Part shown: one piece after another, positions 1 through 32,000 of the stretch | Numbering within the stretch: the stretch's first letter is position 1 | Layout of the letters: every line of letters starts with the position of its first letter | Source of the DNA: Ignisphaera sp. | GTDB taxonomy: Archaea; Thermoproteota; Thermoprotei_A; Sulfolobales; Ignisphaeraceae | Assembly (NCBI GenBank): GCA_038735125.1 | Contig: JAVYNU010000007.1 | Span: forward strand, 60,546 to 92,545 | Direction of reading: 5' to 3' | Length of the DNA stretch: 32,000 bases | Notes under the pieces: model-generated | What the model saw: only the letters and a program-made list of their open reading frames with translations | Told to the model about the DNA's origin: nothing | Database searches by the model: none | Made by a program: the position numbers and the translations under genes

Positions 1-31
1 TTTTAAACTTTCTTTAATTAGATCAAAACCT

Positions 32-319
32 TTGCCCCAAATCACATTCGTCATAGCTAATAGAGAATTTGATGTCTATGGGACAAACGGTGTTGTGACA
101 GTTGTTGGGGAGGCCAGGACGAGGGTTGGGGCGAAAACTGTTAGGAGAGTTGTTGAGATGGTTGGGGAGGCTAGGAGGGCCCAGCCAGAGAGGTTCCCGG
201 GTAAAATAGTTGTTGTAGTGTATTGTTTGAGGGCAACACCAGATGCTGTTGAGGAGGCTAGAAAGCTTGGTGTGTGGCTGGTTGAGTCTGGTAGGGAGAA
301 GACGGAGCTGAGGATGTGA
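32..319 (+). CDS. hypothetical small protein (95 aa)
   Basis: Uninterrupted ORF with a TTG start, preceded by in-frame stops. The product is Val/Arg/Glu/Gly-rich (FDVYG...VVGEARTRVG). I cannot name a family. A PD-(D/E)xK-like D...E-x-R spacing is only a guess. Confidence 0.4.
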   Translation: MPQITFVIANREFDVYGTNGVVTVVGEARTRVGAKTVRRVVEMVGEARRAQPERFPGKIVVVVYCLRATPDAVEEARKLGVWLVESGREKTELRM

Positions 320-517
320 AGAGATTTTCTGTAGCCATCATCTACTGTAGGCATAGAAGTGATGGCACTAAACCTGTGCCTATCATTGGTGGTGGGCAGG
401 GTCTAGGGTAGCCAGTTGTGTTGTGGCCGCATCTATACATCTATTATACATCTATTTATGTAGCTAGATAATTGTTGTTTATTTGGCTTCTCCGGAAATA
501 TCTTTGGTGGTGGGACT

Positions 518-1294
518 TTGAGGATTCTCGTAATATCTGATGTTCATGGCAATGCAGATGCGCTTAGAGCCGTTTTGGAGAGTGCTAGTGGATGGGACTA
601 TGTATGGGTTTTAGGGGATTTGGTCGACTATGGCCCCGAGCCCCACATGGTCATCGACATGGTTAGAGATCTTAGGCCAGATGCAATTGTTGTGGGCAAC
701 CACGACTATGCTGTTGCCTATGGCGTTGACTGTAGATGTGGCCCGGCTATCCACGAGCTTAGTGTTTATACAAGGGAGTTCATATCCAAGAGGCTCTTGT
801 CTAGAGAGCAGATCGAGTGGCTGAAGAGCCTGCCAACAAAAGTTGTTAGAGAGGTCTCCGGAAAAAAGATTTGTCTTGTCCACGGAAGCCCCAGAAACCC
901 TCTCTACGGATATCTAGAGCCAGATCTGCCGACCACGGTTCTTAGAGAGCAGCTCTCAGAATCAAAGTTCTCACTCGGCAAAAGGGCGAGGCCGGTAGAT
1001 GCACACACTGTTCTTGTTGGACACACGCATAAGCCGATGAAGACAGAGGTAGACGGGGTACTAGTCCTCAACCCAGGTAGCTGTGGACAGCCCAGAGACG
1101 GAGACCCAAGAGCATCTTTCGCCATATTCGATCCAGAGACAAACACATTCACAATACATAGAGTCAAATACGATGTAGAAAAAGTTATTGAAAAACTAAA
1201 ACAGCTGCAACTAGAAAACCTCTACACAGCATGGCTAGCAAACATCCTTAGAAAAGGCGTTGCCCTAGACAAACAAAGTGTTGAAGCCAAATAA
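518..1294 (+). CDS. calcineurin-like metallophosphoesterase (YfcE/MJ0936-type)
   Basis: Ordered phosphoesterase motifs are present: ISDVHGN, GDLVDYGPEP, GNHD, VHGSP, GHTH. The start is TTG, preceded by a GGTGGTGGG Shine-Dalgarno-like run. Confidence 0.9.
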   Translation: MRILVISDVHGNADALRAVLESASGWDYVWVLGDLVDYGPEPHMVIDMVRDLRPDAIVVGNHDYAVAYGVDCRCGPAIHELSVYTREFISKRLLSREQIEWLKSLPTKVVREVSGKKICLVHGSPRNPLYGYLEPDLPTTVLREQLSESKFSLGKRARPVDAHTVLVGHTHKPMKTEVDGVLVLNPGSCGQPRDGDPRASFAIFDPETNTFTIHRVKYDVEKVIEKLKQLQLENLYTAWLANILRKGVALDKQSVEAK

Positions 1295-1312
1295 AATACC
1301 TTTTTGAGACTC

Positions 1313-1729
1313 TCAAGCCCATACCGTTGCTATAGTGCTTTTAACTTTGTGAGCTACTGCTATTACTGCTGGGTCTACCATGCCCAGTCTCCTACTTCTA
1401 AGAGTTACATCTTCTGCTTCTGCAAGCATCTTATCCCCCTCGATCTTTATTTTAGCGGCCTTGATATAGTCGTTGAGATCTAGCTCCACTATCTTGAAGT
1501 AGCTTCTAAGATATGTTACAAGCTCGTCAATGTTTTTAAGCCCTGGTATCCTCTCCCTCAACCAGTGCACAACATATTCATATAGAACTGTGGCCGGTAT
1601 TAAACCATCTATATCTCCTCTGCGAATACCCTCAAGCACATTCCTCACGCTGTTCCCTACTTCATCGTATGCTATGGCTAGGGGGGTATAGGTATCAATA
1701 ACTACTTTTCTGGATCCCTCTCTCTCCAA
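1313..1729 (-). CDS. vapC: PIN-domain ribonuclease toxin (VapC-like)
   Basis: N-terminal VVIDTY acidic motif and PIN-like length. It overlaps the upstream AbrB-type antitoxin gene by 28 nt. The C-terminus ends ...STIATVWA without the usual final T-x-D motif, so it may be truncated. Confidence 0.7.
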   Translation of the reverse strand: MEREGSRKVVIDTYTPLAIAYDEVGNSVRNVLEGIRRGDIDGLIPATVLYEYVVHWLRERIPGLKNIDELVTYLRSYFKIVELDLNDYIKAAKIKIEGDKMLAEAEDVTLRSRRLGMVDPAVIAVAHKVKSTIATVWA

Positions 1730-1959
1730 AACTCTTCCTCCTCGCGATCAAGCTCCAACTCAGCTTCCTCGGCTGATCCCCTCCCCTTTGCACACCCCCA
1801 GACCCTGTCCCACAGATCCACAGGCTTCAAAACAATTCTGTTGCCCTCCACAGAAACCTCTAGAAGCATGCTCTCCTCAATACCAGCCTCCTCACGAATA
1901 CTCTTAGGCAAAACTATTACACCCTTCTTATGAACCCTAACAACAACCACAACAAACAC
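1702..1959 (-). CDS. vapB: AbrB/SpoVT-family antitoxin (VapB-like)
   Basis: Swapped-hairpin motif VHKKGVIVLPKSIREEAGIEE...RIVLKPV and an acidic C-terminal tail. GTG start. Sits directly upstream of, and overlaps, the PIN gene. Confidence 0.8.
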   Translation of the reverse strand: MFVVVVVRVHKKGVIVLPKSIREEAGIEESMLLEVSVEGNRIVLKPVDLWDRVWGCAKGRGSAEEAELELDREEEEFWRERDPEK

Positions 1960-2341
1960 CTAAGTAGATACATATCGAAAATAACTAATAGGTTTAGCCA
2001 AAATGCCAACCCATAAGCTAGTCCACGGAACCTCCACACTACTGAACTCTTCGCTGAGACAACACATATTTGATTTCATCAAACAGTTGCTATGAGCTTT
2101 AGAGATATCAGGGTCTGTGTTCGTGTAGAACAGCTAAGCTTGTTGGGAAGAGATATTCTTCTGCATAGTGTTTACAACATCTCTGAGGCCAGCCCCACCA
2201 CTGGTTACGCACCAGGCCAAGGCCTTGGAATACATTCTCAATCACTTATCAAAAGCTATAGAGTCTAGCTAGAAACTATTGTTATTTTGCTGTAGCATAC
2301 TTTAATTTTTTAGAGCATATGTATTGGTTGGGTGTGGCCAG

Positions 2342-2545
2342 ATGTCTAAAGTTGTGCGTGCAAGATATGAGAAGGGGGTTCTCAAGCCTCTTGAGCCGCT
2401 TGAGCTAAGCGACGGTGAAGTGGTTTTGGTTAGAGTTGAAAGAATTGAGGATAGAGAAAAAGTTGTGGAGGAGTTCTACGGGAAGAGGGGGTCTGCTCCT
2501 AAAGAGCTTCTTGACGAGTTTATGCTTGAGGCTGAGGCACAGTGA
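2342..2545 (+). CDS. small antitoxin of the archaeal DUF104/AF2212-like type
   Basis: MSKVVRARYEKGVLKPLEPLELSDGEVVLVRVE matches the characteristic YENGVLKPLEPL-type N-terminus. I chose the ATG at 2342; the ORF track begins at 2324. Its stop overlaps the start of the downstream PIN gene. Confidence 0.7.
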   Translation: MSKVVRARYEKGVLKPLEPLELSDGEVVLVRVERIEDREKVVEEFYGKRGSAPKELLDEFMLEAEAQ

Positions 2546-2991
2546 TGATATTAGATGCAAATGCGATTGTGTATTACCTTCACGGCGTCGAGCCATATGC
2601 TTCAAAGGTAAAGCAGGTAATAGTTAAGAGAGAAGATTTGGCTGTAACCCTTAGGATAGTTGATGAAGTGGTATTCACCCTAATCAGGCTTGAGGCGTGG
2701 AGAAGGCATGGACTTAGAAAACTAGGTGAATTAAGAGATTACATAAGGAGACATGGTCTCAAAGAATTCTATGATGTTATCAACGATTTTGAAGAATTCA
2801 TATACAAACTTGGTATACAGGTGCTAGAGGATAGAGGCAGTTTCACAGATCTTCTAGAGACTATGAGAAGATATGATCTCCTCCCAGGAGATGCCCTAAT
2901 TGCTACAACAGCTAAACACTATGGTATAGACACTATACTTACATTTGACGAAGACTTTAAAAGAGTGCCGTGGCTTAAGGTGGTTCCATAA
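2542..2991 (+). CDS. vapC: PIN-domain toxin (VapC-like)
   Basis: ILDANAIVYY at the N-terminus, with GDALIATTA and TFDEDF near the C-terminus (the PIN acidic quartet). GTG/ATG start overlaps the antitoxin stop (GTGATGA). Confidence 0.8.
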   Translation: MMILDANAIVYYLHGVEPYASKVKQVIVKREDLAVTLRIVDEVVFTLIRLEAWRRHGLRKLGELRDYIRRHGLKEFYDVINDFEEFIYKLGIQVLEDRGSFTDLLETMRRYDLLPGDALIATTAKHYGIDTILTFDEDFKRVPWLKVVP

Positions 2992-3176
2992 ACAGCGTCT
3001 CTCCTTATTGCTAAAGATAGTGTGTCTTGAGGTGTAATTGCATTGGATTTGATTTTCTTTCTCTCTTCTTTATCTAAGTCTGATCATAGCAAATAGGGTG
3101 TGCAATACCTAGTAAAGCCCTGAAAACCATGGAAAGCCTAACAAAATTGTAACTCAGCAAGTTTCCAATGCTAGTT

Positions 3177-3548
3177 CTACGTCTGCTGTTGTGTTCTCTT
3201 CATAATGGCTCTTATGGGTCTTAGCTCCCTTTTGAATGGATCTAGGATTAGACCGAATATCTCGAGTGTTACAATGCCCAGTAGATTCTCGTCTTCACTC
3301 TCGCCAAGGACTATAGGTGTATGTCTTTCCCCAAAGCCGGGTAGCTCAAGCAGAGCCTCGGATATCTGTCTTCGAATAACTGTTCCATCGGCTAGCACAA
3401 ACTCCATTTCGCCTTTGGGCTCCAGCCCAAGGAACTCCCAAACAGATTTGGTTAACACAGTATATGTTGCGCCAGAATCAACTAGAAACCTGACCCTAGC
3501 ACTTTTACCTCCATACTTGACAATACCGTCAATATACACCAAGCCCAT
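3177..3548 (-). CDS. retropepsin-like (clan AA) aspartic protease
   Basis: FLVDSGATYTVL active-site D-S-G-A motif in a 123-aa protein, followed by a LLGIVTLE flap/dimerisation-like segment. Confidence 0.7.
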   Translation of the reverse strand: MGLVYIDGIVKYGGKSARVRFLVDSGATYTVLTKSVWEFLGLEPKGEMEFVLADGTVIRRQISEALLELPGFGERHTPIVLGESEDENLLGIVTLEIFGLILDPFKRELRPIRAIMKRTQQQT

Positions 3549-3692
3549 GCACTAAATCCCTTCTATACAATTCTTGGTAAACAGATTTAAAATCTATTCT
3601 CAGCATTTTTGTTATATTGGCAAAATATCATGCCCGTTGTTATATCAGAAAGATTTTTATTTGGATCTAACCATCTATGTTTTGTGGTATCT

Positions 3693-4163
3693 ATGGAGGG
3701 CTATCTGGATCTGTTTAGGGAAATGGCTAGGAGGGAGAAGGAGTATTCTGAAGCTCTACAGAATTTGGGTAATAGGATTGCCCATCCAACTCTAAGAGCA
3801 ATCTTCATTGCTATTGCTAATGACAGTTTAAAGCATTCAAAACTTTACGAAGCAATTGTAGAGCTGTTGTCAAATCCCCAGCCAATTTTATCTGAAGCTG
3901 AGCTAGAGGCTATATCCAAGGAGATTGAGAGACATATAGAGACGGAGGCTAGGATGATTGAAGTTGCTAAAAAGGCTCTTCAGGAAAGTTATGATGCTAG
4001 GATAAAGCTTATTCTATCTGCTATTCTAAGTGATGAGGTTGAACACCACAAGGTGCTGGTTGATATAAGAGATAATCTAGCCAAGAAAGAGGCTGCTACA
4101 GAAGAAGATGTTTGGGAGCTTATATGGAGAGATAGCCCGTGGCGTGGAACGCCAGGTGGCTAG
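3693..4163 (+). CDS. ferritin-like / rubrerythrin-like four-helix protein, function unknown
   Basis: Helical, Glu-rich sequence with possible metal motifs (NDSLKHSKLYE, ETEARMIE, SDEVEHHKVL). I chose the ATG at 3693 because the 5' extension from 3609 is hydrophobic and low-complexity. Confidence 0.45.
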   Translation: MEGYLDLFREMARREKEYSEALQNLGNRIAHPTLRAIFIAIANDSLKHSKLYEAIVELLSNPQPILSEAELEAISKEIERHIETEARMIEVAKKALQESYDARIKLILSAILSDEVEHHKVLVDIRDNLAKKEAATEEDVWELIWRDSPWRGTPGG

Positions 4164-4831
4164 ACAACATCCTTGCATATGCCTGTCAACATAGTCTGTA
4201 TCCTTTTTAGAACACCCTCGAATATATCCACATATATTTTCTGTTGAATAAACATCCTCGCCTTAACCTCGAAATCCCTAGCGTCTTTGCACAACTCCAC
4301 AATATGCCTTCTCCTCATATCATCATCTAGAGGCTTCTCCACCTGGATCTTTGGATTCCCCTCCATAAACCCCTCCGGATAATACCAGTCTTTAAACCAT
4401 GTAAACCCGTTCTCAAGAAGCATGAAACCAAGTCTGGTTAGATGTGGTGGCACACCAATTTCTAGAGCTTTCCACGTCTCCCTATCATATACATACTCTA
4501 TGAACAGCCTCTCCCCAGGGTTTATATACCTAGACAGGCAGTCTATGAGCATCTTCTCCTCTGCAGAATTAACAAAAACGTATTTGGCCGAGCCAAAATC
4601 TGCTACAGGATTTATTGAGAAAACTTCTACCCATTTCCTATAGAAAGGTGGTCTACCATCAAAAATCTTTAAAACCATTAGCCTTTGCCAAGAGCTTCCA
4701 CACCCAATATAAAGCTCTATCGCCTTTTCCTCGGGAAACCTCCCCCTCTTCTCCAAAGCCTTAAACCCAAAACCCCTCAGCGATCTAAAGACATCTATAC
4801 AAGGTATCTGCATACTCATACCATCTTTCAA
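4160..4831 (-). CDS. conserved archaeal hypothetical protein (possibly DUF1122-like)
   Basis: Long clean ORF of 223 aa with a globular-looking composition (WFKDWYYPEGFMEGNPKI). The family assignment is from memory and is not reliable. Confidence 0.5.
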   Translation of the reverse strand: MKDGMSMQIPCIDVFRSLRGFGFKALEKRGRFPEEKAIELYIGCGSSWQRLMVLKIFDGRPPFYRKWVEVFSINPVADFGSAKYVFVNSAEEKMLIDCLSRYINPGERLFIEYVYDRETWKALEIGVPPHLTRLGFMLLENGFTWFKDWYYPEGFMEGNPKIQVEKPLDDDMRRRHIVELCKDARDFEVKARMFIQQKIYVDIFEGVLKRIQTMLTGICKDVV

Positions 4832-5040
4832 TACACTCCTAAATATTCAAAATAAGACAAGTGCTTGAATAAATAATAAACTTTGTCGATAAAACATCGT
4901 TAAATAGGCAACAAATTGCTGTGGCTGGTTCTGTGAAGAAATCTTTTGTGCTGGGCTACTTGGCATATTCAAAAATCGATTTGGTTTATCTATCATCAAT
5001 TTTTATATTTGCCCTGCCCAATTTTTTTTAAGGTGTTTAA

Positions 5041-6045
5041 ATGTCTGTGGGAACCTCATTTAGATTGGCTTTTCCTAGAAAAAGAGCTGGGAGGGAGATA
5101 TATGACTGTGTTGTTGTTGGGGCTGGCCCTGCTGGGCTAACAGCAGCCATTTACCTGGCTAGATTTGGTTTAAAGACTGTTGTTGTTACCAAGGATATTG
5201 GGGGGAAGATGGCTATAGCCCCGCTGGTTGATGACTATCCTGGTGTTCCTGAGGTTCCTGGAGGTAGGCTTGCAAGTCTTTTTGAGGCTCATGTGCGCAA
5301 GTTTGGTGTTGATATTGTTGCTGGGAATCCAATGGATAATCTTAGGAGAGAGGGAGACCTATGGTGTGTTGAAACTGTTAATGGAGATGTCTTTTGCGGC
5401 TATGCCGTTATAATTGCTATTGGATGTGAGAAAAGAAAGCTTGGTGTTCCTGGAGAGGATAGGCTGGTCGGAAAAGGGGTTTCCTACTGCGCTGTTTGCG
5501 ACGCTCCATTCTTTAAAGACAAGGTTGTTGCTGTTGTTGGTGGCGGAGACTCTGCATTATCTAGCGCTATCCACCTTGCATCCTATGCTAAAAAGGTCTA
5601 TATCATCCATAGAAGAGATAGGTTCAGGGCCTTCCAAGCCTATGTAGAAAAGGTTTTGAATGAGCCAAAAATAGAGCTTCTTCTAAATACAGTAGTTGTT
5701 GAGATAATCGGGAAAGACAGGGTTGAGGCTGCGAAGATCAGAAACGTTGTTAGCGGTGAGGAGAGGATTCTACCCATAGACGGAGTATTCATCGAAATTG
5801 GGTCAGAGCCCCCAGTAAACATTTTGAAGAAGATTGGACTGGAGCTCGATGAAAAGGGCTACATAGCTGTAAAACCAGATATGAGCACAAACCTGCCAGG
5901 GGTTTTCGCGGCAGGCGATGTTGCTGGAGGGCCGTGCAAAAAGAGATTCGAGCAAATAGTTGTTGCAGCAGCTGAGGGGGCTCTTGCGGCAGACTCTGTC
6001 TACCACTATATCCTAAGTCTGAGAAAAGGTGGTGAACACAGGTAG
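5041..6045 (+). CDS. trxB: thioredoxin reductase (FAD pyridine nucleotide-disulfide oxidoreductase)
   Basis: FAD site YDCVVVGAGPAGLTAA, redox-active CAVCD, NAD(P)H site VVGGGDSA plus HRRDRFRA, and C-terminal GDVAG. Confidence 0.9.
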   Translation: MSVGTSFRLAFPRKRAGREIYDCVVVGAGPAGLTAAIYLARFGLKTVVVTKDIGGKMAIAPLVDDYPGVPEVPGGRLASLFEAHVRKFGVDIVAGNPMDNLRREGDLWCVETVNGDVFCGYAVIIAIGCEKRKLGVPGEDRLVGKGVSYCAVCDAPFFKDKVVAVVGGGDSALSSAIHLASYAKKVYIIHRRDRFRAFQAYVEKVLNEPKIELLLNTVVVEIIGKDRVEAAKIRNVVSGEERILPIDGVFIEIGSEPPVNILKKIGLELDEKGYIAVKPDMSTNLPGVFAAGDVAGGPCKKRFEQIVVAAAEGALAADSVYHYILSLRKGGEHR

Positions 6046-6070
6046 CGGATGTTGTAAAGCAAAATACAAG

Positions 6071-6098
6071 TATAGAAAACTTTCATAATAGAAAACTT
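6071..6098. repeat. direct repeat ATAGAAAACTTT x2 (6071-6082 and 6087-6098) upstream of rubrerythrin
   Basis: Read directly from the sequence. The second copy abuts a TTTATAT TATA-like element about 35 nt upstream of the ATG at 6137. Confidence 0.5.
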
Positions 6099-6136
6099 TA
6101 TATGAGATCTTCTTGAATGGTCTACTGGGTGAAAAA

Positions 6137-6697
6137 ATGGTTAGATCAATGACAAAAGATGCGCTTCTATCGGCTTTTGCAGGGGAGTCCATGGCCCATA
6201 TGAGATATCTCATATTTGCTGATATCGCAGAGAGAGAAGGTTTCAAGAATGTTTCGAGACTCTTCAAAGCTATAGCATATGCTGAGCAAGTCCATGCATC
6301 TAACCACTATAGAGTGTTGAGAGACTATAAAGAAGATGCAAAAGTCTATTCAGGAACCCCCATAGGACCCGGCAACACGAGTAAGAATCTTGAGCTTGCC
6401 ATAGCCGGAGAAGAGTATGAGGTCAAGGAAATGTATCCAGTGTTTCTAGAGATTGCAAGATACCAAGGAGAGGCAGAGGCTGAGAAAAGCTTTTCCTATG
6501 CGTACCAGGCAGAACAAATACATGCATCACTTTATAAACAGGCCAAGGAATATGTGGATAAAGGGCAAGACCTTCCACTAAAACCCGAGGAAAAGATTTG
6601 GATATGCCCAGTATGCGGCCATACAATAATTGGTGCAGAACCGCCAGAGAAATGCCCTGTTTGCGGAGCACCGAAAAATAGATATGTTGGATTCTAA
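6137..6697 (+). CDS. rbr: rubrerythrin
   Basis: Diiron four-helix motifs (GESMAHMRY, AYAEQVHASNH, GEEYEV, AYQAEQIHASLY) plus a C-terminal rubredoxin-like CPVCG...CPVCG. I chose the ATG at 6137. Confidence 0.9.
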   Translation: MVRSMTKDALLSAFAGESMAHMRYLIFADIAEREGFKNVSRLFKAIAYAEQVHASNHYRVLRDYKEDAKVYSGTPIGPGNTSKNLELAIAGEEYEVKEMYPVFLEIARYQGEAEAEKSFSYAYQAEQIHASLYKQAKEYVDKGQDLPLKPEEKIWICPVCGHTIIGAEPPEKCPVCGAPKNRYVGF

Positions 6698-6710
6698 ACA
6701 AAATAAAATC

Positions 6711-6717
6711 TTTTTTT
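6711..6717 (+). terminator. oligo-T tract (T7) downstream of rubrerythrin
   Basis: TTTTTTT lies 14 nt after the rbr stop. Archaeal terminators are typically oligo-T runs. This is positional inference only. Confidence 0.3.
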
Positions 6718-6791
6718 AAACCTAATAAAACTAGTAAATAGAAGTCTGTCAATTCTTGCATATTTAATCTGACACCAGTTTCAGCTAGTAT

Positions 6792-7529
6792 GTGGTGAAG
6801 ACCATTTCCCAGAACCTTATAACGCTTAGAGATTTGTTGGAGTGTTGCATTGTTGAGAGGATATCTAGATTCACTGTGGTTGTAGATATTGGCGGTGCTG
6901 AGGCAGTAGCTTATCTAAACAATACAGGTAGGCTTGAAGGCTACTTGGCTAGAGGCAGAAAAGGTTTTTGCATACCTTTGGAGAGGGGTAGAGCTAGATA
7001 CAGACTTGTTGGCGTAGAAGACAATGGGTATGCAGCTCTAGTTGACACCAGGCTCCATGAGAAATCCTTTGAAGAACTTGTGGCCAGAGATGCTATCCCA
7101 TGGCTAAGAAACTGTGCATTGATTAGAAGAGGCTATCCTCTACACAGCTCTAGAATAGACTATGAATTGGAATGCAGAAACAAAACCACTCTAGTTGAGC
7201 TCAAGAGCGCTGTTATGAGGTTTCCCGACAACTTCACTGGGTACCCCGATGCACCAACACCTAGAGGAAGAAAACACATCGAAGCACTAGCAAAATTTGT
7301 TTCAGGTGGAGACAGAGATGCATATGTGGTTTTCGTTGCTGGCATACCAAACGCAAAGGGGTTTAGACTCAACTGTCACATAGATAAAGATATCTGCAAA
7401 AGCATTGAAAATGCATTAGAAAATGGGGTTAAATTCAAGTCAATCAACATCTATCTAGACCCATATTTAAAAAACATTGTTTTTGGAGATCTGGATCTCC
7501 ATGTCGATTTTAGTTGTTGCGGTCTCTAG
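6792..7529 (+). CDS. sfsA: SfsA-family (sugar fermentation stimulation protein homolog) nuclease-fold protein
   Basis: RISRFTVVV (OB-like N-terminus), AYLNNTGRL, SRIDYELE, LVELKSAV, FPDAPTPRGRKHIEAL: the typical SfsA motifs in order. Confidence 0.85.
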   Translation: MVKTISQNLITLRDLLECCIVERISRFTVVVDIGGAEAVAYLNNTGRLEGYLARGRKGFCIPLERGRARYRLVGVEDNGYAALVDTRLHEKSFEELVARDAIPWLRNCALIRRGYPLHSSRIDYELECRNKTTLVELKSAVMRFPDNFTGYPDAPTPRGRKHIEALAKFVSGGDRDAYVVFVAGIPNAKGFRLNCHIDKDICKSIENALENGVKFKSINIYLDPYLKNIVFGDLDLHVDFSCCGL

Positions 7530-7741
7530 CTATACAAAGTTGGGCAGAAAGAGATGTCAATCCTAATACGTCTCGAAAATGTGTTGTCAAGGCTAGGTCT
7601 ACTTAAATTATAAATATTGTAACAATAAAGTAGAGAGGAATGCTAAAATGCTGTTACCTTACACAACGCTACCTTCTTTACAAAACATGGCTATTTCATT
7701 TAACCCGCCCAGCTACAAAAAATCGAGTCTTTTTCAACACT

Positions 7742-8302
7742 TTACCGTATTAGAATAGATTCTAAATCGTTTATGCTTCTAATTAGTTCTTCATGTTTTC
7801 CATGGCCTATTCTTTCCTCTTCTATTCTCTCAAATTCTTCAACTAACTCTCTATCTGTGTCATAATCTAGTACCTGTGTTGCTAGTTGGAATAGAATGTT
7901 ATCTTCTTTGAAAATGTGATTTCTCAGAAGGTTGATGTAGCCATAGGCATTTTCTACAATATCTTGTAGAGCACTAGCATCGCCTGAATAGAATTTTTCT
8001 ATGCTATCCTCAAGATTTTTTATATACCTTCTGCCCATATCATGCTCATATAGCATAACGCCTATAGGGCCGCCCTCTTTTGGAATTCCCAATCTTTCTA
8101 ATGTCGGGAAGAAGGCGCTCTCCTCTTTTCCATGGTGACACCTATCAGCAAATAGTTTGAAGAATGTGATTAAGGTTTCAAAGACTTTTCTATCAACATT
8201 TTTCCCTTGCTGTAATTTAATTACCGAATTTTCAAGCAACTGCAAGGCCTTCTCTATAACTCTATGGTCATTCATGAGGAGCTCTATAGACCTCAAATTC
8301 AT
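7742..8302 (-). CDS. hemerythrin-like (HHE cation-binding) domain protein
   Basis: LMNDHRVIEKAL, DRCHHGKEE, MLYEHDMGRRY and NHIFKEDNILF: the His/Glu ligand pattern of hemerythrin-like domains. Confidence 0.8.
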   Translation of the reverse strand: MNLRSIELLMNDHRVIEKALQLLENSVIKLQQGKNVDRKVFETLITFFKLFADRCHHGKEESAFFPTLERLGIPKEGGPIGVMLYEHDMGRRYIKNLEDSIEKFYSGDASALQDIVENAYGYINLLRNHIFKEDNILFQLATQVLDYDTDRELVEEFERIEEERIGHGKHEELIRSINDLESILIR

Positions 8303-8435
8303 CTCCCATATTGTCTATCTCTACAAAAACACTTTTATGTTTTGCCTTCATAACAATCTGGAACAACAAAACAAAACAGTGTTACAACATTCAGATTTAA
8401 AAGGTGGTAAAGAATAACACGAAACTATGTAAAGG

Positions 8436-9629
8436 GTGTACCAGATGGCTAGAGCCGTTCTGATAGATGATGGCGTTTGGTGGGTTGGGGCAAGAGACAT
8501 TAGTAGAAGAATCTTCGATTCCATCATACCTCTGCCTAAGGGTACATCATATAACTCATATCTTGTTGTTGGTAAGGAAAAGATTGTGTTGATAGACACC
8601 GTCAATCCTGGATTTGAGAGTGAGTTGGAGGAAAGAATTTCTTCTGTTGTTAAACCATCAGATATAGATTACGTTGTTATGAATCATGCTGAGCCAGATC
8701 ATGCTGGGGCTATTCCACATATACTCAGAATCTCTCCCAAGGCAAAGCTTGTGACAACGGCTGTGGGAGCTAAGATGGCCAAGATCTTCTATGGTGTTCC
8801 AAATGATAGAGTATATGTTGTTAGGGACGGCGATACAATAGATCTGGGAGGTAAGACCCTAAAGTTCATAGAGGCTCCCATGCTTCACTGGCCAGAAACA
8901 ATGTTTACGTACTTAGAAGAGAATAAGATACTATTCACATGTGATTTCTTTGGGGCTCACATAGCCCAGGGTCTGTGGGATGATGAGGTAGAGGATTTGA
9001 TATACCACGCACAAAGGTACTTTGGAGAAATAATGATGCCCTTTAGAGTTAATGCTTTGAATGCATTGAAGAAAATAGCTGGTCTTGATATAAGAGTTAT
9101 TGCCCCTTCTCATGGACCCATATACAGAAATCCGAGGAAAATCATTGAGAGTTATTATAGCTGGGTAGAGGGAAGAACAAAGAGGAAAGCTGTTGTACTA
9201 TATGTATCAATGTGGGGCTACACTGAAAACATCGTCAAAACATTTGCTGATGATCTTAGAGCCGAAGGAATAGATGTTGTTCTACATAATTTAGCGGTAG
9301 CAGATTTAGGCGATGTAGCGAAAGATCTTGTAGACTCTCGTGCAATTGTATTAGCAACACCAACAGTTGTGCTAAATGCACATCCACTAGCAGCACTAGC
9401 GGCTTATCTAGCTAAAATACTGAAACCCCCTGCAAAGTACCTAGCACTAATAGTTCTATATGCTTGGGGTACACAAGCAGAAAGACAATTACAAGAAATA
9501 GCGAGAGATCTTAAGGCAGAGCTTATAGGAATGGTAAAAATTAATGTGACGCCTTCCAAGGAAGATATAGAGAATTTAAGAGGTTTAGCAAAAGAACTTT
9601 CAAAAAGGTTGAAAGCAGAGCCAGAATAA
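8436..9629 (+). CDS. fprA: flavodiiron protein (FprA-type O2/NO reductase)
   Basis: Metallo-beta-lactamase-like diiron motif NHAEPDHAG, then HWPETMFTY, DFFGAH, and a C-terminal flavodoxin-like domain (VVLYVSMWGYTENIV). GTG start at 8436, or ATG at 8445. Confidence 0.9.
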   Translation: MYQMARAVLIDDGVWWVGARDISRRIFDSIIPLPKGTSYNSYLVVGKEKIVLIDTVNPGFESELEERISSVVKPSDIDYVVMNHAEPDHAGAIPHILRISPKAKLVTTAVGAKMAKIFYGVPNDRVYVVRDGDTIDLGGKTLKFIEAPMLHWPETMFTYLEENKILFTCDFFGAHIAQGLWDDEVEDLIYHAQRYFGEIMMPFRVNALNALKKIAGLDIRVIAPSHGPIYRNPRKIIESYYSWVEGRTKRKAVVLYVSMWGYTENIVKTFADDLRAEGIDVVLHNLAVADLGDVAKDLVDSRAIVLATPTVVLNAHPLAALAAYLAKILKPPAKYLALIVLYAWGTQAERQLQEIARDLKAELIGMVKINVTPSKEDIENLRGLAKELSKRLKAEPE

Positions 9630-9799
9630 AGCACTAAGCAAAGCACTCCCATTGATCTGAAAACATATATGGCGTTAGTGAATAGATAACAGATACATAG
9701 CGCTGTCACGCTTTTTGCTGTTACCCTAAACTTTTTTAGCCAATCAGCTAGAGAAACTGATGATAAAATGCTCTGGTCAAACTCTTCTGCTTCTCTCAT

Positions 9800-9968
9800 G
9801 ACAAGCGCGATCGCATTGTATCGACAAGCTGCTACACAAGAGCCAAATCCATCACATTAGCCTTCCCATTTACTAGAGCGAGGACCCCTGTTAAACACGC
9901 CTTCACACACATTTGCTCCTATCTATCGCCACTACTAGCCTAACCCTCCTCTTTGTGATCATTTTCAT
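9800..9968 (-). pseudogene. decayed 2x[4Fe-4S] ferredoxin-like gene remnant
   Basis: Three successive minus-strand reading-frame pieces carry recognisable dicluster-ferredoxin motifs. They are MKMITKRRVRLVVAIDRSKCV* (9968-9903), MCVKACLTGVLALVNGKANV... (9912-9832) and CDGFGSCVAACRYNAIALV (9856-9800). They are broken by frame changes and stops, with Cys->Phe and Pro->Leu/Arg substitutions in the CxxCxxCxxxCP pattern. Confidence 0.4.
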
Positions 9969-10099
9969 GCACTCCGTATGCTATTTCTCTCTAACAAGAT
10001 AGTTGTTTTGTCCACCATTCCTGACCTCCAATCTTCGACATCTCTTGCGAACACCCTGACAATTTTATGAGATAATGATTGAGAGACTATGATTAAGCT

Positions 10100-12511
10100 C
10101 TACTTTAAGAGTCTTAGTGAGTTTAGCACTACGCTGGCATCACTTAAAACCATTGCTACAGCTCCTAGCTCTGGCTTTATGAAGATGCCGTAGCTATAGA
10201 GCGCTCCAGCTGCTATTGGAAGCAATATCGTGTTGTATATAAGTGCCCAGAAGATGTTTTCAAGGAATTTTCTTCTAACCTTTTTGCTAAACTCTATCAG
10301 GAAGACTATATCTGTTAGCCTGTTGCTTGTTATAATCACATCTCCAGCCTCCTTAGAGATGTCGGCTCCACTACCCATAGCTACACCGATATTTGCGGCT
10401 GAAATTGCAGCTGCATCATTTATTCCATCGCCTACATAGAGAACTTTTTCTCCATTCAACTGAAGCTTCTTAACAACATCTACTTTATCAAGGGGTTTGA
10501 GCTTGTAGTAGTAAAAGTCTATCTTGAGCATCTCTGCATAATGTTTAACAGCTTCTTGAACATCGCCACTGGCAATACCGATTCTCAGACCCAGACTCTT
10601 CAAATAACTGACCACTTTGGCGGCTTCCGGTCTGAGGCTATCGGAAATCTCTATAACTGCAACAGGTCTCCCCTCTACTGCCACTATAACTGGTGTTCCA
10701 CCTCTTTCACCAATTTCTTTTAAAAGCTTTTCAATGTTATTCGACAACTCAATGCCCATTCTATCCATAAGCTCAGCATTTCCCATAGCCACAGTAATGC
10801 CATTGACCCTGCCCACAACCCCAAGCCCTGGGAAATGCTCAAATTCTTCAACTTGTCTTAGCTCAACGCCTTTCTCGTTGCAGTAATTCGCTATGGCTTT
10901 GGCTATTGGATGTTCGCTTCTAGACTCTATGCTACACACATAAGAGAGTATAGCATCTGCACCAGGATTTCCATCTAGAAACACAATTTCTTTCACAGCT
11001 GGCGAGCCAATGGTCAGAGTCCCTGTTTTGTCGAATAGCACAACAGAGGTTTCAAGAACTCTGTCAAACACATCTCCACGTCTAATTACAATTCCTTTTC
11101 TTGCAGTGGCTAGAACAGCTATTGAAACAGCCATTGGGATTGCGATTCCTATTGCACAGGGGCATGCAGTTGCAAAAACTGCTGCAACGAAGAGTATGGC
11201 CTTTGACACATCTCCCACGTATATAGACCAGTACAACGCTGTGGCGATGCCAAGGCCTATGACAACCCAGGTAAAGTATCCGACTATCTTATCTGCAAGC
11301 CTAACTATTCTAGGCTTGTAGAATTGGGCTTCTCTAATAGTCTCAACTATTCTGTAGAGAATTGTCTCATTACCCACTCTCGTTGCTCTAACCCTTAGAT
11401 AGCCAGATACAAGCTTGCTTCCAGCTAAGACGGGGTCTCTTGTCGAAGCCTTTTTGTGTATAGGCATTGGCTCTCCGGTAAAACTAGATTCATCGACATA
11501 TCCCTCCCCCTCGACAACGACGCCATCTACAGGCACAATCTCTCCAGCTCTAATCTCTACAATAGCTCCAAGAGGGACCCTATCCGCGTTAACCTCAACA
11601 ACATTTTCGTTGGAGACTATCCTTGCTTTGCTGTAAAGCCTCTTTACATGCTCTTCAACATCTCTCCAAGCCCTTCTCCTAACCCTCTCTTCAAGATAGA
11701 GACCCAGACCAACAAAACCCAGAACACCTGCAGAAGCCTCGAAGAATGATGACACATGTATTTCATTGCCAAGGGAAATAGTGTTGGATAGAGACAAAAC
11801 TCCAAAAAGAAATGATATTGTCGAGGAGAGAGCCACAAAAGAATCCATTGTTGGCGCAAGCTTTAGCAACGATTTATAGCCTCTGAAAATAATATCATGG
11901 CTCAGTATAATGATTATCACAGAAGCTGTTGCTAGGAAATAGACATAGCTGTCTATATGGAGACCGGTGAACATGGATAGGATAGCGAAAAGCACAACTG
12001 AGAGTCCTATGGCAAATGATGTGAGTCTTCTAACAAGAAGCCTATGTTCACCTTCCCCAGTCCCAGACCTAGCTTCCTCTGATATATGCTCAAACTCTAT
12101 GCCAAGCCCAAGAAGAATTTTCTCCATGTCTTGCTGAGCTATGGTCAGAGGATTGTAGATCACCTTGATCATGGATGTAGAGACAGAGGCTCTGCATTCG
12201 AAAACCCCTCTAGCTCTACTCAGCTTCTCCTCAACAACCCTAGCCAAATTGGCATCGAGATCCTCTACAGAAAATACTGCAACCTCTTTAACAACATCGT
12301 ATCCAGAGTCTCTAACAGCCTTGTATATATCGCCTAGACTACATCCAGAATCATCGTATTCTATTAGAGCTTCGCCAGAGGATATATCTACACTGAAATT
12401 GCTTACACATCCGAGCTTCGCCAACTCCCTGTTAATCGAGTATACGCAGCTAGGACAGTCAACACCAATTAGTCTAAGTCTCTCTCTAACCACAGCCATG
12501 GCTATAGACAC
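10100..12511 (-). CDS. copA: copper-translocating P1B-type ATPase
   Basis: N-terminal HMA domain with CPSC, TM6 CPC (ATACPCAIGIA), DKTGTLT phosphorylation site, SEHP, GDGINDAAA, and YN...P in TM7. Confidence 0.95.
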   Translation of the reverse strand: MSIAMAVVRERLRLIGVDCPSCVYSINRELAKLGCVSNFSVDISSGEALIEYDDSGCSLGDIYKAVRDSGYDVVKEVAVFSVEDLDANLARVVEEKLSRARGVFECRASVSTSMIKVIYNPLTIAQQDMEKILLGLGIEFEHISEEARSGTGEGEHRLLVRRLTSFAIGLSVVLFAILSMFTGLHIDSYVYFLATASVIIIILSHDIIFRGYKSLLKLAPTMDSFVALSSTISFLFGVLSLSNTISLGNEIHVSSFFEASAGVLGFVGLGLYLEERVRRRAWRDVEEHVKRLYSKARIVSNENVVEVNADRVPLGAIVEIRAGEIVPVDGVVVEGEGYVDESSFTGEPMPIHKKASTRDPVLAGSKLVSGYLRVRATRVGNETILYRIVETIREAQFYKPRIVRLADKIVGYFTWVVIGLGIATALYWSIYVGDVSKAILFVAAVFATACPCAIGIAIPMAVSIAVLATARKGIVIRRGDVFDRVLETSVVLFDKTGTLTIGSPAVKEIVFLDGNPGADAILSYVCSIESRSEHPIAKAIANYCNEKGVELRQVEEFEHFPGLGVVGRVNGITVAMGNAELMDRMGIELSNNIEKLLKEIGERGGTPVIVAVEGRPVAVIEISDSLRPEAAKVVSYLKSLGLRIGIASGDVQEAVKHYAEMLKIDFYYYKLKPLDKVDVVKKLQLNGEKVLYVGDGINDAAAISAANIGVAMGSGADISKEAGDVIITSNRLTDIVFLIEFSKKVRRKFLENIFWALIYNTILLPIAAGALYSYGIFIKPELGAVAMVLSDASVVLNSLRLLK

Positions 12512-12519
12512 CCAAGAGG

Positions 12520-12729
12520 CTAGGATTGGCCATGGGGCATGCCTTTGGGTCCGTGAGTAAGATAGTATTCGGGATTCTTCTCAAACTCATTTAAGCAATA
12601 CCTGCTACAGAAGTAGTAGACCCTGCCCTTGTAAATAGTTTTATACTTGGTTTTCTCAGGATCTACAGTCATACCACATACAGGATCTATATGCATAGGC
12701 ATAGAGGATCCAAAAGCTATTTGTAGCAT
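12520..12729 (-). CDS. copM: YHS/TRASH-domain metallochaperone-like protein (CopM-type)
   Basis: DPVCGMTVDPEKTKY...YYFCSRYCLNEFEKNPEYY is the YHS/TRASH Cys pattern. It lies 8 nt upstream of copA on the same strand. The true start may be an internal Met (12702 or 12696). Confidence 0.8.
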   Translation of the reverse strand: MLQIAFGSSMPMHIDPVCGMTVDPEKTKYKTIYKGRVYYFCSRYCLNEFEKNPEYYLTHGPKGMPHGQS

Positions 12730-12845
12730 AGCAGATTAAATATTTGCTCGATATAAACTCCTATACTAAGTTTATTTATCTAGTGTTTATTAAACCGCTT
12801 ATAACAAGTTTATTTAGCATTGGATACAAAAATCATGGGGTTTTT

Positions 12846-13682
12846 ATGAGCATAACCAACCTGAATTGGGTTGGAGATGCAATAGACAGGCTTAGAAGCA
12901 AGAAGCCTTTGGTTCACAACATCACTAATTTCGTTGTTATGAACACAACTGCTAATGCTCTCTTAGCTTTAGGTGCATCACCAATCATGTCCCACGGCAT
13001 CGAGGATCTAGATGATCTTGTGCCTGCTGCAGATGCTATTGTGATAAATATTGGTACTATTGATGAGGAATTCGCTTATTCCATGCTTAAAGCTATCCAG
13101 CTTGCAAAGATGTACAAAAAGCCTGTTGTTCTAGACCCTGTAGGGGCTGGCGCAACTAGGTTTAGAACCAGAATTGCTCTATCACTACTTGAAAACAGTG
13201 GTATAAGCGTTGTTAAGGGTAATTTTGGCGAGATTTTGGGTCTGTTGGGAGAGTATGGCAAGACTAGAGGTGTTGATGCAGCCTCATATGATAGGAGTAT
13301 TGCTTCTGAAGCTGTTTTGCAGACCTCGAAAAAATTCAGCTGTGTTGTTGGTTTGACAGGTTACACGGATTTTGTTAGCGATGGTGTCAATGTTTATGAG
13401 GTGAGGCTTAGGGTAGAGTCTCAAAACCTCGAAAAAGTGATTCACAGAGTCACAGGTTTGGGGTGTATTGTATCAGCTTTGATAGGAGCGTTTCTAGCAA
13501 TAGAAAATCCTTTGAAAGCTACTATAGCTGGGTTGGCCACATTCAAAGCTGTTTCCTACAAGGCCTCTGAAGAGACTCCCTATCCAGGCTCATTCCATGT
13601 CAAGCTATATGACTGGCTCTATAGAATTGATGGAGATATCGTTAGAGATGTTGTTGAGGTGAGAGAGGTTGGGTCTAACTGA
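12846..13682 (+). CDS. thiM: hydroxyethylthiazole kinase
   Basis: PLVHNITNFVVMNTTANALLALGASPIMSH and VKGNFGEI are ThiM hallmarks. I chose the ATG at 12846; the ORF-track extension from 12744 is hydrophobic junk. Confidence 0.9.
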   Translation: MSITNLNWVGDAIDRLRSKKPLVHNITNFVVMNTTANALLALGASPIMSHGIEDLDDLVPAADAIVINIGTIDEEFAYSMLKAIQLAKMYKKPVVLDPVGAGATRFRTRIALSLLENSGISVVKGNFGEILGLLGEYGKTRGVDAASYDRSIASEAVLQTSKKFSCVVGLTGYTDFVSDGVNVYEVRLRVESQNLEKVIHRVTGLGCIVSALIGAFLAIENPLKATIAGLATFKAVSYKASEETPYPGSFHVKLYDWLYRIDGDIVRDVVEVREVGSN

Positions 13683-14313
13683 GAAACTCAGACTTCTTGT
13701 TATAACAGATAAAAGGTTGAAGCCAAATGTTGTAAAATCTGTTGAAGAAGCATTGAAAGGTGGTGCAACATCTATTCAGCTTAGATTAAAAGAGTCGTCA
13801 ACACGTGAAATGGTGGAGATAGGTAGGGAGGTTAGGAGGCTAACTAGAGATTACGGAGCTCTATACTTTGTCGATGATAGGGTAGACGTTGCATTGGCCA
13901 CGAACGCTGATGGCGTTCAGCTAGGCCCTGAGGACATGCCTATTAGGATAGCCCGAGAAATAGCTCCAAACCTACTCATCGGGGCCTCTGTATATAGTGT
14001 TGAAGAGGCTTTAGAGGCCGAAAGAGAGGGTGCACACTTCTTAGGAGCTGGATCGGTGTACTCAACACCATCAAAACCAGATGCGAGAGTTATTGGATTA
14101 GAGGGTCTACGGAAAATAGTTGAGAGTGTGAGCATACCTGTTGTTGCCATAGGGGGTATAAACAAGGATAATGTTAGAGAGGTTCTTGAATCAGGTGTTG
14201 TGGGAGTAGCTGTTATATCGGCTGTTATGGCTGCTGAAGATGTTTATAGGGCCACCTTAGAACTTAGAAAAATTGTAGACGAGGTGCTAAGACCAAGTGG
14301 GCAAACTAGATGA
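13669..14313 (+). CDS. thiE: thiamine-phosphate synthase
   Basis: LLVITD, GATSIQLRLKE, ADGVQLGPEDMP, GASV, PVVAIGGI: the ThiE TIM-barrel motifs. Overlaps the thiM 3' end by 14 nt. Confidence 0.9.
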   Translation: MGLTEKLRLLVITDKRLKPNVVKSVEEALKGGATSIQLRLKESSTREMVEIGREVRRLTRDYGALYFVDDRVDVALATNADGVQLGPEDMPIRIAREIAPNLLIGASVYSVEEALEAEREGAHFLGAGSVYSTPSKPDARVIGLEGLRKIVESVSIPVVAIGGINKDNVREVLESGVVGVAVISAVMAAEDVYRATLELRKIVDEVLRPSGQTR

Positions 14314-15262
14314 AATCGTCAAGAAACTGGCTAGAGGGGCTAAGAGGCATCCTAGATCTCTCCTCACATGGTTTGATGATGCAGGGGCTGTAGAAATAAA
14401 TGGGAGATACTTTGTTGTGAAAGCCGATGGTTTTGCCTCTTCCAGGGCTCTCTATCCCTGGTGTAGCTATAGAGATTTTGGTTTTAGAGGTGTTGCGGGG
14501 GCTGTCAGCGATGTTATTGCCAAGGGGTGTAGACCATATGTATATGCCATCTCAATTGGTGTTAAGCCTGAAAACGTTGATTTTATAGAAGATATTATTA
14601 AGGGTGTTGAGGAAGCTGTCGACATATTTGGGGGCTATATAGAGAATATAGATACAAATATCGGTTACGACGACTGGATAGACGTTTTTGTCTTGGGGGA
14701 ATGCCTCTACTATCCTCTTCCAAGAGGGGCAAGGGAGCTAAGCAAGGTTATTTTGCCTAGGAGAGTAGGGCTATCTGTGATGGCATATATGGAGTATGTC
14801 GAGAAGAGAACACCTAGCATCGACGAGGTACGCAAATTCAGTTGTAGACCCATGCCATATACGCGGATAGTTGATGCAATAGAGTTTAGCAGAACAGGTT
14901 TAGAGGGCTCTATAGATATTAGCGACACATTTGCGGAGGCACTTCAGCAGCTAAGTGAAGTCAGTGGGACGGGTGTATACATACAGGAGAGCCCCTCTAG
15001 AATTTTGCACCCACTAGCAATTGAATACGTCAAGAGGGTGGGTTTAGACCTGCAACTAGCTGTTTTGGCGTCCAACGAAGAGTACATACCTCTCTTAATA
15101 GTGAAACCAGGATACGAAGAAGAGGTTCTAGATGTGTTGAAGAGCATAAGTTTAGAACCTGTGGTGATAGGCACCATAACATTGAAGCAAGACTTGATGT
15201 GGATGGGTAGGGTAATGCCAAAGGTGGTGTGGGACTATATCCAAGGTGCAGTAACCATATGA
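14297..15262 (+). CDS. thiL: thiamine-monophosphate kinase-like PurM-superfamily protein
   Basis: FDDAGAV, VVKADGF, VSDVIAKGCRP and FGGYIENIDTN match the AIR-synthase-related N-domain pattern. Overlaps thiE by 17 nt (GTG start). The function is assigned mainly from operon context. Confidence 0.6.
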   Translation: MGKLDEIVKKLARGAKRHPRSLLTWFDDAGAVEINGRYFVVKADGFASSRALYPWCSYRDFGFRGVAGAVSDVIAKGCRPYVYAISIGVKPENVDFIEDIIKGVEEAVDIFGGYIENIDTNIGYDDWIDVFVLGECLYYPLPRGARELSKVILPRRVGLSVMAYMEYVEKRTPSIDEVRKFSCRPMPYTRIVDAIEFSRTGLEGSIDISDTFAEALQQLSEVSGTGVYIQESPSRILHPLAIEYVKRVGLDLQLAVLASNEEYIPLLIVKPGYEEEVLDVLKSISLEPVVIGTITLKQDLMWMGRVMPKVVWDYIQGAVTI

Positions 15263-15339
15263 ATTCCATAGAATGTGACAGAGAAATCCTATGAAAGCAA
15301 TACATCGTAGTTATCTCAATAAAACTCTTCAAGCGAAAA

Positions 15340-16368
15340 TCATTTGATGCTATCTATTATTTCTTTGTACAGCTTTAGAGCTTGGTCCGCGTCTGTTGTT
15401 CCCTTTACAAATACTTTTCCATTACGTAATATCATTACCTCGAAGCCGCTTACCACACCATAAGCCACAGCACCATCATATATCCTCAGATTCTTAATAA
15501 GATTGGATTTTGTCAGCTTTTCTAAATCTAGCTCTGCACGGCTTTCAGATACTATTTTAACTGCTCTTGCCCCACACATAGGCTTTACATTTTTGCCTCC
15601 TTTGAATAGGTAATCAAATCGCTTGTAAACACATGTAGGACAAGAACTATTTCTCCTTACATAAGCTCTTTCAATTGCTGCACTATATGCATCGACCACA
15701 TATAGGTGCTCATCCACATAACCCTCGGTCAAATATTTTATTGCGATAGATAGTGCCACTGATACTGTTAAATCTACAGCTATTGGCGTCACACCAAAAA
15801 TTTCACATGCATTTTCTCTCGCTCTAGCTCTTGGAATAAAGCACTTTAGACAAGCTGTTTTCTCTGGCACAACAAGCTTTACATTTCCATACCATCTCTC
15901 AACACCAATCATAACCCAGGGTTTGCCAAGATTCACACACGCTTCGTTTATCAGGTACCTAGTATCCATATTGTCAGTGCCATCTATAACGAGATCTACA
16001 TCTCTGATAAAATTCTGGATATTATCAGCATCAACATCATCTACAATAGCCTCAACCTCAACACCACTGTTAATCTCCTTTAAACGGTTTCTACATGCAA
16101 TAGCCTTGGGCACCCTCCCAAAAGCATCCTCTTCTCTAAACAGACGTGTTCTATGGAGATTGCTTACCTCAACAACATCCCTATCAACAACTCTGATAAA
16201 ACCGGCACCAGCCCTGGCAAGAACTTCAGCCACGCTACTGCCTGTAGCACCGCAGCCGATGATGGCTATTCTGGACTCGGCTAATTTAAGCTGCTTTTTG
16301 ATTCCTAGAACAAGTATCTGTCTCGAATATCTCTCAATAAAGTCTGCAACATCTATTCCCCTATTCAT
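15340..16368 (-). CDS. E1-like ThiF/MoeB/HesA-family adenylyltransferase with an extra C-terminal domain of about 90 aa
   Basis: YSRQILV, nucleotide loop IIGCGATGSSVAEVLARAG, DRDVVEVSNLHRTRLF, two CxxC pairs (CLKC, CPTC), and a conserved Cys in NACEIFGVTP. The C-terminal extension (…EVMILRNGKVFVKGTTDADQALKLYKEII) is not rhodanese-like. Confidence 0.85.
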   Translation of the reverse strand: MNRGIDVADFIERYSRQILVLGIKKQLKLAESRIAIIGCGATGSSVAEVLARAGAGFIRVVDRDVVEVSNLHRTRLFREEDAFGRVPKAIACRNRLKEINSGVEVEAIVDDVDADNIQNFIRDVDLVIDGTDNMDTRYLINEACVNLGKPWVMIGVERWYGNVKLVVPEKTACLKCFIPRARARENACEIFGVTPIAVDLTVSVALSIAIKYLTEGYVDEHLYVVDAYSAAIERAYVRRNSSCPTCVYKRFDYLFKGGKNVKPMCGARAVKIVSESRAELDLEKLTKSNLIKNLRIYDGAVAYGVVSGFEVMILRNGKVFVKGTTDADQALKLYKEIIDSIK

Positions 16369-16501
16369 ATCCGATCAACCCAAATAACTAAAATCGCATA
16401 TCATAGCCAAGCACCTCAAAATATAGATTAGGGAGTCATATTCAACGGAAATGCGGCTTTGATGTATAGACATAATGATCAGTGAAGCACAGTGAAATAT
16501 C

Positions 16502-16729
16502 TTAGAATTCCGCTGTTTTTCTAAGCCTTACTTCGTAGTACTTATCTTTTTCATTTACATCAATTGTTCCAATGCCAAATGCCTCAACAGATTCTCTAAT
16601 CATATCGACACAGAGCTTTGATGTTGTTAGCACAACTATTTCCTCTCCTCTGCGCACCTTGGAGAATTCTCTAATGGTCTTGACCAGTGGTTGCGGACAC
16701 TCTTCGCCTCTAAAGTCTAGCACCTTCAT
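16502..16729 (-). CDS. tusA: TusA/SirA-family sulfur-carrier protein
   Basis: 75 aa with LDFRGEECPQPLVK (the CPxP active-site motif). The ATG lies 4 nt after the stop of the upstream acylphosphatase-like gene. Confidence 0.85.
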   Translation of the reverse strand: MKVLDFRGEECPQPLVKTIREFSKVRRGEEIVVLTTSKLCVDMIRESVEAFGIGTIDVNEKDKYYEVRLRKTAEF

Positions 16730-16733
16730 TTGC

Positions 16734-17045
16734 TTAAAGCCCTTCCTCGCCAGCGCATTTAATGATCATGAAGTCCGTGTACAGCCCCTTATATTCGTGT
16801 TCTACCACATCAACTCGATTAATGGTGTATACCCTATTCTGGAGTACTCTGTCTATCAGTTCACGTATTTCACTGTCTATGCCTTCAACATATATCTCAA
16901 CACAGTCGCTATTAGGTATATTCATTATAAAACCTCTTAACCCAAGCATCTTTGCTATTCTCCAAATATATCTTCTAAACCCAACACCTTTAACTTCTCC
17001 ACAAATAGTAATTGAAGATGCTTTGAGCATCTCCCTCACCCTCAA
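16734..17045 (-). CDS. acylphosphatase-like domain protein
   Basis: ICGEVKGVGFRRYIWRIAKMLGLRGFIMNIPNSDCVEIYVEG matches the V-x-G-x-V-Q-G-V-G-F-R ... G-x-V-x-N signature. The catalytic Arg and Asn equivalents are both present. The TTG at 17045 overlaps the upstream stop; an alternative ATG lies at 17030. Confidence 0.75.
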   Translation of the reverse strand: MRVREMLKASSITICGEVKGVGFRRYIWRIAKMLGLRGFIMNIPNSDCVEIYVEGIDSEIRELIDRVLQNRVYTINRVDVVEHEYKGLYTDFMIIKCAGEEGL

Positions 17046-18451
17046 ACCAACTTAAATTGTGAAAGAATCTTTTTATCAGCAACAAACTTTTCCAGTGATT
17101 TCGGTGCTTCGACCTCCGGCTCACCCAAATCTACAACCTCGCCTATTACAGCTGGTTCTAGTCCCCGAGACTTCAGATCCCTAACTATATCCTCAGATAT
17201 TTCGCTAGGTGCGATAATTATGAAGGGCCCATTAGTTCCACTTGTAGCATTTGGAATCACATACAGCTTTGTTGCTATCTCCGATATCTCTGGGTATAGG
17301 AGAGGTACTGAGTATAGTCTTATCTTACTATTTGTTCTCTCTGCAAGCTCTTTAACAACAAAAATACCAGGTCCTGTGACGTCTGTTGTAACTGCTATGT
17401 GTTCATCTGGTTTGTATTCCTCTTTACTGGGTGGCAGATATTTGTACACAACCTCTGCAGCATGTATATTGGGTTTAGATATGAGTTCCACAACACTATC
17501 TTTTATTTTCTCTATATATTTCACATCTATGCCTTGTTTCTCTAGGTCTTTAACAAGGCTCTCATCTATTACACAGGATAGGTATAGGTTCAGTGGGGCT
17601 AGCTCTCCCATAGGCCTTGTTATGATGAGCTTCATACCCTTCTTGACCTTATCTTCAAATAGTGGCGGAGCTCTATCTGTGTAGCCAATAACAGTTGCTC
17701 CCATTAGTAGCCTCCCCTTCTTTGGCTGTATCACATCGATTATTTTGATGCCATATTGTTTTGAGTAAAGGTCTACATTCTTTAATAGCTTTCCTAAAAG
17801 TTCTTCTGTAGGAGCATTTACCACCGGTGCAATTCTTAGATCCTTGTACACACCTAAGACGAATATGTCGTTAAGTGCATTACTCAAAGCTCCGCTAACC
17901 TGCTTAAAGTCTCCAGGCTCTTGAGATGGATCTATAATATGAATTGTATCATTGTTAATAGCTGTAAAGCCCTCTAGTTTAGTTGATGGAGATATGAAAT
18001 CAAAAAGTGCAAACTCGTCTTCTGGAAACGGAGTTATAATTGAGTGTCCCTTTCCAACTACTATCTCTAAACCGCTTTTGGCAAGCCCTCTGTATACAGG
18101 CAAAACTCTGTTGATGAATCCCTCTGGAGAATCTGCATATCTCTGATACACTTGGACAACAGTAACAGAATAAAGCTTTTTATGTCTTTTCAAACTATTC
18201 TCCACATCGATATCAACTCCAAGAGGGTATATAGACCTATGAACCTCATCAGCACAGCCAGGCAAAACTAGGGCATCTTCTCTAGGTGCTATGAAAAACC
18301 TAGAGTTTTTAAGTTCATCCCTAATAGTCTTTAAGGCAGGGTAGACAACCCTTAGAAGATCAACCTTAACAGCACAGCCAGTTGCAAGCGCAAGCGGATT
18401 TAAGCCAAGTTTCTTATAATACTCAACTCTCTTGATAATCTCTTCAAACAT
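17042..18451 (-). CDS. SelD-like (selenophosphate-synthetase family, PurM superfamily) protein with internal expansion
   Basis: By-eye alignment to E. coli SelD gives these matches:
- N-terminal loop ATGCAVKV versus GAGCGCKI (Cys and Lys conserved).
- EDALV versus DDAAV.
- NALNDIFVLG versus NAISDIFAMG.
- KLIITRPMG versus KLFLTKPLG.
- TTDVTGPGI versus MTDVTGFGL.
- AVIGEVV versus TAIGELV.
I chose the ATG at 18451 because TAGGTGGCTTATG places a GGTG Shine-Dalgarno-like element 5-8 nt upstream. The ORF-track TTG is at 18478. Confidence 0.7.
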   Translation of the reverse strand: MFEEIIKRVEYYKKLGLNPLALATGCAVKVDLLRVVYPALKTIRDELKNSRFFIAPREDALVLPGCADEVHRSIYPLGVDIDVENSLKRHKKLYSVTVVQVYQRYADSPEGFINRVLPVYRGLAKSGLEIVVGKGHSIITPFPEDEFALFDFISPSTKLEGFTAINNDTIHIIDPSQEPGDFKQVSGALSNALNDIFVLGVYKDLRIAPVVNAPTEELLGKLLKNVDLYSKQYGIKIIDVIQPKKGRLLMGATVIGYTDRAPPLFEDKVKKGMKLIITRPMGELAPLNLYLSCVIDESLVKDLEKQGIDVKYIEKIKDSVVELISKPNIHAAEVVYKYLPPSKEEYKPDEHIAVTTDVTGPGIFVVKELAERTNSKIRLYSVPLLYPEISEIATKLYVIPNATSGTNGPFIIIAPSEISEDIVRDLKSRGLEPAVIGEVVDLGEPEVEAPKSLEKFVADKKILSQFKLV

Positions 18452-18458
18452 AAGCCAC

Positions 18459-18710
18459 CTACCTCTTCTTCTTAACAACTATTCTCCAAACACCTCTATC
18501 GATATTCTCAACACCTAGTACCTCATGACCATCGGCTTCAACAGCTTTTGGCACGTTCTCACAAGATGGCGGATTATCAGTTATAACCTCTAAGACATCG
18601 CCGGGATTGATCTGTGAAAGAGCTTTTCTAGTATATATGACTGGATATGGACATACAAACCCTCTGACATCAAGTACATACTTATTGTCGCCAATCTTTG
18701 CAAATCTCAA
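18459..18710 (-). CDS. tusA: TusA/SirA-family sulfur-carrier protein
   Basis: 83 aa with LDVRGFVCPYPVIYTRKAL (CPxP motif). TTG start. The stop lies 7 nt before the ATG of the SelD-like gene. Confidence 0.85.
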   Translation of the reverse strand: MRFAKIGDNKYVLDVRGFVCPYPVIYTRKALSQINPGDVLEVITDNPPSCENVPKAVEADGHEVLGVENIDRGVWRIVVKKKR

Positions 18711-18721
18711 TGTAAAAACAC

Positions 18722-18738
18722 CTATAACAATGTTATAG
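18722..18738. promoter_or_regulatory. perfect 17-bp palindrome CTATAACA-A-TGTTATAG, candidate operator overlapping the tusA promoter
   Basis: Read directly from the sequence. It lies 12-28 nt upstream of the tusA TTG start at 18710, where a TATA/BRE element of a leaderless or short-leader archaeal transcript would sit. Confidence 0.45.
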
Positions 18739-18838
18739 ATGTATGAATATATAAGTATTGCGAATTTGAATGCATAAAAAGTTGGATGGATTGTGTTAAA
18801 AGCAATATTCTTAATTTACATTAACAATCCTTATTATA

Positions 18839-18853
18839 TTAACAGTGTTATAG
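18839..18853. promoter_or_regulatory. second copy of the palindromic motif (TTAACAGTGTTATAG) upstream of yeeE
   Basis: 13 of 15 positions are identical to the 18724-18738 part of the first site. It lies 9-23 nt upstream of the ATG at 18862. Confidence 0.4.
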
Positions 18854-18861
18854 GTGATATA

Positions 18862-20109
18862 ATGGTCGATCACACTATAAATGACAGGGCAAATACTAAA
18901 GACGTTATCAGCTTTAAGAAGTATTTGGAGAGCAACTATTTTAGAAAGGTTTTCGGATCAGATGGATGGCCTATTGTGGTAGCAGGTATTTTAATAGGTT
19001 TAATAAATGTTGTATCATATGTATGGGTTAAGAAGCCTTTTACTGTGTATACAGGGTTTCTAAACTGGGGGCAGCACATATATAGCTTACTAGGCTTGAG
19101 CAGTCTAGCGGATACGCCTAAGACCTCGCCTCTTCTAGACCCTACAAGTGCTGGCGATATAGGGGCTATTTTAGGTGCTATGATAGCTGCTATACTATCT
19201 AATGAATTCCGTTTACGGGGGGTAGATAGACTAGGAGTTATTGAGAGTATTGTTGGGGGTGTTTTAATGGCTCTGGGAGTTTCAATGTCGTTTGGATGCA
19301 ACTGGGGAGGCTTTTTATCTGCTATAACATCTTGGAGTCTACATGGATATGCATTCCTATTAGGAGCCTTAGCAGGTGGCTATCTAGGACAAAGATATGT
19401 GCTGTGGAGAGCTGAGAAAACATTTAGACTAGAATCAAAAGTTGATCTCTCGATAGGCTCCGGCTATGAGAGAAAGCGTGAAGCTGGCCAATATGGCGTA
19501 TTGTTGGTTATACCACTAACAATAATAATTTTAGCATCTATTTACTACGCCTATATGAAAAGCTATATGATTGGTGGATTACTAATAGGCGTAACCATGG
19601 GCATGATACTACAGAGAGCAAGATTCTGCTTTGCAACAGCATTTAGGGATTTGTTTGGTGGCCCAGAGGCTCTAAGGGCAATCAACATTCATAAGGGAAT
19701 TGCTGTAGCAATGCTTGTAGGGGCTACGGGTGTTTTTGCACTAAAATACATGGGTTTGGCTGATATATGGATACTTGTCTCACCTGTTTATATAACTAAT
19801 GTGATTGGAGGAGCCATATTTATATTTGGAGCTATTATGGTTGGTGGTTGTGCATCGGGAATTCTATGGCGTATAGGCGAAGGCCATTTGAAAGCACTGA
19901 TAGGATTGATATCAACAGTTTTAGCATATCCAATGTTTGTCAATATTATTAGCAAGCGCTTAGTTACATACCCAAGAATCTTTATGCCAGGTGCGGTTGG
20001 CTGGATTGCTGCATATGCAATATTCATAATATTCATATCTATATATCTAATGCTTCTTCTCTATCAAGAGTATAGACTGCAGAGAGAAAGGGGCTTGTCA
20101 CAACGCTAA
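18862..20109 (+). CDS. yeeE: YeeE/YedE-family (TsuA-like) sulfur/selenium-compound transporter
   Basis: Polytopic membrane protein with the family's conserved Cys motifs (SFGCNWGG, RARFCFATAFRD, VGGCASGILWR). I chose the ATG at 18862, preceded by AGGTGA. The ORF track starts at 18793. Confidence 0.85.
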   Translation: MVDHTINDRANTKDVISFKKYLESNYFRKVFGSDGWPIVVAGILIGLINVVSYVWVKKPFTVYTGFLNWGQHIYSLLGLSSLADTPKTSPLLDPTSAGDIGAILGAMIAAILSNEFRLRGVDRLGVIESIVGGVLMALGVSMSFGCNWGGFLSAITSWSLHGYAFLLGALAGGYLGQRYVLWRAEKTFRLESKVDLSIGSGYERKREAGQYGVLLVIPLTIIILASIYYAYMKSYMIGGLLIGVTMGMILQRARFCFATAFRDLFGGPEALRAINIHKGIAVAMLVGATGVFALKYMGLADIWILVSPVYITNVIGGAIFIFGAIMVGGCASGILWRIGEGHLKALIGLISTVLAYPMFVNIISKRLVTYPRIFMPGAVGWIAAYAIFIIFISIYLMLLLYQEYRLQRERGLSQR

Positions 20110-20248
20110 TCCTTTTACGAATTCCAATTTCCTTTTTATCCAACTTTCATAGTTCAAAACCCATCTAAATTTGTTTTAGAATCTACAGACATGTCGCAAG
20201 CGTTACATTAAAAACACTTGTATAGCTATTTTGAGTTTGGGTGGCTCT

Positions 20249-20779
20249 ATGGCTAAGAGTAATTTGGTGCAAATTGCAAGAGCTTTAATATCATTGGTTA
20301 GAAGTGGTTGGATGCTAAGGGGTGTTCCCAGTGGTATTGCCGAGTCTGTTGCTAACCACAGTTTTCTAACAGCATATATATGCATAGAGATTGGCAGTAA
20401 AATTGAGGGCGTTAACATAGGCAAGCTTGTTCTATACTCTCTTCTACACGATGTTAGCGAGGCTTTTACTGGCGATATTGCTAAGGTGGTTTCTCTTCGT
20501 GTTGGTGCTGTGAAGAAGGAGTTGGAGTTAGATTTAATTGAAGAGAATGTTGATAATCCATTGGTTAAGAAGATGTTTAGAGAGTATTTAGAGCAAAAAG
20601 ACTTTGAATCTAAAGTAGCTAAGCTATGCAATTATATAGCCACATATCTAATAGGGTTAGAGTATAAGAGACTGGGCTACAAAGTCGATGATATAATAGA
20701 CAACACCTATAGAGATATCATGGAAATGACTAAAAAATATAATTTAGAGGAGATTGTTACTGAACTTCTCAACAGCTAA
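20249..20779 (+). CDS. HD-domain phosphohydrolase (YfbR-like 5'-nucleotidase type)
   Basis: ESVANHSF...LLHDVSEAFTGDI is the H...HD...D metal-binding pattern. I chose the ATG at 20249. Confidence 0.8.
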   Translation: MAKSNLVQIARALISLVRSGWMLRGVPSGIAESVANHSFLTAYICIEIGSKIEGVNIGKLVLYSLLHDVSEAFTGDIAKVVSLRVGAVKKELELDLIEENVDNPLVKKMFREYLEQKDFESKVAKLCNYIATYLIGLEYKRLGYKVDDIIDNTYRDIMEMTKKYNLEEIVTELLNS

Positions 20780-20860
20780 AGCTATGGTAATGGACATGTG
20801 AAGATAATTCTGTTTAAAGGTCTCTGCTTTAAATATCTCTGCTAGATAGATTCATTAAAA

Positions 20861-21043
20861 CTATACAATGCTTTGGGTACATATATACAGATCTTTTATC
20901 GGTCTATATACGGTTGGTATGCTTAGTCCATAGTATACATGCCTAGTTGTTTTAGGTGGGTACACACTCTTTCTGATATGCGCCATTTCTATGATGCTAC
21001 GTTTTGATGTGTGTATATCCTTTCTAAGTGAATATACATCCAC
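20861..21043 (-). pseudogene. displaced C-terminal portion of the ParB-like gene (out of frame because of the 13-bp duplication)
   Basis: This 60-codon ORF joins in frame with 21024-21380 if one copy of the 13-bp tandem repeat is removed. It has no convincing start or ribosome-binding site of its own. Confidence 0.5.
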
Positions 21044-21380
21044 ATAGTTTTGTAGATAATTTTTGTAGATAATCTACAAGAAATGTTGCTGCACATTTCA
21101 CACCAATTTTCTTAAGGGCTTCTACTCTGTGGTGCCCATCAAGAATAGTTAGAGTCCTTACATCGACTATTATCGGGTACTTCAAATATCGACTAACTTT
21201 CATCTCTTTTGCAATAAGCTCAACTAAATCGCTATAAACATCTTCATGTGGTCTAAGCATTTCTATGGGTATGTCGTATACCCTTAAACTATCTTTGTAT
21301 GGATTAAAATGAGATAGTTTATCTTTGCCAAAGGCTCTGATTAGAAAGGGCAATGTGTCTATATCTAAATCCATTGGCAT
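21024..21380 (-). CDS. ParB/sulfiredoxin-like domain protein, apparently truncated (possibly related to archaeal free-serine kinase SerK)
   Basis: IPIEMLRPHEDV and TILDGHHRVEALKKIG are ParB-like nuclease-domain motifs. It lies 13 nt downstream of the cysteine-synthase-like gene. Its last 12 codons are created by the tandem duplication. Confidence 0.65.
   Translation of the reverse strand: MPMDLDIDTLPFLIRAFGKDKLSHFNPYKDSLRVYDIPIEMLRPHEDVYSDLVELIAKEMKVSRYLKYPIIVDVRTLTILDGHHRVEALKKIGVKCAATFLVDYLQKLSTKLCGCIFT
21048..21073. repeat. perfect 13-bp tandem duplication TTTTGTAGATAAT x2
   Basis: Read directly from the sequence: 21048-21060 equals 21061-21073. The second copy also forms a palindrome with the following sequence (TTGTAGAT-A-ATCTACAA, 21064-21080). 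Confidence 0.95.
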
Positions 21381-21393
21381 GGCCTTCCCAAGA

Positions 21394-22578
21394 CTAGCTT
21401 ATATATCTAGATAACTGCTCTACATACTTAAAGCCGTGGTCTGGGAATATGAGGATGTAGTCACCTTCATCAAGAGCCCCCCTTTCTACAAGTTTTCTAT
21501 AGGCCATGTATACAGCCCCACTACTCAGCCCTATCAATATTCCATCTCTTCTAGCAACTTCTATAACGCCCTTGGCAGCCTCGTCAGGTTTAATATCTAT
21601 TACACCATCTATTTCCACATGGTGTACCCACTTCATACCGCTTTCAATTCTTCTAATGCCTTGGATGGCAGTCCCCTCTGCAGGTACAACACCATAGACC
21701 TTAACCCCGCTGAATCTGTTTTTGAAGTATAGGGCTATGGCTGACATGTGTCCAGATGTGCCTAAGCCCCCTATTATGGCCTTGGGCTTTATCCCAGCCT
21801 CTCTTATTTGAATCTCAAGCTCTTTAGCTGTATACCTTAAGTGAACCTCGAAGTTTGCATCGTTGTAAAACTGGTTTAGGTGTATAGCACCCTCAGTTTT
21901 TGCGACAGCCTCGACTTCGTCTATGAGATCTACTGTCAACGGTTTTGGTGATCTAACAACTTCTGCACCAAAGATTTTTAGAAGAAGTTCTCCCGTTAGA
22001 GAAACTGTTGAGGGTATATATGCTCTAAGCTTAGAGTTGTGGATATTAGACATAGCAGCTATAGCAAGCCCTGTATTTGTTGATGTGGACTCCACCAAAA
22101 GACCTAGCTGAAAACTGCCAAGTCTCTCAGCAGCCTTTCTATACATATACCATCCAATCCTATCCTTAACACTCATACTCCAAGGGTTAAAGCCTTCCAG
22201 CTTAGCCCACACAATCCTGCCGTCAACGGAAGATCTTGGCAACCTTACCAAAGGTGTTGGCCAATTTCTATACAAAAGCTCTTCAGTATCAGCAAAAACT
22301 CTGTACCTACTCGGATTAATTTCATCGAAAAAGCCCAGCCTTTCAAGAGGGACAAACGTGTTTTCTGCAGAGCCACGTGATACAGATATGTATTTAACCC
22401 CCAGTTTCTTTAAAGCAGCGCATAGCTTAGCATTTTCAACAACCCTTCCACTATCTACATCAATGGCTACTGTTTTGTCGACACCACCCTTTCTAAGAAT
22501 CTCGCTTACAATAGCTATAAACTCTTCGAGCTCTAGTCTATCGCTGCAAACCACTTTACCAATATCTTCTAGATACAC
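21394..22578 (-). CDS. cysteine synthase family PLP enzyme, long archaeal O-phosphoserine sulfhydrylase-like form with an extra N-terminal domain
   Basis: PLP-lysine motif NPWSMSVKDRIG, TSTNTG, GLGTSGHMSA and GLSSGA identify the fold-type II Trp-synthase-beta family. At 394 aa it carries a roughly 90-aa N-terminal extension. GTG start. Confidence 0.85.
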   Translation of the reverse strand: MYLEDIGKVVCSDRLELEEFIAIVSEILRKGGVDKTVAIDVDSGRVVENAKLCAALKKLGVKYISVSRGSAENTFVPLERLGFFDEINPSRYRVFADTEELLYRNWPTPLVRLPRSSVDGRIVWAKLEGFNPWSMSVKDRIGWYMYRKAAERLGSFQLGLLVESTSTNTGLAIAAMSNIHNSKLRAYIPSTVSLTGELLLKIFGAEVVRSPKPLTVDLIDEVEAVAKTEGAIHLNQFYNDANFEVHLRYTAKELEIQIREAGIKPKAIIGGLGTSGHMSAIALYFKNRFSGVKVYGVVPAEGTAIQGIRRIESGMKWVHHVEIDGVIDIKPDEAAKGVIEVARRDGILIGLSSGAVYMAYRKLVERGALDEGDYILIFPDHGFKYVEQLSRYIS

Positions 22579-22593
22579 AAATTTTGATCACCA

Positions 22594-22607
22594 ATAACAA
22601 TGTTAAT
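22594..22607. promoter_or_regulatory. third copy of the palindromic motif (ATAACAATGTTAAT) upstream of the cysteine-synthase-like gene
   Basis: The 12-mer ATAACAATGTTA is identical to the core of the 18722-18738 site. It lies 16-29 nt upstream of the GTG start at 22578, in the divergent intergenic region shared with iscU. Confidence 0.45.
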
Positions 22608-22715
22608 GGGCCAGGAATAAAAAGCTTTTCGGCTTAAAAAGCGAAACAAAGGTTTTGGTATAGGCCTTGGGGCTGTCTTCACATAGACAAGCTTTATATT
22701 TCTATTTGTATAAAT

Positions 22716-23252
22716 ATGTTATTGGTGTTTAGATTGAGTAGCAGAATACCCTTGCCATATAGCCCAAAAGTGCTAGAAATATTCAGAAATCCGAGAAATC
22801 TTGGGCCACTAGAAGATGCTAATGTTGTTGAAATGGCTGGTAGCCCTGCATGCGGAGATATGATAAGGCTCTATCTAAAAATTGTTCATAGAGATGATGG
22901 TGACTATATCGAGAAGGCCTCTTTTGAAAGCTATGGATGTGCAGCAAACATCGCTGCTGCTAGTATTTTAACTGAAATGATTATAGGGAAAAAGGTTGAG
23001 GATGCTTGGAAAATATCGTGGAAGCAAATATCTGATGAGCTCGGAGGCCTTCCACCAATAAAATATCACTGCAGCATTCTTGCTGTAGGCGCTTTGAAAA
23101 GAGGTATAAGAGCTTACTATAAACAGCTTGGCTATAACCCACCGTGGCTTCCAAAGGATTTGACTGCTGAGGAGAGGCAGGTTTTAGAGGAAGAGGAGAT
23201 GATGGAGAGATACTATAAAGCGATGAAGGCCTTGAGCGGTGAAAGCCGATGA
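22716..23252 (+). CDS. iscU: IscU/NifU-like Fe-S cluster scaffold
   Basis: YSPKVLEIFRNPRNLG, then the three ligand cysteines in GSPACGDMI, SYGCAANIAAAS and KYHCSILA. It has a C-terminal extension of about 45 aa. The start could instead be one of the downstream TTG/GTG codons (22722-22734). Confidence 0.9.
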   Translation: MLLVFRLSSRIPLPYSPKVLEIFRNPRNLGPLEDANVVEMAGSPACGDMIRLYLKIVHRDDGDYIEKASFESYGCAANIAAASILTEMIIGKKVEDAWKISWKQISDELGGLPPIKYHCSILAVGALKRGIRAYYKQLGYNPPWLPKDLTAEERQVLEEEEMMERYYKAMKALSGESR

Positions 23253-23497
23253 GAGAAATCGATTTGAGATACATCCCAACATCATGCACATCGCATCCAG
23301 TTATAGTCTTAGCCAACACCCTTAAGGATCTGGAGAGAGAAGGTGTTGAAAAATTCAAACTCATTTTCAATGTTGATGACATTCCTGTAAACGCCATAAA
23401 GTTCTTTCTGTCTAAACATGGCTATTGTGTTGAAGAGGAGAGTCCTTTAGACAATAGATCAATGTCTGTTCTAGCCAGTAGATGTGGGAAGAGATGA
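23249..23497 (+). CDS. divergent TusA-like small protein (CPxP replaced by C-T-S-H-P)
   Basis: 82 aa. IDLRYIPTSCTSHPVIVLANTLKDL parallels LDxRGxxCPxPxxxxxxAL of TusA. It has ATGA overlaps with both iscU (23249-23252) and iscS (23494-23497). Confidence 0.5.
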   Translation: MREIDLRYIPTSCTSHPVIVLANTLKDLEREGVEKFKLIFNVDDIPVNAIKFFLSKHGYCVEEESPLDNRSMSVLASRCGKR

Positions 23498-24723
23498 TGT
23501 CTATAGCTCAAAAAGTTAGAGAGCTCTTGAAGTCCCATGGAAGCCCCTCTAAAGAGGTCTACTTTGATTTGGAGAACAGTGGTTTTGTGCCGCAAGAAGT
23601 TGTTGAGGCTATGATACCATATTTTAATAGAATTGGCTATGGACATCCATCAATAACACACAAACCTGGTTGGGAAGCTCTTGAGGTTGTATATGAAGCT
23701 AAGGAGTTGTTGGCCAAGACTATAGGCGCTTCAGATCCAGACGAGATAGTATTTACACATAGCGGTACAGAGGCAAATAACTTAGCCATACTGGGCTATC
23801 TTCTGAAGAATAGGGGTAGAAAGGGTAAGGTTGTTGTATCTGCAATTGAGCATCTAAGCGTTATATTTCCAGCTCAATTCGCTTCAGAGCTATTTGGATT
23901 CAAAACAGTTTTAGTGCCTGTAGACAGCGAGGGCTTTGTTGATCCAGAGCTATTCAAATTGTATGTAGATAAGGAGACTGTTTTTGTCAGTATTCAAATG
24001 GTTAATCATGAGATTGGAACTATACAAAGACTGAAAGAGCTAATCGATATAGCGAAAAGTGTCAACCCCGATATTGTTTTCCACACAGATGCCGCTGATG
24101 CCTATGGGTGGATACCAATAGACGTTAATAAACTTGGGGTGGATATGCTTACAATCAGTAGCCACAAGATTCATGGACCTAGAGGAGTAGGAGCATTGTA
24201 CATTAGAAAAGGAGTAGAGGTTGAGTCCCCTATAAAAGGTCAGCTAAGTGTTGAGAAGAACTGGCCTGGCGTTGAAAATGTTCCGCTTATAGCAGGTTTT
24301 AAGAAAGCCGTTGAGATAATGTTTAGCAACTTCAATTATAGAGTTGAATATGTTAAAAAACTTAGAGACAAGCTTATAAAGGGAATAATATCGTCTGTAC
24401 CCCATACAATAGTCAACGGACCTATAAACGAGTATAGAGTTGCTAACAACGCCAACATAAGCTTTCTGTACATAGAGGGAGAAGCTCTAACAGTTGAGCT
24501 AAGCCTACGCGGAGTCTATGTATCTAGCGGAAGTGCATGTTCAAGTAGAGTCTTAGAGCCAAGTCACGTTCTACTAGCTATTGGAAGAAAGCATGAGGAG
24601 GCACACGGGAGTATACTGTTCAAGGTATCACACTACCACAGAGAAGAGGATGTAGATTACGCATTAGAGGTCATACCAAAAGCTGTTGAAAGACTTAGAA
24701 AAATGAGTGCATGGAAACAGTAA
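23494..24723 (+). CDS. iscS: cysteine desulfurase (class V aminotransferase, NifS/IscS-like)
   Basis: FTHSGTEANN, HTDAADA, the PLP lysine in SSHKIHGPRG, and the active-site loop SSGSACSS. I chose the start at 23494 (ATGA overlap); the ORF track gives 23482. Confidence 0.9.
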   Translation: MMSIAQKVRELLKSHGSPSKEVYFDLENSGFVPQEVVEAMIPYFNRIGYGHPSITHKPGWEALEVVYEAKELLAKTIGASDPDEIVFTHSGTEANNLAILGYLLKNRGRKGKVVVSAIEHLSVIFPAQFASELFGFKTVLVPVDSEGFVDPELFKLYVDKETVFVSIQMVNHEIGTIQRLKELIDIAKSVNPDIVFHTDAADAYGWIPIDVNKLGVDMLTISSHKIHGPRGVGALYIRKGVEVESPIKGQLSVEKNWPGVENVPLIAGFKKAVEIMFSNFNYRVEYVKKLRDKLIKGIISSVPHTIVNGPINEYRVANNANISFLYIEGEALTVELSLRGVYVSSGSACSSRVLEPSHVLLAIGRKHEEAHGSILFKVSHYHREEDVDYALEVIPKAVERLRKMSAWKQ

Positions 24724-24732
24724 AACGAGTTG

Positions 24733-25080
24733 ATGAAAATGATTAAAAAGTCTTTTTGCGAAGAATTCATAAAGAAATACTCAACAACTCTAAGAATTGC
24801 AATAGCTCTAAACCTTGTCAAAAAATACAACATATCCCAATTCCAAGCATCAAAGATGACAGGTGTTCCGCAACCACTTCTCAACTACATCATAAACGGA
24901 AAGAGAAGAATACCAAGATTAGAAAAAATATTGAAAAACGCACAAATGTCTTCGCTGGTAGACGAGCTTTCAACTAAACTAATCAAAGGAGAGGAGCTGG
25001 ACATGTGTAATGTATGCATAAGAGTAAGGGATGTGCTAGGAATATCACATCCATTAACAGAAAAATCCGAAACCAGCTAG
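24733..25080 (+). CDS. small HTH (XRE-like) putative transcription regulator with a C-terminal CxxC
   Basis: ISQFQASKMTGVPQPLLNYIINGKRR resembles an XRE-type helix-turn-helix; DMCNVCIRV follows downstream. It lies 9 nt after the iscS stop, so it is probably co-transcribed. Confidence 0.55.
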   Translation: MKMIKKSFCEEFIKKYSTTLRIAIALNLVKKYNISQFQASKMTGVPQPLLNYIINGKRRIPRLEKILKNAQMSSLVDELSTKLIKGEELDMCNVCIRVRDVLGISHPLTEKSETS

Positions 25081-25120
25081 ATCTATAAATTGCGATCCCT
25101 AAAATAAATCAGCACACCTT

Positions 25121-26050
25121 CTAGATATGCTTTTTAATAAGGTTTTCAACGTATTTCAATATAGTATCGTCATCTAGTATACTAAGAATCTTTATGTGTA
25201 TTGGGATATCCATTTTGGCTCCAGCAGCCGTTTTATGGCCCCCGCCTCCAAGGGCCACAGCTATTTTTCTAACGTCGAAGCCTCTGCTCCTCAAGCTTAT
25301 TTTACCGCTTCTATCAACAACTATGGCTATGTCGGCATCTGCTATGCTCATAGCTCTTGAAGCTAAAATGCTGTTCTCAACCTTCTGGTTTTTGAGTATG
25401 ATAGCAACTTTGATTCCATTTTTCTCGAAGACTCTCATAGAAGGTTTTTTGCTAAGCTCTTTAACCTCTTCTTCAAAACGCTCGATCACCTTCTCCTCGA
25501 ACTCCTCTGTCCATATAACCCCTTTCGAAAGTGTTTCATACACATATTGTCTCCATGCATCTGGGTCTCTTCTTCTGATTAGCCTCATAAAAAATGGTGA
25601 TAATCTGTGGTCGAATCTCCAGAGGTCGGCTCCGCACACAGCGTCTACAAGCCCTTTGACGAATGCCTGGTCTACTAGTCTAGTGGGCGTGGCATATCTT
25701 GCGACAACACCTGTTGCACAAGTTGATCTGTCTATGAATAGCTTTGCACCAGCATCCCCAATTCTCTTGATCCAATCATCTTCCCACACATGGTGATCAA
25801 ACCAAACAATTTCAGCGTCTTTGTTGCGTAGAAGCTCGATGACACCAACAACAAAATCTATGGTATCTGTGTTTGGACCAATATCAAATATTGCCACATG
25901 CTTTGGCCTCTTCTTGTAGACTCTATACAAAGCTTTTTTGAGGTTGTACGGCTCAACAAAAACAACTTTGTGGTTGTCGCCAACAAGATATGTGTAGAGA
26001 GCTGCTGCTGCCACACCATCGGCATCTGTATGGGTTATTATGTAGCTCAA
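25121..26050 (-). CDS. DHH/DHHA1-family phosphoesterase
   Basis: Motifs HTDADGV, FDIGPN, WFDHHVW and GGGHKTAAGA. The TTG start is preceded by GGAGGGG. Confidence 0.85.
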   Translation of the reverse strand: MSYIITHTDADGVAAAALYTYLVGDNHKVVFVEPYNLKKALYRVYKKRPKHVAIFDIGPNTDTIDFVVGVIELLRNKDAEIVWFDHHVWEDDWIKRIGDAGAKLFIDRSTCATGVVARYATPTRLVDQAFVKGLVDAVCGADLWRFDHRLSPFFMRLIRRRDPDAWRQYVYETLSKGVIWTEEFEEKVIERFEEEVKELSKKPSMRVFEKNGIKVAIILKNQKVENSILASRAMSIADADIAIVVDRSGKISLRSRGFDVRKIAVALGGGGHKTAAGAKMDIPIHIKILSILDDDTILKYVENLIKKHI

Positions 26051-26136
26051 ATCCTGGCCCCTCCAAATCTCTGCATTTGCTTGTCAGCTGATATTGTTTT
26101 GCTTTGTGAAAATAATGTGGGTAAAAATCTTGTAGT

Positions 26137-27141
26137 CTACTGGATGTCGAGTACAAGCTGGCCCAGTGGGCTTCTATATTTAAGCTCTTTTAGAGCTTCG
26201 TTAGCTTCTCTAAGCCTATAGAGCTTCACAGTAGGCTTCACACCGTATTTCGATGCTATTTGAAGTGCTTCTCTAACATCTCTTCTAGTAACATTTGCAA
26301 CACTCTTCACCTCTCTCTCATGCCACAGTAGACTATATGGAAGCTTCTCAATGTCGCTCATATATATCTCAGCCAAAACAACCCTGCCACCCTTATCCAC
26401 TTTTTTCAAAGCCTCTATGAACACCGATGAGACTGGTGCATAGACAATAGCTGCATCGAGTGGTCTTGGAGGAGTCTCCTCTGTTTTTCCTGCCCAGTCA
26501 GCACCGTTTTCCACAGCTTTGGATATTTTCCATGGGGAGCTTGTAAACACATATACTGTTAGACCCACTTTCTTAGCCATTTGGAGAACAAGATGGGCGG
26601 CAGCGCCATAGCCGAAGAGGCCCAGAACACCTTCTCCACGGTCAAGAAGACCTGTGAGCCTCAGTGATCTATATCCGATAGACCCTGCACACATAAGTGG
26701 CGCAGCATGTTCATCCTCTAAGCCACTTGGTATAACATGTACAAAATCTGCTGGAGCAACCATATACTCTGCATACCCGCCATCAACAGAGTATCCAGTG
26801 AATAAAGCACTGTCGCAGAGGTTCTCCAAACCCCTTCTACAATACCTGCAAACACCACATGCTCTATAAAGCCATGGAACGCCAACCCTATCACCTTTCG
26901 AGACGTTGGAAACCCTCTCGCCAACCTCAACAACGTATCCAACAACTTGGTGACCTGGTATAACGGGAAGCTTTTTAGGGGGCAGCTCACCCTCGACAAT
27001 ATGGAGATCAGTTCTACAAACACCACATTTGGAAATCTTAATCAATACCTCATCTTCTCCAGGCTTTGGAGTCTCAACATCTGTATACACAAGGGGGTTT
27101 TCATCTATGGGCCCCGGCTTATAGAGCACCATTGCCCTCAT
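26137..27141 (-). CDS. adh: zinc-dependent alcohol dehydrogenase (MDR family)
   Basis: CGVCRTDLH, PGHQVVG, the structural-zinc cluster CGVCRYCRRGLENLC, and the GLFGYGAAAH nucleotide loop. I chose the ATG at 27141 (MRAMVLYK). Confidence 0.9.
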   Translation of the reverse strand: MRAMVLYKPGPIDENPLVYTDVETPKPGEDEVLIKISKCGVCRTDLHIVEGELPPKKLPVIPGHQVVGYVVEVGERVSNVSKGDRVGVPWLYRACGVCRYCRRGLENLCDSALFTGYSVDGGYAEYMVAPADFVHVIPSGLEDEHAAPLMCAGSIGYRSLRLTGLLDRGEGVLGLFGYGAAAHLVLQMAKKVGLTVYVFTSSPWKISKAVENGADWAGKTEETPPRPLDAAIVYAPVSSVFIEALKKVDKGGRVVLAEIYMSDIEKLPYSLLWHEREVKSVANVTRRDVREALQIASKYGVKPTVKLYRLREANEALKELKYRSPLGQLVLDIQ

Positions 27142-27163
27142 AAAAACAAAACCTGTAGCAATT

Positions 27164-27769
27164 CTAGCTTCTAAAACTAAAAACTGTTTTACTAATAACA
27201 TCTACCACAGTTTCAAAATCGCTGATAGAGGTCCCGCTTTTTCTGATAGCCTCTAAAAACCTTTTGTCTAATCTGTAGACATTGCATAGATTAGTAATGT
27301 ACTTACCATCTTTCAATCTAACTGGCTCTACATCAAATATGTGCATCTCTCTACAATAAATTTTAACAGAGCCAATCTCATATCTTTCGAACTCGCCCCA
27401 CACATCTCTGGTGAATATTGCAACTGGTGTTGAGCTCCACACAGTGTTTGGTATTGCTAGCCCCTTTCTCTTAAAGATTCTAACAAGAAGATCTGTATAC
27501 ACCTTCTCAGAGTTTTCACATTTAGCTATAAATGCTTTTAGCTTGTCTCCTATCCCCAGCAACAGTATATCCCCACCTCTTCTCTCAACAACCATAGCAA
27601 AGCTCCTTGCAGTATTGACATCATTGAACAAAACAACTTTGTTTGTCATCATAAAACCTCTGAATCTCTTTGAAGCATAGAACTCTACCCACCTGTAGAG
27701 CTTACCAACAACAATAGCTATAGCCTTAAATGTAGAGAAGCTATTTTCAGATGCGTCAACAGTCATCAT
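27164..27769 (-). CDS. hypothetical protein (201 aa)
   Basis: Clean ORF with a globular composition and no motif I recognise. The start may be the internal MMTNK. Confidence 0.45.
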   Translation of the reverse strand: MMTVDASENSFSTFKAIAIVVGKLYRWVEFYASKRFRGFMMTNKVVLFNDVNTARSFAMVVERRGGDILLLGIGDKLKAFIAKCENSEKVYTDLLVRIFKRKGLAIPNTVWSSTPVAIFTRDVWGEFERYEIGSVKIYCREMHIFDVEPVRLKDGKYITNLCNVYRLDKRFLEAIRKSGTSISDFETVVDVISKTVFSFRS

Positions 27770-27826
27770 GCATCAGCTCGTGGAATAGTCATCACAGTTT
27801 GGTTGTGGTAGAGAAATAAAAACTAT

Positions 27827-28351
27827 TTATGATTGCATATGGGTTTTCTGATCAATTATATCCTTCATCCATTTAGGAATAGAAAAATTATCGACGTGTT
27901 TGTCAGGGGTGTACGGCTTTATGTCTATAACGGGGGTATCATTATACAAATCTATTCCCTCCACAAATATCTTATTCCCATCGATTCTAATAAGCCTTGG
28001 GATTGAAATGGCTATTGGATTGGGTCTATGCGGAGAATTCGATGCAAATACACCAACTGTTGGCAGGTTGTCTAGAGGCGCACCAAATCTTCTTGCAAAC
28101 CCTCTTTGCTTAACCAACAACACCTTTCTTTGATCCTCTCTCACCTTGTGGAGATATGCCACCACTATAATATGCGAGTATTCATCTAGGCCCTTCAGCC
28201 CATCTACATAATCGGGAAGAATCTCTATAACAGCATCCACACCTTTCTCAGATTTTGAGACAAATTCATCTGGATAGCCATGTCTTATAATACCAATGGG
28301 CTTTAAGATAATTGTGTATTCAGCCAGCCATCCTACGGTCATTCTGTCCAC
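27827..28351 (-). CDS. TsaA/YaeB (TrmO-like) SAM-dependent methyltransferase family protein
   Basis: LKPIGIIRHGY, the YSHIIVVAYLH-type motif, GVFASNSPHRPNPI and DTPVIDIKPY are the UPF0066/TrmO hallmarks. Confidence 0.85.
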   Translation of the reverse strand: MDRMTVGWLAEYTIILKPIGIIRHGYPDEFVSKSEKGVDAVIEILPDYVDGLKGLDEYSHIIVVAYLHKVREDQRKVLLVKQRGFARRFGAPLDNLPTVGVFASNSPHRPNPIAISIPRLIRIDGNKIFVEGIDLYNDTPVIDIKPYTPDKHVDNFSIPKWMKDIIDQKTHMQS

Positions 28352-28397
28352 CAGCTCACCTTTCTCATCATTAAAAATAATTAAAAAATAATTTTGT

Positions 28398-29573
28398 TTA
28401 AGCTTCTTGAAGTTCCATATATGTGAGCGTCTTTAGAAATGCTATTCTCTTGTATATCGGTGGATGAGTTGCCAAAATCTCTTCAAGTCCTATGAAAGGC
28501 TCTGCAAATGCATAAATAAATAATGCTTTAATCTTGCTACCCTCAAGTCTTGTAAAAGCTCTTTTATTCACACTATAGTATCTATCTAAAGATTGGAGTG
28601 CCGAGATCATAGCATTTGGAGATGTCACTTTGGCGCCGTGAACATCTGCATAGTATTCCCTCATTCTGGATAGCGCCAACACAATAATTTGTATAATGAC
28701 GCTGACAATGATAAGTGCTATCCCTATCAAGACCAGTAGGAACCCTCCTGACTGGCTTCTCCTATTCTCAGAGCCACCATCTCTATACATACCCGTTGTT
28801 ATGCCTGCGAACATTAGGAATCTGCCAAGGAAGTATATAAACGATGGGAACATTCCAAATATCAGCATAATGCTGTTATCTCTGTGCTTGTGGTGCCCAA
28901 GCTCATGCCCAATAACAGCCTCTAGCTCATCAGAACTTTTCACAGTGTTTAGAAGCCCTCTTGTAATCGCTACATACCTGCCCATCAACGGGGATGAATA
29001 TGCAAATGCATTTGGAATAGCTATGTCGGCTACCATAGCCTTTGGAGGGTCTATGCCAGCCCTCATAGCAACCCTATCAACAATTTTTTGGAGCTCTGGA
29101 TCGTGTTTACAGCCATAGGAAATGTTTATCAAGGCTGGTGATATGAGCCACGATATAAAGGATGGTATGATGGCGAAGGCCAGGGCGAAAGAGGCTATAG
29201 CTAGCGTTGCTTGATACCCAATTAGATATGCTATAGCTGTTACAACAAGCATCGTGGCCGCTATAACACCTGCTGATGTTGCTAGCATAGAGCTTTTGAG
29301 GTGCTCCAACCCAGCAGGAATCCTGTTCCTAACCATTCTCTCAAGGGATGCCCCAGCCAAGATTAGAACGGCTATCGAGACTATATATGCTAGGAGATCT
29401 ACTAGAAGCCAGCTCCAATAGAATGGTGGGAGCCCGTAGAGGGGTACCGCAGATGGATACACAATAGATATTATGATGCCTATGAGAGATATGACTAGTA
29501 GCATAACTGCGATAACGCTTATAATATACAGTACCTTGCCTTTCAAGGCCATGCCAACCACCTTCATATACAC
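28398..29573 (-). CDS. htpX: M48-family (HtpX-like) membrane zinc metalloprotease
   Basis: HELGHHKH (HExxH) lies between multiple hydrophobic helices, with a downstream REYYAD Glu ligand region. Confidence 0.85.
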   Translation of the reverse strand: MYMKVVGMALKGKVLYIISVIAVMLLVISLIGIIISIVYPSAVPLYGLPPFYWSWLLVDLLAYIVSIAVLILAGASLERMVRNRIPAGLEHLKSSMLATSAGVIAATMLVVTAIAYLIGYQATLAIASFALAFAIIPSFISWLISPALINISYGCKHDPELQKIVDRVAMRAGIDPPKAMVADIAIPNAFAYSSPLMGRYVAITRGLLNTVKSSDELEAVIGHELGHHKHRDNSIMLIFGMFPSFIYFLGRFLMFAGITTGMYRDGGSENRRSQSGGFLLVLIGIALIIVSVIIQIIVLALSRMREYYADVHGAKVTSPNAMISALQSLDRYYSVNKRAFTRLEGSKIKALFIYAFAEPFIGLEEILATHPPIYKRIAFLKTLTYMELQEA

Positions 29574-29645
29574 TAGATTCTAGGGTATTTAGATAGCGCC
29601 TTTATTAAGTTTACCACATCTTATTGTATACAGTGTTTTATAGAG

Positions 29646-29945
29646 GTGCATCCATTGAAACTACGATGCATGCAGGAATACATTAGAGAGGAGTATTTTG
29701 AGAGAGATAGTAGAAGGGGGCTATACGCAACATTCACATGGCTTGTTGAAGAGGTTGGCGAATTGGCGGACGCTATTTTGAGTGGGGATAGAGACAATAT
29801 CGAGGAGGAGCTGGCAGACGTTATAGCATGGACGCTGAGTGTAGCTAATCTTCTTGGGGTAGATGCTGAAAAGGCGTTTCTGAAAAAATATGGTGGGGCC
29901 AGAAAATGTGTTGAGGAATCATCTTCTCTTGGACAAAAGCCTTAG
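29646..29945 (+). CDS. MazG-like nucleotide pyrophosphohydrolase domain protein
   Basis: LVEEVGELADAI and EEELADVIAWTLSVANLLGVD are the EExxE/D-type MazG motifs. GTG at 29646 or ATG at 29670. Its 3' end overlaps the convergent CDF gene by 27 nt. Confidence 0.75.
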   Translation: MHPLKLRCMQEYIREEYFERDSRRGLYATFTWLVEEVGELADAILSGDRDNIEEELADVIAWTLSVANLLGVDAEKAFLKKYGGARKCVEESSSLGQKP

Positions 29946-30848
29946 AATCTTTTTATGCGTATTCAAATCCTTGTCCGGCTTTCTAGGCTCTATATGTATA
30001 TACACAAAGCTGTTTAGATGCCTCGCTATATCATTTTTTATATCCTCTATAACCTGGTCAACATCCTCCATACTGAGGCTGGGGTCAAGCTCAACATCCA
30101 TGAAGATGGCGTATCTGTTTGGCTCTAGAACAAGCGTCTTCACAGAGTTAACATCTCTCACAGCTGGATTAGACAAAGCTATTTTCACAGCTCTAGCAAT
30201 GACATGTGAGGGGGCGGATCTATACACCAAGACATTTATATTCTCAGCAATCATTTTGACTAGATATGCAACAAGCAGAACGTTGAGCACAAGAGATGAG
30301 ATACCATCAACATATGCAAACCTGTTTGAAAGTGCTAGAGAGGCTATGGCTATACCCTCTCCAACCACATCATATATGTTCTCAGCTATTATATAGCTTA
30401 GAAGAGGATTTTTATACCCCCTCTCATAGACAAACCTGCTGCTATCTCTCGCCGCTAAGAAAGCTACTGAAAGATCTATAGCCATTGATACAAACATTAG
30501 AAGAAGACCTAGCTGAGTATTTTCAATTCTTGATGGGTGGAGAAATGCATGCAAGCTCTCGATAAAGCCTATGACAGCTATAGAGGCTAGTGCTAGAAGA
30601 CCTATTGCAAATCCAAATACATAGATATACATCCTCTTGCCAAATGGATCAAAAGACTCTTCTTTGCCAAAGGCAATTCTATTCCCTGTAAAGGCAAGAC
30701 CACTGTTAATCAGATCTCCAAAGCTTCTCAGAAGCTCTACAAAGACAGCTGTAGATCCTGTTGATATTGATGCAACTGTTTTTAGAGCGAGTATAGCTAT
30801 ATTTGATAGAAAAGCTATTTTGGTGCTCTTCAAATCAATTATAGACAC
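29919..30848 (-). CDS. cation diffusion facilitator (CDF) family transporter
   Basis: Six predicted hydrophobic helices, DPFGKRM (similar to HPFG), an ENIYD TM5 motif, and a C-terminal cytoplasmic domain (VRDVNSVKTL...FMDVELDPSLSMEDVDQVIEDIK). Confidence 0.65.
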   Translation of the reverse strand: MSIIDLKSTKIAFLSNIAILALKTVASISTGSTAVFVELLRSFGDLINSGLAFTGNRIAFGKEESFDPFGKRMYIYVFGFAIGLLALASIAVIGFIESLHAFLHPSRIENTQLGLLLMFVSMAIDLSVAFLAARDSSRFVYERGYKNPLLSYIIAENIYDVVGEGIAIASLALSNRFAYVDGISSLVLNVLLVAYLVKMIAENINVLVYRSAPSHVIARAVKIALSNPAVRDVNSVKTLVLEPNRYAIFMDVELDPSLSMEDVDQVIEDIKNDIARHLNSFVYIHIEPRKPDKDLNTHKKILRLLSKRR

Positions 30849-30929
30849 CAGTCAAAATAAAAGTATGTGTGGTTTGCTTATAAGCTTAAAACTAAAAGAT
30901 TCGAAACTTATGCCTTGGAGGGTTGTTAA

Positions 30930-31454
30930 ATGCCACAGTATTTTACAGGAGTTGATGTACCTGCATACACTATCGCTACAGTCGTTGGCATAGTGCTTTG
31001 TTTTTGGGGGCTTCAACTATCAAGATTCATAGCATCTATAACATTTGCATCTATTCTAGGCTATCTAACATATGTTTACACATTCAAAGCGTTTGCAAGT
31101 ATAGCTCTCTCAATAATATTCATGTTGCTTGCCATTGTAGTGGGCTTTATACTAGGATTCATTCTATTCAGAGCCTCGCTATCGATAGTATTTGGATATG
31201 TCATTGCATCTATCCTAGTTAGAGATGTTGCAAAGAGCAAAGAATTGGTATTGCTGATTATACTGACAATAATATTCTCTGTCCTAATATATATTCTGAG
31301 CAAATATTTTCTTGCACTATTATTTGCTGCAACAGGCTCAGCATTGATATACAAGAGTCTTGCTGTTCTCGGGCTACAAAGTACCATAGCTTTTTTGATA
31401 GCTATTGTAGTAGCTGTTGTCGGTCTGTATAATCAGCTTAAAAGGAGGATCTAA
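30930..31454 (+). CDS. hypothetical integral membrane protein
   Basis: 174 aa that is almost entirely hydrophobic, with 5-6 predicted helices. No recognisable motif. Confidence 0.5.
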   Translation: MPQYFTGVDVPAYTIATVVGIVLCFWGLQLSRFIASITFASILGYLTYVYTFKAFASIALSIIFMLLAIVVGFILGFILFRASLSIVFGYVIASILVRDVAKSKELVLLIILTIIFSVLIYILSKYFLALLFAATGSALIYKSLAVLGLQSTIAFLIAIVVAVVGLYNQLKRRI

Positions 31455-32000
31455 CTCTTTTTATCCTCTTCTCCAAGATCCCGAAATTCTTTCTTAATAG
31501 ACTCCTGGAGTTCTTTAATCTTCTTAGCATGCTCCAAAGCCTTATCAATGAGATCCTTACTAGCCTCAATACCACGTCTAACAAAGTAGGCAACAGCCTC
31601 GCTTCTACTCCTAAAAATACCTATATCAACAAGCTTATCAATAATCTCAAGCTCTCTCTTACCAATCCTTGTAGACACAACCTCTGTAACCCTCCTAGAA
31701 ATACTCTTCAAACCCTCTTCAATAGCCTCATCAACCTCTCTAAAAACACTATCAAGAGATTTTATAACATCGCCAAAAGATCTGATAAAAACGCTTGGCT
31801 TTTCCCCAAAACTTGGAATAGATATGAATATACTTGTGCCAAGGCCTCTAACCCTCTTAAACAATTCATTTAAACGCTTTGAAACACTATCAACAACATT
31901 GTTTATAGTCTCTTTAAAGTCGTTTAGAATAGCATCAAGATTTTCCTCATCAATGTTCCTGCTCAGTTCCTCGAGATCCTCTAGAGAGTCTCTAAGCTTC
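31451..32000 (-). CDS. ribbon-helix-helix (CopG-like) domain protein with an acidic coiled-coil N-region; 5' end outside the window
   Basis: VSTRIGKRELEIIDKLVDIGIFRSRSEAVAYFVRRGIE is an RHH motif. The reading frame stays open from 31864 up to position 32000 (…KLRDSLEDLEELSRNIDEENLDAILNDFKETINNVVDSVSKRLNELFKRV…). The TTG at 31864 in the ORF track is therefore probably not the real start. Confidence 0.6.
   Translation of the reverse strand, partial: KLRDSLEDLEELSRNIDEENLDAILNDFKETINNVVDSVSKRLNELFKRVRGLGTSIFISIPSFGEKPSVFIRSFGDVIKSLDSVFREVDEAIEEGLKSISRRVTEVVSTRIGKRELEIIDKLVDIGIFRSRSEAVAYFVRRGIEASKDLIDKALEHAKKIKELQESIKKEFRDLGEEDKKS

What the first reader, a model, noticed from the sequence alone, without database searches (positions are those of the whole stretch)
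15340..20109. Compact tusA - selD-like - acylphosphatase-like - tusA (- E1-like) operon divergent from yeeE/yedE: candidate undescribed chalcogen activation/trafficking module
**Seen in the sequence:**
- Five minus-strand genes are packed almost without spacers.
- The tusA stop at 18459 lies 7 nt from the selD-like ATG at 18451, with GGTG in between.
- The selD-like stop overlaps the acylphosphatase-like TTG at 17045.
- The acylphosphatase-like stop lies 4 nt from the second tusA ATG at 16729.
- An E1-like ThiF/MoeB gene follows 133 nt further downstream.
- A YeeE/YedE transporter is transcribed divergently, 151 nt away.

**Established knowledge:**
- YeeE/YeeD (TsuA/TsuB) import thiosulfate, with a TusA-like partner.
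- In bacteria, yedE and the SirA-like yedF have been reported to co-occur with selD as selenium-utilisation markers.
- TusA proteins carry persulfide sulfur.

**What is not a pathway I know:** the combination of a SelD-family enzyme with a dedicated acylphosphatase-fold partner, two TusA carriers and an E1-like adenylyltransferase, in an archaeal context with no Sec or selenouridine genes visible in 32 kb.

**Hypothesis (inference):** the transporter brings in a sulfur or selenium compound, TusA carries the persulfide or perselenide, and the SelD-like enzyme makes ATP-dependent thio- or selenophosphate. The acylphosphatase-fold protein then handles or proofreads that product, which feeds an E1-dependent thio- or seleno-carboxylation or a tRNA/cofactor modification.
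Basis: partly seen in the sequence, partly recalled or inferred. Interest (0 to 1): 0.85.

Follow-up and report, generated by a model that had tools for sequence, protein, structure and literature searches.

The report
Known archaeal SelD-like sulfur gene cluster
This is a real, tightly packed gene cluster for handling sulfur in a hot-spring archaeon, but its core (a relative of the selenium-activating enzyme SelD with an acylphosphatase-like partner and TusA sulfur carriers) was described by computer analysis in 2014 and still has no tested function.

Summary
All six genes exist at the stated coordinates with the stated spacings. Profile searches confirm two TusA proteins, an acylphosphatase fold, a ThiF-type E1 and a YeeE/YedE transporter.

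The 469-aa protein is a full-length member of NCBIfam NF038049, "SelD-related putative sulfur metabolism protein" (612 bits, cutoff 250). It is not a true SelD. NCBI already names the identical protein, from an Ignisphaera MAG.

The claim "undescribed" fails. Li et al. 2014 (PMC4210487) described this family, its acylphosphatase fusion or partnership, its SirA/TusA neighbours and the thiophosphate hypothesis. A 2026 review still calls the function speculative.

Across 80 species-level loci:
- TusA lies within 500 nt in 64.
- The acylphosphatase is adjacent or fused in 43.
- YeeE lies within 4 kb in 28.
- A tandem rhodanese occurs in about 24.
- The E1 occurs in only 3, so it is an accessory and not a required endpoint.

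Three points are not in the text of the 2014 paper. YeeE is linked to the module. The family extends beyond Sulfolobales and Thermoproteales. Phosphoserine-dependent cysteine-forming enzymes recur nearby: CysO-type OPSS here and in Acidilobaceae, and SepCysS in one Hydrothermarchaeales operon.

Best guess: ATP-dependent activation of TusA-delivered sulfur. Interest is moderate to low.

The parts
18862..20109 (+). YeeE/YedE-family membrane transporter. The mechanical ORF starts at GTG 18793; the likely start is ATG 18862.
   Evidence: - Pfam Sulf_transp 2.5e-39.
- Below the cutoffs of both YedE/FdhT (122 vs 350 bits) and TsuA (93.5 vs 400; 76.3 vs 645).
- Of its three cysteines (FGCNWG, RFCFAT, GGCASG), the latter two are invariant and the first is present wherever aligned (17 of 23 sequences).
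- Lies next to TusA and the SelD-like gene in 20 of 80 loci within 600 nt, and in 28 of 80 within 4 kb.
18711..18861 (.). 151-nt divergent intergenic region between YeeE and the TusA1 operon. It presumably holds both promoters.
   Evidence: Read directly from the sequence. The divergent arrangement is conserved in Ignisphaera-clade loci L001-L005 and L081-L083. Promoter function is inferred, not tested.
18459..18710 (-). TusA1, a single-domain TusA/SirA sulfur carrier with the CP cysteine motif (RGFVCPYP).
   Evidence: - Pfam TusA 5.5e-25.
- Best NCBIfam match is YedF (66.2 bits, cutoff 79), ahead of TusA (41.3) and YeeD/TsuB (38.8).
- A TusA1-type gene lies directly upstream of the SelD-like gene (gap -34 to +7 nt) in about 35 of 80 loci.
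17042..18451 (-). SelD-related putative sulfur metabolism protein (SelD-like; NF038049), 469 aa.
   Evidence: - NF038049 scores 612 bits (cutoff 250), full length. The SelD models score only 44.8 and 30.8 bits, below their cutoffs.
- The AF2 model has pLDDT 91.3, and its best PDB folds are SelD structures.
- C26, K29, D59, D151, D168, N191, D195 and D357 are invariant or nearly so (99-100%) in 120 sequences, and C26 is the only conserved Cys.
- A conserved insert of about 95 aa (roughly residues 65-160) carries GKGHSI.
16734..17030 (-). Acylphosphatase-like partner protein, 98 aa from ATG 17030.
   Evidence: - Pfam Acylphosphatase 6.3e-17. All NCBIfam acylphosphatase equivalogs fall below cutoff.
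- The GxVxGVGFR phosphate cradle and the catalytic-position Asn are conserved at >= 90% in 45 partner sequences.
- Adjacent or fused to the SelD-like gene in 43 of 80 loci. Fused in Vulcanisaeta and Caldivirga.
16502..16729 (-). TusA2, a second TusA-type carrier (RGEECPQP).
   Evidence: - Pfam TusA 1.7e-16.
- A TusA2-type gene follows the acylphosphatase in many Acidilobaceae and Sulfolobales-MAG loci.
- In Ignisphaera relatives L003-L005, the TusA2-type gene instead sits at the 3' end of IscS.
15340..16368 (-). ThiF/MoeB-type E1-like adenylyltransferase with a C-terminal extension of about 90 aa. It is a lineage-specific accessory neighbour.
   Evidence: - Pfam ThiF 1.4e-60. The best NCBIfam match, PRK12475, covers the full length at 226 bits (cutoff 510).
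- Present in the operon in the 87% relatives, displaced and inverted in the 78% relative, and within 4.5 kb in 3 of 80 species loci.
- Convergent with the ThiM-ThiE-ThiL genes at 12744-15262.
21024..22578 (-). Context: a CysO-type O-phosphoserine sulfhydrylase (21394-22578), followed by a 118-aa ORF with a weak SerK/ParB-like match (21024-21380).
   Evidence: - Matches A. pernix CysO (PDB 1wkv) at 249 bits, 7.6e-73.
- The same N-extended PALP lies next to the SelD-like gene (divergent in 10, co-directional in 1) in 11 Acidilobaceae, Caldisphaera and Hestiella loci.
- The small ORF scores 30 bits on SerK (cutoff 380).
22716..24723 (+). Context: an IscU-like protein (NifU_N, 22716-23252) and a class-V aminotransferase / cysteine desulfurase-like protein (23482-24723).
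   Evidence: Pfam NifU_N 1.8e-38 and Aminotran_5 7.5e-63. In L003-L005 this pair is followed directly by a TusA2-type gene.

Best explanation
**What it is**
The locus is an Ignisphaera copy of the already described archaeal SelD-like sulfur module. Its conserved core is TusA1 - SelD-like (NF038049) - acylphosphatase-like - TusA2. Here a divergent YeeE/YedE transporter serves it.

**Most likely mechanism (inferred, not shown)**
1. YeeE imports a sulfur oxyanion such as thiosulfate.
2. TusA1, acting like YeeD/YedF, takes the sulfane sulfur on its CP-motif cysteine.
3. TusA1 passes that sulfur to the single invariant cysteine (C26) in the flexible N-terminal loop of the SelD-like enzyme.
4. The enzyme uses its SelD-type ATP and metal site to phosphorylate the sulfur. 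The product would be thiophosphate or an enzyme-bound P-S intermediate.
5. The acylphosphatase-like protein supplies a phosphate-binding or hydrolytic site that acts on that product or on a phosphorylated downstream adduct.
6. TusA2 links the module to the cysteine-desulfurase (IscS) and E1 sulfur relay.

**Role of the E1**
The ThiF-type E1 is a lineage-specific neighbour and not a core step.

**Likely destination**
The activated sulfur most likely goes to biosynthesis. The recurrence of phosphoserine-dependent cysteine-forming enzymes nearby points to cysteine synthesis.

**Confidence by layer**
- Identity of the genes and family: about 0.95.
- The sulfur-activation mechanism: about 0.4.
For: **Family membership**
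- NF038049 scores 612 bits against a cutoff of 250.
- The identical NCBI protein already carries that name.

**SelD-like chemistry is plausible**
- The best PDB sequence match is SPS1 at 4e-7; the next, a ribosomal protein (uL18), is at 0.42 and HypE at 0.47.
- The best folds are E. coli, human and Aquifex SelD.
- Counterparts of the CxxK motif, the Asp residues and the Asn are invariant or nearly so (99-100%) in 120 sequences.
- The loop carrying C26 is the only segment of the model with pLDDT below 50, consistent with a mobile loop.

**Sulfur context across 80 species-level loci**
- TusA within 500 nt in 64.
- Acylphosphatase adjacent or fused in 43.
- YeeE within 4 kb in 28.
- Tandem rhodanese in about 24.

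**Partner proteins look functional**
- The acylphosphatase partners keep the GxVxGVxFR cradle and the Asn.
- Most TusA copies keep the cysteine motif: 89 of 99 have GxxCPxP, 7 more have CP, and 3 lack it.

**Prior independent statement of the hypothesis**
Li et al. 2014 proposed the same idea.

**Link to cysteine synthesis**
- A CysO-type OPSS lies in the window and next to the SelD-like gene in 11 other loci.
- SepCysS sits in the L055 operon.
- SepSecS accepts thiophosphate in vitro, and the in vivo sulfur donor of SepCysS was unknown as of a 2008 review (PMC2330236).
Against: - No experiment on any family member turned up in the held literature. A 2026 review still calls the role speculative.
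- Thiophosphate is not an established natural metabolite (my own knowledge).
- Thiophosphate is not an acyl phosphate, so the acylphosphatase role is unexplained.
- The acylphosphatase is missing next to the gene in Thaumarchaeota and Sulfolobaceae.
- The conserved 95-aa insert with invariant K134, H136, S137, Q100 and Q103 has no SelD counterpart. It could mean a different substrate.
- The OPSS link rests on two clades, and the SepCysS link on a single locus that did not recur in 38 further metagenome loci.
- Li et al. report no SelD-like gene in the Desulfurococcales sequenced then. To my knowledge these include A. pernix, whose characterised OPSS would therefore work without it.
Confidence: 0.45

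Rival explanations
1. The module handles selenium, not sulfur. YeeE acts as a YedE-like selenium importer, TusA1 as a YedF-like carrier, and the SelD-like enzyme makes selenophosphate for a selenium use not yet recognised in these archaea.
For: - The transporter scores higher on the YedE/FdhT selenium model (122 bits) than on the TsuA models (93.5 and 76.3).
- TusA1 scores higher on YedF (66.2) than on TusA (41.3) or YeeD (38.8).
- The YedE/YedF/SelD association in bacteria is an exact architectural parallel.
- All SelD catalytic residues are retained.
Against: - All those scores are below the curated cutoffs.
- Li et al. found no known selenium-use trait in any SelD-like-bearing crenarchaeon.
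- No selenium genes, tRNA-Sec or SECIS-type RNA occur in the window.
- The partners are general sulfur proteins: rhodanese, IscS, OPSS and SepCysS.
- Position 26 is Cys in all 120 sequences.
Confidence: 0.1
2. The enzyme does PurM/HypE-type chemistry instead of making free thiophosphate. It uses ATP to phosphorylate a carbonyl or carboxyl oxygen, giving an acyl- or imidoyl-phosphate. The TusA persulfide then attacks to give a thiocarboxylate or thio-compound. The acylphosphatase fold binds or supplies the acyl phosphate, as the N-terminal domain of HypF does with carbamoyl phosphate.
For: - HypE and ThiL folds score almost as well as SelD (3e-13 and 7e-13 against 1.6e-15).
- The acylphosphatase-like protein also matches the HypF N-terminal domain (44 bits).
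- The conserved partner with an acyl-phosphate-binding cradle is easier to explain if an acyl phosphate exists.
- Model 1 of Li et al. 2014 is of this type.
Against: - The CxxK loop and the SelD-specific Asn/Asp constellation are kept. Li et al. report that these are absent from the other PurM-superfamily families.
- There is no HypE-like C-terminal cysteine; C26 is the only conserved Cys.
- No candidate acyl substrate or carrier is encoded in the conserved core.
Confidence: 0.15
3. One reading: transporter, then TusA, then SelD-like enzyme, then acylphosphatase proofreading, with the product obligatorily feeding the E1-like adenylyltransferase for thio- or seleno-carboxylation or a tRNA or cofactor modification.
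For: - TusA2 and the E1 are adjacent and co-directional here and in the 87% relatives, where the gap is only 39 nt.
- E1-TusA pairs recur beside the module in L006 and L055, and an E1 follows YeeE in L005.
Against: - The E1 is present in only 3 of 80 species loci.
- It is inverted and separated by FTR1 and DUF411 genes in the 78% relative.
- No GG-ending Ubl carrier lies nearby.
- TusA2-type genes travel with IscS in L003-L005. That fits an ordinary IscS-TusA-E1 relay which does not need the SelD-like enzyme.
- The E1 sits at the boundary with thiamine genes.
Confidence: 0.1
4. The module serves dissimilatory or protective sulfur metabolism, not biosynthesis. Examples would be energy-linked turnover of thiosulfate or sulfane sulfur (possibly run towards ATP formation) or detoxification of reactive sulfur species.
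For: - Li et al. found co-occurrence with AprAB and proximity to DSR genes in Thermoproteales.
- YeeE is strongly induced on sulfur in sulfur-oxidising Sulfolobaceae.
- An FCSD-like flavoprotein lies beside the module in L049.
Against: - The window's neighbours are biosynthetic: OPSS, IscU/IscS and thiamine genes.
- The family also occurs in Thaumarchaeota MAGs, a lineage not known, to my knowledge, for dissimilatory sulfur metabolism.
- Single-copy TusA-scale carriers suit trafficking more than bulk flux (inference).
Confidence: 0.08

Closest known systems
SelD-like family of Li et al. 2014 (BMC Genomics 15:908), equal to NCBIfam NF038049 'SelD_rel_HyperS'
   Same: - Full-length match far above the cutoff.
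- Same CxxK, Asp and Asn residues.
- Same acylphosphatase-like partner, which is fused in Thermoproteales.
- Same SirA/TusA neighbours.
- Same thiophosphate hypothesis.
   Different: - The host is Ignisphaera, and the paper stated that Desulfurococcales lack the gene.
- The YeeE/YedE transporter, the ThiF-type E1 and cysteine synthase are not mentioned in the paper's text.
- No Prx-like (COG2210) gene was seen in this window.
- The family now also appears in genome bins labelled Thaumarchaeota, Hydrothermarchaeales, Methanobacteriota, Halobacteria and one Acidobacteriota.
Selenophosphate synthetase SelD/SPS (TIGR00476; PDB 3u0o, 2zod, 3fd5)
   Same: - PurM-superfamily two-domain fold.
- Flexible N-terminal loop with Cys-x-x-Lys.
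- Counterparts of D51, D68, N87, D91 and D227.
- Best sequence and fold match.
   Different: - About 15-18% identity, and scores far below the SelD cutoffs.
- A conserved insert of about 95 aa between the first two Asp-bearing strands.
- The canonical GGHS motif is missing at its usual place, and a GKGHS motif lies in the insert.
- No selenium-use genes accompany it.
YedE-YedF-SelD selenium gene association, and the YeeE(TsuA)-YeeD(TsuB) thiosulfate uptake pair in bacteria
   Same: The same three-part logic applies: a YeeE/YedE-family channel, a TusA-fold partner and, in the selenium case, a SelD-type enzyme. The transporter cysteines are conserved.
   Different: - The transporter and TusA1 reach none of the curated cutoffs for YedE/FdhT, TsuA, YedF or YeeD. 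They form a separate branch.
- TusA1 lacks the C-terminal domain of the long form of YedF.
HypE-HypF (a PurM-family ATPase plus an acylphosphatase domain) in [NiFe]-hydrogenase maturation
   Same: It pairs a PurM-superfamily ATP-dependent enzyme with an acylphosphatase-fold module, and a mobile cysteine-bearing terminus serves as the reaction site.
   Different: - HypE uses a C-terminal cysteine and HypF carries additional Zn-finger, YrdC and Kae1 domains (both from my own knowledge); neither was found here.
- No hydrogenase genes were seen among the window ORFs scanned.
IscS-TusA sulfur relay and E1 (MoeB/ThiF/UbaA)-dependent carrier thiocarboxylation
   Same: TusA2-type genes abut IscS in close relatives, and TusA2 is paired with a ThiF-type E1 here and in L006 and L055.
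   Different: - The E1 reaches no equivalog cutoff.
- It has an unassigned C-terminal extension of about 90 aa.
- No Ubl carrier is nearby.
- Coupling to the SelD-like enzyme is not shown.

Membership tests
NCBIfam NF038049 SelD_rel_HyperS (SelD-related putative sulfur metabolism protein) | Whole-protein score at or above the curated cutoff, with full-length coverage | tested here: met
   612 bits against a cutoff of 250. Residues 13-476 of the 478-aa ORF match profile positions 2-464 of 465.
SelD-like family (Li et al. 2014) | Conserved Cys-x-x-Lys at the N-terminus plus counterparts of the SelD Asp and Asn residues | tested here: met
   C26, K29, D59, D151, D168, N191, D195 and D357 are invariant or nearly so (99-100%) in 120 sequences. 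The published alignment marks the same positions.
SelD-like family (Li et al. 2014) | Acylphosphatase-like domain fused or adjacent, with SirA/TusA neighbours | tested here: met
   The acylphosphatase gene starts 11 nt after the SelD-like stop, and TusA genes flank both sides. The pattern holds in 43 and 64 of 80 loci.
Selenophosphate synthetase SelD (TIGR00476 / PRK14105) | Score at or above the curated cutoff | tested here: not met
   30.8 bits against 125, and 44.8 against 291. Only residues from about 186 onwards align.
Selenophosphate synthetase SelD | Sec/Cys-x-x-Lys loop and metal/ATP-binding Asp residues | tested here: met
   Alignment to E. coli SelD pairs C17/K20 with C26/K29, D51 with D59, D68 with D168 (or D151), N87/D91 with N191/D195, and D227 with D357.
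Selenophosphate synthetase SelD | Co-occurrence with a selenium-use trait (SelA/SelB, PSTK/SepSecS, YbbB/SelU, YqeB/YqeC) | tested here: inconclusive
   None occurs in the 32-kb window. The whole genome is not available here. Li et al. report none in SelD-like-bearing Crenarchaeota.
Selenophosphate synthetase SelD | Catalysis: ATP + selenide gives AMP + selenophosphate + Pi | not testable with these tools
   Needs enzymology.
Acylphosphatase (Pfam PF00708) | Pfam gathering score, plus the phosphate cradle VxGxVQGVxFR and the catalytic Asn | tested here: met
   62.1 bits against 22.5. GEVKGVGFR and MN are present, and the motif is >= 90% conserved among 45 partners.
Housekeeping acylphosphatase (NCBIfam equivalogs PRK144xx) | Score at or above the equivalog cutoff | tested here: not met
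   The best score is 54.7 bits against a cutoff of 103.
TusA/SirA (Pfam PF01206) | Gathering score and the conserved Cys in the CP motif | tested here: met
   87.4 and 60.3 bits against 28.6. The motifs are VCPYP and ECPQP.
YeeD/TsuB (NF041048) and YedF (NF008242, TIGR03527) | Score at or above the curated cutoff | tested here: not met
   TusA1 scores 38.8 against 147.5 on YeeD, and 66.2 against 79 and 48 against 110 on YedF. TusA2 scores lower.
YeeE/YedE (Pfam PF04143 Sulf_transp) | Gathering score and conserved cysteines | tested here: met
   136.1 bits against 27. Of its three cysteines, two are invariant and one is present wherever aligned (17 of 23 sequences).
TsuA thiosulfate transporter (NF041049 / NF052577) and YedE/FdhT (NF033796) | Score at or above the curated cutoff | tested here: not met
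   76.3 against 645, 93.5 against 400, and 122 against 350.
ThiF/MoeB/UbaA E1-like adenylyltransferases | ThiF domain; equivalog-level assignment | tested here: inconclusive
   Pfam ThiF 204.9 bits is met. No NCBIfam equivalog or subfamily cutoff is reached: PRK12475 226 against 510, adenyl_thiF 197.5 against 275, UbaA 123.6 against 450.
CysO-type O-phosphoserine sulfhydrylase (context gene 21394-22578) | Close similarity to the characterised A. pernix enzyme, including most of its N-terminal extension | tested here: met
   PDB 1wkv at 249 bits, 7.6e-73, aligning residues 55-388 to 49-377 of 389. Ordinary CysK/CysM structures score about 110 bits. Substrate specificity was not tested.

The most novel reading that the evidence does not exclude
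The YeeE - TusA - SelD-like - acylphosphatase module could be a sulfur mirror image of the selenocysteine pathway. It would turn imported thiosulfate-derived sulfane sulfur into thiophosphate, a metabolite never shown to be made biologically. It would then hand that sulfur to PLP enzymes that replace the phosphate of O-phosphoserine: CysO-type OPSS in Ignisphaera and Acidilobaceae, and SepCysS on tRNA in Hydrothermarchaeales. The acylphosphatase fold would remove the phosphate from the S-phospho adduct. If so, this would identify the long-sought physiological sulfur donor for phosphoserine-dependent cysteine formation in some archaea.
Probability: 0.15. Interest if true: 0.8.

Novelty: new member of a known kind. 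Interest (0 to 1): 0.33.

Why it matters
If the SelD-like enzyme really makes thiophosphate or another P-S compound, it would be the first biological thiophosphate synthetase. It would also explain how some archaea deliver sulfur without free sulfide.

The idea and the gene family have been in the literature since 2014, so this window does not reveal a new system.

Its practical value is twofold. First, it offers a compact, complete gene set for biochemical reconstitution: transporter, two carriers, enzyme and phosphatase-fold partner. Second, the wider survey here narrows the hypotheses:
- YeeE or rhodanese acts as the sulfur entry point.
- The E1 is dispensable.
- Cysteine-forming phosphoserine enzymes recur nearby.

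Tried and rejected
- **Pfam on the SelD-like protein:** no hit at E <= 0.01. NCBIfam settled the family.
- **hhalign in global mode against E. coli SelD:** failed. Local mode gave a usable but low-probability alignment (53.6%, E 1.3e-4), and the placement of D68 is ambiguous between D151 and D168.
- **Internal-duplication test for the 95-aa insert:** the insert (residues 88-158) aligns end to end with E. coli SelD 99-161, but only at E 0.006-0.035. It does not align with the protein's own unit at 199-262 (E 0.13). This is suggestive only and is not claimed.
- **Search for a ThiS/MoaD/SAMP-like carrier ending in GG near the E1:** none found.
- **Search for close relatives of the L055 SelD-like gene in metagenomes, to see whether the SepCysS link recurs:** the first scan found nothing. 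A profile scan gave 38 loci, none with SepCysS.
- **Literature searches for experimental work on the family, on thiophosphate, or on a link to YeeE or Sulfolobus:** nothing beyond the 2014 paper and reviews citing it.
- **N-terminal extension of the OPSS-like protein, the 118-aa ORF and the E1 C-terminal extension:** no convincing Pfam assignment.
- **Idea that the E1 belongs to the thiamine cluster as ThiF:** considered but neither confirmed nor excluded. It is convergent with ThiL here and in the 87% relatives, but scores below the ThiF equivalog cutoff.

Full report
**1. Observation**

Reading the minus strand confirms the junctions:
- TusA1 ends at TAG (18461-18459). Seven bases (GTGGCTT) separate it from the SelD-like ATG at 18451.
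- The SelD-like TGA (17044-17042) overlaps a TTG at 17045.
- The acylphosphatase-like TAA (16736-16734) lies 4 nt before the TusA2 ATG at 16729.
- The E1 ATG at 16368 lies 133 nt beyond the TusA2 stop.
- YeeE runs divergently, 151 nt away if it starts at ATG 18862.

Two small corrections apply. First, the acylphosphatase-like gene probably starts at ATG 17030, behind GGTGAGGGAG, because the 87%-identical relative has a 98-aa call starting 10 nt after the SelD-like stop. Second, NCBI calls the SelD-like protein from TTG 18478, giving 478 aa.

**2. Identities**

Pfam results:
- ThiF: 1.4e-60.
- TusA: 5.5e-25 and 1.7e-16.
- Acylphosphatase: 6.3e-17.
- Sulf_transp: 2.5e-39.
- The SelD-like protein has no hit.

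NCBIfam places the SelD-like protein, full length, in NF038049 'SelD-related putative sulfur metabolism protein' at 612 bits (cutoff 250). The true SelD models reach only 44.8 bits (cutoff 291) and 30.8 bits (cutoff 125), over the C-terminal two thirds.

The other proteins are not members of any characterised equivalog:
- The transporter misses YedE/FdhT (122 vs 350) and TsuA (93.5 vs 400; 76.3 vs 645).
- TusA1 misses YedF (66.2 vs 79) and YeeD (38.8 vs 147.5).
- The E1 misses every ThiF, MoeB and UbaA cutoff.

A database search finds the identical protein in an Ignisphaera sp. MAG, already named 'SelD-related putative sulfur metabolism protein'.

**3. Prior description**

Li et al. 2014 (BMC Genomics 15:908; PMC4210487) described this 'SelD-like' family in Sulfolobales and Thermoproteales. 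They reported:
- the conserved Cys-x-x-Lys, Asp and Asn residues;
- its separate branch next to SelD;
- its fusion to an acylphosphatase-like domain in Thermoproteales;
- SirA-like (TusA), Prx-like and rhodanese neighbours;
- the absence of any known selenium trait in these organisms.

They proposed that the enzyme makes a thiophosphate compound, with two models for the acylphosphatase. Reviews from 2022 and 2026 still call the role speculative. My searches found no experimental study. The paper's text does not mention YeeE/YedE, ThiF/MoeB or cysteine synthase, and it states that Desulfurococcales lack the gene.

**4. The enzyme**

An AlphaFold2 model built from a 20-sequence alignment is confident (pLDDT 91.3, pTM 0.91). 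The only segment below pLDDT 50 is residues 23-27, the loop carrying C26.

Foldseek ranks the SelD structures first: 3u0o at 1.6e-15, then 3fd5 and 2zod. HypE (3e-13) and ThiL (7e-13) follow closely. About 320 of 469 residues align. A profile search of PDB sequences gives SPS1 at 4e-7; the next match, a ribosomal protein (uL18), is at 0.42 and HypE at 0.47.

In 120 family sequences, C26 is invariant and is the only conserved cysteine. K29, D31, D59, D168, D174, N191, N194, D195, D357 and the GTNG motif at 405-408 are invariant, and D151 is 99% conserved.

Against E. coli SelD, taken from NC_000913, the residues pair as follows:
- C17/K20 with C26/K29.
- D51 with D59.
- N87/D91 with N191/D195.
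- D227 with D357.
- D68 with either D168 or D151. My contiguous alignment of TTDFFMPIVDNP with NNDTIHIIDP favours D168. Li et al.'s figure favours D151. Both are at least 99% conserved.

Between D59 and D168 lies a conserved insert of about 95 aa, with invariant Q100, K134 and H136 and near-invariant Q103 and S137 (99%). SelD has no counterpart. The insert resembles the beta-alpha-beta-beta unit of SelD that carries GGHS, but only weakly (E 0.006-0.035). I report it as an unexplained feature.

The family is small: 191 representatives at 50% clustering, out of 1.84 billion proteins, reach E <= 1e-3.

**5. Gene-order conservation**

I fetched 80 species-level loci and annotated them with HMMs built from the window's proteins.

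| Neighbour of the SelD-like gene | Loci out of 80 |
|---|---|
| TusA within 500 nt | 64 |
| Acylphosphatase adjacent or fused | 43 |
| YeeE within 600 nt | 20 |
| YeeE within 4 kb | 28 |
| Tandem rhodanese | about 24 |
| N-extended PALP within 1 kb | 11 |
| E1 within 4.5 kb | 3 |

Many contigs are truncated, so these counts are lower bounds.

The architectures differ by lineage:
- Ignisphaera: YeeE< TusA1> SelD-like> AcyP>.
- Bins labelled Pyrodictiaceae, Desulfurococcales and Aeropyrum: YeeE> TusA1> SelD-like> AcyP>.
- Acidilobaceae and Caldisphaera: OPSS< SelD-like> AcyP> TusA2>.
- Sulfolobales MAGs: TusA1> SelD-like> AcyP> TusA2>.
- Thaumarchaeota MAGs: TusA< YeeE< ... SelD-like> TusA> TusA> rhodanese>, with no acylphosphatase.
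- Vulcanisaeta and Caldivirga: the fused form.
- Cultured Sulfolobaceae: the gene mostly alone.

The acylphosphatase partners keep the GxVxGVxFR cradle and the Asn, and most TusA copies keep the cysteine motif (89 of 99 have GxxCPxP, 7 more have CP, 3 lack it). Thirty-eight further metagenome loci show the same TusA, rhodanese and acylphosphatase partners.

The family therefore reaches well beyond the 'hyperthermophilic sulfur reducers' of the 2014 paper. It appears in bins labelled Thaumarchaeota/Nitrososphaerales, Hydrothermarchaeales, Methanobacteriota and Halobacteria, and on one 406-kb Acidobacteriota contig. MAG labels should be treated with caution.

**6. The E1 and TusA2**

- In the 87%-identical relatives, the whole order is kept, including TusA2-E1 (39-nt gap) and the convergent ThiL-ThiE-ThiM genes.
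- In a 78% relative, FTR1 and DUF411 genes separate TusA2 from an inverted E1.
- In Ignisphaera relatives at 64-68%, the TusA2-type gene sits at the 3' end of IscS (NifU> IscS> TusA2>).
- In L005, the E1 follows YeeE.
- In L006, an E1-TusA2 pair lies convergent, about 0.8 kb after the acylphosphatase.
- In L055, the order is SelD-like> AcyP> TusA> E1> TusA>.
- No GG-ending Ubl carrier is encoded nearby.

I read TusA2 and the E1 as parts of an ordinary IscS-TusA-E1 type relay. That relay tends to co-localise with the module in a few lineages but is not a required step. The window also carries IscU- and IscS-like genes at 22716-24723.

**7. A recurring neighbour worth noting**

The PALP gene at 21394-22578 matches the characterised A. 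pernix O-phosphoserine sulfhydrylase CysO (PDB 1wkv; 249 bits, against about 110 for ordinary CysK/CysM). A 118-aa ORF with a weak SerK-like match follows it.

The same N-extended PALP lies next to the SelD-like gene in 11 Acidilobaceae, Caldisphaera and Hestiella loci (divergent in 10, co-directional in one). In the Hydrothermarchaeales locus L055, the operon continues through DUF169 into a bona fide SepCysS (TIGR02539, 374.9 bits against a cutoff of 365.25).

Both enzymes replace the phosphate of O-phosphoserine with sulfur to make cysteine. SepSecS accepts thiophosphate in vitro, and the in vivo donor for SepCysS was unknown as of a 2008 review (PMC2330236).

This supports a link to cysteine synthesis but remains thin, for three reasons:
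- It rests on two clades plus one singleton that did not recur.
- Li et al. report no SelD-like gene in the Desulfurococcales sequenced then. To my knowledge these include A. pernix, so its OPSS would work without it.
- Li et al. found no SepRS or SepCysS in SelD-like-bearing Crenarchaeota.

**8. Mechanism**

What is shown:
- family membership;
- retention of the SelD-type ATP/metal and Cys-Lys residues;
- a conserved sulfur-trafficking context of TusA, YeeE or rhodanese, and IscS.

What is inferred:
1. YeeE imports thiosulfate or a similar species.
2. TusA1 carries sulfane sulfur to C26.
3. ATP-dependent phosphorylation yields thiophosphate or a bound P-S intermediate.
4. The acylphosphatase fold handles a phosphorylated product.
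5. The sulfur goes to biosynthesis, possibly cysteine.

I put this mechanism at about 0.4. The rivals are:
- a hidden selenium pathway (about 0.1);
- PurM/HypE-type acyl-phosphate chemistry leading to a thio-compound (about 0.15);
- a dissimilatory or protective role (about 0.08).

**9. Rest of the window**

No selenium genes, tRNAs or Rfam RNAs were found. The other genes are:
- thiamine salvage genes (ThiM, ThiE, ThiL);
- a copper P-type ATPase;
- an oxidative-stress cluster;
- PIN toxins;
- housekeeping genes.

**10. Verdict**

This is a real, conserved, correctly read locus. It belongs to a family and gene cluster described in 2014 and encoded in NCBIfam, and the identical protein is already annotated. 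It is a new member in a lineage once thought to lack the family. It adds a newly visible YeeE link and a tentative cysteine-synthesis link. The function remains an open biochemical question. Interest is moderate to low for discovery and somewhat higher as a defined target for enzymology.

Noticed in passing
window 21024-22578 (-): A CysO-type O-phosphoserine sulfhydrylase (best PDB match A. pernix 1wkv, 249 bits) is followed 13 nt later by a 118-aa ORF. That ORF has a DGHHR ParB/Srx-like motif and a weak SerK match (30 bits, cutoff 380). This may be a phosphoserine-to-cysteine pair sitting 1.3 kb from YeeE.
   Followed up: partly
L055 7986-13235 (+), Hydrothermarchaeales MAG: An operon-like run: SelD-like > acylphosphatase > TusA > MoeB/UbaA-like E1 > TusA > DUF169 > SepCysS (above the TIGR02539 cutoff). 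It is the only SepCysS link found, and it did not recur in 38 further metagenome loci.
   Followed up: yes
window 17042-18451 (-), protein residues ~65-160: A conserved insert of about 95 aa lies between the first two Asp-bearing strands of the SelD-like enzyme, with invariant or near-invariant (>= 99%) GKGHSI, Q100 and Q103. It aligns end to end with E. coli SelD 99-161 (the GGHSI unit), but only at E 0.006-0.035. This may be an internal duplication. The canonical position has lost the GGHS motif.
   Followed up: partly
L003 5057-5308, L004 4150-4410, L005 605-847: In Ignisphaera relatives, the TusA2-type gene overlaps the 3' end of the IscS-like cysteine desulfurase gene (NifU > IscS > TusA2) and does not follow the acylphosphatase gene. 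This suggests that TusA2 is an IscS persulfide acceptor.
   Followed up: partly
L040, L045-L049, L056-L071, L079 and others (for example L060 9915-10718): A 267-aa tandem-rhodanese protein (3-mercaptopyruvate/thiosulfate sulfurtransferase-like) lies next to the SelD-like gene in about 24 of 80 loci, mostly where YeeE is not adjacent. It looks like an alternative sulfur entry point.
   Followed up: partly
L049 (406-kb contig of an Acidobacteriota MAG) and L047, L056-L071 (Thaumarchaeota/Nitrososphaerales MAGs): The family occurs outside hyperthermophilic Crenarchaeota, including one apparently bacterial contig that carries rhodanese, TusA, an acylphosphatase and an FCSD-like flavoprotein nearby. 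MAG labels were not verified.
   Followed up: no
window 12744-15262 (+): ThiM (hydroxyethylthiazole kinase), ThiE (TMP synthase) and a ThiL-like AIRS protein form a thiamine salvage cluster convergent with the E1 gene. The E1 might belong functionally to either neighbour.
   Followed up: partly
window 3609-9629: An oxidative-stress cluster: a ferritin/rubrerythrin-like protein, DUF1122, a thioredoxin-reductase-like flavoprotein, rubrerythrin, SfsA, hemerythrin and a flavodiiron-type (ODP + flavodoxin) protein.
   Followed up: no
window 1313-1729 (-), 2542-2991 (+): Two PIN-domain proteins (likely VapC-type toxins). A retropepsin-like aspartyl protease ORF lies at 3177-3548.
   Followed up: no
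P0250 (library protein, 1864 aa): A very long protein matches profile positions 124-190 of the SelD-like family (the GKGHSI hairpin to the NNDT strand) in 8 separate stretches. Its meaning is unknown.
   Followed up: no
L070 and L109: A second, shorter SelD-like paralogue lies about 3 kb from the main copy on the opposite strand in two Sulfolobaceae-type loci.
   Followed up: no

Follow-up and report, generated by a model that had tools for sequence, protein, structure and literature searches.

What is the extra block of about 100 residues that interrupts the N-domain of a SelD-related protein in Ignisphaera sp., and how could it contribute to the enzyme? The original prediction, made by eye from the DNA, held that the protein keeps the catalytic Cys-x-x-Lys loop of SelD and carries a partial internal duplication of its PurM-type N-domain, which might build a pseudo-dimeric active site within one chain. 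These claims were examined for the gene in its 32-kb stretch of DNA (hereafter the window) and for its relatives in other genomes.

The gene and its family

The SelD-related protein is encoded on the minus strand (17042..18451) by a single ORF of 469 amino acids plus stop, with its ATG at 18451. An alternative upstream start, a TTG, lies at 18478, and the NCBI annotation begins the CDS there. Against NCBIfam NF038049 the protein scored 612.1 bits (cutoff 250), residues 4-467 lying on positions 2-464 of the 465 in the profile. It is almost certainly a member of this family, a putative ATP-using enzyme of the PurM superfamily. The database protein with a 100% match is titled 'SelD-related putative sulfur metabolism protein [Ignisphaera sp.]', and the title 'SelD-related putative sulfur metabolism protein' was shared by many of its more than 290 homologs.

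NF038049 is the SelD-like, or 'SelD_rel_HyperS', family of Li, Jiang, Ni, Liu and Zhang (2014, BMC Genomics 15:908). The family has carried a name since 2014 and is part of the NCBI annotation pipeline; the gene is one of its ordinary orthologs, and finding it is not new. The original prediction, which presented such an architecture as possibly undescribed for SelD, had thus overlooked a published family. Its suggestion of novelty survives in part: a gap in Figure S1 of Li et al. shows the extra block, which the authors neither discussed nor interpreted. A literature search found no experimental work on the NF038049 or SelD-like family. Its range now also takes in Thaumarchaeota/Nitrososphaerales, Methanomethylicia, Halobacteria, Methanobacteriota MAGs and one Acidobacteriota MAG.

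The SelD-type core

Searches with the single sequence revealed little of this relationship. Pfam, queried with the whole protein and with pieces of it, returned no domain beyond a match of the canonical segment to AIRS (E 0.11), and phmmer against PDB gave only a chance ATPase match (E 0.35); SelD matches needed a profile. The two SelD models scored far below their cutoffs and aligned with residues 177-444 only (TIGR00476, 30.9 bits, cutoff 125; PRK14105, 44.9 bits, cutoff 291). When residues 66-159 were deleted, hhalign aligned the remainder with 10 NCBIfam-verified SelDs over 307 colinear columns (probability 99.75, E 3e-27). A PDB profile search recovered human SPS1 (E 1.8e-8) and also aligned E. 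coli SelD.

These alignments bear out the motif matches that had been proposed by eye. The mobile glycine-rich loop LATGCAVKVD (18359..18388, minus strand) carries Cys26 and Lys29, the equivalents of SelD Cys17 and Lys20. Its GCAVKV aligned with GCSCKL in the hhalign comparison, so the loop does correspond to the catalytic loop of SelD. In the same comparison REDALV of strand b0 (18260..18283, minus strand), which contains Asp59, aligned with GEDAAF and is equivalent to the DDAAV strand of SelD with Asp51. The predicted pairings of NALNDIFVLG with NAISDIFAMG and of TTDVTGPGI with MTDVTGFGL were recovered in the profile alignment with E. coli SelD.

The canonical AIRS-type N-domain core (residues 160-278; 17618..17974, minus strand) contains NNDT (D168), NxLND (N191, N194, D195), a degenerate GGHS position (236-243) and GAT. 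It is followed by an AIRS_C-type C-domain (residues 279-469; 17045..17617, minus strand) with RPxGEL, TDVTGPG (D357) and NxTxGTNG. The protein thus has the two-domain AIRS-like arrangement with the DX4G ATP motif, in which D195-x4-G200 is invariant or near-invariant. All five metal/ATP ligands of SelD are kept in alignment (D59, D168, N191, D195 and D357). Together with C26 and K29, each was 89-99% conserved in 182 sequences, including C26 at 99%, K29 at 96% and D59 at 92%, with Glu in a further 4%.

The full-length AF2 model (pLDDT 92.6, pTM 0.92) agrees with this assignment. Its best PDB folds in Foldseek were the SelD structures 3u0o, 3fd5, 5l16 and 2zod (E ~1e-16), and SelD, ThiL, HypE and PurM were all matched at E 1e-16 to 1e-10. 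The SelD matches had TM-scores of 0.64-0.72 on the target and of only about 0.5 on the query, so about one third of the SelD-related protein is extra with respect to SelD. In this model pLDDT fell below 50 only in the glycine-rich loop with Cys26 and Lys29, which fits the flexible loop of SelD.

The inserted unit

The extra part is concentrated in a unit that we label N′ (residues 66-159; 17975..18256, minus strand), with a predicted β-α-β-α-β-β order and with R72, Q100, Q103, Y120, GKGHSI and D151 among its residues. From D59 to N191 there are 132 residues, against about 36 from D51 to N87 in E. coli SelD. The expansion of roughly 100 residues is therefore real, an insert of about 95 amino acids between the DDAAV-type and TTD-type strands. 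It was present in 182 of 182 diverse full-length relatives, in which R72 (99%), K134 (97%), H136 (97%) and Asp or Glu at 151 (100%) were conserved on a par with the catalytic residues. In Figure S1 of Li et al. (2014) the counterpart of E. coli Asp68 is D151, whereas hhalign here placed it on D168.

Modelled alone, residues 64-162 formed a self-contained β-α-β-α-β-β unit (pLDDT 91, pTM 0.80). Among the top 50 PDB matches of the isolated insert in Foldseek, 38 were PurM-superfamily chains and 12 were FtsZ/TubZ chains. The best were HypE (E 2.3e-3), the SelD 2yye (TMq 0.51) and 2zod (63 columns, rmsd 3.4 Å). The insert matches as a whole were marginal (E 2e-3 to 2e-2, TMq 0.35-0.51, rmsd 4-7 Å), and the matched chains are given without the domain concerned.

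The PurM superfamily and FtsZ/TubZ both have the fold of the PurM N-domain. The presence of FtsZ/TubZ among the matches means that the fold is not unique to the PurM superfamily. On the predicted structure, the insert probably has a PurM-N-like fold. Since it folds autonomously in the model and its top 50 matches fall into two groups only, it resembles a complete additional N-domain core whose first helix is shortened, and not a partial one as had been proposed.

Sequence comparisons gave a different picture. Using hhalign, the insert matched its own canonical N-domain with a probability of 0.3%, and the comparisons of the insert with the C-domain and of the N-terminus with the canonical domain each remained below 1%. 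Against the SelD profile the insert reached 1% (P 0.04-0.05). Probabilities against PurM-type N-domains were 0.3-1.4% overall, and the similarity was not significant. These HMM-HMM comparisons, of the kind that the original prediction had proposed as a check, did not bear the duplication out. None of 44 insert fragments matched AIRS in Pfam at E <= 10, and a search of PDB with the insert profile found no PurM-family chains.

The sole local profile match between insert and SelD placed GKGHS on GGHS (P ~0.04). The claim that the insert resembles the later SelD segment was retained in a weak form. Aligned with E. coli SelD residues 83-181, the insert scored 33, against 23.8±4.2 for shuffled sequences (p = 0.04), but the match covers 14 residues only, which on the insert side read IVVGKGHSIITPFP.

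The proposed duplication of the N-domain is thus favoured by the predicted fold, all top 50 matches being PurM-superfamily or FtsZ/TubZ chains, but not by the sequence statistics. With the model given due weight, we consider an ancient tandem copy of a PurM-type N-domain, arisen by duplication, the most likely origin of the insert, and a somewhat better than even one.

Exchange of the GGHS motif

In SelD, GG(H/Q)(S/T) follows helix 2 of the N-domain. It was not found at the canonical site of the SelD-related protein, where the residues that align with SelD GGH(S/T) (236-243) read IIDVIQP. The position is variable: in 182 homologs no residue exceeded 48%, except P243 at its end (66%). The insert has GKGHSI instead (K134 and H136; 18038..18055, minus strand), on its strand 3, as the topological twin of SelD GGHS, and this motif is near-invariant in the same homologs. 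The degeneracy of GGHS at its usual place, noted at the outset, was thus confirmed across the family, together with its counterpart in the insert. The LmSEPHS2 paper lists position 173 among the binders of the ATP phosphates; counted on the printed chain, this is the Q of GGQT. The same paper describes an ATP pocket that forms between both chains and a dimer interface between β2 and β5′.

Proposed packing of the inserted unit

Coevolution between the two units was explored by mean-field DCA (Neff 137). Ladder-type smoothing of the map was too noisy for strand registers, so block percentiles between strands were used instead. Of the 16 blocks that pair an insert strand with a canonical strand, the top four were iB1-cB4 (0.97), iB1-cB3 (0.96), iB3-cB1 (0.94) and iB4-cB1 (0.935), while the other 12 reached 0.76 or less. 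The positive controls b0-cB1 (0.997, the 99.7th percentile) and cB2-cB3 (0.995) were recovered. At this low depth sensitivity was poor, the expected neighbours cB3-cB4 and cB1-cB4 reaching only the 16th-30th percentile. Helix H2, which follows the Cys loop, coupled with an insert helix through the pairs 43-117, 44-116 and 39-102.

The top blocks suggest a pseudo-two-fold pattern like that of the SelD dimer interface, a symmetry that was recognised post hoc. The pseudo-dimer within one chain that had been envisaged agrees with this exploratory pattern, which is suggestive only. From these couplings, we give about even odds to a cis pseudo-dimer in which the insert stands in place of the partner subunit. 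In the PurM superfamily the homodimer forms through an eight-stranded barrel built from two N-domains. N′ would pack on the canonical N-domain at the site that the partner subunit occupies in the homodimers of SelD, HypE and PurM, and each unit would place its strand 1 opposite strands 3 and 4 of its counterpart. This would make an N′-N-C enzyme of a single chain, whose one active site K134 and H136 would line in cis.

The strongest alternative is that the insert is an unrelated, lineage-specific α/β decoration, for example a docking site for TusA or acylphosphatase, on an enzyme that forms the usual homodimer through its canonical N-domain. Every sequence-based homology test on the insert was negative, its Foldseek matches are marginal and include the unrelated FtsZ/TubZ, and short β-α-β-α-β-β units are a common design; the coupling of helix H2 with the insert helix could also mean a role in loop control or partner binding. 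However, the best 50 fold matches fall into two groups only, with 38 of them from the protein's own superfamily, and the best local profile match falls on the topologically equivalent GGHS strand. The decay is also complementary, the insert preserving the motif that the canonical GGHS position has lost, and the four strongest inter-unit blocks form the pseudo-two-fold pattern. Finally, insert residues as invariant as the catalytic ones argue for a role in the active site and not at the periphery. We regard a decoration as an unlikely explanation, though one with a real share of the probability.

Genomic neighbourhood

The SelD-related gene lies in a row of genes on the minus strand. Upstream of it is a TusA/YedF-like sulfur carrier with a CPYP active-site Cys (18459..18710, minus strand; Pfam TusA E 5.5e-25), whose stop lies 7 nt before the SelD-related ATG and which scored 66 bits against the YedF model, below the cutoff of 79. 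Downstream, an acylphosphatase gene (16734..17045, minus strand; Pfam E 6.3e-17) overlaps the SelD-related stop codon by 4 nt; its product has the GxVxGVGFR and N motifs and also matched the HypF model (E 7.7e-12). A second TusA sulfur carrier with a CPQP motif follows (16502..16729, minus strand; Pfam TusA E 1.7e-16), and a ThiF/MoeB-type E1 adenylyltransferase (15340..16368, minus strand; Pfam ThiF E 1.4e-60) ends the row. A YedE/YeeE-like transporter of sulfur compounds is encoded divergently (18793..20109, plus strand; Pfam Sulf_transp E 2.5e-39). It scored 122 bits against the YedE/FdhT model, below the cutoff of 350. The window also has genes for a cysteine desulfurase and NifU at a distance of 4-5 kb. 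Its scanned ORFs included no SelA, SelB, YbbB, YqeB or YqeC, and it contained no tRNA gene, hence no tRNA-Sec. A ThiL-like AIRS protein 2 kb away was considered as a partner and dropped, because its place in a thiM-thiE-thiL row makes thiamine-phosphate kinase the simplest reading.

Neighbours were counted in 85 species-level loci of the SelD-related gene. TusA adjoined it in 68 of these, and acylphosphatase was a separate ORF in 41, with C-terminal fusions in Thermoproteales proteins. Sub-hits of acylphosphatase in the insert region of such fused proteins, obtained with phmmer, had negative scores and were rejected as spurious. YedE-like genes lay within 4 kb in 30 of the 85 loci and rhodanese genes were found in 23, with DsrE also among the neighbours. 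The association with ThiF is loose, with just 3 of the 85 loci having it nearby. The order TusA - SelD-like - acylphosphatase - TusA recurred in loci L005, L039-L041 and L044. The window thus shows the linkage to SirA/TusA-like and acylphosphatase genes that is a trait of the family.

Function

Our functional proposal builds on Li et al. (2014) and is drawn from the neighbouring genes. The most likely reading, with roughly an even chance of being right, is that the N′-N-C protein works as a single chain and activates sulfur at the expense of ATP. Cys26 would receive sulfane sulfur from the flanking TusA carriers; in other genomes the donor would be rhodanese. Phosphorylation from ATP would then yield a product of the thiophosphate type, equivalent to selenophosphate with sulfur in place of selenium, and the always-linked acylphosphatase may act on a phosphorylated intermediate or side product. 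The thiophosphate chemistry itself, argued by analogy with SelD, is put forward tentatively. A thiophosphate is not an acyl phosphate, so simple SelD-analogue chemistry leaves the conserved acylphosphatase unexplained.

A different chemistry could account for that partner. As in PurL, PurM and HypE, the enzyme might phosphorylate a carbonyl oxygen, on a carboxylate or a carrier-bound group, and the acyl or imino phosphate would react with TusA sulfur to a thiocarboxylate or related product, with the acylphosphatase binding or proof-reading the acyl phosphate. In its favour, the acylphosphatase is a conserved partner that retains its catalytic Arg and Asn motifs and is fused in some cases; HypF, which works with HypE, has an acylphosphatase domain, and the acylphosphatase of the window matches the HypF model. 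The superfamily is described as making iminophosphate intermediates, 'Model 1' of Li et al. (2014) invokes an acyl phosphate, and a ThiF-type E1 stands in the same gene row. On the other hand, SelDs and not HypE, PurM or PurL are closest by both sequence and fold, the SelD-specific Cys/Lys loop is kept, ThiF is a rare neighbour, and no conserved carboxylate substrate or ubiquitin-like carrier was found nearby. We think this chemistry improbable.

Least probable is a genuine selenophosphate synthetase in an unrecognised selenium trait, with the YedE-like and YedF/TusA-like proteins importing and carrying selenium: the protein retains the Cys-x-x-Lys loop and every metal ligand of SelD, the best NCBIfam matches of the neighbours are the selenium-linked YedF and YedE/FdhT models and Li et al. 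(2014) did not exclude such a role, but the SelD, YedF and YedE matches all fall below cutoff, the selenium genes sought among the window ORFs were not found, the neighbours TusA, rhodanese and DsrE are general sulfur carriers, and the carrier lineages lack all known selenium traits (Li et al. 2014).

The sulfur-activating reading can be extended, with considerable doubt, to the whole family in Thermoproteota, Thaumarchaeota and some Euryarchaeota. Its members could be 'one-and-a-half' PurM-type enzymes, in which a degenerate N-copy replaced the partner subunit and supplies the trans-acting His/Lys motif, the canonical copy of that motif decayed, and the product is a thiophosphate or a related S-P compound.

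What is possibly new here is a family-wide block of 94 residues, by prediction a second unit of PurM-N type with near-invariant Arg, Lys, His and Asp. The family, with many ammonia-oxidising Thaumarchaeota among its carriers, is also far wider than its 'hyperthermophile sulfur' label. A cis pseudo-dimer, if true, would be a clean case in which partial gene duplication replaced a subunit and motifs were lost in complementary fashion, and the monomeric state, K134, H136, R72 and C26 would offer handles on a decade-old functional question. Should thiophosphate be the product, it would be a new activated-sulfur metabolite in a sulfur counterpart of the selenophosphate pathway.

Comparison with known systems

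The Ignisphaera protein differs in nothing essential from the SelD-like family of Li et al. (2014). They share the conserved Cys and the Asp, Asn and Lys residues, the TusA (SirA-like) neighbours and the acylphosphatase linkage, although the gene was said in that study to be absent from the group that includes Ignisphaera, the present host.

SelD/SEPHS (3U0O, 2YYE, 3FD5, 5L16) is the best match by both fold and sequence and is colinear outside the insert. The two have in common the Cys-x-x-Lys loop, the ligands (four Asp plus Asn), DX4G and the succession of AIRS and AIRS_C domains. Unlike SelD, the SelD-related protein has a 94-residue extra unit between its first two strands and has lost GGHS at the canonical site; identity is 14-18%, and the SelD HMM scores are far below cutoff.

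HypE and HypF, which act on a cysteine-bound substrate, offer a likeness of another kind. As at the SelD-related locus, a PurM-superfamily enzyme is functionally linked to an acylphosphatase fold and bears a reactive Cys in a flexible end of its chain. HypE was also the top Foldseek match of the isolated insert. However, the Cys of HypE is C-terminal and in another motif than Cys26, the zinc fingers, YrdC and Kae1-like domains of HypF are absent at the SelD-related locus, and the TIGR02124 hypE model gave 27.8 bits against a cutoff of 251.6.

The superfamily precedent for an intrachain pseudo-dimer that replaces a homodimer and has one working site is PurL (FGAM synthetase). The coevolution pattern suggests a PurL-like logic in the SelD-related protein, in which the pseudo-dimer is inferred. 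PurL duplicated its whole N-C module (N-C-N-C), the copies being related by pseudo-two-fold symmetry, and keeps a second nucleotide site, whereas the SelD-related protein has apparently added only an N-type unit (N′-N-C), with no second C-domain.

Family identity and relation to SelD

The SelD-like gene (17042-18451, minus strand) is one ORF whose product has 469 aa if translation begins with the ATG at 18451; NCBI calls a 478-aa form that starts at an in-frame TTG, position 18478. An identical protein has been recorded for an Ignisphaera sp. MAG. The gene is an ordinary representative of a family already known and named but uncharacterised: its product matched NCBIfam NF038049 (SelD_rel_HyperS, SelD-related putative sulfur metabolism protein) over its full length (612 bits, cutoff 250), and the true SelD models of NCBIfam stayed far under their cutoffs (30.9 vs 125 and 44.9 vs 291). 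Pfam gave no match. The 'SelD-like' family was described in Sulfolobales and Thermoproteales by Li et al. 2014 (BMC Genomics 15:908, PMC4210487), who reported a conserved Cys and SelD catalytic residues, an acylphosphatase fusion in Thermoproteales, and SirA(TusA)-like and DsrE-like neighbouring genes. Reviews of 2022 and 2026 add nothing further on it, and no experimental study of the family was found in our literature searches.

A PDB search with the single sequence failed to find relatives. The family profile A2 (115 sequences) detected human SPS1 (E 1.8e-8), E. coli SelD, Leishmania SEPHS2 and HypE, in alignments that did not begin before the NxLND helix, near residue 186. The AlphaFold2 model built on A2 (pLDDT 92.6, pTM 0.92) had a single disordered stretch, residues 24-26 of the Cys loop. 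When the full model was compared with the PDB using Foldseek, the SelD structures 3u0o, 3fd5, 5l16, 2zod and 2yye ranked top (E ~1e-16), followed by ThiL, HypE and PurM. Since TM-scores were 0.64-0.72 normalised on the targets and ~0.5 on the query, about one third of the protein is extra.

This extra segment was part of the original prediction and was confirmed as an insert, residues 66-159, lying exactly between strands 1 and 2 of the N-domain. With it deleted, the family profile was colinear with ten canonical SelDs (317-390 aa, from a representative search, NCBIfam-verified) over 307 columns (hhalign probability 99.75, E 3e-27), pairing GCAVKV with GCSCKL, REDALV with GEDAAF and NNDTIHIIDP with the TTDFF..PIVDDP block. 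Cys26-x-x-Lys29 is therefore the SelD catalytic loop, as had been read by eye along with the EDALV motif, and the metal/ATP ligands D59, D168, N191, D195 and D357 are in place. The insertion is nowhere mentioned in the main text of PMC4210487, whose supplementary Fig. S1 leaves SelD gapped opposite the extra block and aligns D151, within the insert, with Asp68 (TTDFF) of E. coli SelD. In our profile-profile alignment Asp68 pairs with D168 of NNDTIHIIDP, not D151, so the Asp that the paper lists among its 'conserved functional residues' may be the wrong one.

Distribution and conservation

Scanning the A2 profile against 1.84 billion cluster representatives yielded 213 matches. Matches spanning the N-terminus and insert came from dozens of full-length proteins with identities as low as 23%; SelD-sized proteins matched only from profile position ~191 on, and no intermediate without the insert occurred among the 213. 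Many mesophilic Thaumarchaeota carried full-length copies at 38-45% identity, as did some MAGs of euryarchaeal origin and a single bacterial one. The carriers included Thaumarchaeota/Nitrososphaerales (loci L043, L053, L062-L071, L074 and L079), an Acidobacteriota MAG (L055), Methanomethylicia (L006) and Halobacteria MAGs (L051-L052). The earlier survey found the family only in Sulfolobales and Thermoproteales, with none in Desulfurococcales (PMC4210487). The range of the family is far broader than would be expected from the 2014 paper or from the label 'hyperthermophile sulfur', and this breadth is possibly a new observation.

Over 182 full-length sequences, conservation was high at C26 (99%), K29 (96%), D59 (92%), D168 (96%), N194 (96%), D195 (97%) and D357 (98%). 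Four residues of the insert, R72 (99%), K134 (97%), H136 (97%) and D/E151 (100%), thus vary no more than the catalytic residues do. The canonical GGHS position, predicted to be degenerate, indeed reads IIDVIQP here and varies across the family, with no residue of 236-243 above 48% except P243 at its end (66%).

Some distant full-length relatives in the family alignment A4 lacked key residues. P0141 has GCSNEID (Lys29 to Glu), SISMAAVV for GKGHS and ATSTV for NNDT, and P0132 has GCSVELD, IGRLHAV and VNCET; judged by these motifs, both appear to be paralogs that degenerated or were re-purposed. In a Sulfolobaceae MAG (L078), another and shorter ORF with a SelD-like match (8242-9282, minus strand) lies ~3 kb from the main copy.

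Nature of the insert

The original prediction interpreted the insert as a duplicated N-domain, which was partly supported. Profile alignment detected no homology: hhalign gave a probability of 0.3% for the insert against its own canonical N-domain and 1-1.4% against the SelD profile (P 0.04-0.05). None of 44 insert fragments matched Pfam AIRS even at E <= 10, and the insert profile A3 (44 sequences) retrieved no PurM-family chain from the PDB. The claimed resemblance to a later SelD segment reached only p = 0.04 when the pairwise score against residues 83-181 of E. coli SelD was compared with shuffles, but the best single local match in both the SelD-profile and shuffle tests, VGKGHSIITPFP against SelD V(G)GGH(S/T)I..P, fell on the motif originally noticed.

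Residues 64-162 modelled alone (pLDDT 91, pTM 0.80) had the topology β(4-12), short helix, β(29-39), α(46-62), β(66-77), β(84-92). No Foldseek match to the PDB reached E 1e-3; the best 50 comprised 38 PurM-superfamily structures (HypE, ThiL, PurM, SelD/SEPHS1) and 12 FtsZ/TubZ, matched ranges not given. At the top were HypE 2i6r (E 2.3e-3), SelD 2yye (TMq 0.51) and 2zod (63 columns, rmsd 3.4 Å). SCOP assigns both the N-terminal domain of PurM and the C-terminal one of tubulin/FtsZ to the 'Bacillus chorismate mutase-like' β-α-β-α-β(2) fold, which would account for both groups and suggest that the matched part is the N-domain. In the model, GKGHS is predicted to open insert strand 3 after helix 2, the place of GGHS in SelD. 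By topology and motif position, the insert resembles a whole additional N-type core whose first helix is shortened and which directly precedes the canonical core in tandem. Fold and motif position favour this reading; the sequence statistics do not support homology. This structural reading of a family-wide insert is possibly new.

Genomic context and putative function

The gene lies in a tight minus-strand row: a TusA/YedF-like carrier (18459-18710), the SelD-like gene, an acylphosphatase (16734-17045, overlapping the SelD-like stop codon by 4 nt), a TusA (16502-16729) and a ThiF/MoeB-type E1 (15340-16368). Both TusA proteins keep the CPxP cysteine and the catalytic Arg and Asn motifs of the acylphosphatase are intact. 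The E1, directly downstream of the second TusA, has 342 aa, a CPTC motif and a ~90-residue extension beyond its adenylation domain. A YedE/YeeE-like membrane protein (18793-20109, plus strand) is divergent from the row, and 3-5 kb downstream a sulfur-mobilisation cluster (21394-24723) encodes a PLP-dependent (PALP) enzyme, NifU-N, an 82-aa ORF and a class-V aminotransferase of cysteine desulfurase type. Locus L003 carries the same NifU, small ORF, aminotransferase and TusA set upstream of its SelD-like cassette, which is also flanked by hemerythrin genes. In the window, hemerythrin, ODP/flavodoxin (flavodiiron-type) and a heavy-metal P-type ATPase with an HMA domain occupy 7742-9629 and 10100-12511. 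A thiM, thiE, thiL-like row (12744-15262, plus strand) encodes hydroxyethylthiazole kinase, TMP synthase and a second PurM-superfamily protein; the latter matches AIRS and AIRS_C, falls well under all NCBIfam ThiL cutoffs (88.6 vs 301) and is probably a divergent archaeal thiamine-phosphate kinase outside the SelD-like cassette.

Among 85 species-level loci, TusA was adjoining or near in 68, a separate acylphosphatase ORF in 41, a YedE-like transporter in 30, rhodanese in 23 and DsrE-like in nine; linkage to a ThiF-type E1 was rare (three loci: L010, L011 and L061). The Thermoproteales proteins (~577 aa) have the acylphosphatase fused at the C-terminus, matching the gene order in the window, and the Thaumarchaeal order is SelD-like, TusA, TusA, rhodanese, without acylphosphatase.

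Of the functions considered, ATP-dependent sulfur activation has the best support; the sulfur would be relayed as a persulfide to Cys26. In line with the proposal of Li et al. 2014 (PMC4210487), the SelD analogy would make the product a thiophosphate-type compound. This chemistry leaves the acylphosphatase unexplained, which keeps alive the alternative that the enzyme forms an acyl or imino phosphate intermediate, as HypE, PurL and PurM do. A true selenium role is less likely. The window yielded neither a tRNA gene nor, among the ORFs scanned, any gene of a selenium pathway.

Packing of the insert

Coevolution recovered expected canonical contacts between N-domain strands (b0-cB1, cB2-cB3 and cB2-cB4 at percentiles 99.7, 99.5 and 98.5 of random blocks), with sensitivity limited because some adjacent hairpins were missed. 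The insert ends (66 and 159) couple, as expected of an inserted domain, and the insert helix is coupled to helix 32-46, which lies behind the Cys loop. Of the 16 blocks pairing insert with canonical strands, iB1-cB4 (0.97), iB1-cB3 (0.96), iB3-cB1 (0.94) and iB4-cB1 (0.935) ranked highest, the other 12 reaching at most 0.76. Thus, in each unit strand 1 couples to strands 3 and 4 of its counterpart, a pseudo-two-fold pattern.

According to the Leishmania SEPHS2 paper, SelD dimers form mainly through β2 and β5 of neighbouring monomers, creating a barrel of eight strands, and the ATP pocket, with conserved basic residues, is situated between both chains; the ATP-phosphate binders include position 173, which by a count along the printed chain is the Q of GGQT. 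These facts and the coevolution pattern fit a model in which the insert would take the partner subunit's place and supply K134 and H136 in cis, the canonical GGHS having become dispensable. For the pseudo-dimeric site within one chain put forward originally, these weak data, whose symmetric reading was recognised after the fact, provide hints. PurL is the superfamily precedent for an intrachain pseudo-dimer; unlike the SelD-like protein, to which only an N-type unit appears to have been added, PurL duplicated the whole N-C module.

Follow-up and report, generated by a model that had tools for sequence, protein, structure and literature searches.

A stand-alone acylphosphatase abutting a SelD-like gene in Ignisphaera, the probable split counterpart of a fusion known from Thermoproteales

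Ignisphaera sp. is an archaeon in which a small acylphosphatase gene, acyP, lies directly behind a gene for a SelD-like enzyme of the PurM superfamily, within a 32,000-nucleotide stretch of DNA that is referred to here as the window. The encoded protein is probably the free-standing form of the domain that is fused to the C-terminus of the SelD-like protein in Thermoproteaceae, and as such would belong, as a dedicated accessory subunit, to a sulfur-activating enzyme that is fed by TusA and depends on ATP. It is very likely that the acylphosphatase is a functional partner of the SelD-like enzyme; this link is strongly supported because the adjacency of the two genes recurs across archaeal lineages and becomes a fusion in Thermoproteaceae. 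Both the pairing and the hypothesis were already published in 2014 for the fused form (PMC4210487), which makes the discovery a modest one. What is new is that the split form is found widely, among others in Ignisphaera, Acidilobaceae and Pyrodictiaceae, in orders that had been reported to lack the gene, that the fusion arose once, that the catalytic residues are invariant and that the module is accessory.

Li et al. 2014 (BMC Genomics 15:908, PMC4210487) described the SelD-like family, all of whose Thermoproteales members carry a fused acylphosphatase-like domain, and concluded that the two are strongly linked in function. Their proposal was that the SelD-like enzyme yields an acylphosphate-like or acyl-thiophosphate product which the domain then hydrolyses, essentially the role that the initial annotation suggested for AcyP; as an alternative, they had the enzyme make thiophosphate from sulfide and ATP. 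In their survey the family occurred only in Sulfolobales and Thermoproteales and was absent from Desulfurococcales. The role of the family is still termed speculative in a 2026 review, and we found no experimental work on any member in a literature that consists of the 2014 paper and the reviews citing it.

The operon runs on the minus strand in the order tusA, selD-like, acyP, tusA and is followed by an E1-like gene, with a transporter gene diverging from it on the other side. The features, in positions of the window, are the following.

18793..20109, plus strand: YedE/YeeE-type sulfur-compound transporter, divergent (PF04143, 136 bits)
18459..18710, minus strand: tusA/YedF-like sulfur carrier, upstream, with the CPxP cysteine (PF01206, 87.4 bits)
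17042..18478, minus strand: SelD-like enzyme of the PurM superfamily, NF038049 (612 bits, cut-off 250; likely start ATG 18451)
16734..17045, minus strand: acyP, stand-alone acylphosphatase (PF00708, 62.1 bits; PDB 2BJD, E 1.3e-12; catalytic Arg and Asn)
16502..16729, minus strand: tusA-like sulfur carrier, downstream (PF01206, 60.3 bits)
15340..16368, minus strand: ThiF/MoeB-type E1-like adenylyltransferase, 133 nt past the downstream tusA (PF00899, 204.9 bits)

Only 4 nt separate the stop of acyP from the start of the downstream tusA, and the upstream TusA has its best NCBIfam match in YedF, with 66 bits where the cut-off is 79. Farther away lie genes for ThiM, ThiE, a PurM-type protein, an O-phosphoserine-sulfhydrylase-like PLP enzyme, IscU and IscS. 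With TusA, YedE, Thi proteins, the PLP enzyme and IscU/IscS as neighbours, acyP is thus surrounded by sulfur-mobilisation genes. The PurM-type gene, the second of its superfamily in the window (14297-15262, plus strand, AIRS domains), follows ThiM and ThiE and converges on the E1-like gene; it is probably ThiL. No ubiquitin-like or ThiS partner for the E1-like gene was seen. In a set of 80 SelD-like loci from named genomes, TusA lies within 4 kb of the SelD-like gene in 66 and a YedE-like gene in 30, whereas a ThiF-like gene does so in only 5; the E1-like gene is a lineage-specific neighbour outside the conserved core.

The assignment of AcyP to the acylphosphatases is straightforward. A Pfam profile search matched it to PF00708 with an E-value of 6e-17, its 62.1 bits standing against a cut-off of 22.5, and residues 12-94 align to profile positions 3-85 of 85, that is, to the whole domain. 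Its top match among solved structures is the acylphosphatase of Sulfolobus solfataricus (2BJD), and the N-terminal domains of HypF come next. The phosphate-binding loop reads C-G-E-V-K-G-V-G-F-R, catalytic arginine included, and differs from the V-x-G-x-V-Q-G-V-x-F-R taken as the criterion for this loop in having lysine for the consensus glutamine. The strand G-F-I-M-N, of the expected type G-[FYW]-[VA]-x-N, carries the catalytic asparagine. The initial annotation, made from the letters of the DNA, had noted an intact signature in GEVKGVGFR and GFIMN, and both motifs are indeed present. AcyP is a real acylphosphatase and, judged by its intact residues, should be catalytically competent; that it is active as an enzyme seems likely.

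The gene can be read from either of two starts, as a protein of 103 amino acids from TTG 17045 or of 98 amino acids from ATG 17030. The TTG (17045-17043) overlaps the TGA stop codon of the SelD-like gene (17044-17042) as TTGA, with acyP in a different frame, while the ATG lies 11 nt past this stop and is preceded by the Shine-Dalgarno-like GGTGAGGGAG; it is the likelier start. The two genes abut whichever start is used, in agreement with the overlap or abutment first read from the sequence. A hairpin of 9 bp (17014..17034, minus strand; −15.4 kcal/mol, z = −3.5), which also matches as terminator-like, spans both GGAG and ATG of acyP, so that translation of acyP could depend on ribosomes finishing the SelD-like gene. 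We rejected the hairpin as a coupling device, as it is not conserved in 12 related loci, and this lack of conservation makes its significance doubtful.

The partner is a protein of 478 amino acids that belongs to the family NF038049, named "SelD-related putative sulfur metabolism protein" or "HyperS". Canonical SelD models give it only 31-45 bits, TIGR00476 for the canonical selenophosphate synthetase SelD among them with 30.8 bits (cut-off 125). Its closest relatives are Ignisphaera sequences with 64-68% identity. There is no solved structure within the family, the nearest being human SPS1, which matches the C-terminal two thirds with 29 bits. Cys35-x-x-Lys38 lies in the loop G-C-A-V-K-V-D, and true members of the family all read G-C-[AS]-V-K-V-D there, with invariant aspartate ligands and invariant asparagine in addition; going by sequence, this loop is the counterpart of the loop in SelD that reads Sec/Cys-x-x-Lys.

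The family reaches beyond hyperthermophilic Crenarchaeota. Clear members of NF038049 with Cys-x-x-Lys also occur in metagenome-assembled genomes (MAGs) of marine and groundwater Nitrososphaerota, of Halobacteria and of Methanobacteriota and in Hydrothermarchaeales, and one member lies on a 406-kb contig labelled Acidobacteriota. A divergent sister group from two genomes (G377 and G389) scores at the family cut-off, with 240-267 bits; here G-C-S-N-E replaces G-C-x-V-K, the lysine is lost, neither acylphosphatase nor TusA lies nearby, and the function is possibly a different one.

The maturation of [NiFe]-hydrogenases provides a known pairing of an acylphosphatase with a PurM-superfamily protein, in HypF and HypE. 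The initial annotation took it for the only well-known pairing of this kind, overlooking the fusion described by Li et al. 2014 (PMC4210487), and saw its logic echoed in the Ignisphaera genes. One half of the parallel survives: an acylphosphatase domain with arginine and asparagine is tied to an ATP-using enzyme of the PurM superfamily, and in Ignisphaera a cysteine-borne intermediate is likewise proposed. A HypF/HypE-like chemistry would have AcyP process carbamoyl phosphate and the PurM-like enzyme dehydrate a thiocarbamate on the cysteine of TusA, which could supply the reactive thiol, and AcyP does match the NCBIfam hypF model, with 44 bits (cut-off 466) and in the N-terminal domain only. 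Such a chemistry is very unlikely here. With its 103 amino acids AcyP lacks the zinc-finger, YrdC and Kae1 domains of HypF, and the operon holds neither YrdC nor a Kae1 carbamoyltransferase domain. The SelD-like protein ends in ...SQFKLV without the C-terminal carrier cysteine of HypE, as had been read from its translation, it reaches 27.7 bits against 251.6 with the hypE model, and it retains the Cys-x-x-Lys loop of SelD; the partner is SelD-like and not HypE-like, as first proposed. A complete HypF, an open frame of 787 amino acids, is encoded elsewhere in the same genome, and the neighbours of acyP are sulfur carriers and a sulfur transporter, with no hydrogenase genes. Membership of the HypF/HypE system fails on every defining feature tested, and the resemblance is an analogy only.

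The case for a partnership of AcyP with the SelD-like enzyme is carried by its recurrence. Of the SelD-like loci, 117 non-identical ones could be evaluated. A separate acylphosphatase gene lies downstream in 43 of these (immediately so in 41), the domain is fused to the C-terminus of the SelD-like protein in 28, which form one clade (Thermoproteaceae), and no acylphosphatase is found nearby in 46, mainly from Sulfolobaceae and Nitrososphaerota. A count of this kind had been suggested with the initial annotation, which would have given up the link had the adjacency been unique to one genome; its recurrence in many archaeal lineages rules this out. A profile search in a sample of 401 genomes of the phylum found NF038049 in 53, of which 26 have a same-frame fusion (all members of two families, 17/17 and 9/9), 12 from five families, that of the window included, have a separate gene on the same strand directly downstream, and 15 have no acylphosphatase nearby, 12 of these belonging to a single family.

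The 80 loci from named genomes divide into 36 that are split and adjacent, 6 that are fused, 2 with the gene within 1.1 kb and 36 with none, although 2 of the latter run into the end of a contig, which precludes a judgement. Split and adjacent pairs occur in Ignisphaera, other Desulfurococcaceae, Pyrodictiaceae, Acidilobus, Caldisphaera, Thermofilaceae and Hydrothermarchaeales, as well as in one MAG each of Methanomethylicia, Wolframiiraptoraceae, Methanobacteriota and Thaumarchaeota. The fused ones come from Vulcanisaeta, Caldivirga, Pyrobaculum, Thermoproteus and one unclassified Thermoproteales MAG, and those with no linked acylphosphatase include Sulfolobaceae, most Nitrososphaerota and Halobacteria MAGs. 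In 36 of the 37 named loci with a separate copy (the 36 split and adjacent ones and one with the gene nearby), the distance from the SelD-like stop to the start of the acylphosphatase domain ranges from −23 to +34 nt, with a median of −4. This adjacency is far beyond chance.

A tree of 119 distinct SelD-like sequences puts all 28 fused forms in one clade with a support of 100, and the fusion was thus a single derived event. The fused clade is sister to a clade of Sulfolobaceae without acyP, while split forms are scattered over the remainder of the tree, its deepest branch included, and the neighbour must therefore have been lost several times. In the window the two proteins are not fused; a separate open reading frame occupies the position that the fused domain holds in Thermoproteaceae.

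An acylphosphatase is missing from about 40% of the SelD-like loci and is consequently not an obligatory part of the machine. Where no acyP is linked, outside Sulfolobaceae, tusA directly follows the SelD-like gene, and in about 60% of the distinct sequences the acylphosphatase is inserted between the SelD-like protein and the second TusA. The conserved core consists of SelD-like and TusA, to which the acylphosphatase is an accessory and not a universal part. We considered a non-orthologous replacement of acyP and rejected it: in loci that lack acyP, no other phosphatase was found in its position, which is taken by TusA or unrelated genes instead. All five of the genomes checked that lack an adjacent acyP carry an acylphosphatase elsewhere.

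The cluster of selD-like, acyP and yedE is present in 4 of 16 genomes of the genus of the window (its own and three others, at 68-69% DNA identity), and behaves as an accessory island in the genus.

The genome of the window has four matches to PF00708: HypF, the linked copy, a canonical copy and a degenerate one. The canonical acylphosphatase has 89 amino acids and lies beside genes for archease and isochorismatase. With this ordinary acylphosphatase and HypF already present, the linked AcyP is an extra paralogue. The degenerate copy (contig C1:305466-305693, minus strand; PF00708, 25 bits) lies between two genes for HtrA-like trypsin/PDZ proteases, and in the alignment it has lysine and aspartate at the positions of the catalytic arginine and asparagine, for which reason it is probably no phosphatase.

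In size, fold family, phosphate-binding loop and catalytic asparagine AcyP resembles housekeeping archaeal acylphosphatases such as 2BJD. It differs from them in sitting in a sulfur operon, in the exchange of glutamine for lysine in the loop, in having no G-P-P loop and in its scores with the NCBIfam equivalogs for housekeeping acylphosphatases (NF011020, for example), of which the best is 54.7 bits against a cut-off of 103; among the matches listed (25 of 28) it is under the cut-off for every equivalog. Across 79 distinct SelD-linked acylphosphatase domains, the equivalents of G10, V12 and G16 and the catalytic arginine and asparagine are conserved in 100%, and the loop glutamine, which is lysine in the window, in 89%. 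The linked domains also lack a G-P-P loop, which housekeeping acylphosphatases and the corresponding domains of HypF typically have. A tree of 55 short acylphosphatase domains over 90 columns does not resolve a separate SelD-linked clade at its base, and an AU test on the same short domain did not reject monophyly of the linked copies (p-AU 0.135).

Acylphosphatases are nearly ubiquitous, being present in 12 of 14 control genomes, and AcyP could in principle be an ordinary housekeeping enzyme that merely happens to stand beside the SelD-like gene with no specific role. The tree without a resolved linked clade is compatible with this, as are two genomes of Acidilobaceae type in which the linked copy is the sole acylphosphatase and may double as the housekeeping enzyme. 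Against it speak the fusion into a single polypeptide in 28 distinct sequences, the gene pairs that overlap or abut in 36 of the 37 split loci, an adjacency that is found across several phyla, and the second, more canonical acylphosphatase that the genome of the window keeps in the unrelated context of archease and isochorismatase; of 8 genomes with a linked AcyP that were checked, 6 likewise have another stand-alone copy. We regard a chance neighbourhood as highly improbable.

The YedE-type membrane protein, the TusA/YedF-type carrier and the SelD-type enzyme together recall the bacterial yedE-yedF-selD neighbourhoods of selenium metabolism. The SelD-like enzyme could accordingly make selenophosphate for some selenium trait, with AcyP editing it, and the flanking genes do score best on YedE and YedF models that NCBI ties to selenium metabolism, while the catalytic residues of SelD are kept. 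Unlike its bacterial counterparts, the Ignisphaera trio stays under the curated cut-offs of the selenium families, the YedE and YedF scores without exception, and no selenium-use genes were found in the genome. SelU and SepSecS in particular were not found in this genome, which is 99.9% complete, and their absence argues for sulfur over selenium. Li et al. 2014 (PMC4210487) report a selenium-use trait in no crenarchaeote. A selenium module is thus hardly to be expected here.

A route for sulfur through the operon can be sketched. A sulfur compound, possibly imported by the YedE/YeeE transporter, would be the source, and a TusA persulfide would hand its sulfur to the SelD-like enzyme, at Cys35 of the Cys-x-x-Lys loop. 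This enzyme would then phosphorylate the sulfur with ATP, as SelD does with selenide. The product would be either thiophosphate or a phospho-sulfur intermediate that is enzyme-bound or of acyl type. AcyP may bind and cleave this phospho-anhydride-type species with its arginine-containing phosphate loop and its water-activating asparagine, and the cleavage may drive or edit the transfer by which the second TusA receives the sulfur. Which substrate is used and in which order SelD-like and AcyP would act are both part of this putative scheme. That AcyP acts on a phosphorus-sulfur compound from the SelD-like enzyme, be it thiophosphate, perthiophosphate or acyl-thiophosphate, is a tentative proposal that we consider possible but rather doubtful; thiophosphate lies outside the known specificity of the acylphosphatase fold because it is no acyl phosphate.

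AcyP might also contribute without catalysis or only indirectly, by binding phosphate or a nucleotide and so gating or stabilising the SelD-like enzyme, or by aiding a step from ADP to AMP. This would suit a module that is dispensable in about 40% of the loci, with tusA directly after the SelD-like gene there, and the loss of the G-P-P loop in linked copies suggests a remodelled surface. The water-activating asparagine is, however, invariant along with the arginine in 79 of 79 linked copies, which fits retained hydrolysis better than mere binding. As for the step from ADP to AMP, canonical SelD is not known to require a helper for hydrolysing ADP. We therefore judge a non-catalytic or indirect role to be unlikely.

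As the probable separate form of the fused domain, AcyP has its closest known counterpart in the Thermoproteales fusions (Li et al. 2014; NF038049). Both share the family, the position of the domain after the C-terminus of the SelD-like protein, the Cys-x-x-Lys loop, TusA/SirA-like neighbours, of which two flank the pair in Ignisphaera, and the proposed role. They differ in that the acylphosphatase of Ignisphaera is a separate, abutting gene, in that the locus also has an E1-like gene and a transporter of the YedE/YeeE type, and in the Ignisphaera-like host, from an order that Li et al. 2014 (PMC4210487) reported to be without the gene. Our survey corrects the published picture: the SelD-like family reaches beyond Sulfolobales and Thermoproteales, its fusion with the acylphosphatase is derived and arose once, and the acylphosphatase is accessory.

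The natural split version offers two separately expressible proteins and two TusA carriers in one operon, which makes it convenient for reconstitution and for asking whether biology makes thiophosphate. If the phosphorus-sulfur reading were true, thiophosphate would be a genuine metabolite that archaea produce and use, and the acylphosphatase fold would gain both a new class of substrate and its first defined physiological role outside HypF.

Follow-up and report, generated by a model that had tools for sequence, protein, structure and literature searches.

A conserved palindrome at the promoters of archaeal sulfur genes and a small HTH protein that probably reads it

How cysteine synthesis, YeeE/TusA uptake, sulfur-carrier activation and IscSU are controlled in archaea other than the methanogens and Thermococcales is a question for which we know of, and found, no description; to our knowledge, few transcription regulons are known from the Thermoproteota in general. 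A locus of Ignisphaera sp. raises this question in a concrete form. Within the window (the whole stretch of DNA that was analysed, 32 kb long), there are three exact copies of the palindrome TAACANTGTTA, at 18725, 18840 and 22595, and all three stand at promoters, those of tusA, yeeE and a cysteine synthase gene. What do these copies do, and what protein, if any, reads them?

The invariant core of the dyad is TAAC-N3-GTTA, with the consensus cTATAACAnTGTTATAg and a full form of 15 bp, TATAAC-N3-GTTATA. The first predicted operator (18723-18737, TATAACAATGTTATA) is a perfect 7-N1-7 palindrome that precedes the tusA start (TTG 18710, minus strand) by 13-27 nt. The second (18838-18852, ATTAACAGTGTTATA) is 11 nt upstream of ATG 18862, the probable start of a yeeE/tsuA-type transporter gene, and the third (22593-22607, AATAACAATGTTAAT) precedes the cysteine synthase gene, whose start is GTG 22578 on the minus strand. 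An earlier note on this DNA had described the third site, with the letters ATAACAATGTTAAT at 22594-22607, as sharing an identical 12-mer with the tusA site and as lying 16-29 nt upstream of GTG 22578; both details are verified in the sequence, the 12-mer being ATAACAATGTTA, found at 18724-18735 in the tusA site.

Most sites share a common layout, in which a TATA-like box is followed after 9-12 nt by the dyad, then after a further 2-3 nt by a GGTG ribosome-binding site and the start codon. The TATA-like box of the tusA promoter (18746-18755, minus strand, CTTATATATT) is about 10 nt upstream of the first operator, and that of the cysteine synthase promoter (22616-22624, minus strand, CTTTTTATT) stops 10 nt short of the operator core; the yeeE site departs from the usual placement relative to its best TATA-like box. 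Judged by the usual archaeal distance from TATA box to start, transcription is predicted to begin inside the dyad or at its 3' edge. A position between TATA box and start codon, over the transcription start, is the classic one for an archaeal repressor operator.

The genes that follow these sites have a common theme. The tusA operon (16734-18710, minus strand) encodes TusA, a SelD-related sulfur-metabolism protein (NF038049 SelD_rel_HyperS, 612 bits) and an acylphosphatase, and possibly extends to a second tusA (16502-16729) and to thiF/moeB (15340-16368; ThiF). On the plus strand, 18862-20109 encodes a YeeE/YedE (TsuA-like) sulfur-compound transporter (Sulf_transp); the reading frame from ATG 18862 is the source of the matches to the YedE and TsuA models, which fall below their cut-offs. 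The third unit (21024-22578, minus strand) consists of the cysteine synthase gene (21394-22578) and a ParB-N/SerK-like gene (21024-21380) that is frameshifted here by a 13-bp duplication. The synthase has a PALP domain, and its best solved relative is the O-phosphoserine sulfhydrylase (OPSS) of Aeropyrum pernix, 1WKV (E 7.6e-73, residues 55-388, a match that takes in part of the OPSS N-terminal extension). The ParB-N/SerK-like gene adjoins the synthase gene in more than 25 loci, and its match to SerK is weak. By its closest solved relative and its SerK-like partner, the synthase is predicted to be of the O-phosphoserine sulfhydrylase type.

Two weaker copies occur in the window. One (22709-22723, TATAAATATGTTATT) has the core TAAA-TAT-GTTA, with 7 of the 8 core bases, and precedes the iscU operon (22734-24723, plus strand), which encodes iscU (NifU_N), an 82-aa ORF and iscS (Aminotran_5). 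The earlier note had seen this site, as ATAAATATGTTAT at 22710-22722, and had it overlap the iscU ATG; the site is indeed there, and the overlap would fall away, as iscU probably starts at TTG 22734 and not at ATG 22716 (GGTG and a conserved TTG match the orthologues better), which would place the site about 13 nt upstream. The other weak copy (12800-12814, TATAACAAGTTTATT), with the core TAAC-AAG-TTTA (again 7 of 8), lies about 33 nt upstream of an in-frame ATG, 12846, of thiM, and had likewise been noticed before, at 12801-12813; the letters ATAACAAGTTTA are confirmed at 12801-12812. It carries the sulfur-gene motif, and therefore a separate regulator such as ThiR, the archaeal thiamine regulator, is not required to account for it, though ThiR may still be involved. 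Two further near-matches, at 4890 and 8372 in the TrxR and hemerythrin/FprA regions, have an AAAC half-site and do not follow a TATA box in the way that the other sites mostly do; these are probable chance hits.

Could the whole pattern be chance, or reflect no more than the base composition or core-promoter elements of archaeal promoters rich in A/T, without specific regulatory meaning? The window has 40% G+C with A/T-rich promoters, and the motif was picked only after being seen. Counts made on the window nevertheless speak against such an origin: TAACANTGTTA is seen 3 times where 0.06 are expected, and none of 100 dinucleotide-preserving shuffles of the 32-kb window gave 3 (maximum 1). The ranking does not depend on prior choice of the motif, as TAACA comes first in an unbiased count of every 5-N1-5 palindrome in the window, and a repeat finder run on 18400-23000 independently ranks the palindrome first among direct repeats (D1) and first among inverted repeats (I1, a 17-nt repeat formed by the first two operators together). 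A repeat or mobile element was rejected as the source, the common sequence being merely 15-23 nt or so with unrelated flanks. With one mismatch allowed there are 5 matches against 1.46 expected, a number attained by 3 of 100 shuffles; the weak iscU and thiM sites thus fall within chance and are not significant by window statistics alone. They are supported because relatives have full sites at the orthologous positions, as described below.

Across the window and 45 related loci, which are mutually related and mostly chosen through one target gene, so that the counts are of non-independent events, TAAC-N3-GTTA has 53 matches in 108 kb of intergenic DNA against 3.2 expected, about 16-fold, and 29 in 567 kb of coding DNA against 13.8 expected. 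The chance of a core site within any 60-nt stretch is about 0.2%. Within the window the palindrome is restricted to sulfur-related promoters, and the remaining intergenic stretches, roughly 30 in number, are free of it. With the motif also kept across phylum-level distances, an origin in chance or composition is exceedingly improbable. The earlier judgement that three strong sites are unlikely to arise by chance is thus upheld by the shuffles and the unbiased palindrome rankings, and the enrichment over shuffled or compositional expectation that it had set as a check proves strong.

Comparison with orthologous promoters was another check set for this motif, and the palindrome is retained there. 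Upstream of the cysteine synthase operon (or the serK-like plus cysteine synthase operon), TAAC-N3-GTTA is found in 20 of 46 loci, whereas the best of the other 255 4-N3-4 palindromes reaches 4 of 46. The third operator is kept at its orthologous position in L001, L002, L003, L005, L016, L020, L022, L024, L045 and other related loci, and is missing in some Ignisphaera relatives (L007, L009, L010, L017). Orthologous promoters that carry the motif range from those of Ignisphaera relatives and other Desulfurococcales to those of Pyrodictium and Bathyarchaeia; in the orthologous loci compared, the intergenic sequence around it shows no conservation past close relatives. At the iscU position, five loci have full-core sites (L005, L016, L020, L045, L100) and three have one-mismatch versions (L094, L096, L101), the mismatch always falling in the promoter-distal half. 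Upstream of thiM, the site of L002 is a full one, gcttaTAACAATGTTAtaaga, and its left flank is that of the weak thiM site of the window.

Further genes preceded by the dyad in relatives are iscU/iscS, thiF/moeB, thiI, a PP-loop enzyme, thiM and a Cys/Met PLP enzyme. All identified genes downstream of a dyad handle sulfur, Fe-S clusters or thio-cofactors, or in one case iron (FTR1). The sulfur-mobilisation regulon proposed in the earlier note is therefore supported as such; its extent of three transcription units is not, the thiF/moeB, thiI, PP-loop and Cys/Met PLP genes of relatives making it wider.

A palindrome this close to a start codon might act in RNA instead, as a hairpin in the 5' leader at or including the GGTG ribosome-binding site that controls translation or stability. 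The tusA site invites this reading, since pairing there continues beyond the dyad into arms of 11 bp, GGUG among them (-10.7 kcal/mol at 37 C, z = -5.7). The other three sites fold no better than shuffles (z = -0.8, -0.1 and -0.3), and what is conserved is a 4+4 core of specific bases around a free 3-nt spacer, with no compensatory changes. The predicted transcription start inside the dyad or at its edge also tells against a leader hairpin, and a search for Rfam families and tRNAs found none. Ignisphaera and Pyrodictium are hyperthermophilic, and an A/U-rich 6-bp stem would not be expected to be stable at the growth temperatures of such relatives. We regard control by an RNA hairpin as very improbable, and take the dyads to be DNA sites, presumably operators.

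A candidate for the protein that reads them lies at the end of the iscU-orf82-iscS string, 6 nt after iscS: a gene on the plus strand (24730-25080, ATG 24733) for an HTH protein of 116 aa. The protein passes the Pfam HTH_3 model marginally (23.5 bits against a gathering cut-off of 23.0, residues 31-69), and HTH_3 is matched at E <= 0.01 by 49 of 59 family members, against weak HTH_5 matches in merely 6 of the 59. It has no NCBIfam match. Rrf2 is absent from its Pfam matches, as from the 25 families listed for the 59 relatives. The AlphaFold2 model (pLDDT 93.2) is all-helical, with six helices; Foldseek against the PDB gives no significant match to it (best E 0.67), with only HTH pieces of about 50 residues aligning (DeoR N-domain, 2A6C), and by sequence the solved protein that it matches best is again 2A6C, of XRE type, in an alignment confined to the HTH. 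Among the 59 diverse members, Cys10 and Glu11 are invariant, and Cys93 and Cys96, which form a CxxC, are kept in at least 90%. The earlier note had mentioned the CxxC, and not this N-terminal Cys-Glu with its third cysteine.

The family is archaeal and uncharacterised, its members bearing generic names only. A profile search finds further members labelled as Asgard (Thor-/Promethearchaeia), Hydrothermarchaeota, Brockarchaeota and Aenigmarchaeota, and distant members adjoin thiI, TtuA/ThiS, DsrE/Hdr-like and iscSU genes. The literature was searched for both the motif and the regulator, and no description of either was found.

From locus to locus the HTH gene keeps turning up beside the dyad-bearing genes, and in many lineages it or its operon has a dyad of its own. 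The dyad is immediately upstream of an HTH-family gene in L022, L024, L045, L081-83, L090 and L109, and heads the operon of the HTH gene in L005, L020, L030, L100 and Pyrodictium delaneyi (L091). In two Bathyarchaeia loci (L033 and L038), two tandem dyads occupy the divergent intergenic region between the HTH gene and cysteine synthase. Altogether, the dyad stands at the HTH gene or its operon head in at least 8 gene arrangements, covering Ignisphaera-like archaea, Desulfurococcales, Pyrodictium and two lineages of Bathyarchaeia; this operator link is seen only in Thermoproteota and Bathyarchaeia. Because the palindrome is upstream of its own gene or operon in so many lineages, the HTH gene fits the signature of an autoregulated cognate factor. 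The earlier suggestion that it encodes the cognate, possibly autoregulated, factor gains support in this way from conserved neighbourhood and upstream palindromes. So far as computation can address them, none of the three refuting conditions named in the earlier note is borne out.

The main rival accepts the dyads as true sulfur-regulon operators and has them bound by another factor encoded elsewhere, the HTH gene being a mere member of the regulon or a regulator of other things. Position is all that links the HTH protein to the dyad, exact sites are missing around the HTH gene in several loci (L013/L015, L084-89, L093, L103, L107), and in this window the regulator's own operon has a degenerate site only. 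Against another factor stands the recurrence of the dyad in those eight or more arrangements, whose neighbourhoods conserve no second DNA-binding gene; the geometry of the dyad, moreover, fits a dimer of Cro/XRE type. We hold a separate factor to be unlikely. It would appear probable that the small HTH protein encoded at 24730-25080 reads the palindromes, and that these serve as the operators of a regulon, conserved among archaea, through which sulfur is assimilated and mobilised.

If the HTH protein does read the dyad, it would bind as a dimer, placing one recognition helix in each half-site; from centre to centre the two halves are separated by about 9 bp, a spacing compatible with a dimer on a dyad-symmetric operator. 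We propose repression because the dyad, 9-12 nt past the TATA-like box and ending before GGTG, covers the predicted transcription start: the occupied site would block recruitment of RNA polymerase or opening of the promoter. The regulator gene would be subject to negative autoregulation, here through the weak iscU-proximal site and in other lineages through a full one. In the most speculative step, Cys10 (with Glu11) and Cys93-x-x-Cys96 might hold an Fe-S cluster or carry out persulfide or disulfide chemistry; the three cysteines could instead form a structural zinc site. DNA binding would then report sufficiency of sulfur or of Fe-S, and the genes for uptake, cysteine synthesis and sulfur relay would be shut down. 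A broader and more tentative proposal, which we find possible and somewhat doubtful, is that this previously undescribed archaeal Cys3 (Cys-Glu ... CxxC) HTH family acts as the master sensor and repressor for sulfur assimilation, sulfur relay and the biogenesis of Fe-S clusters. Its proteins would read sulfur or Fe-S status by means of a cluster or persulfide carried by the three cysteines, would bind TAAC-N3-GTTA, and would be an archaeal functional counterpart of IscR and CymR on an unrelated fold.

The analysis supplies a defined candidate operator and a list of predicted targets, together with a candidate regulator whose sensing module is plausible, all conserved over large phylogenetic distances. 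The predicted co-regulation links to sulfur metabolism three genes that are little understood, those for the SelD-related protein, the 82-aa ORF of the isc operon and the PP-loop enzyme. In Pyrodictium delaneyi, a single exact site precedes an operon of serK-like, cysteine synthase, iscS-like and regulator genes; this organism, whose orthologue of the HTH protein is WP_143522041.1, is cultured and has a complete genome (CP013011), which makes the question directly testable there.

Several known systems invite comparison. By HTH type the protein resembles the phage-type Cro/C1 (XRE) repressors, with which it shares the HTH_3 signature, small size and, if it reads the dyad, a short symmetric operator whose halves are separated by about a turn of the helix; the long N-terminal helix that starts from Cys-Glu and the C-terminal CxxC helix of the HTH protein are without counterpart in them. 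SurR of the Thermococcales is likewise archaeal, linked to sulfur and equipped with a CxxC, and its site too is a short dyad of GTT/AAC triplets with a 3-nt spacer. SurR belongs to the winged-helix proteins of ArsR type, has its CxxC near the N-terminus, binds GTT-N3-AAC and switches between hydrogenase and S0-reduction genes. The core described here is the inverse (AAC-N3-GTT), the HTH is of a Cro/XRE-like kind, the protein has a third cysteine besides its CxxC, which is C-terminal, and the targets are assimilatory or biosynthetic; with half-sites in inverse orientation and a different protein family, a SurR-type site was rejected.

The CymR (Bacillus) and CysB-type regulons provide a functional parallel, in which one master regulator acts through a common operator on genes for sulfur-source uptake and cysteine synthesis. 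Their regulators are bacterial Rrf2 or LysR proteins, not homologous to the HTH protein, and respond to an O-acetylserine/CysK complex or to N-acetylserine. The persulfide-sensing repressors CstR, SqrR/BigR and sHdrR/SoxR of Hyphomicrobium are small dimers in which conserved pairs of cysteines react with sulfane sulfur (PMC12423496). The genes that they control adjoin genes of tusA/yeeE type, a likeness to the present locus; unlike the HTH protein, they belong to the bacterial CsoR or ArsR families, and abundant sulfur derepresses their detoxification or oxidation genes. An assimilation regulon like the one proposed here would presumably respond the other way round.

A further resemblance, functional only, is to IscR, a bacterial Rrf2 protein. 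The HTH protein is without an Rrf2 domain (its domain matches being only to Cro/XRE-type HTH_3 and other generic HTH models), its gene is last in the operon and not first, its presumed operator is an unrelated 15-bp dyad, its cysteines are differently spaced, and the proposed regulon has as its main business the synthesis of cysteine and the uptake and relay of sulfur. Like IscR, it is encoded in an isc operon and is apparently autoregulated from a site at the operon head (full in the five loci with full-core iscU sites, weak here). It has, as IscR does, three conserved cysteines and a possible non-cysteine fourth ligand, in its case the invariant Glu beside Cys10, and the two would share a logic of feedback over the supply of Fe-S and sulfur.

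The palindrome TAACANTGTTA occurs as three exact copies in the window (archaeal, G+C about 40%), at 18725, 18840 and 22595, against 0.06 matches expected from dinucleotide-preserving shuffles, in which the maximum was one per shuffle. It is the commonest of all 5-N1-5 palindromes in the window, and a repeat finder run over 18400-23000 ranks it first both as a direct and as an inverted repeat. Every string quoted in the earlier note is present where it was placed, and its argument that the strong sites exceed chance holds on these figures.

The genes around these dyads are largely concerned with sulfur. From 18710 on the minus strand run tusA, a SelD-related sulfur-metabolism protein and an acylphosphatase, in that order, then a second TusA-type ORF and a ThiF/MoeB-type E1 enzyme on the same strand; a YeeE/YedE-type transporter and then an HD-domain protein are read from 18862 on the plus strand. 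A PLP-dependent enzyme begins at 22578 (minus strand), followed by a ParB-N/SerK-like gene; among proteins of solved structure, the former best matches Aeropyrum pernix O-phosphoserine sulfhydrylase (1WKV, E 7.6e-73). The plus strand carries iscU, an 82-aa ORF and iscS, then, 6 nt further on, the gene of a 116-aa helix-turn-helix (HTH) protein (24730-25080); thiM-thiE-thiL lies further upstream. In both divergent intergenic regions the dyads are paired (18725/18840 and 22595/22711), their centres lying 115-116 bp, or roughly 11 helical turns, from each other; this distance is probably incidental, since it is not kept in relatives (88 bp and 19 bp in L016 and L033, two of the loci, numbered with an L, fetched from related genomes).

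For comparison, 80 genomic loci encoding cysteine-synthase relatives were fetched, and the analysis used the 45 closest from archaea; the nearest is a Thermoproteota MAG whose cysteine synthase is 91% identical at the protein level. The conserved core is TAAC-N3-GTTA (symmetrised consensus cTATAACAnTGTTATAg). In 20 of 46 sequences it lies no more than 150 nt upstream of the operon of cysteine synthase, with or without a leading serK-like gene, against 4 of 46 for the next best of the other 255 X4-N3-X4' palindromes. It is found 53 times in intergenic DNA (108 kb of 675 kb; 3.2 expected) and 29 times in coding DNA (567 kb; 13.8 expected). None of these counts is of independent events, given the relatedness of the loci and the choice of most of them through a single target gene. 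The positive sequences come from Ignisphaera, other Desulfurococcales, Pyrodictiaceae and Bathyarchaeia; four Ignisphaera relatives have no site at cysteine synthase. Flanking intergenic sequence fails to align beyond close relatives, which marks the dyad as a footprint rather than mere common ancestry.

Elsewhere in the relatives, the dyad precedes cysteine synthase or a serK-like gene, iscU and iscS, an IscS-like aminotransferase, a ThiF/MoeB E1 (in four Ignisphaera lineages), thiM, ThiI, a PP-loop ATP-pyrophosphatase, a MoCF-domain protein, a Cys/Met-metabolism PLP enzyme, a D-cysteine-desulfhydrase-like PALP enzyme, the FTR1 iron permease, and tusA together with an HD-domain gene. What unites these genes throughout is a part in sulfur uptake, the making of cysteine, sulfur relay or the synthesis of Fe-S clusters or thio-cofactors, and on this comparative evidence the dyads are very likely the operators of a sulfur regulon. 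An oxygen-defence cluster occupies 5041-9629 of the window (a thioredoxin-reductase-like flavoprotein, rubrerythrin, hemerythrin and a flavodiiron protein with ODP and flavodoxin domains), where only an AAAC variant is found, at 8372; in relatives, dyads stand between the TrxR-like gene and the FTR1 permease (L004 at 16611, L008 at 16633) and ahead of an ORF that may be hemerythrin-like (L008 at 20147). Two PIN-domain (VapC-type) toxin genes with small adjoining ORFs, at 1313-2991, bear no relation to the dyads.

Several genes of the window can be placed more closely. The 478-aa SelD-related protein (17042-18478, minus strand) has no Pfam match and scores 612 bits to NCBIfam NF038049, "SelD-related putative sulfur metabolism protein"; its apparent co-regulation with tusA and yeeE would tie it to sulfur handling. 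A 75-aa ORF missing from the gene list (16502-16729, minus strand), between the acylphosphatase and thiF/moeB, carries the TusA-type Cys-Pro-x-Pro motif (EECPQPLV) and makes 18710-15340 a single same-strand run of sulfur-relay genes, which the tusA-proximal operator may control. The label "tusA-like" previously given to the 82-aa ORF (23249-23497, plus strand) finds no confirmation: it has no Pfam match, no CPxP motif and only a sub-threshold NCBIfam match, and its place between iscU and iscS is kept in many relatives (L001, L010, L020, L045, L093-L101). The SerK-like/ParB-N gene 3' of cysteine synthase (20861-21380, minus strand) is broken by a perfect 13-bp tandem duplication (TTTTGTAGATAAT twice, 21048-21073); removing one copy in silico restores an ORF of about 168 aa collinear with its L003 orthologue, so the gene is either a frameshifted pseudogene or an assembly error.

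The computational checks suggested in the earlier note all favour its interpretation. It proposed the HTH gene as the cognate factor, and the genes of this family, located by HMM in all fetched loci, support this across lineages, with exceptions. A dyad stands directly upstream of the family gene in L022, L024 and L045 (a regulator-tusA operon), L081-L083, L090 (where TATAACAGTGTTATA lies 13 nt before the ATG) and the bathyarchaeal L109, which has an additional site ahead of iscS-iscU. It heads operons running from iscU to the regulator in L005, L020 and L100, and operons of serK-like, cysteine-synthase, iscS-like and regulator genes in L030 and in cultured Pyrodictium delaneyi, where it is the sole exact site in 16 kb. 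In Bathyarchaeia (L033, L038) two tandem copies of TTTAACGGTGTTAAA occupy a short divergent region common to cysteine synthase and a regulator-like ORF that matches the family profile at 99.3% probability. The syntenic block recurs in loci retrieved by way of the regulator, where as many as four strong intergenic sites occur per locus. The exact dyad is absent from several regulator-bearing loci; more distant family members lack it yet adjoin TtuA/ThiS, ThiI with a PP-loop enzyme, or DsrE/Hdr-like genes. Taken together, the HTH protein probably binds the dyad. In two Sulfolobales MAGs (L013, about 820-860, and L015) the HTH gene is divergent from cysteine synthase with only about 50 nt between them; in place of the usual dyad, a perfect 14-bp palindrome, ACATTTATAAATGT, covers the TATA region, and 12 nt separate TAAC from GTTA, an arrangement that may represent an altered operator geometry.

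The match of the 116-aa protein to Pfam HTH_3 is marginal, at 23.5 bits just above the cut-off of 23, and no NCBIfam model matches it. NCBI names in its 90%-identity cluster are from Ignisphaera sp. Searched exhaustively with HMMER, 1.84 billion representatives yield 80 relatives at E <= 0.001, and a profile search gives more than 500, all generically named, from Thermoproteota, Bathyarchaeia, Aigarchaeota, Thor-/Promethearchaeia, Hydrothermarchaeota, Brockarchaeota and Aenigmarchaeota. Cys10 and Glu11 do not vary across the 59 diverse members compared, and at least 90% of these keep Cys93, Cys96, Arg22, Leu29 and Arg59. The AlphaFold2 model (pLDDT 93) has six helices with both cysteine motifs at helix N-termini; Foldseek returns no significant solved neighbour for it, and a profile search of PDB sequences matches only the HTH of XRE-type proteins. 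Sensing of Fe-S clusters or persulfide by these cysteines is speculative. Several Ignisphaera relatives (L004 13804-14193, L005 13543-13947, L008 13830-14219, L007 7759-8157) also encode a further, more distant paralogue, which the family HMM detects at E about 1e-12 to 1e-14 and which was not found in the window.

Most sites share one layout, reading 5' to 3': an A/T-rich TATA-like box (often with AAAG or AAGC in front), 9-12 nt, the dyad, GGTG (2-3 nt from the dyad, on the gene-proximal side only) and, 8-15 nt beyond, the start codon; the yeeE promoter fits less clearly. Archaeal transcription usually starts about 25 nt from the TATA centre, which would put the predicted start at the dyad's 3' edge. 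Repression at the transcription start is plausible: a protein in this position would still allow TBP and TFB to bind while blocking RNA polymerase, a mechanism described for several archaeal repressors. Action of the dyad at the RNA level is unlikely: at the tusA site (18715-18745, minus strand) the arms of the palindrome grow to 11 bp and take in the GGTG ribosome-binding site, giving a hairpin of -10.7 kcal/mol at 37 C (z = -5.7), but the other three sites do not fold better than shuffles, and no site matches an Rfam family.

The weaker sites reported at iscU and thiM do not exceed chance by window statistics; both nevertheless occupy positions of full sites in relatives, the thiM site sharing its left flank with a full site in L002 and the iscU site aligning with one in L016. 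The iscU operator is imperfect in its promoter-distal half-site in several independent lineages, as TAAA (window, 22709-22723, and L001), TAAT (L094, about 3726) or TAGC (L096, about 3927; L101, about 1821), with the proximal GTTA and the GGTG retained. The pattern points to an operator kept deliberately weak at the isc operon, which encodes the putative regulator. The alignment also moves the probable iscU start from the ATG at 22716 to a conserved TTG at 22734, after GGTG.

A literature search, incomplete in its journal coverage, found no published description of the motif or of the regulator. The candidate resembles IscR in lying in an isc operon, in its apparent autoregulation and in its three cysteines, and the regulon follows a logic similar to that of cysteine master regulators such as CymR; the protein has no Rrf2 domain. 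SurR is likewise archaeal, linked to sulfur and equipped with a CxxC, and has a GTT/AAC dyad with a 3-nt spacer, but here the half-site orientation is inverted, and protein family and regulon also differ. Persulfide-sensing repressors are bacterial ArsR or CsoR proteins controlling oxidation or detoxification genes (for example PMC12423496). As read from sequence, a known design, in which a small HTH repressor acts at a dyad operator and controls its own gene, would here be built on a new basis, a putative regulator from an uncharacterised archaeal protein family.
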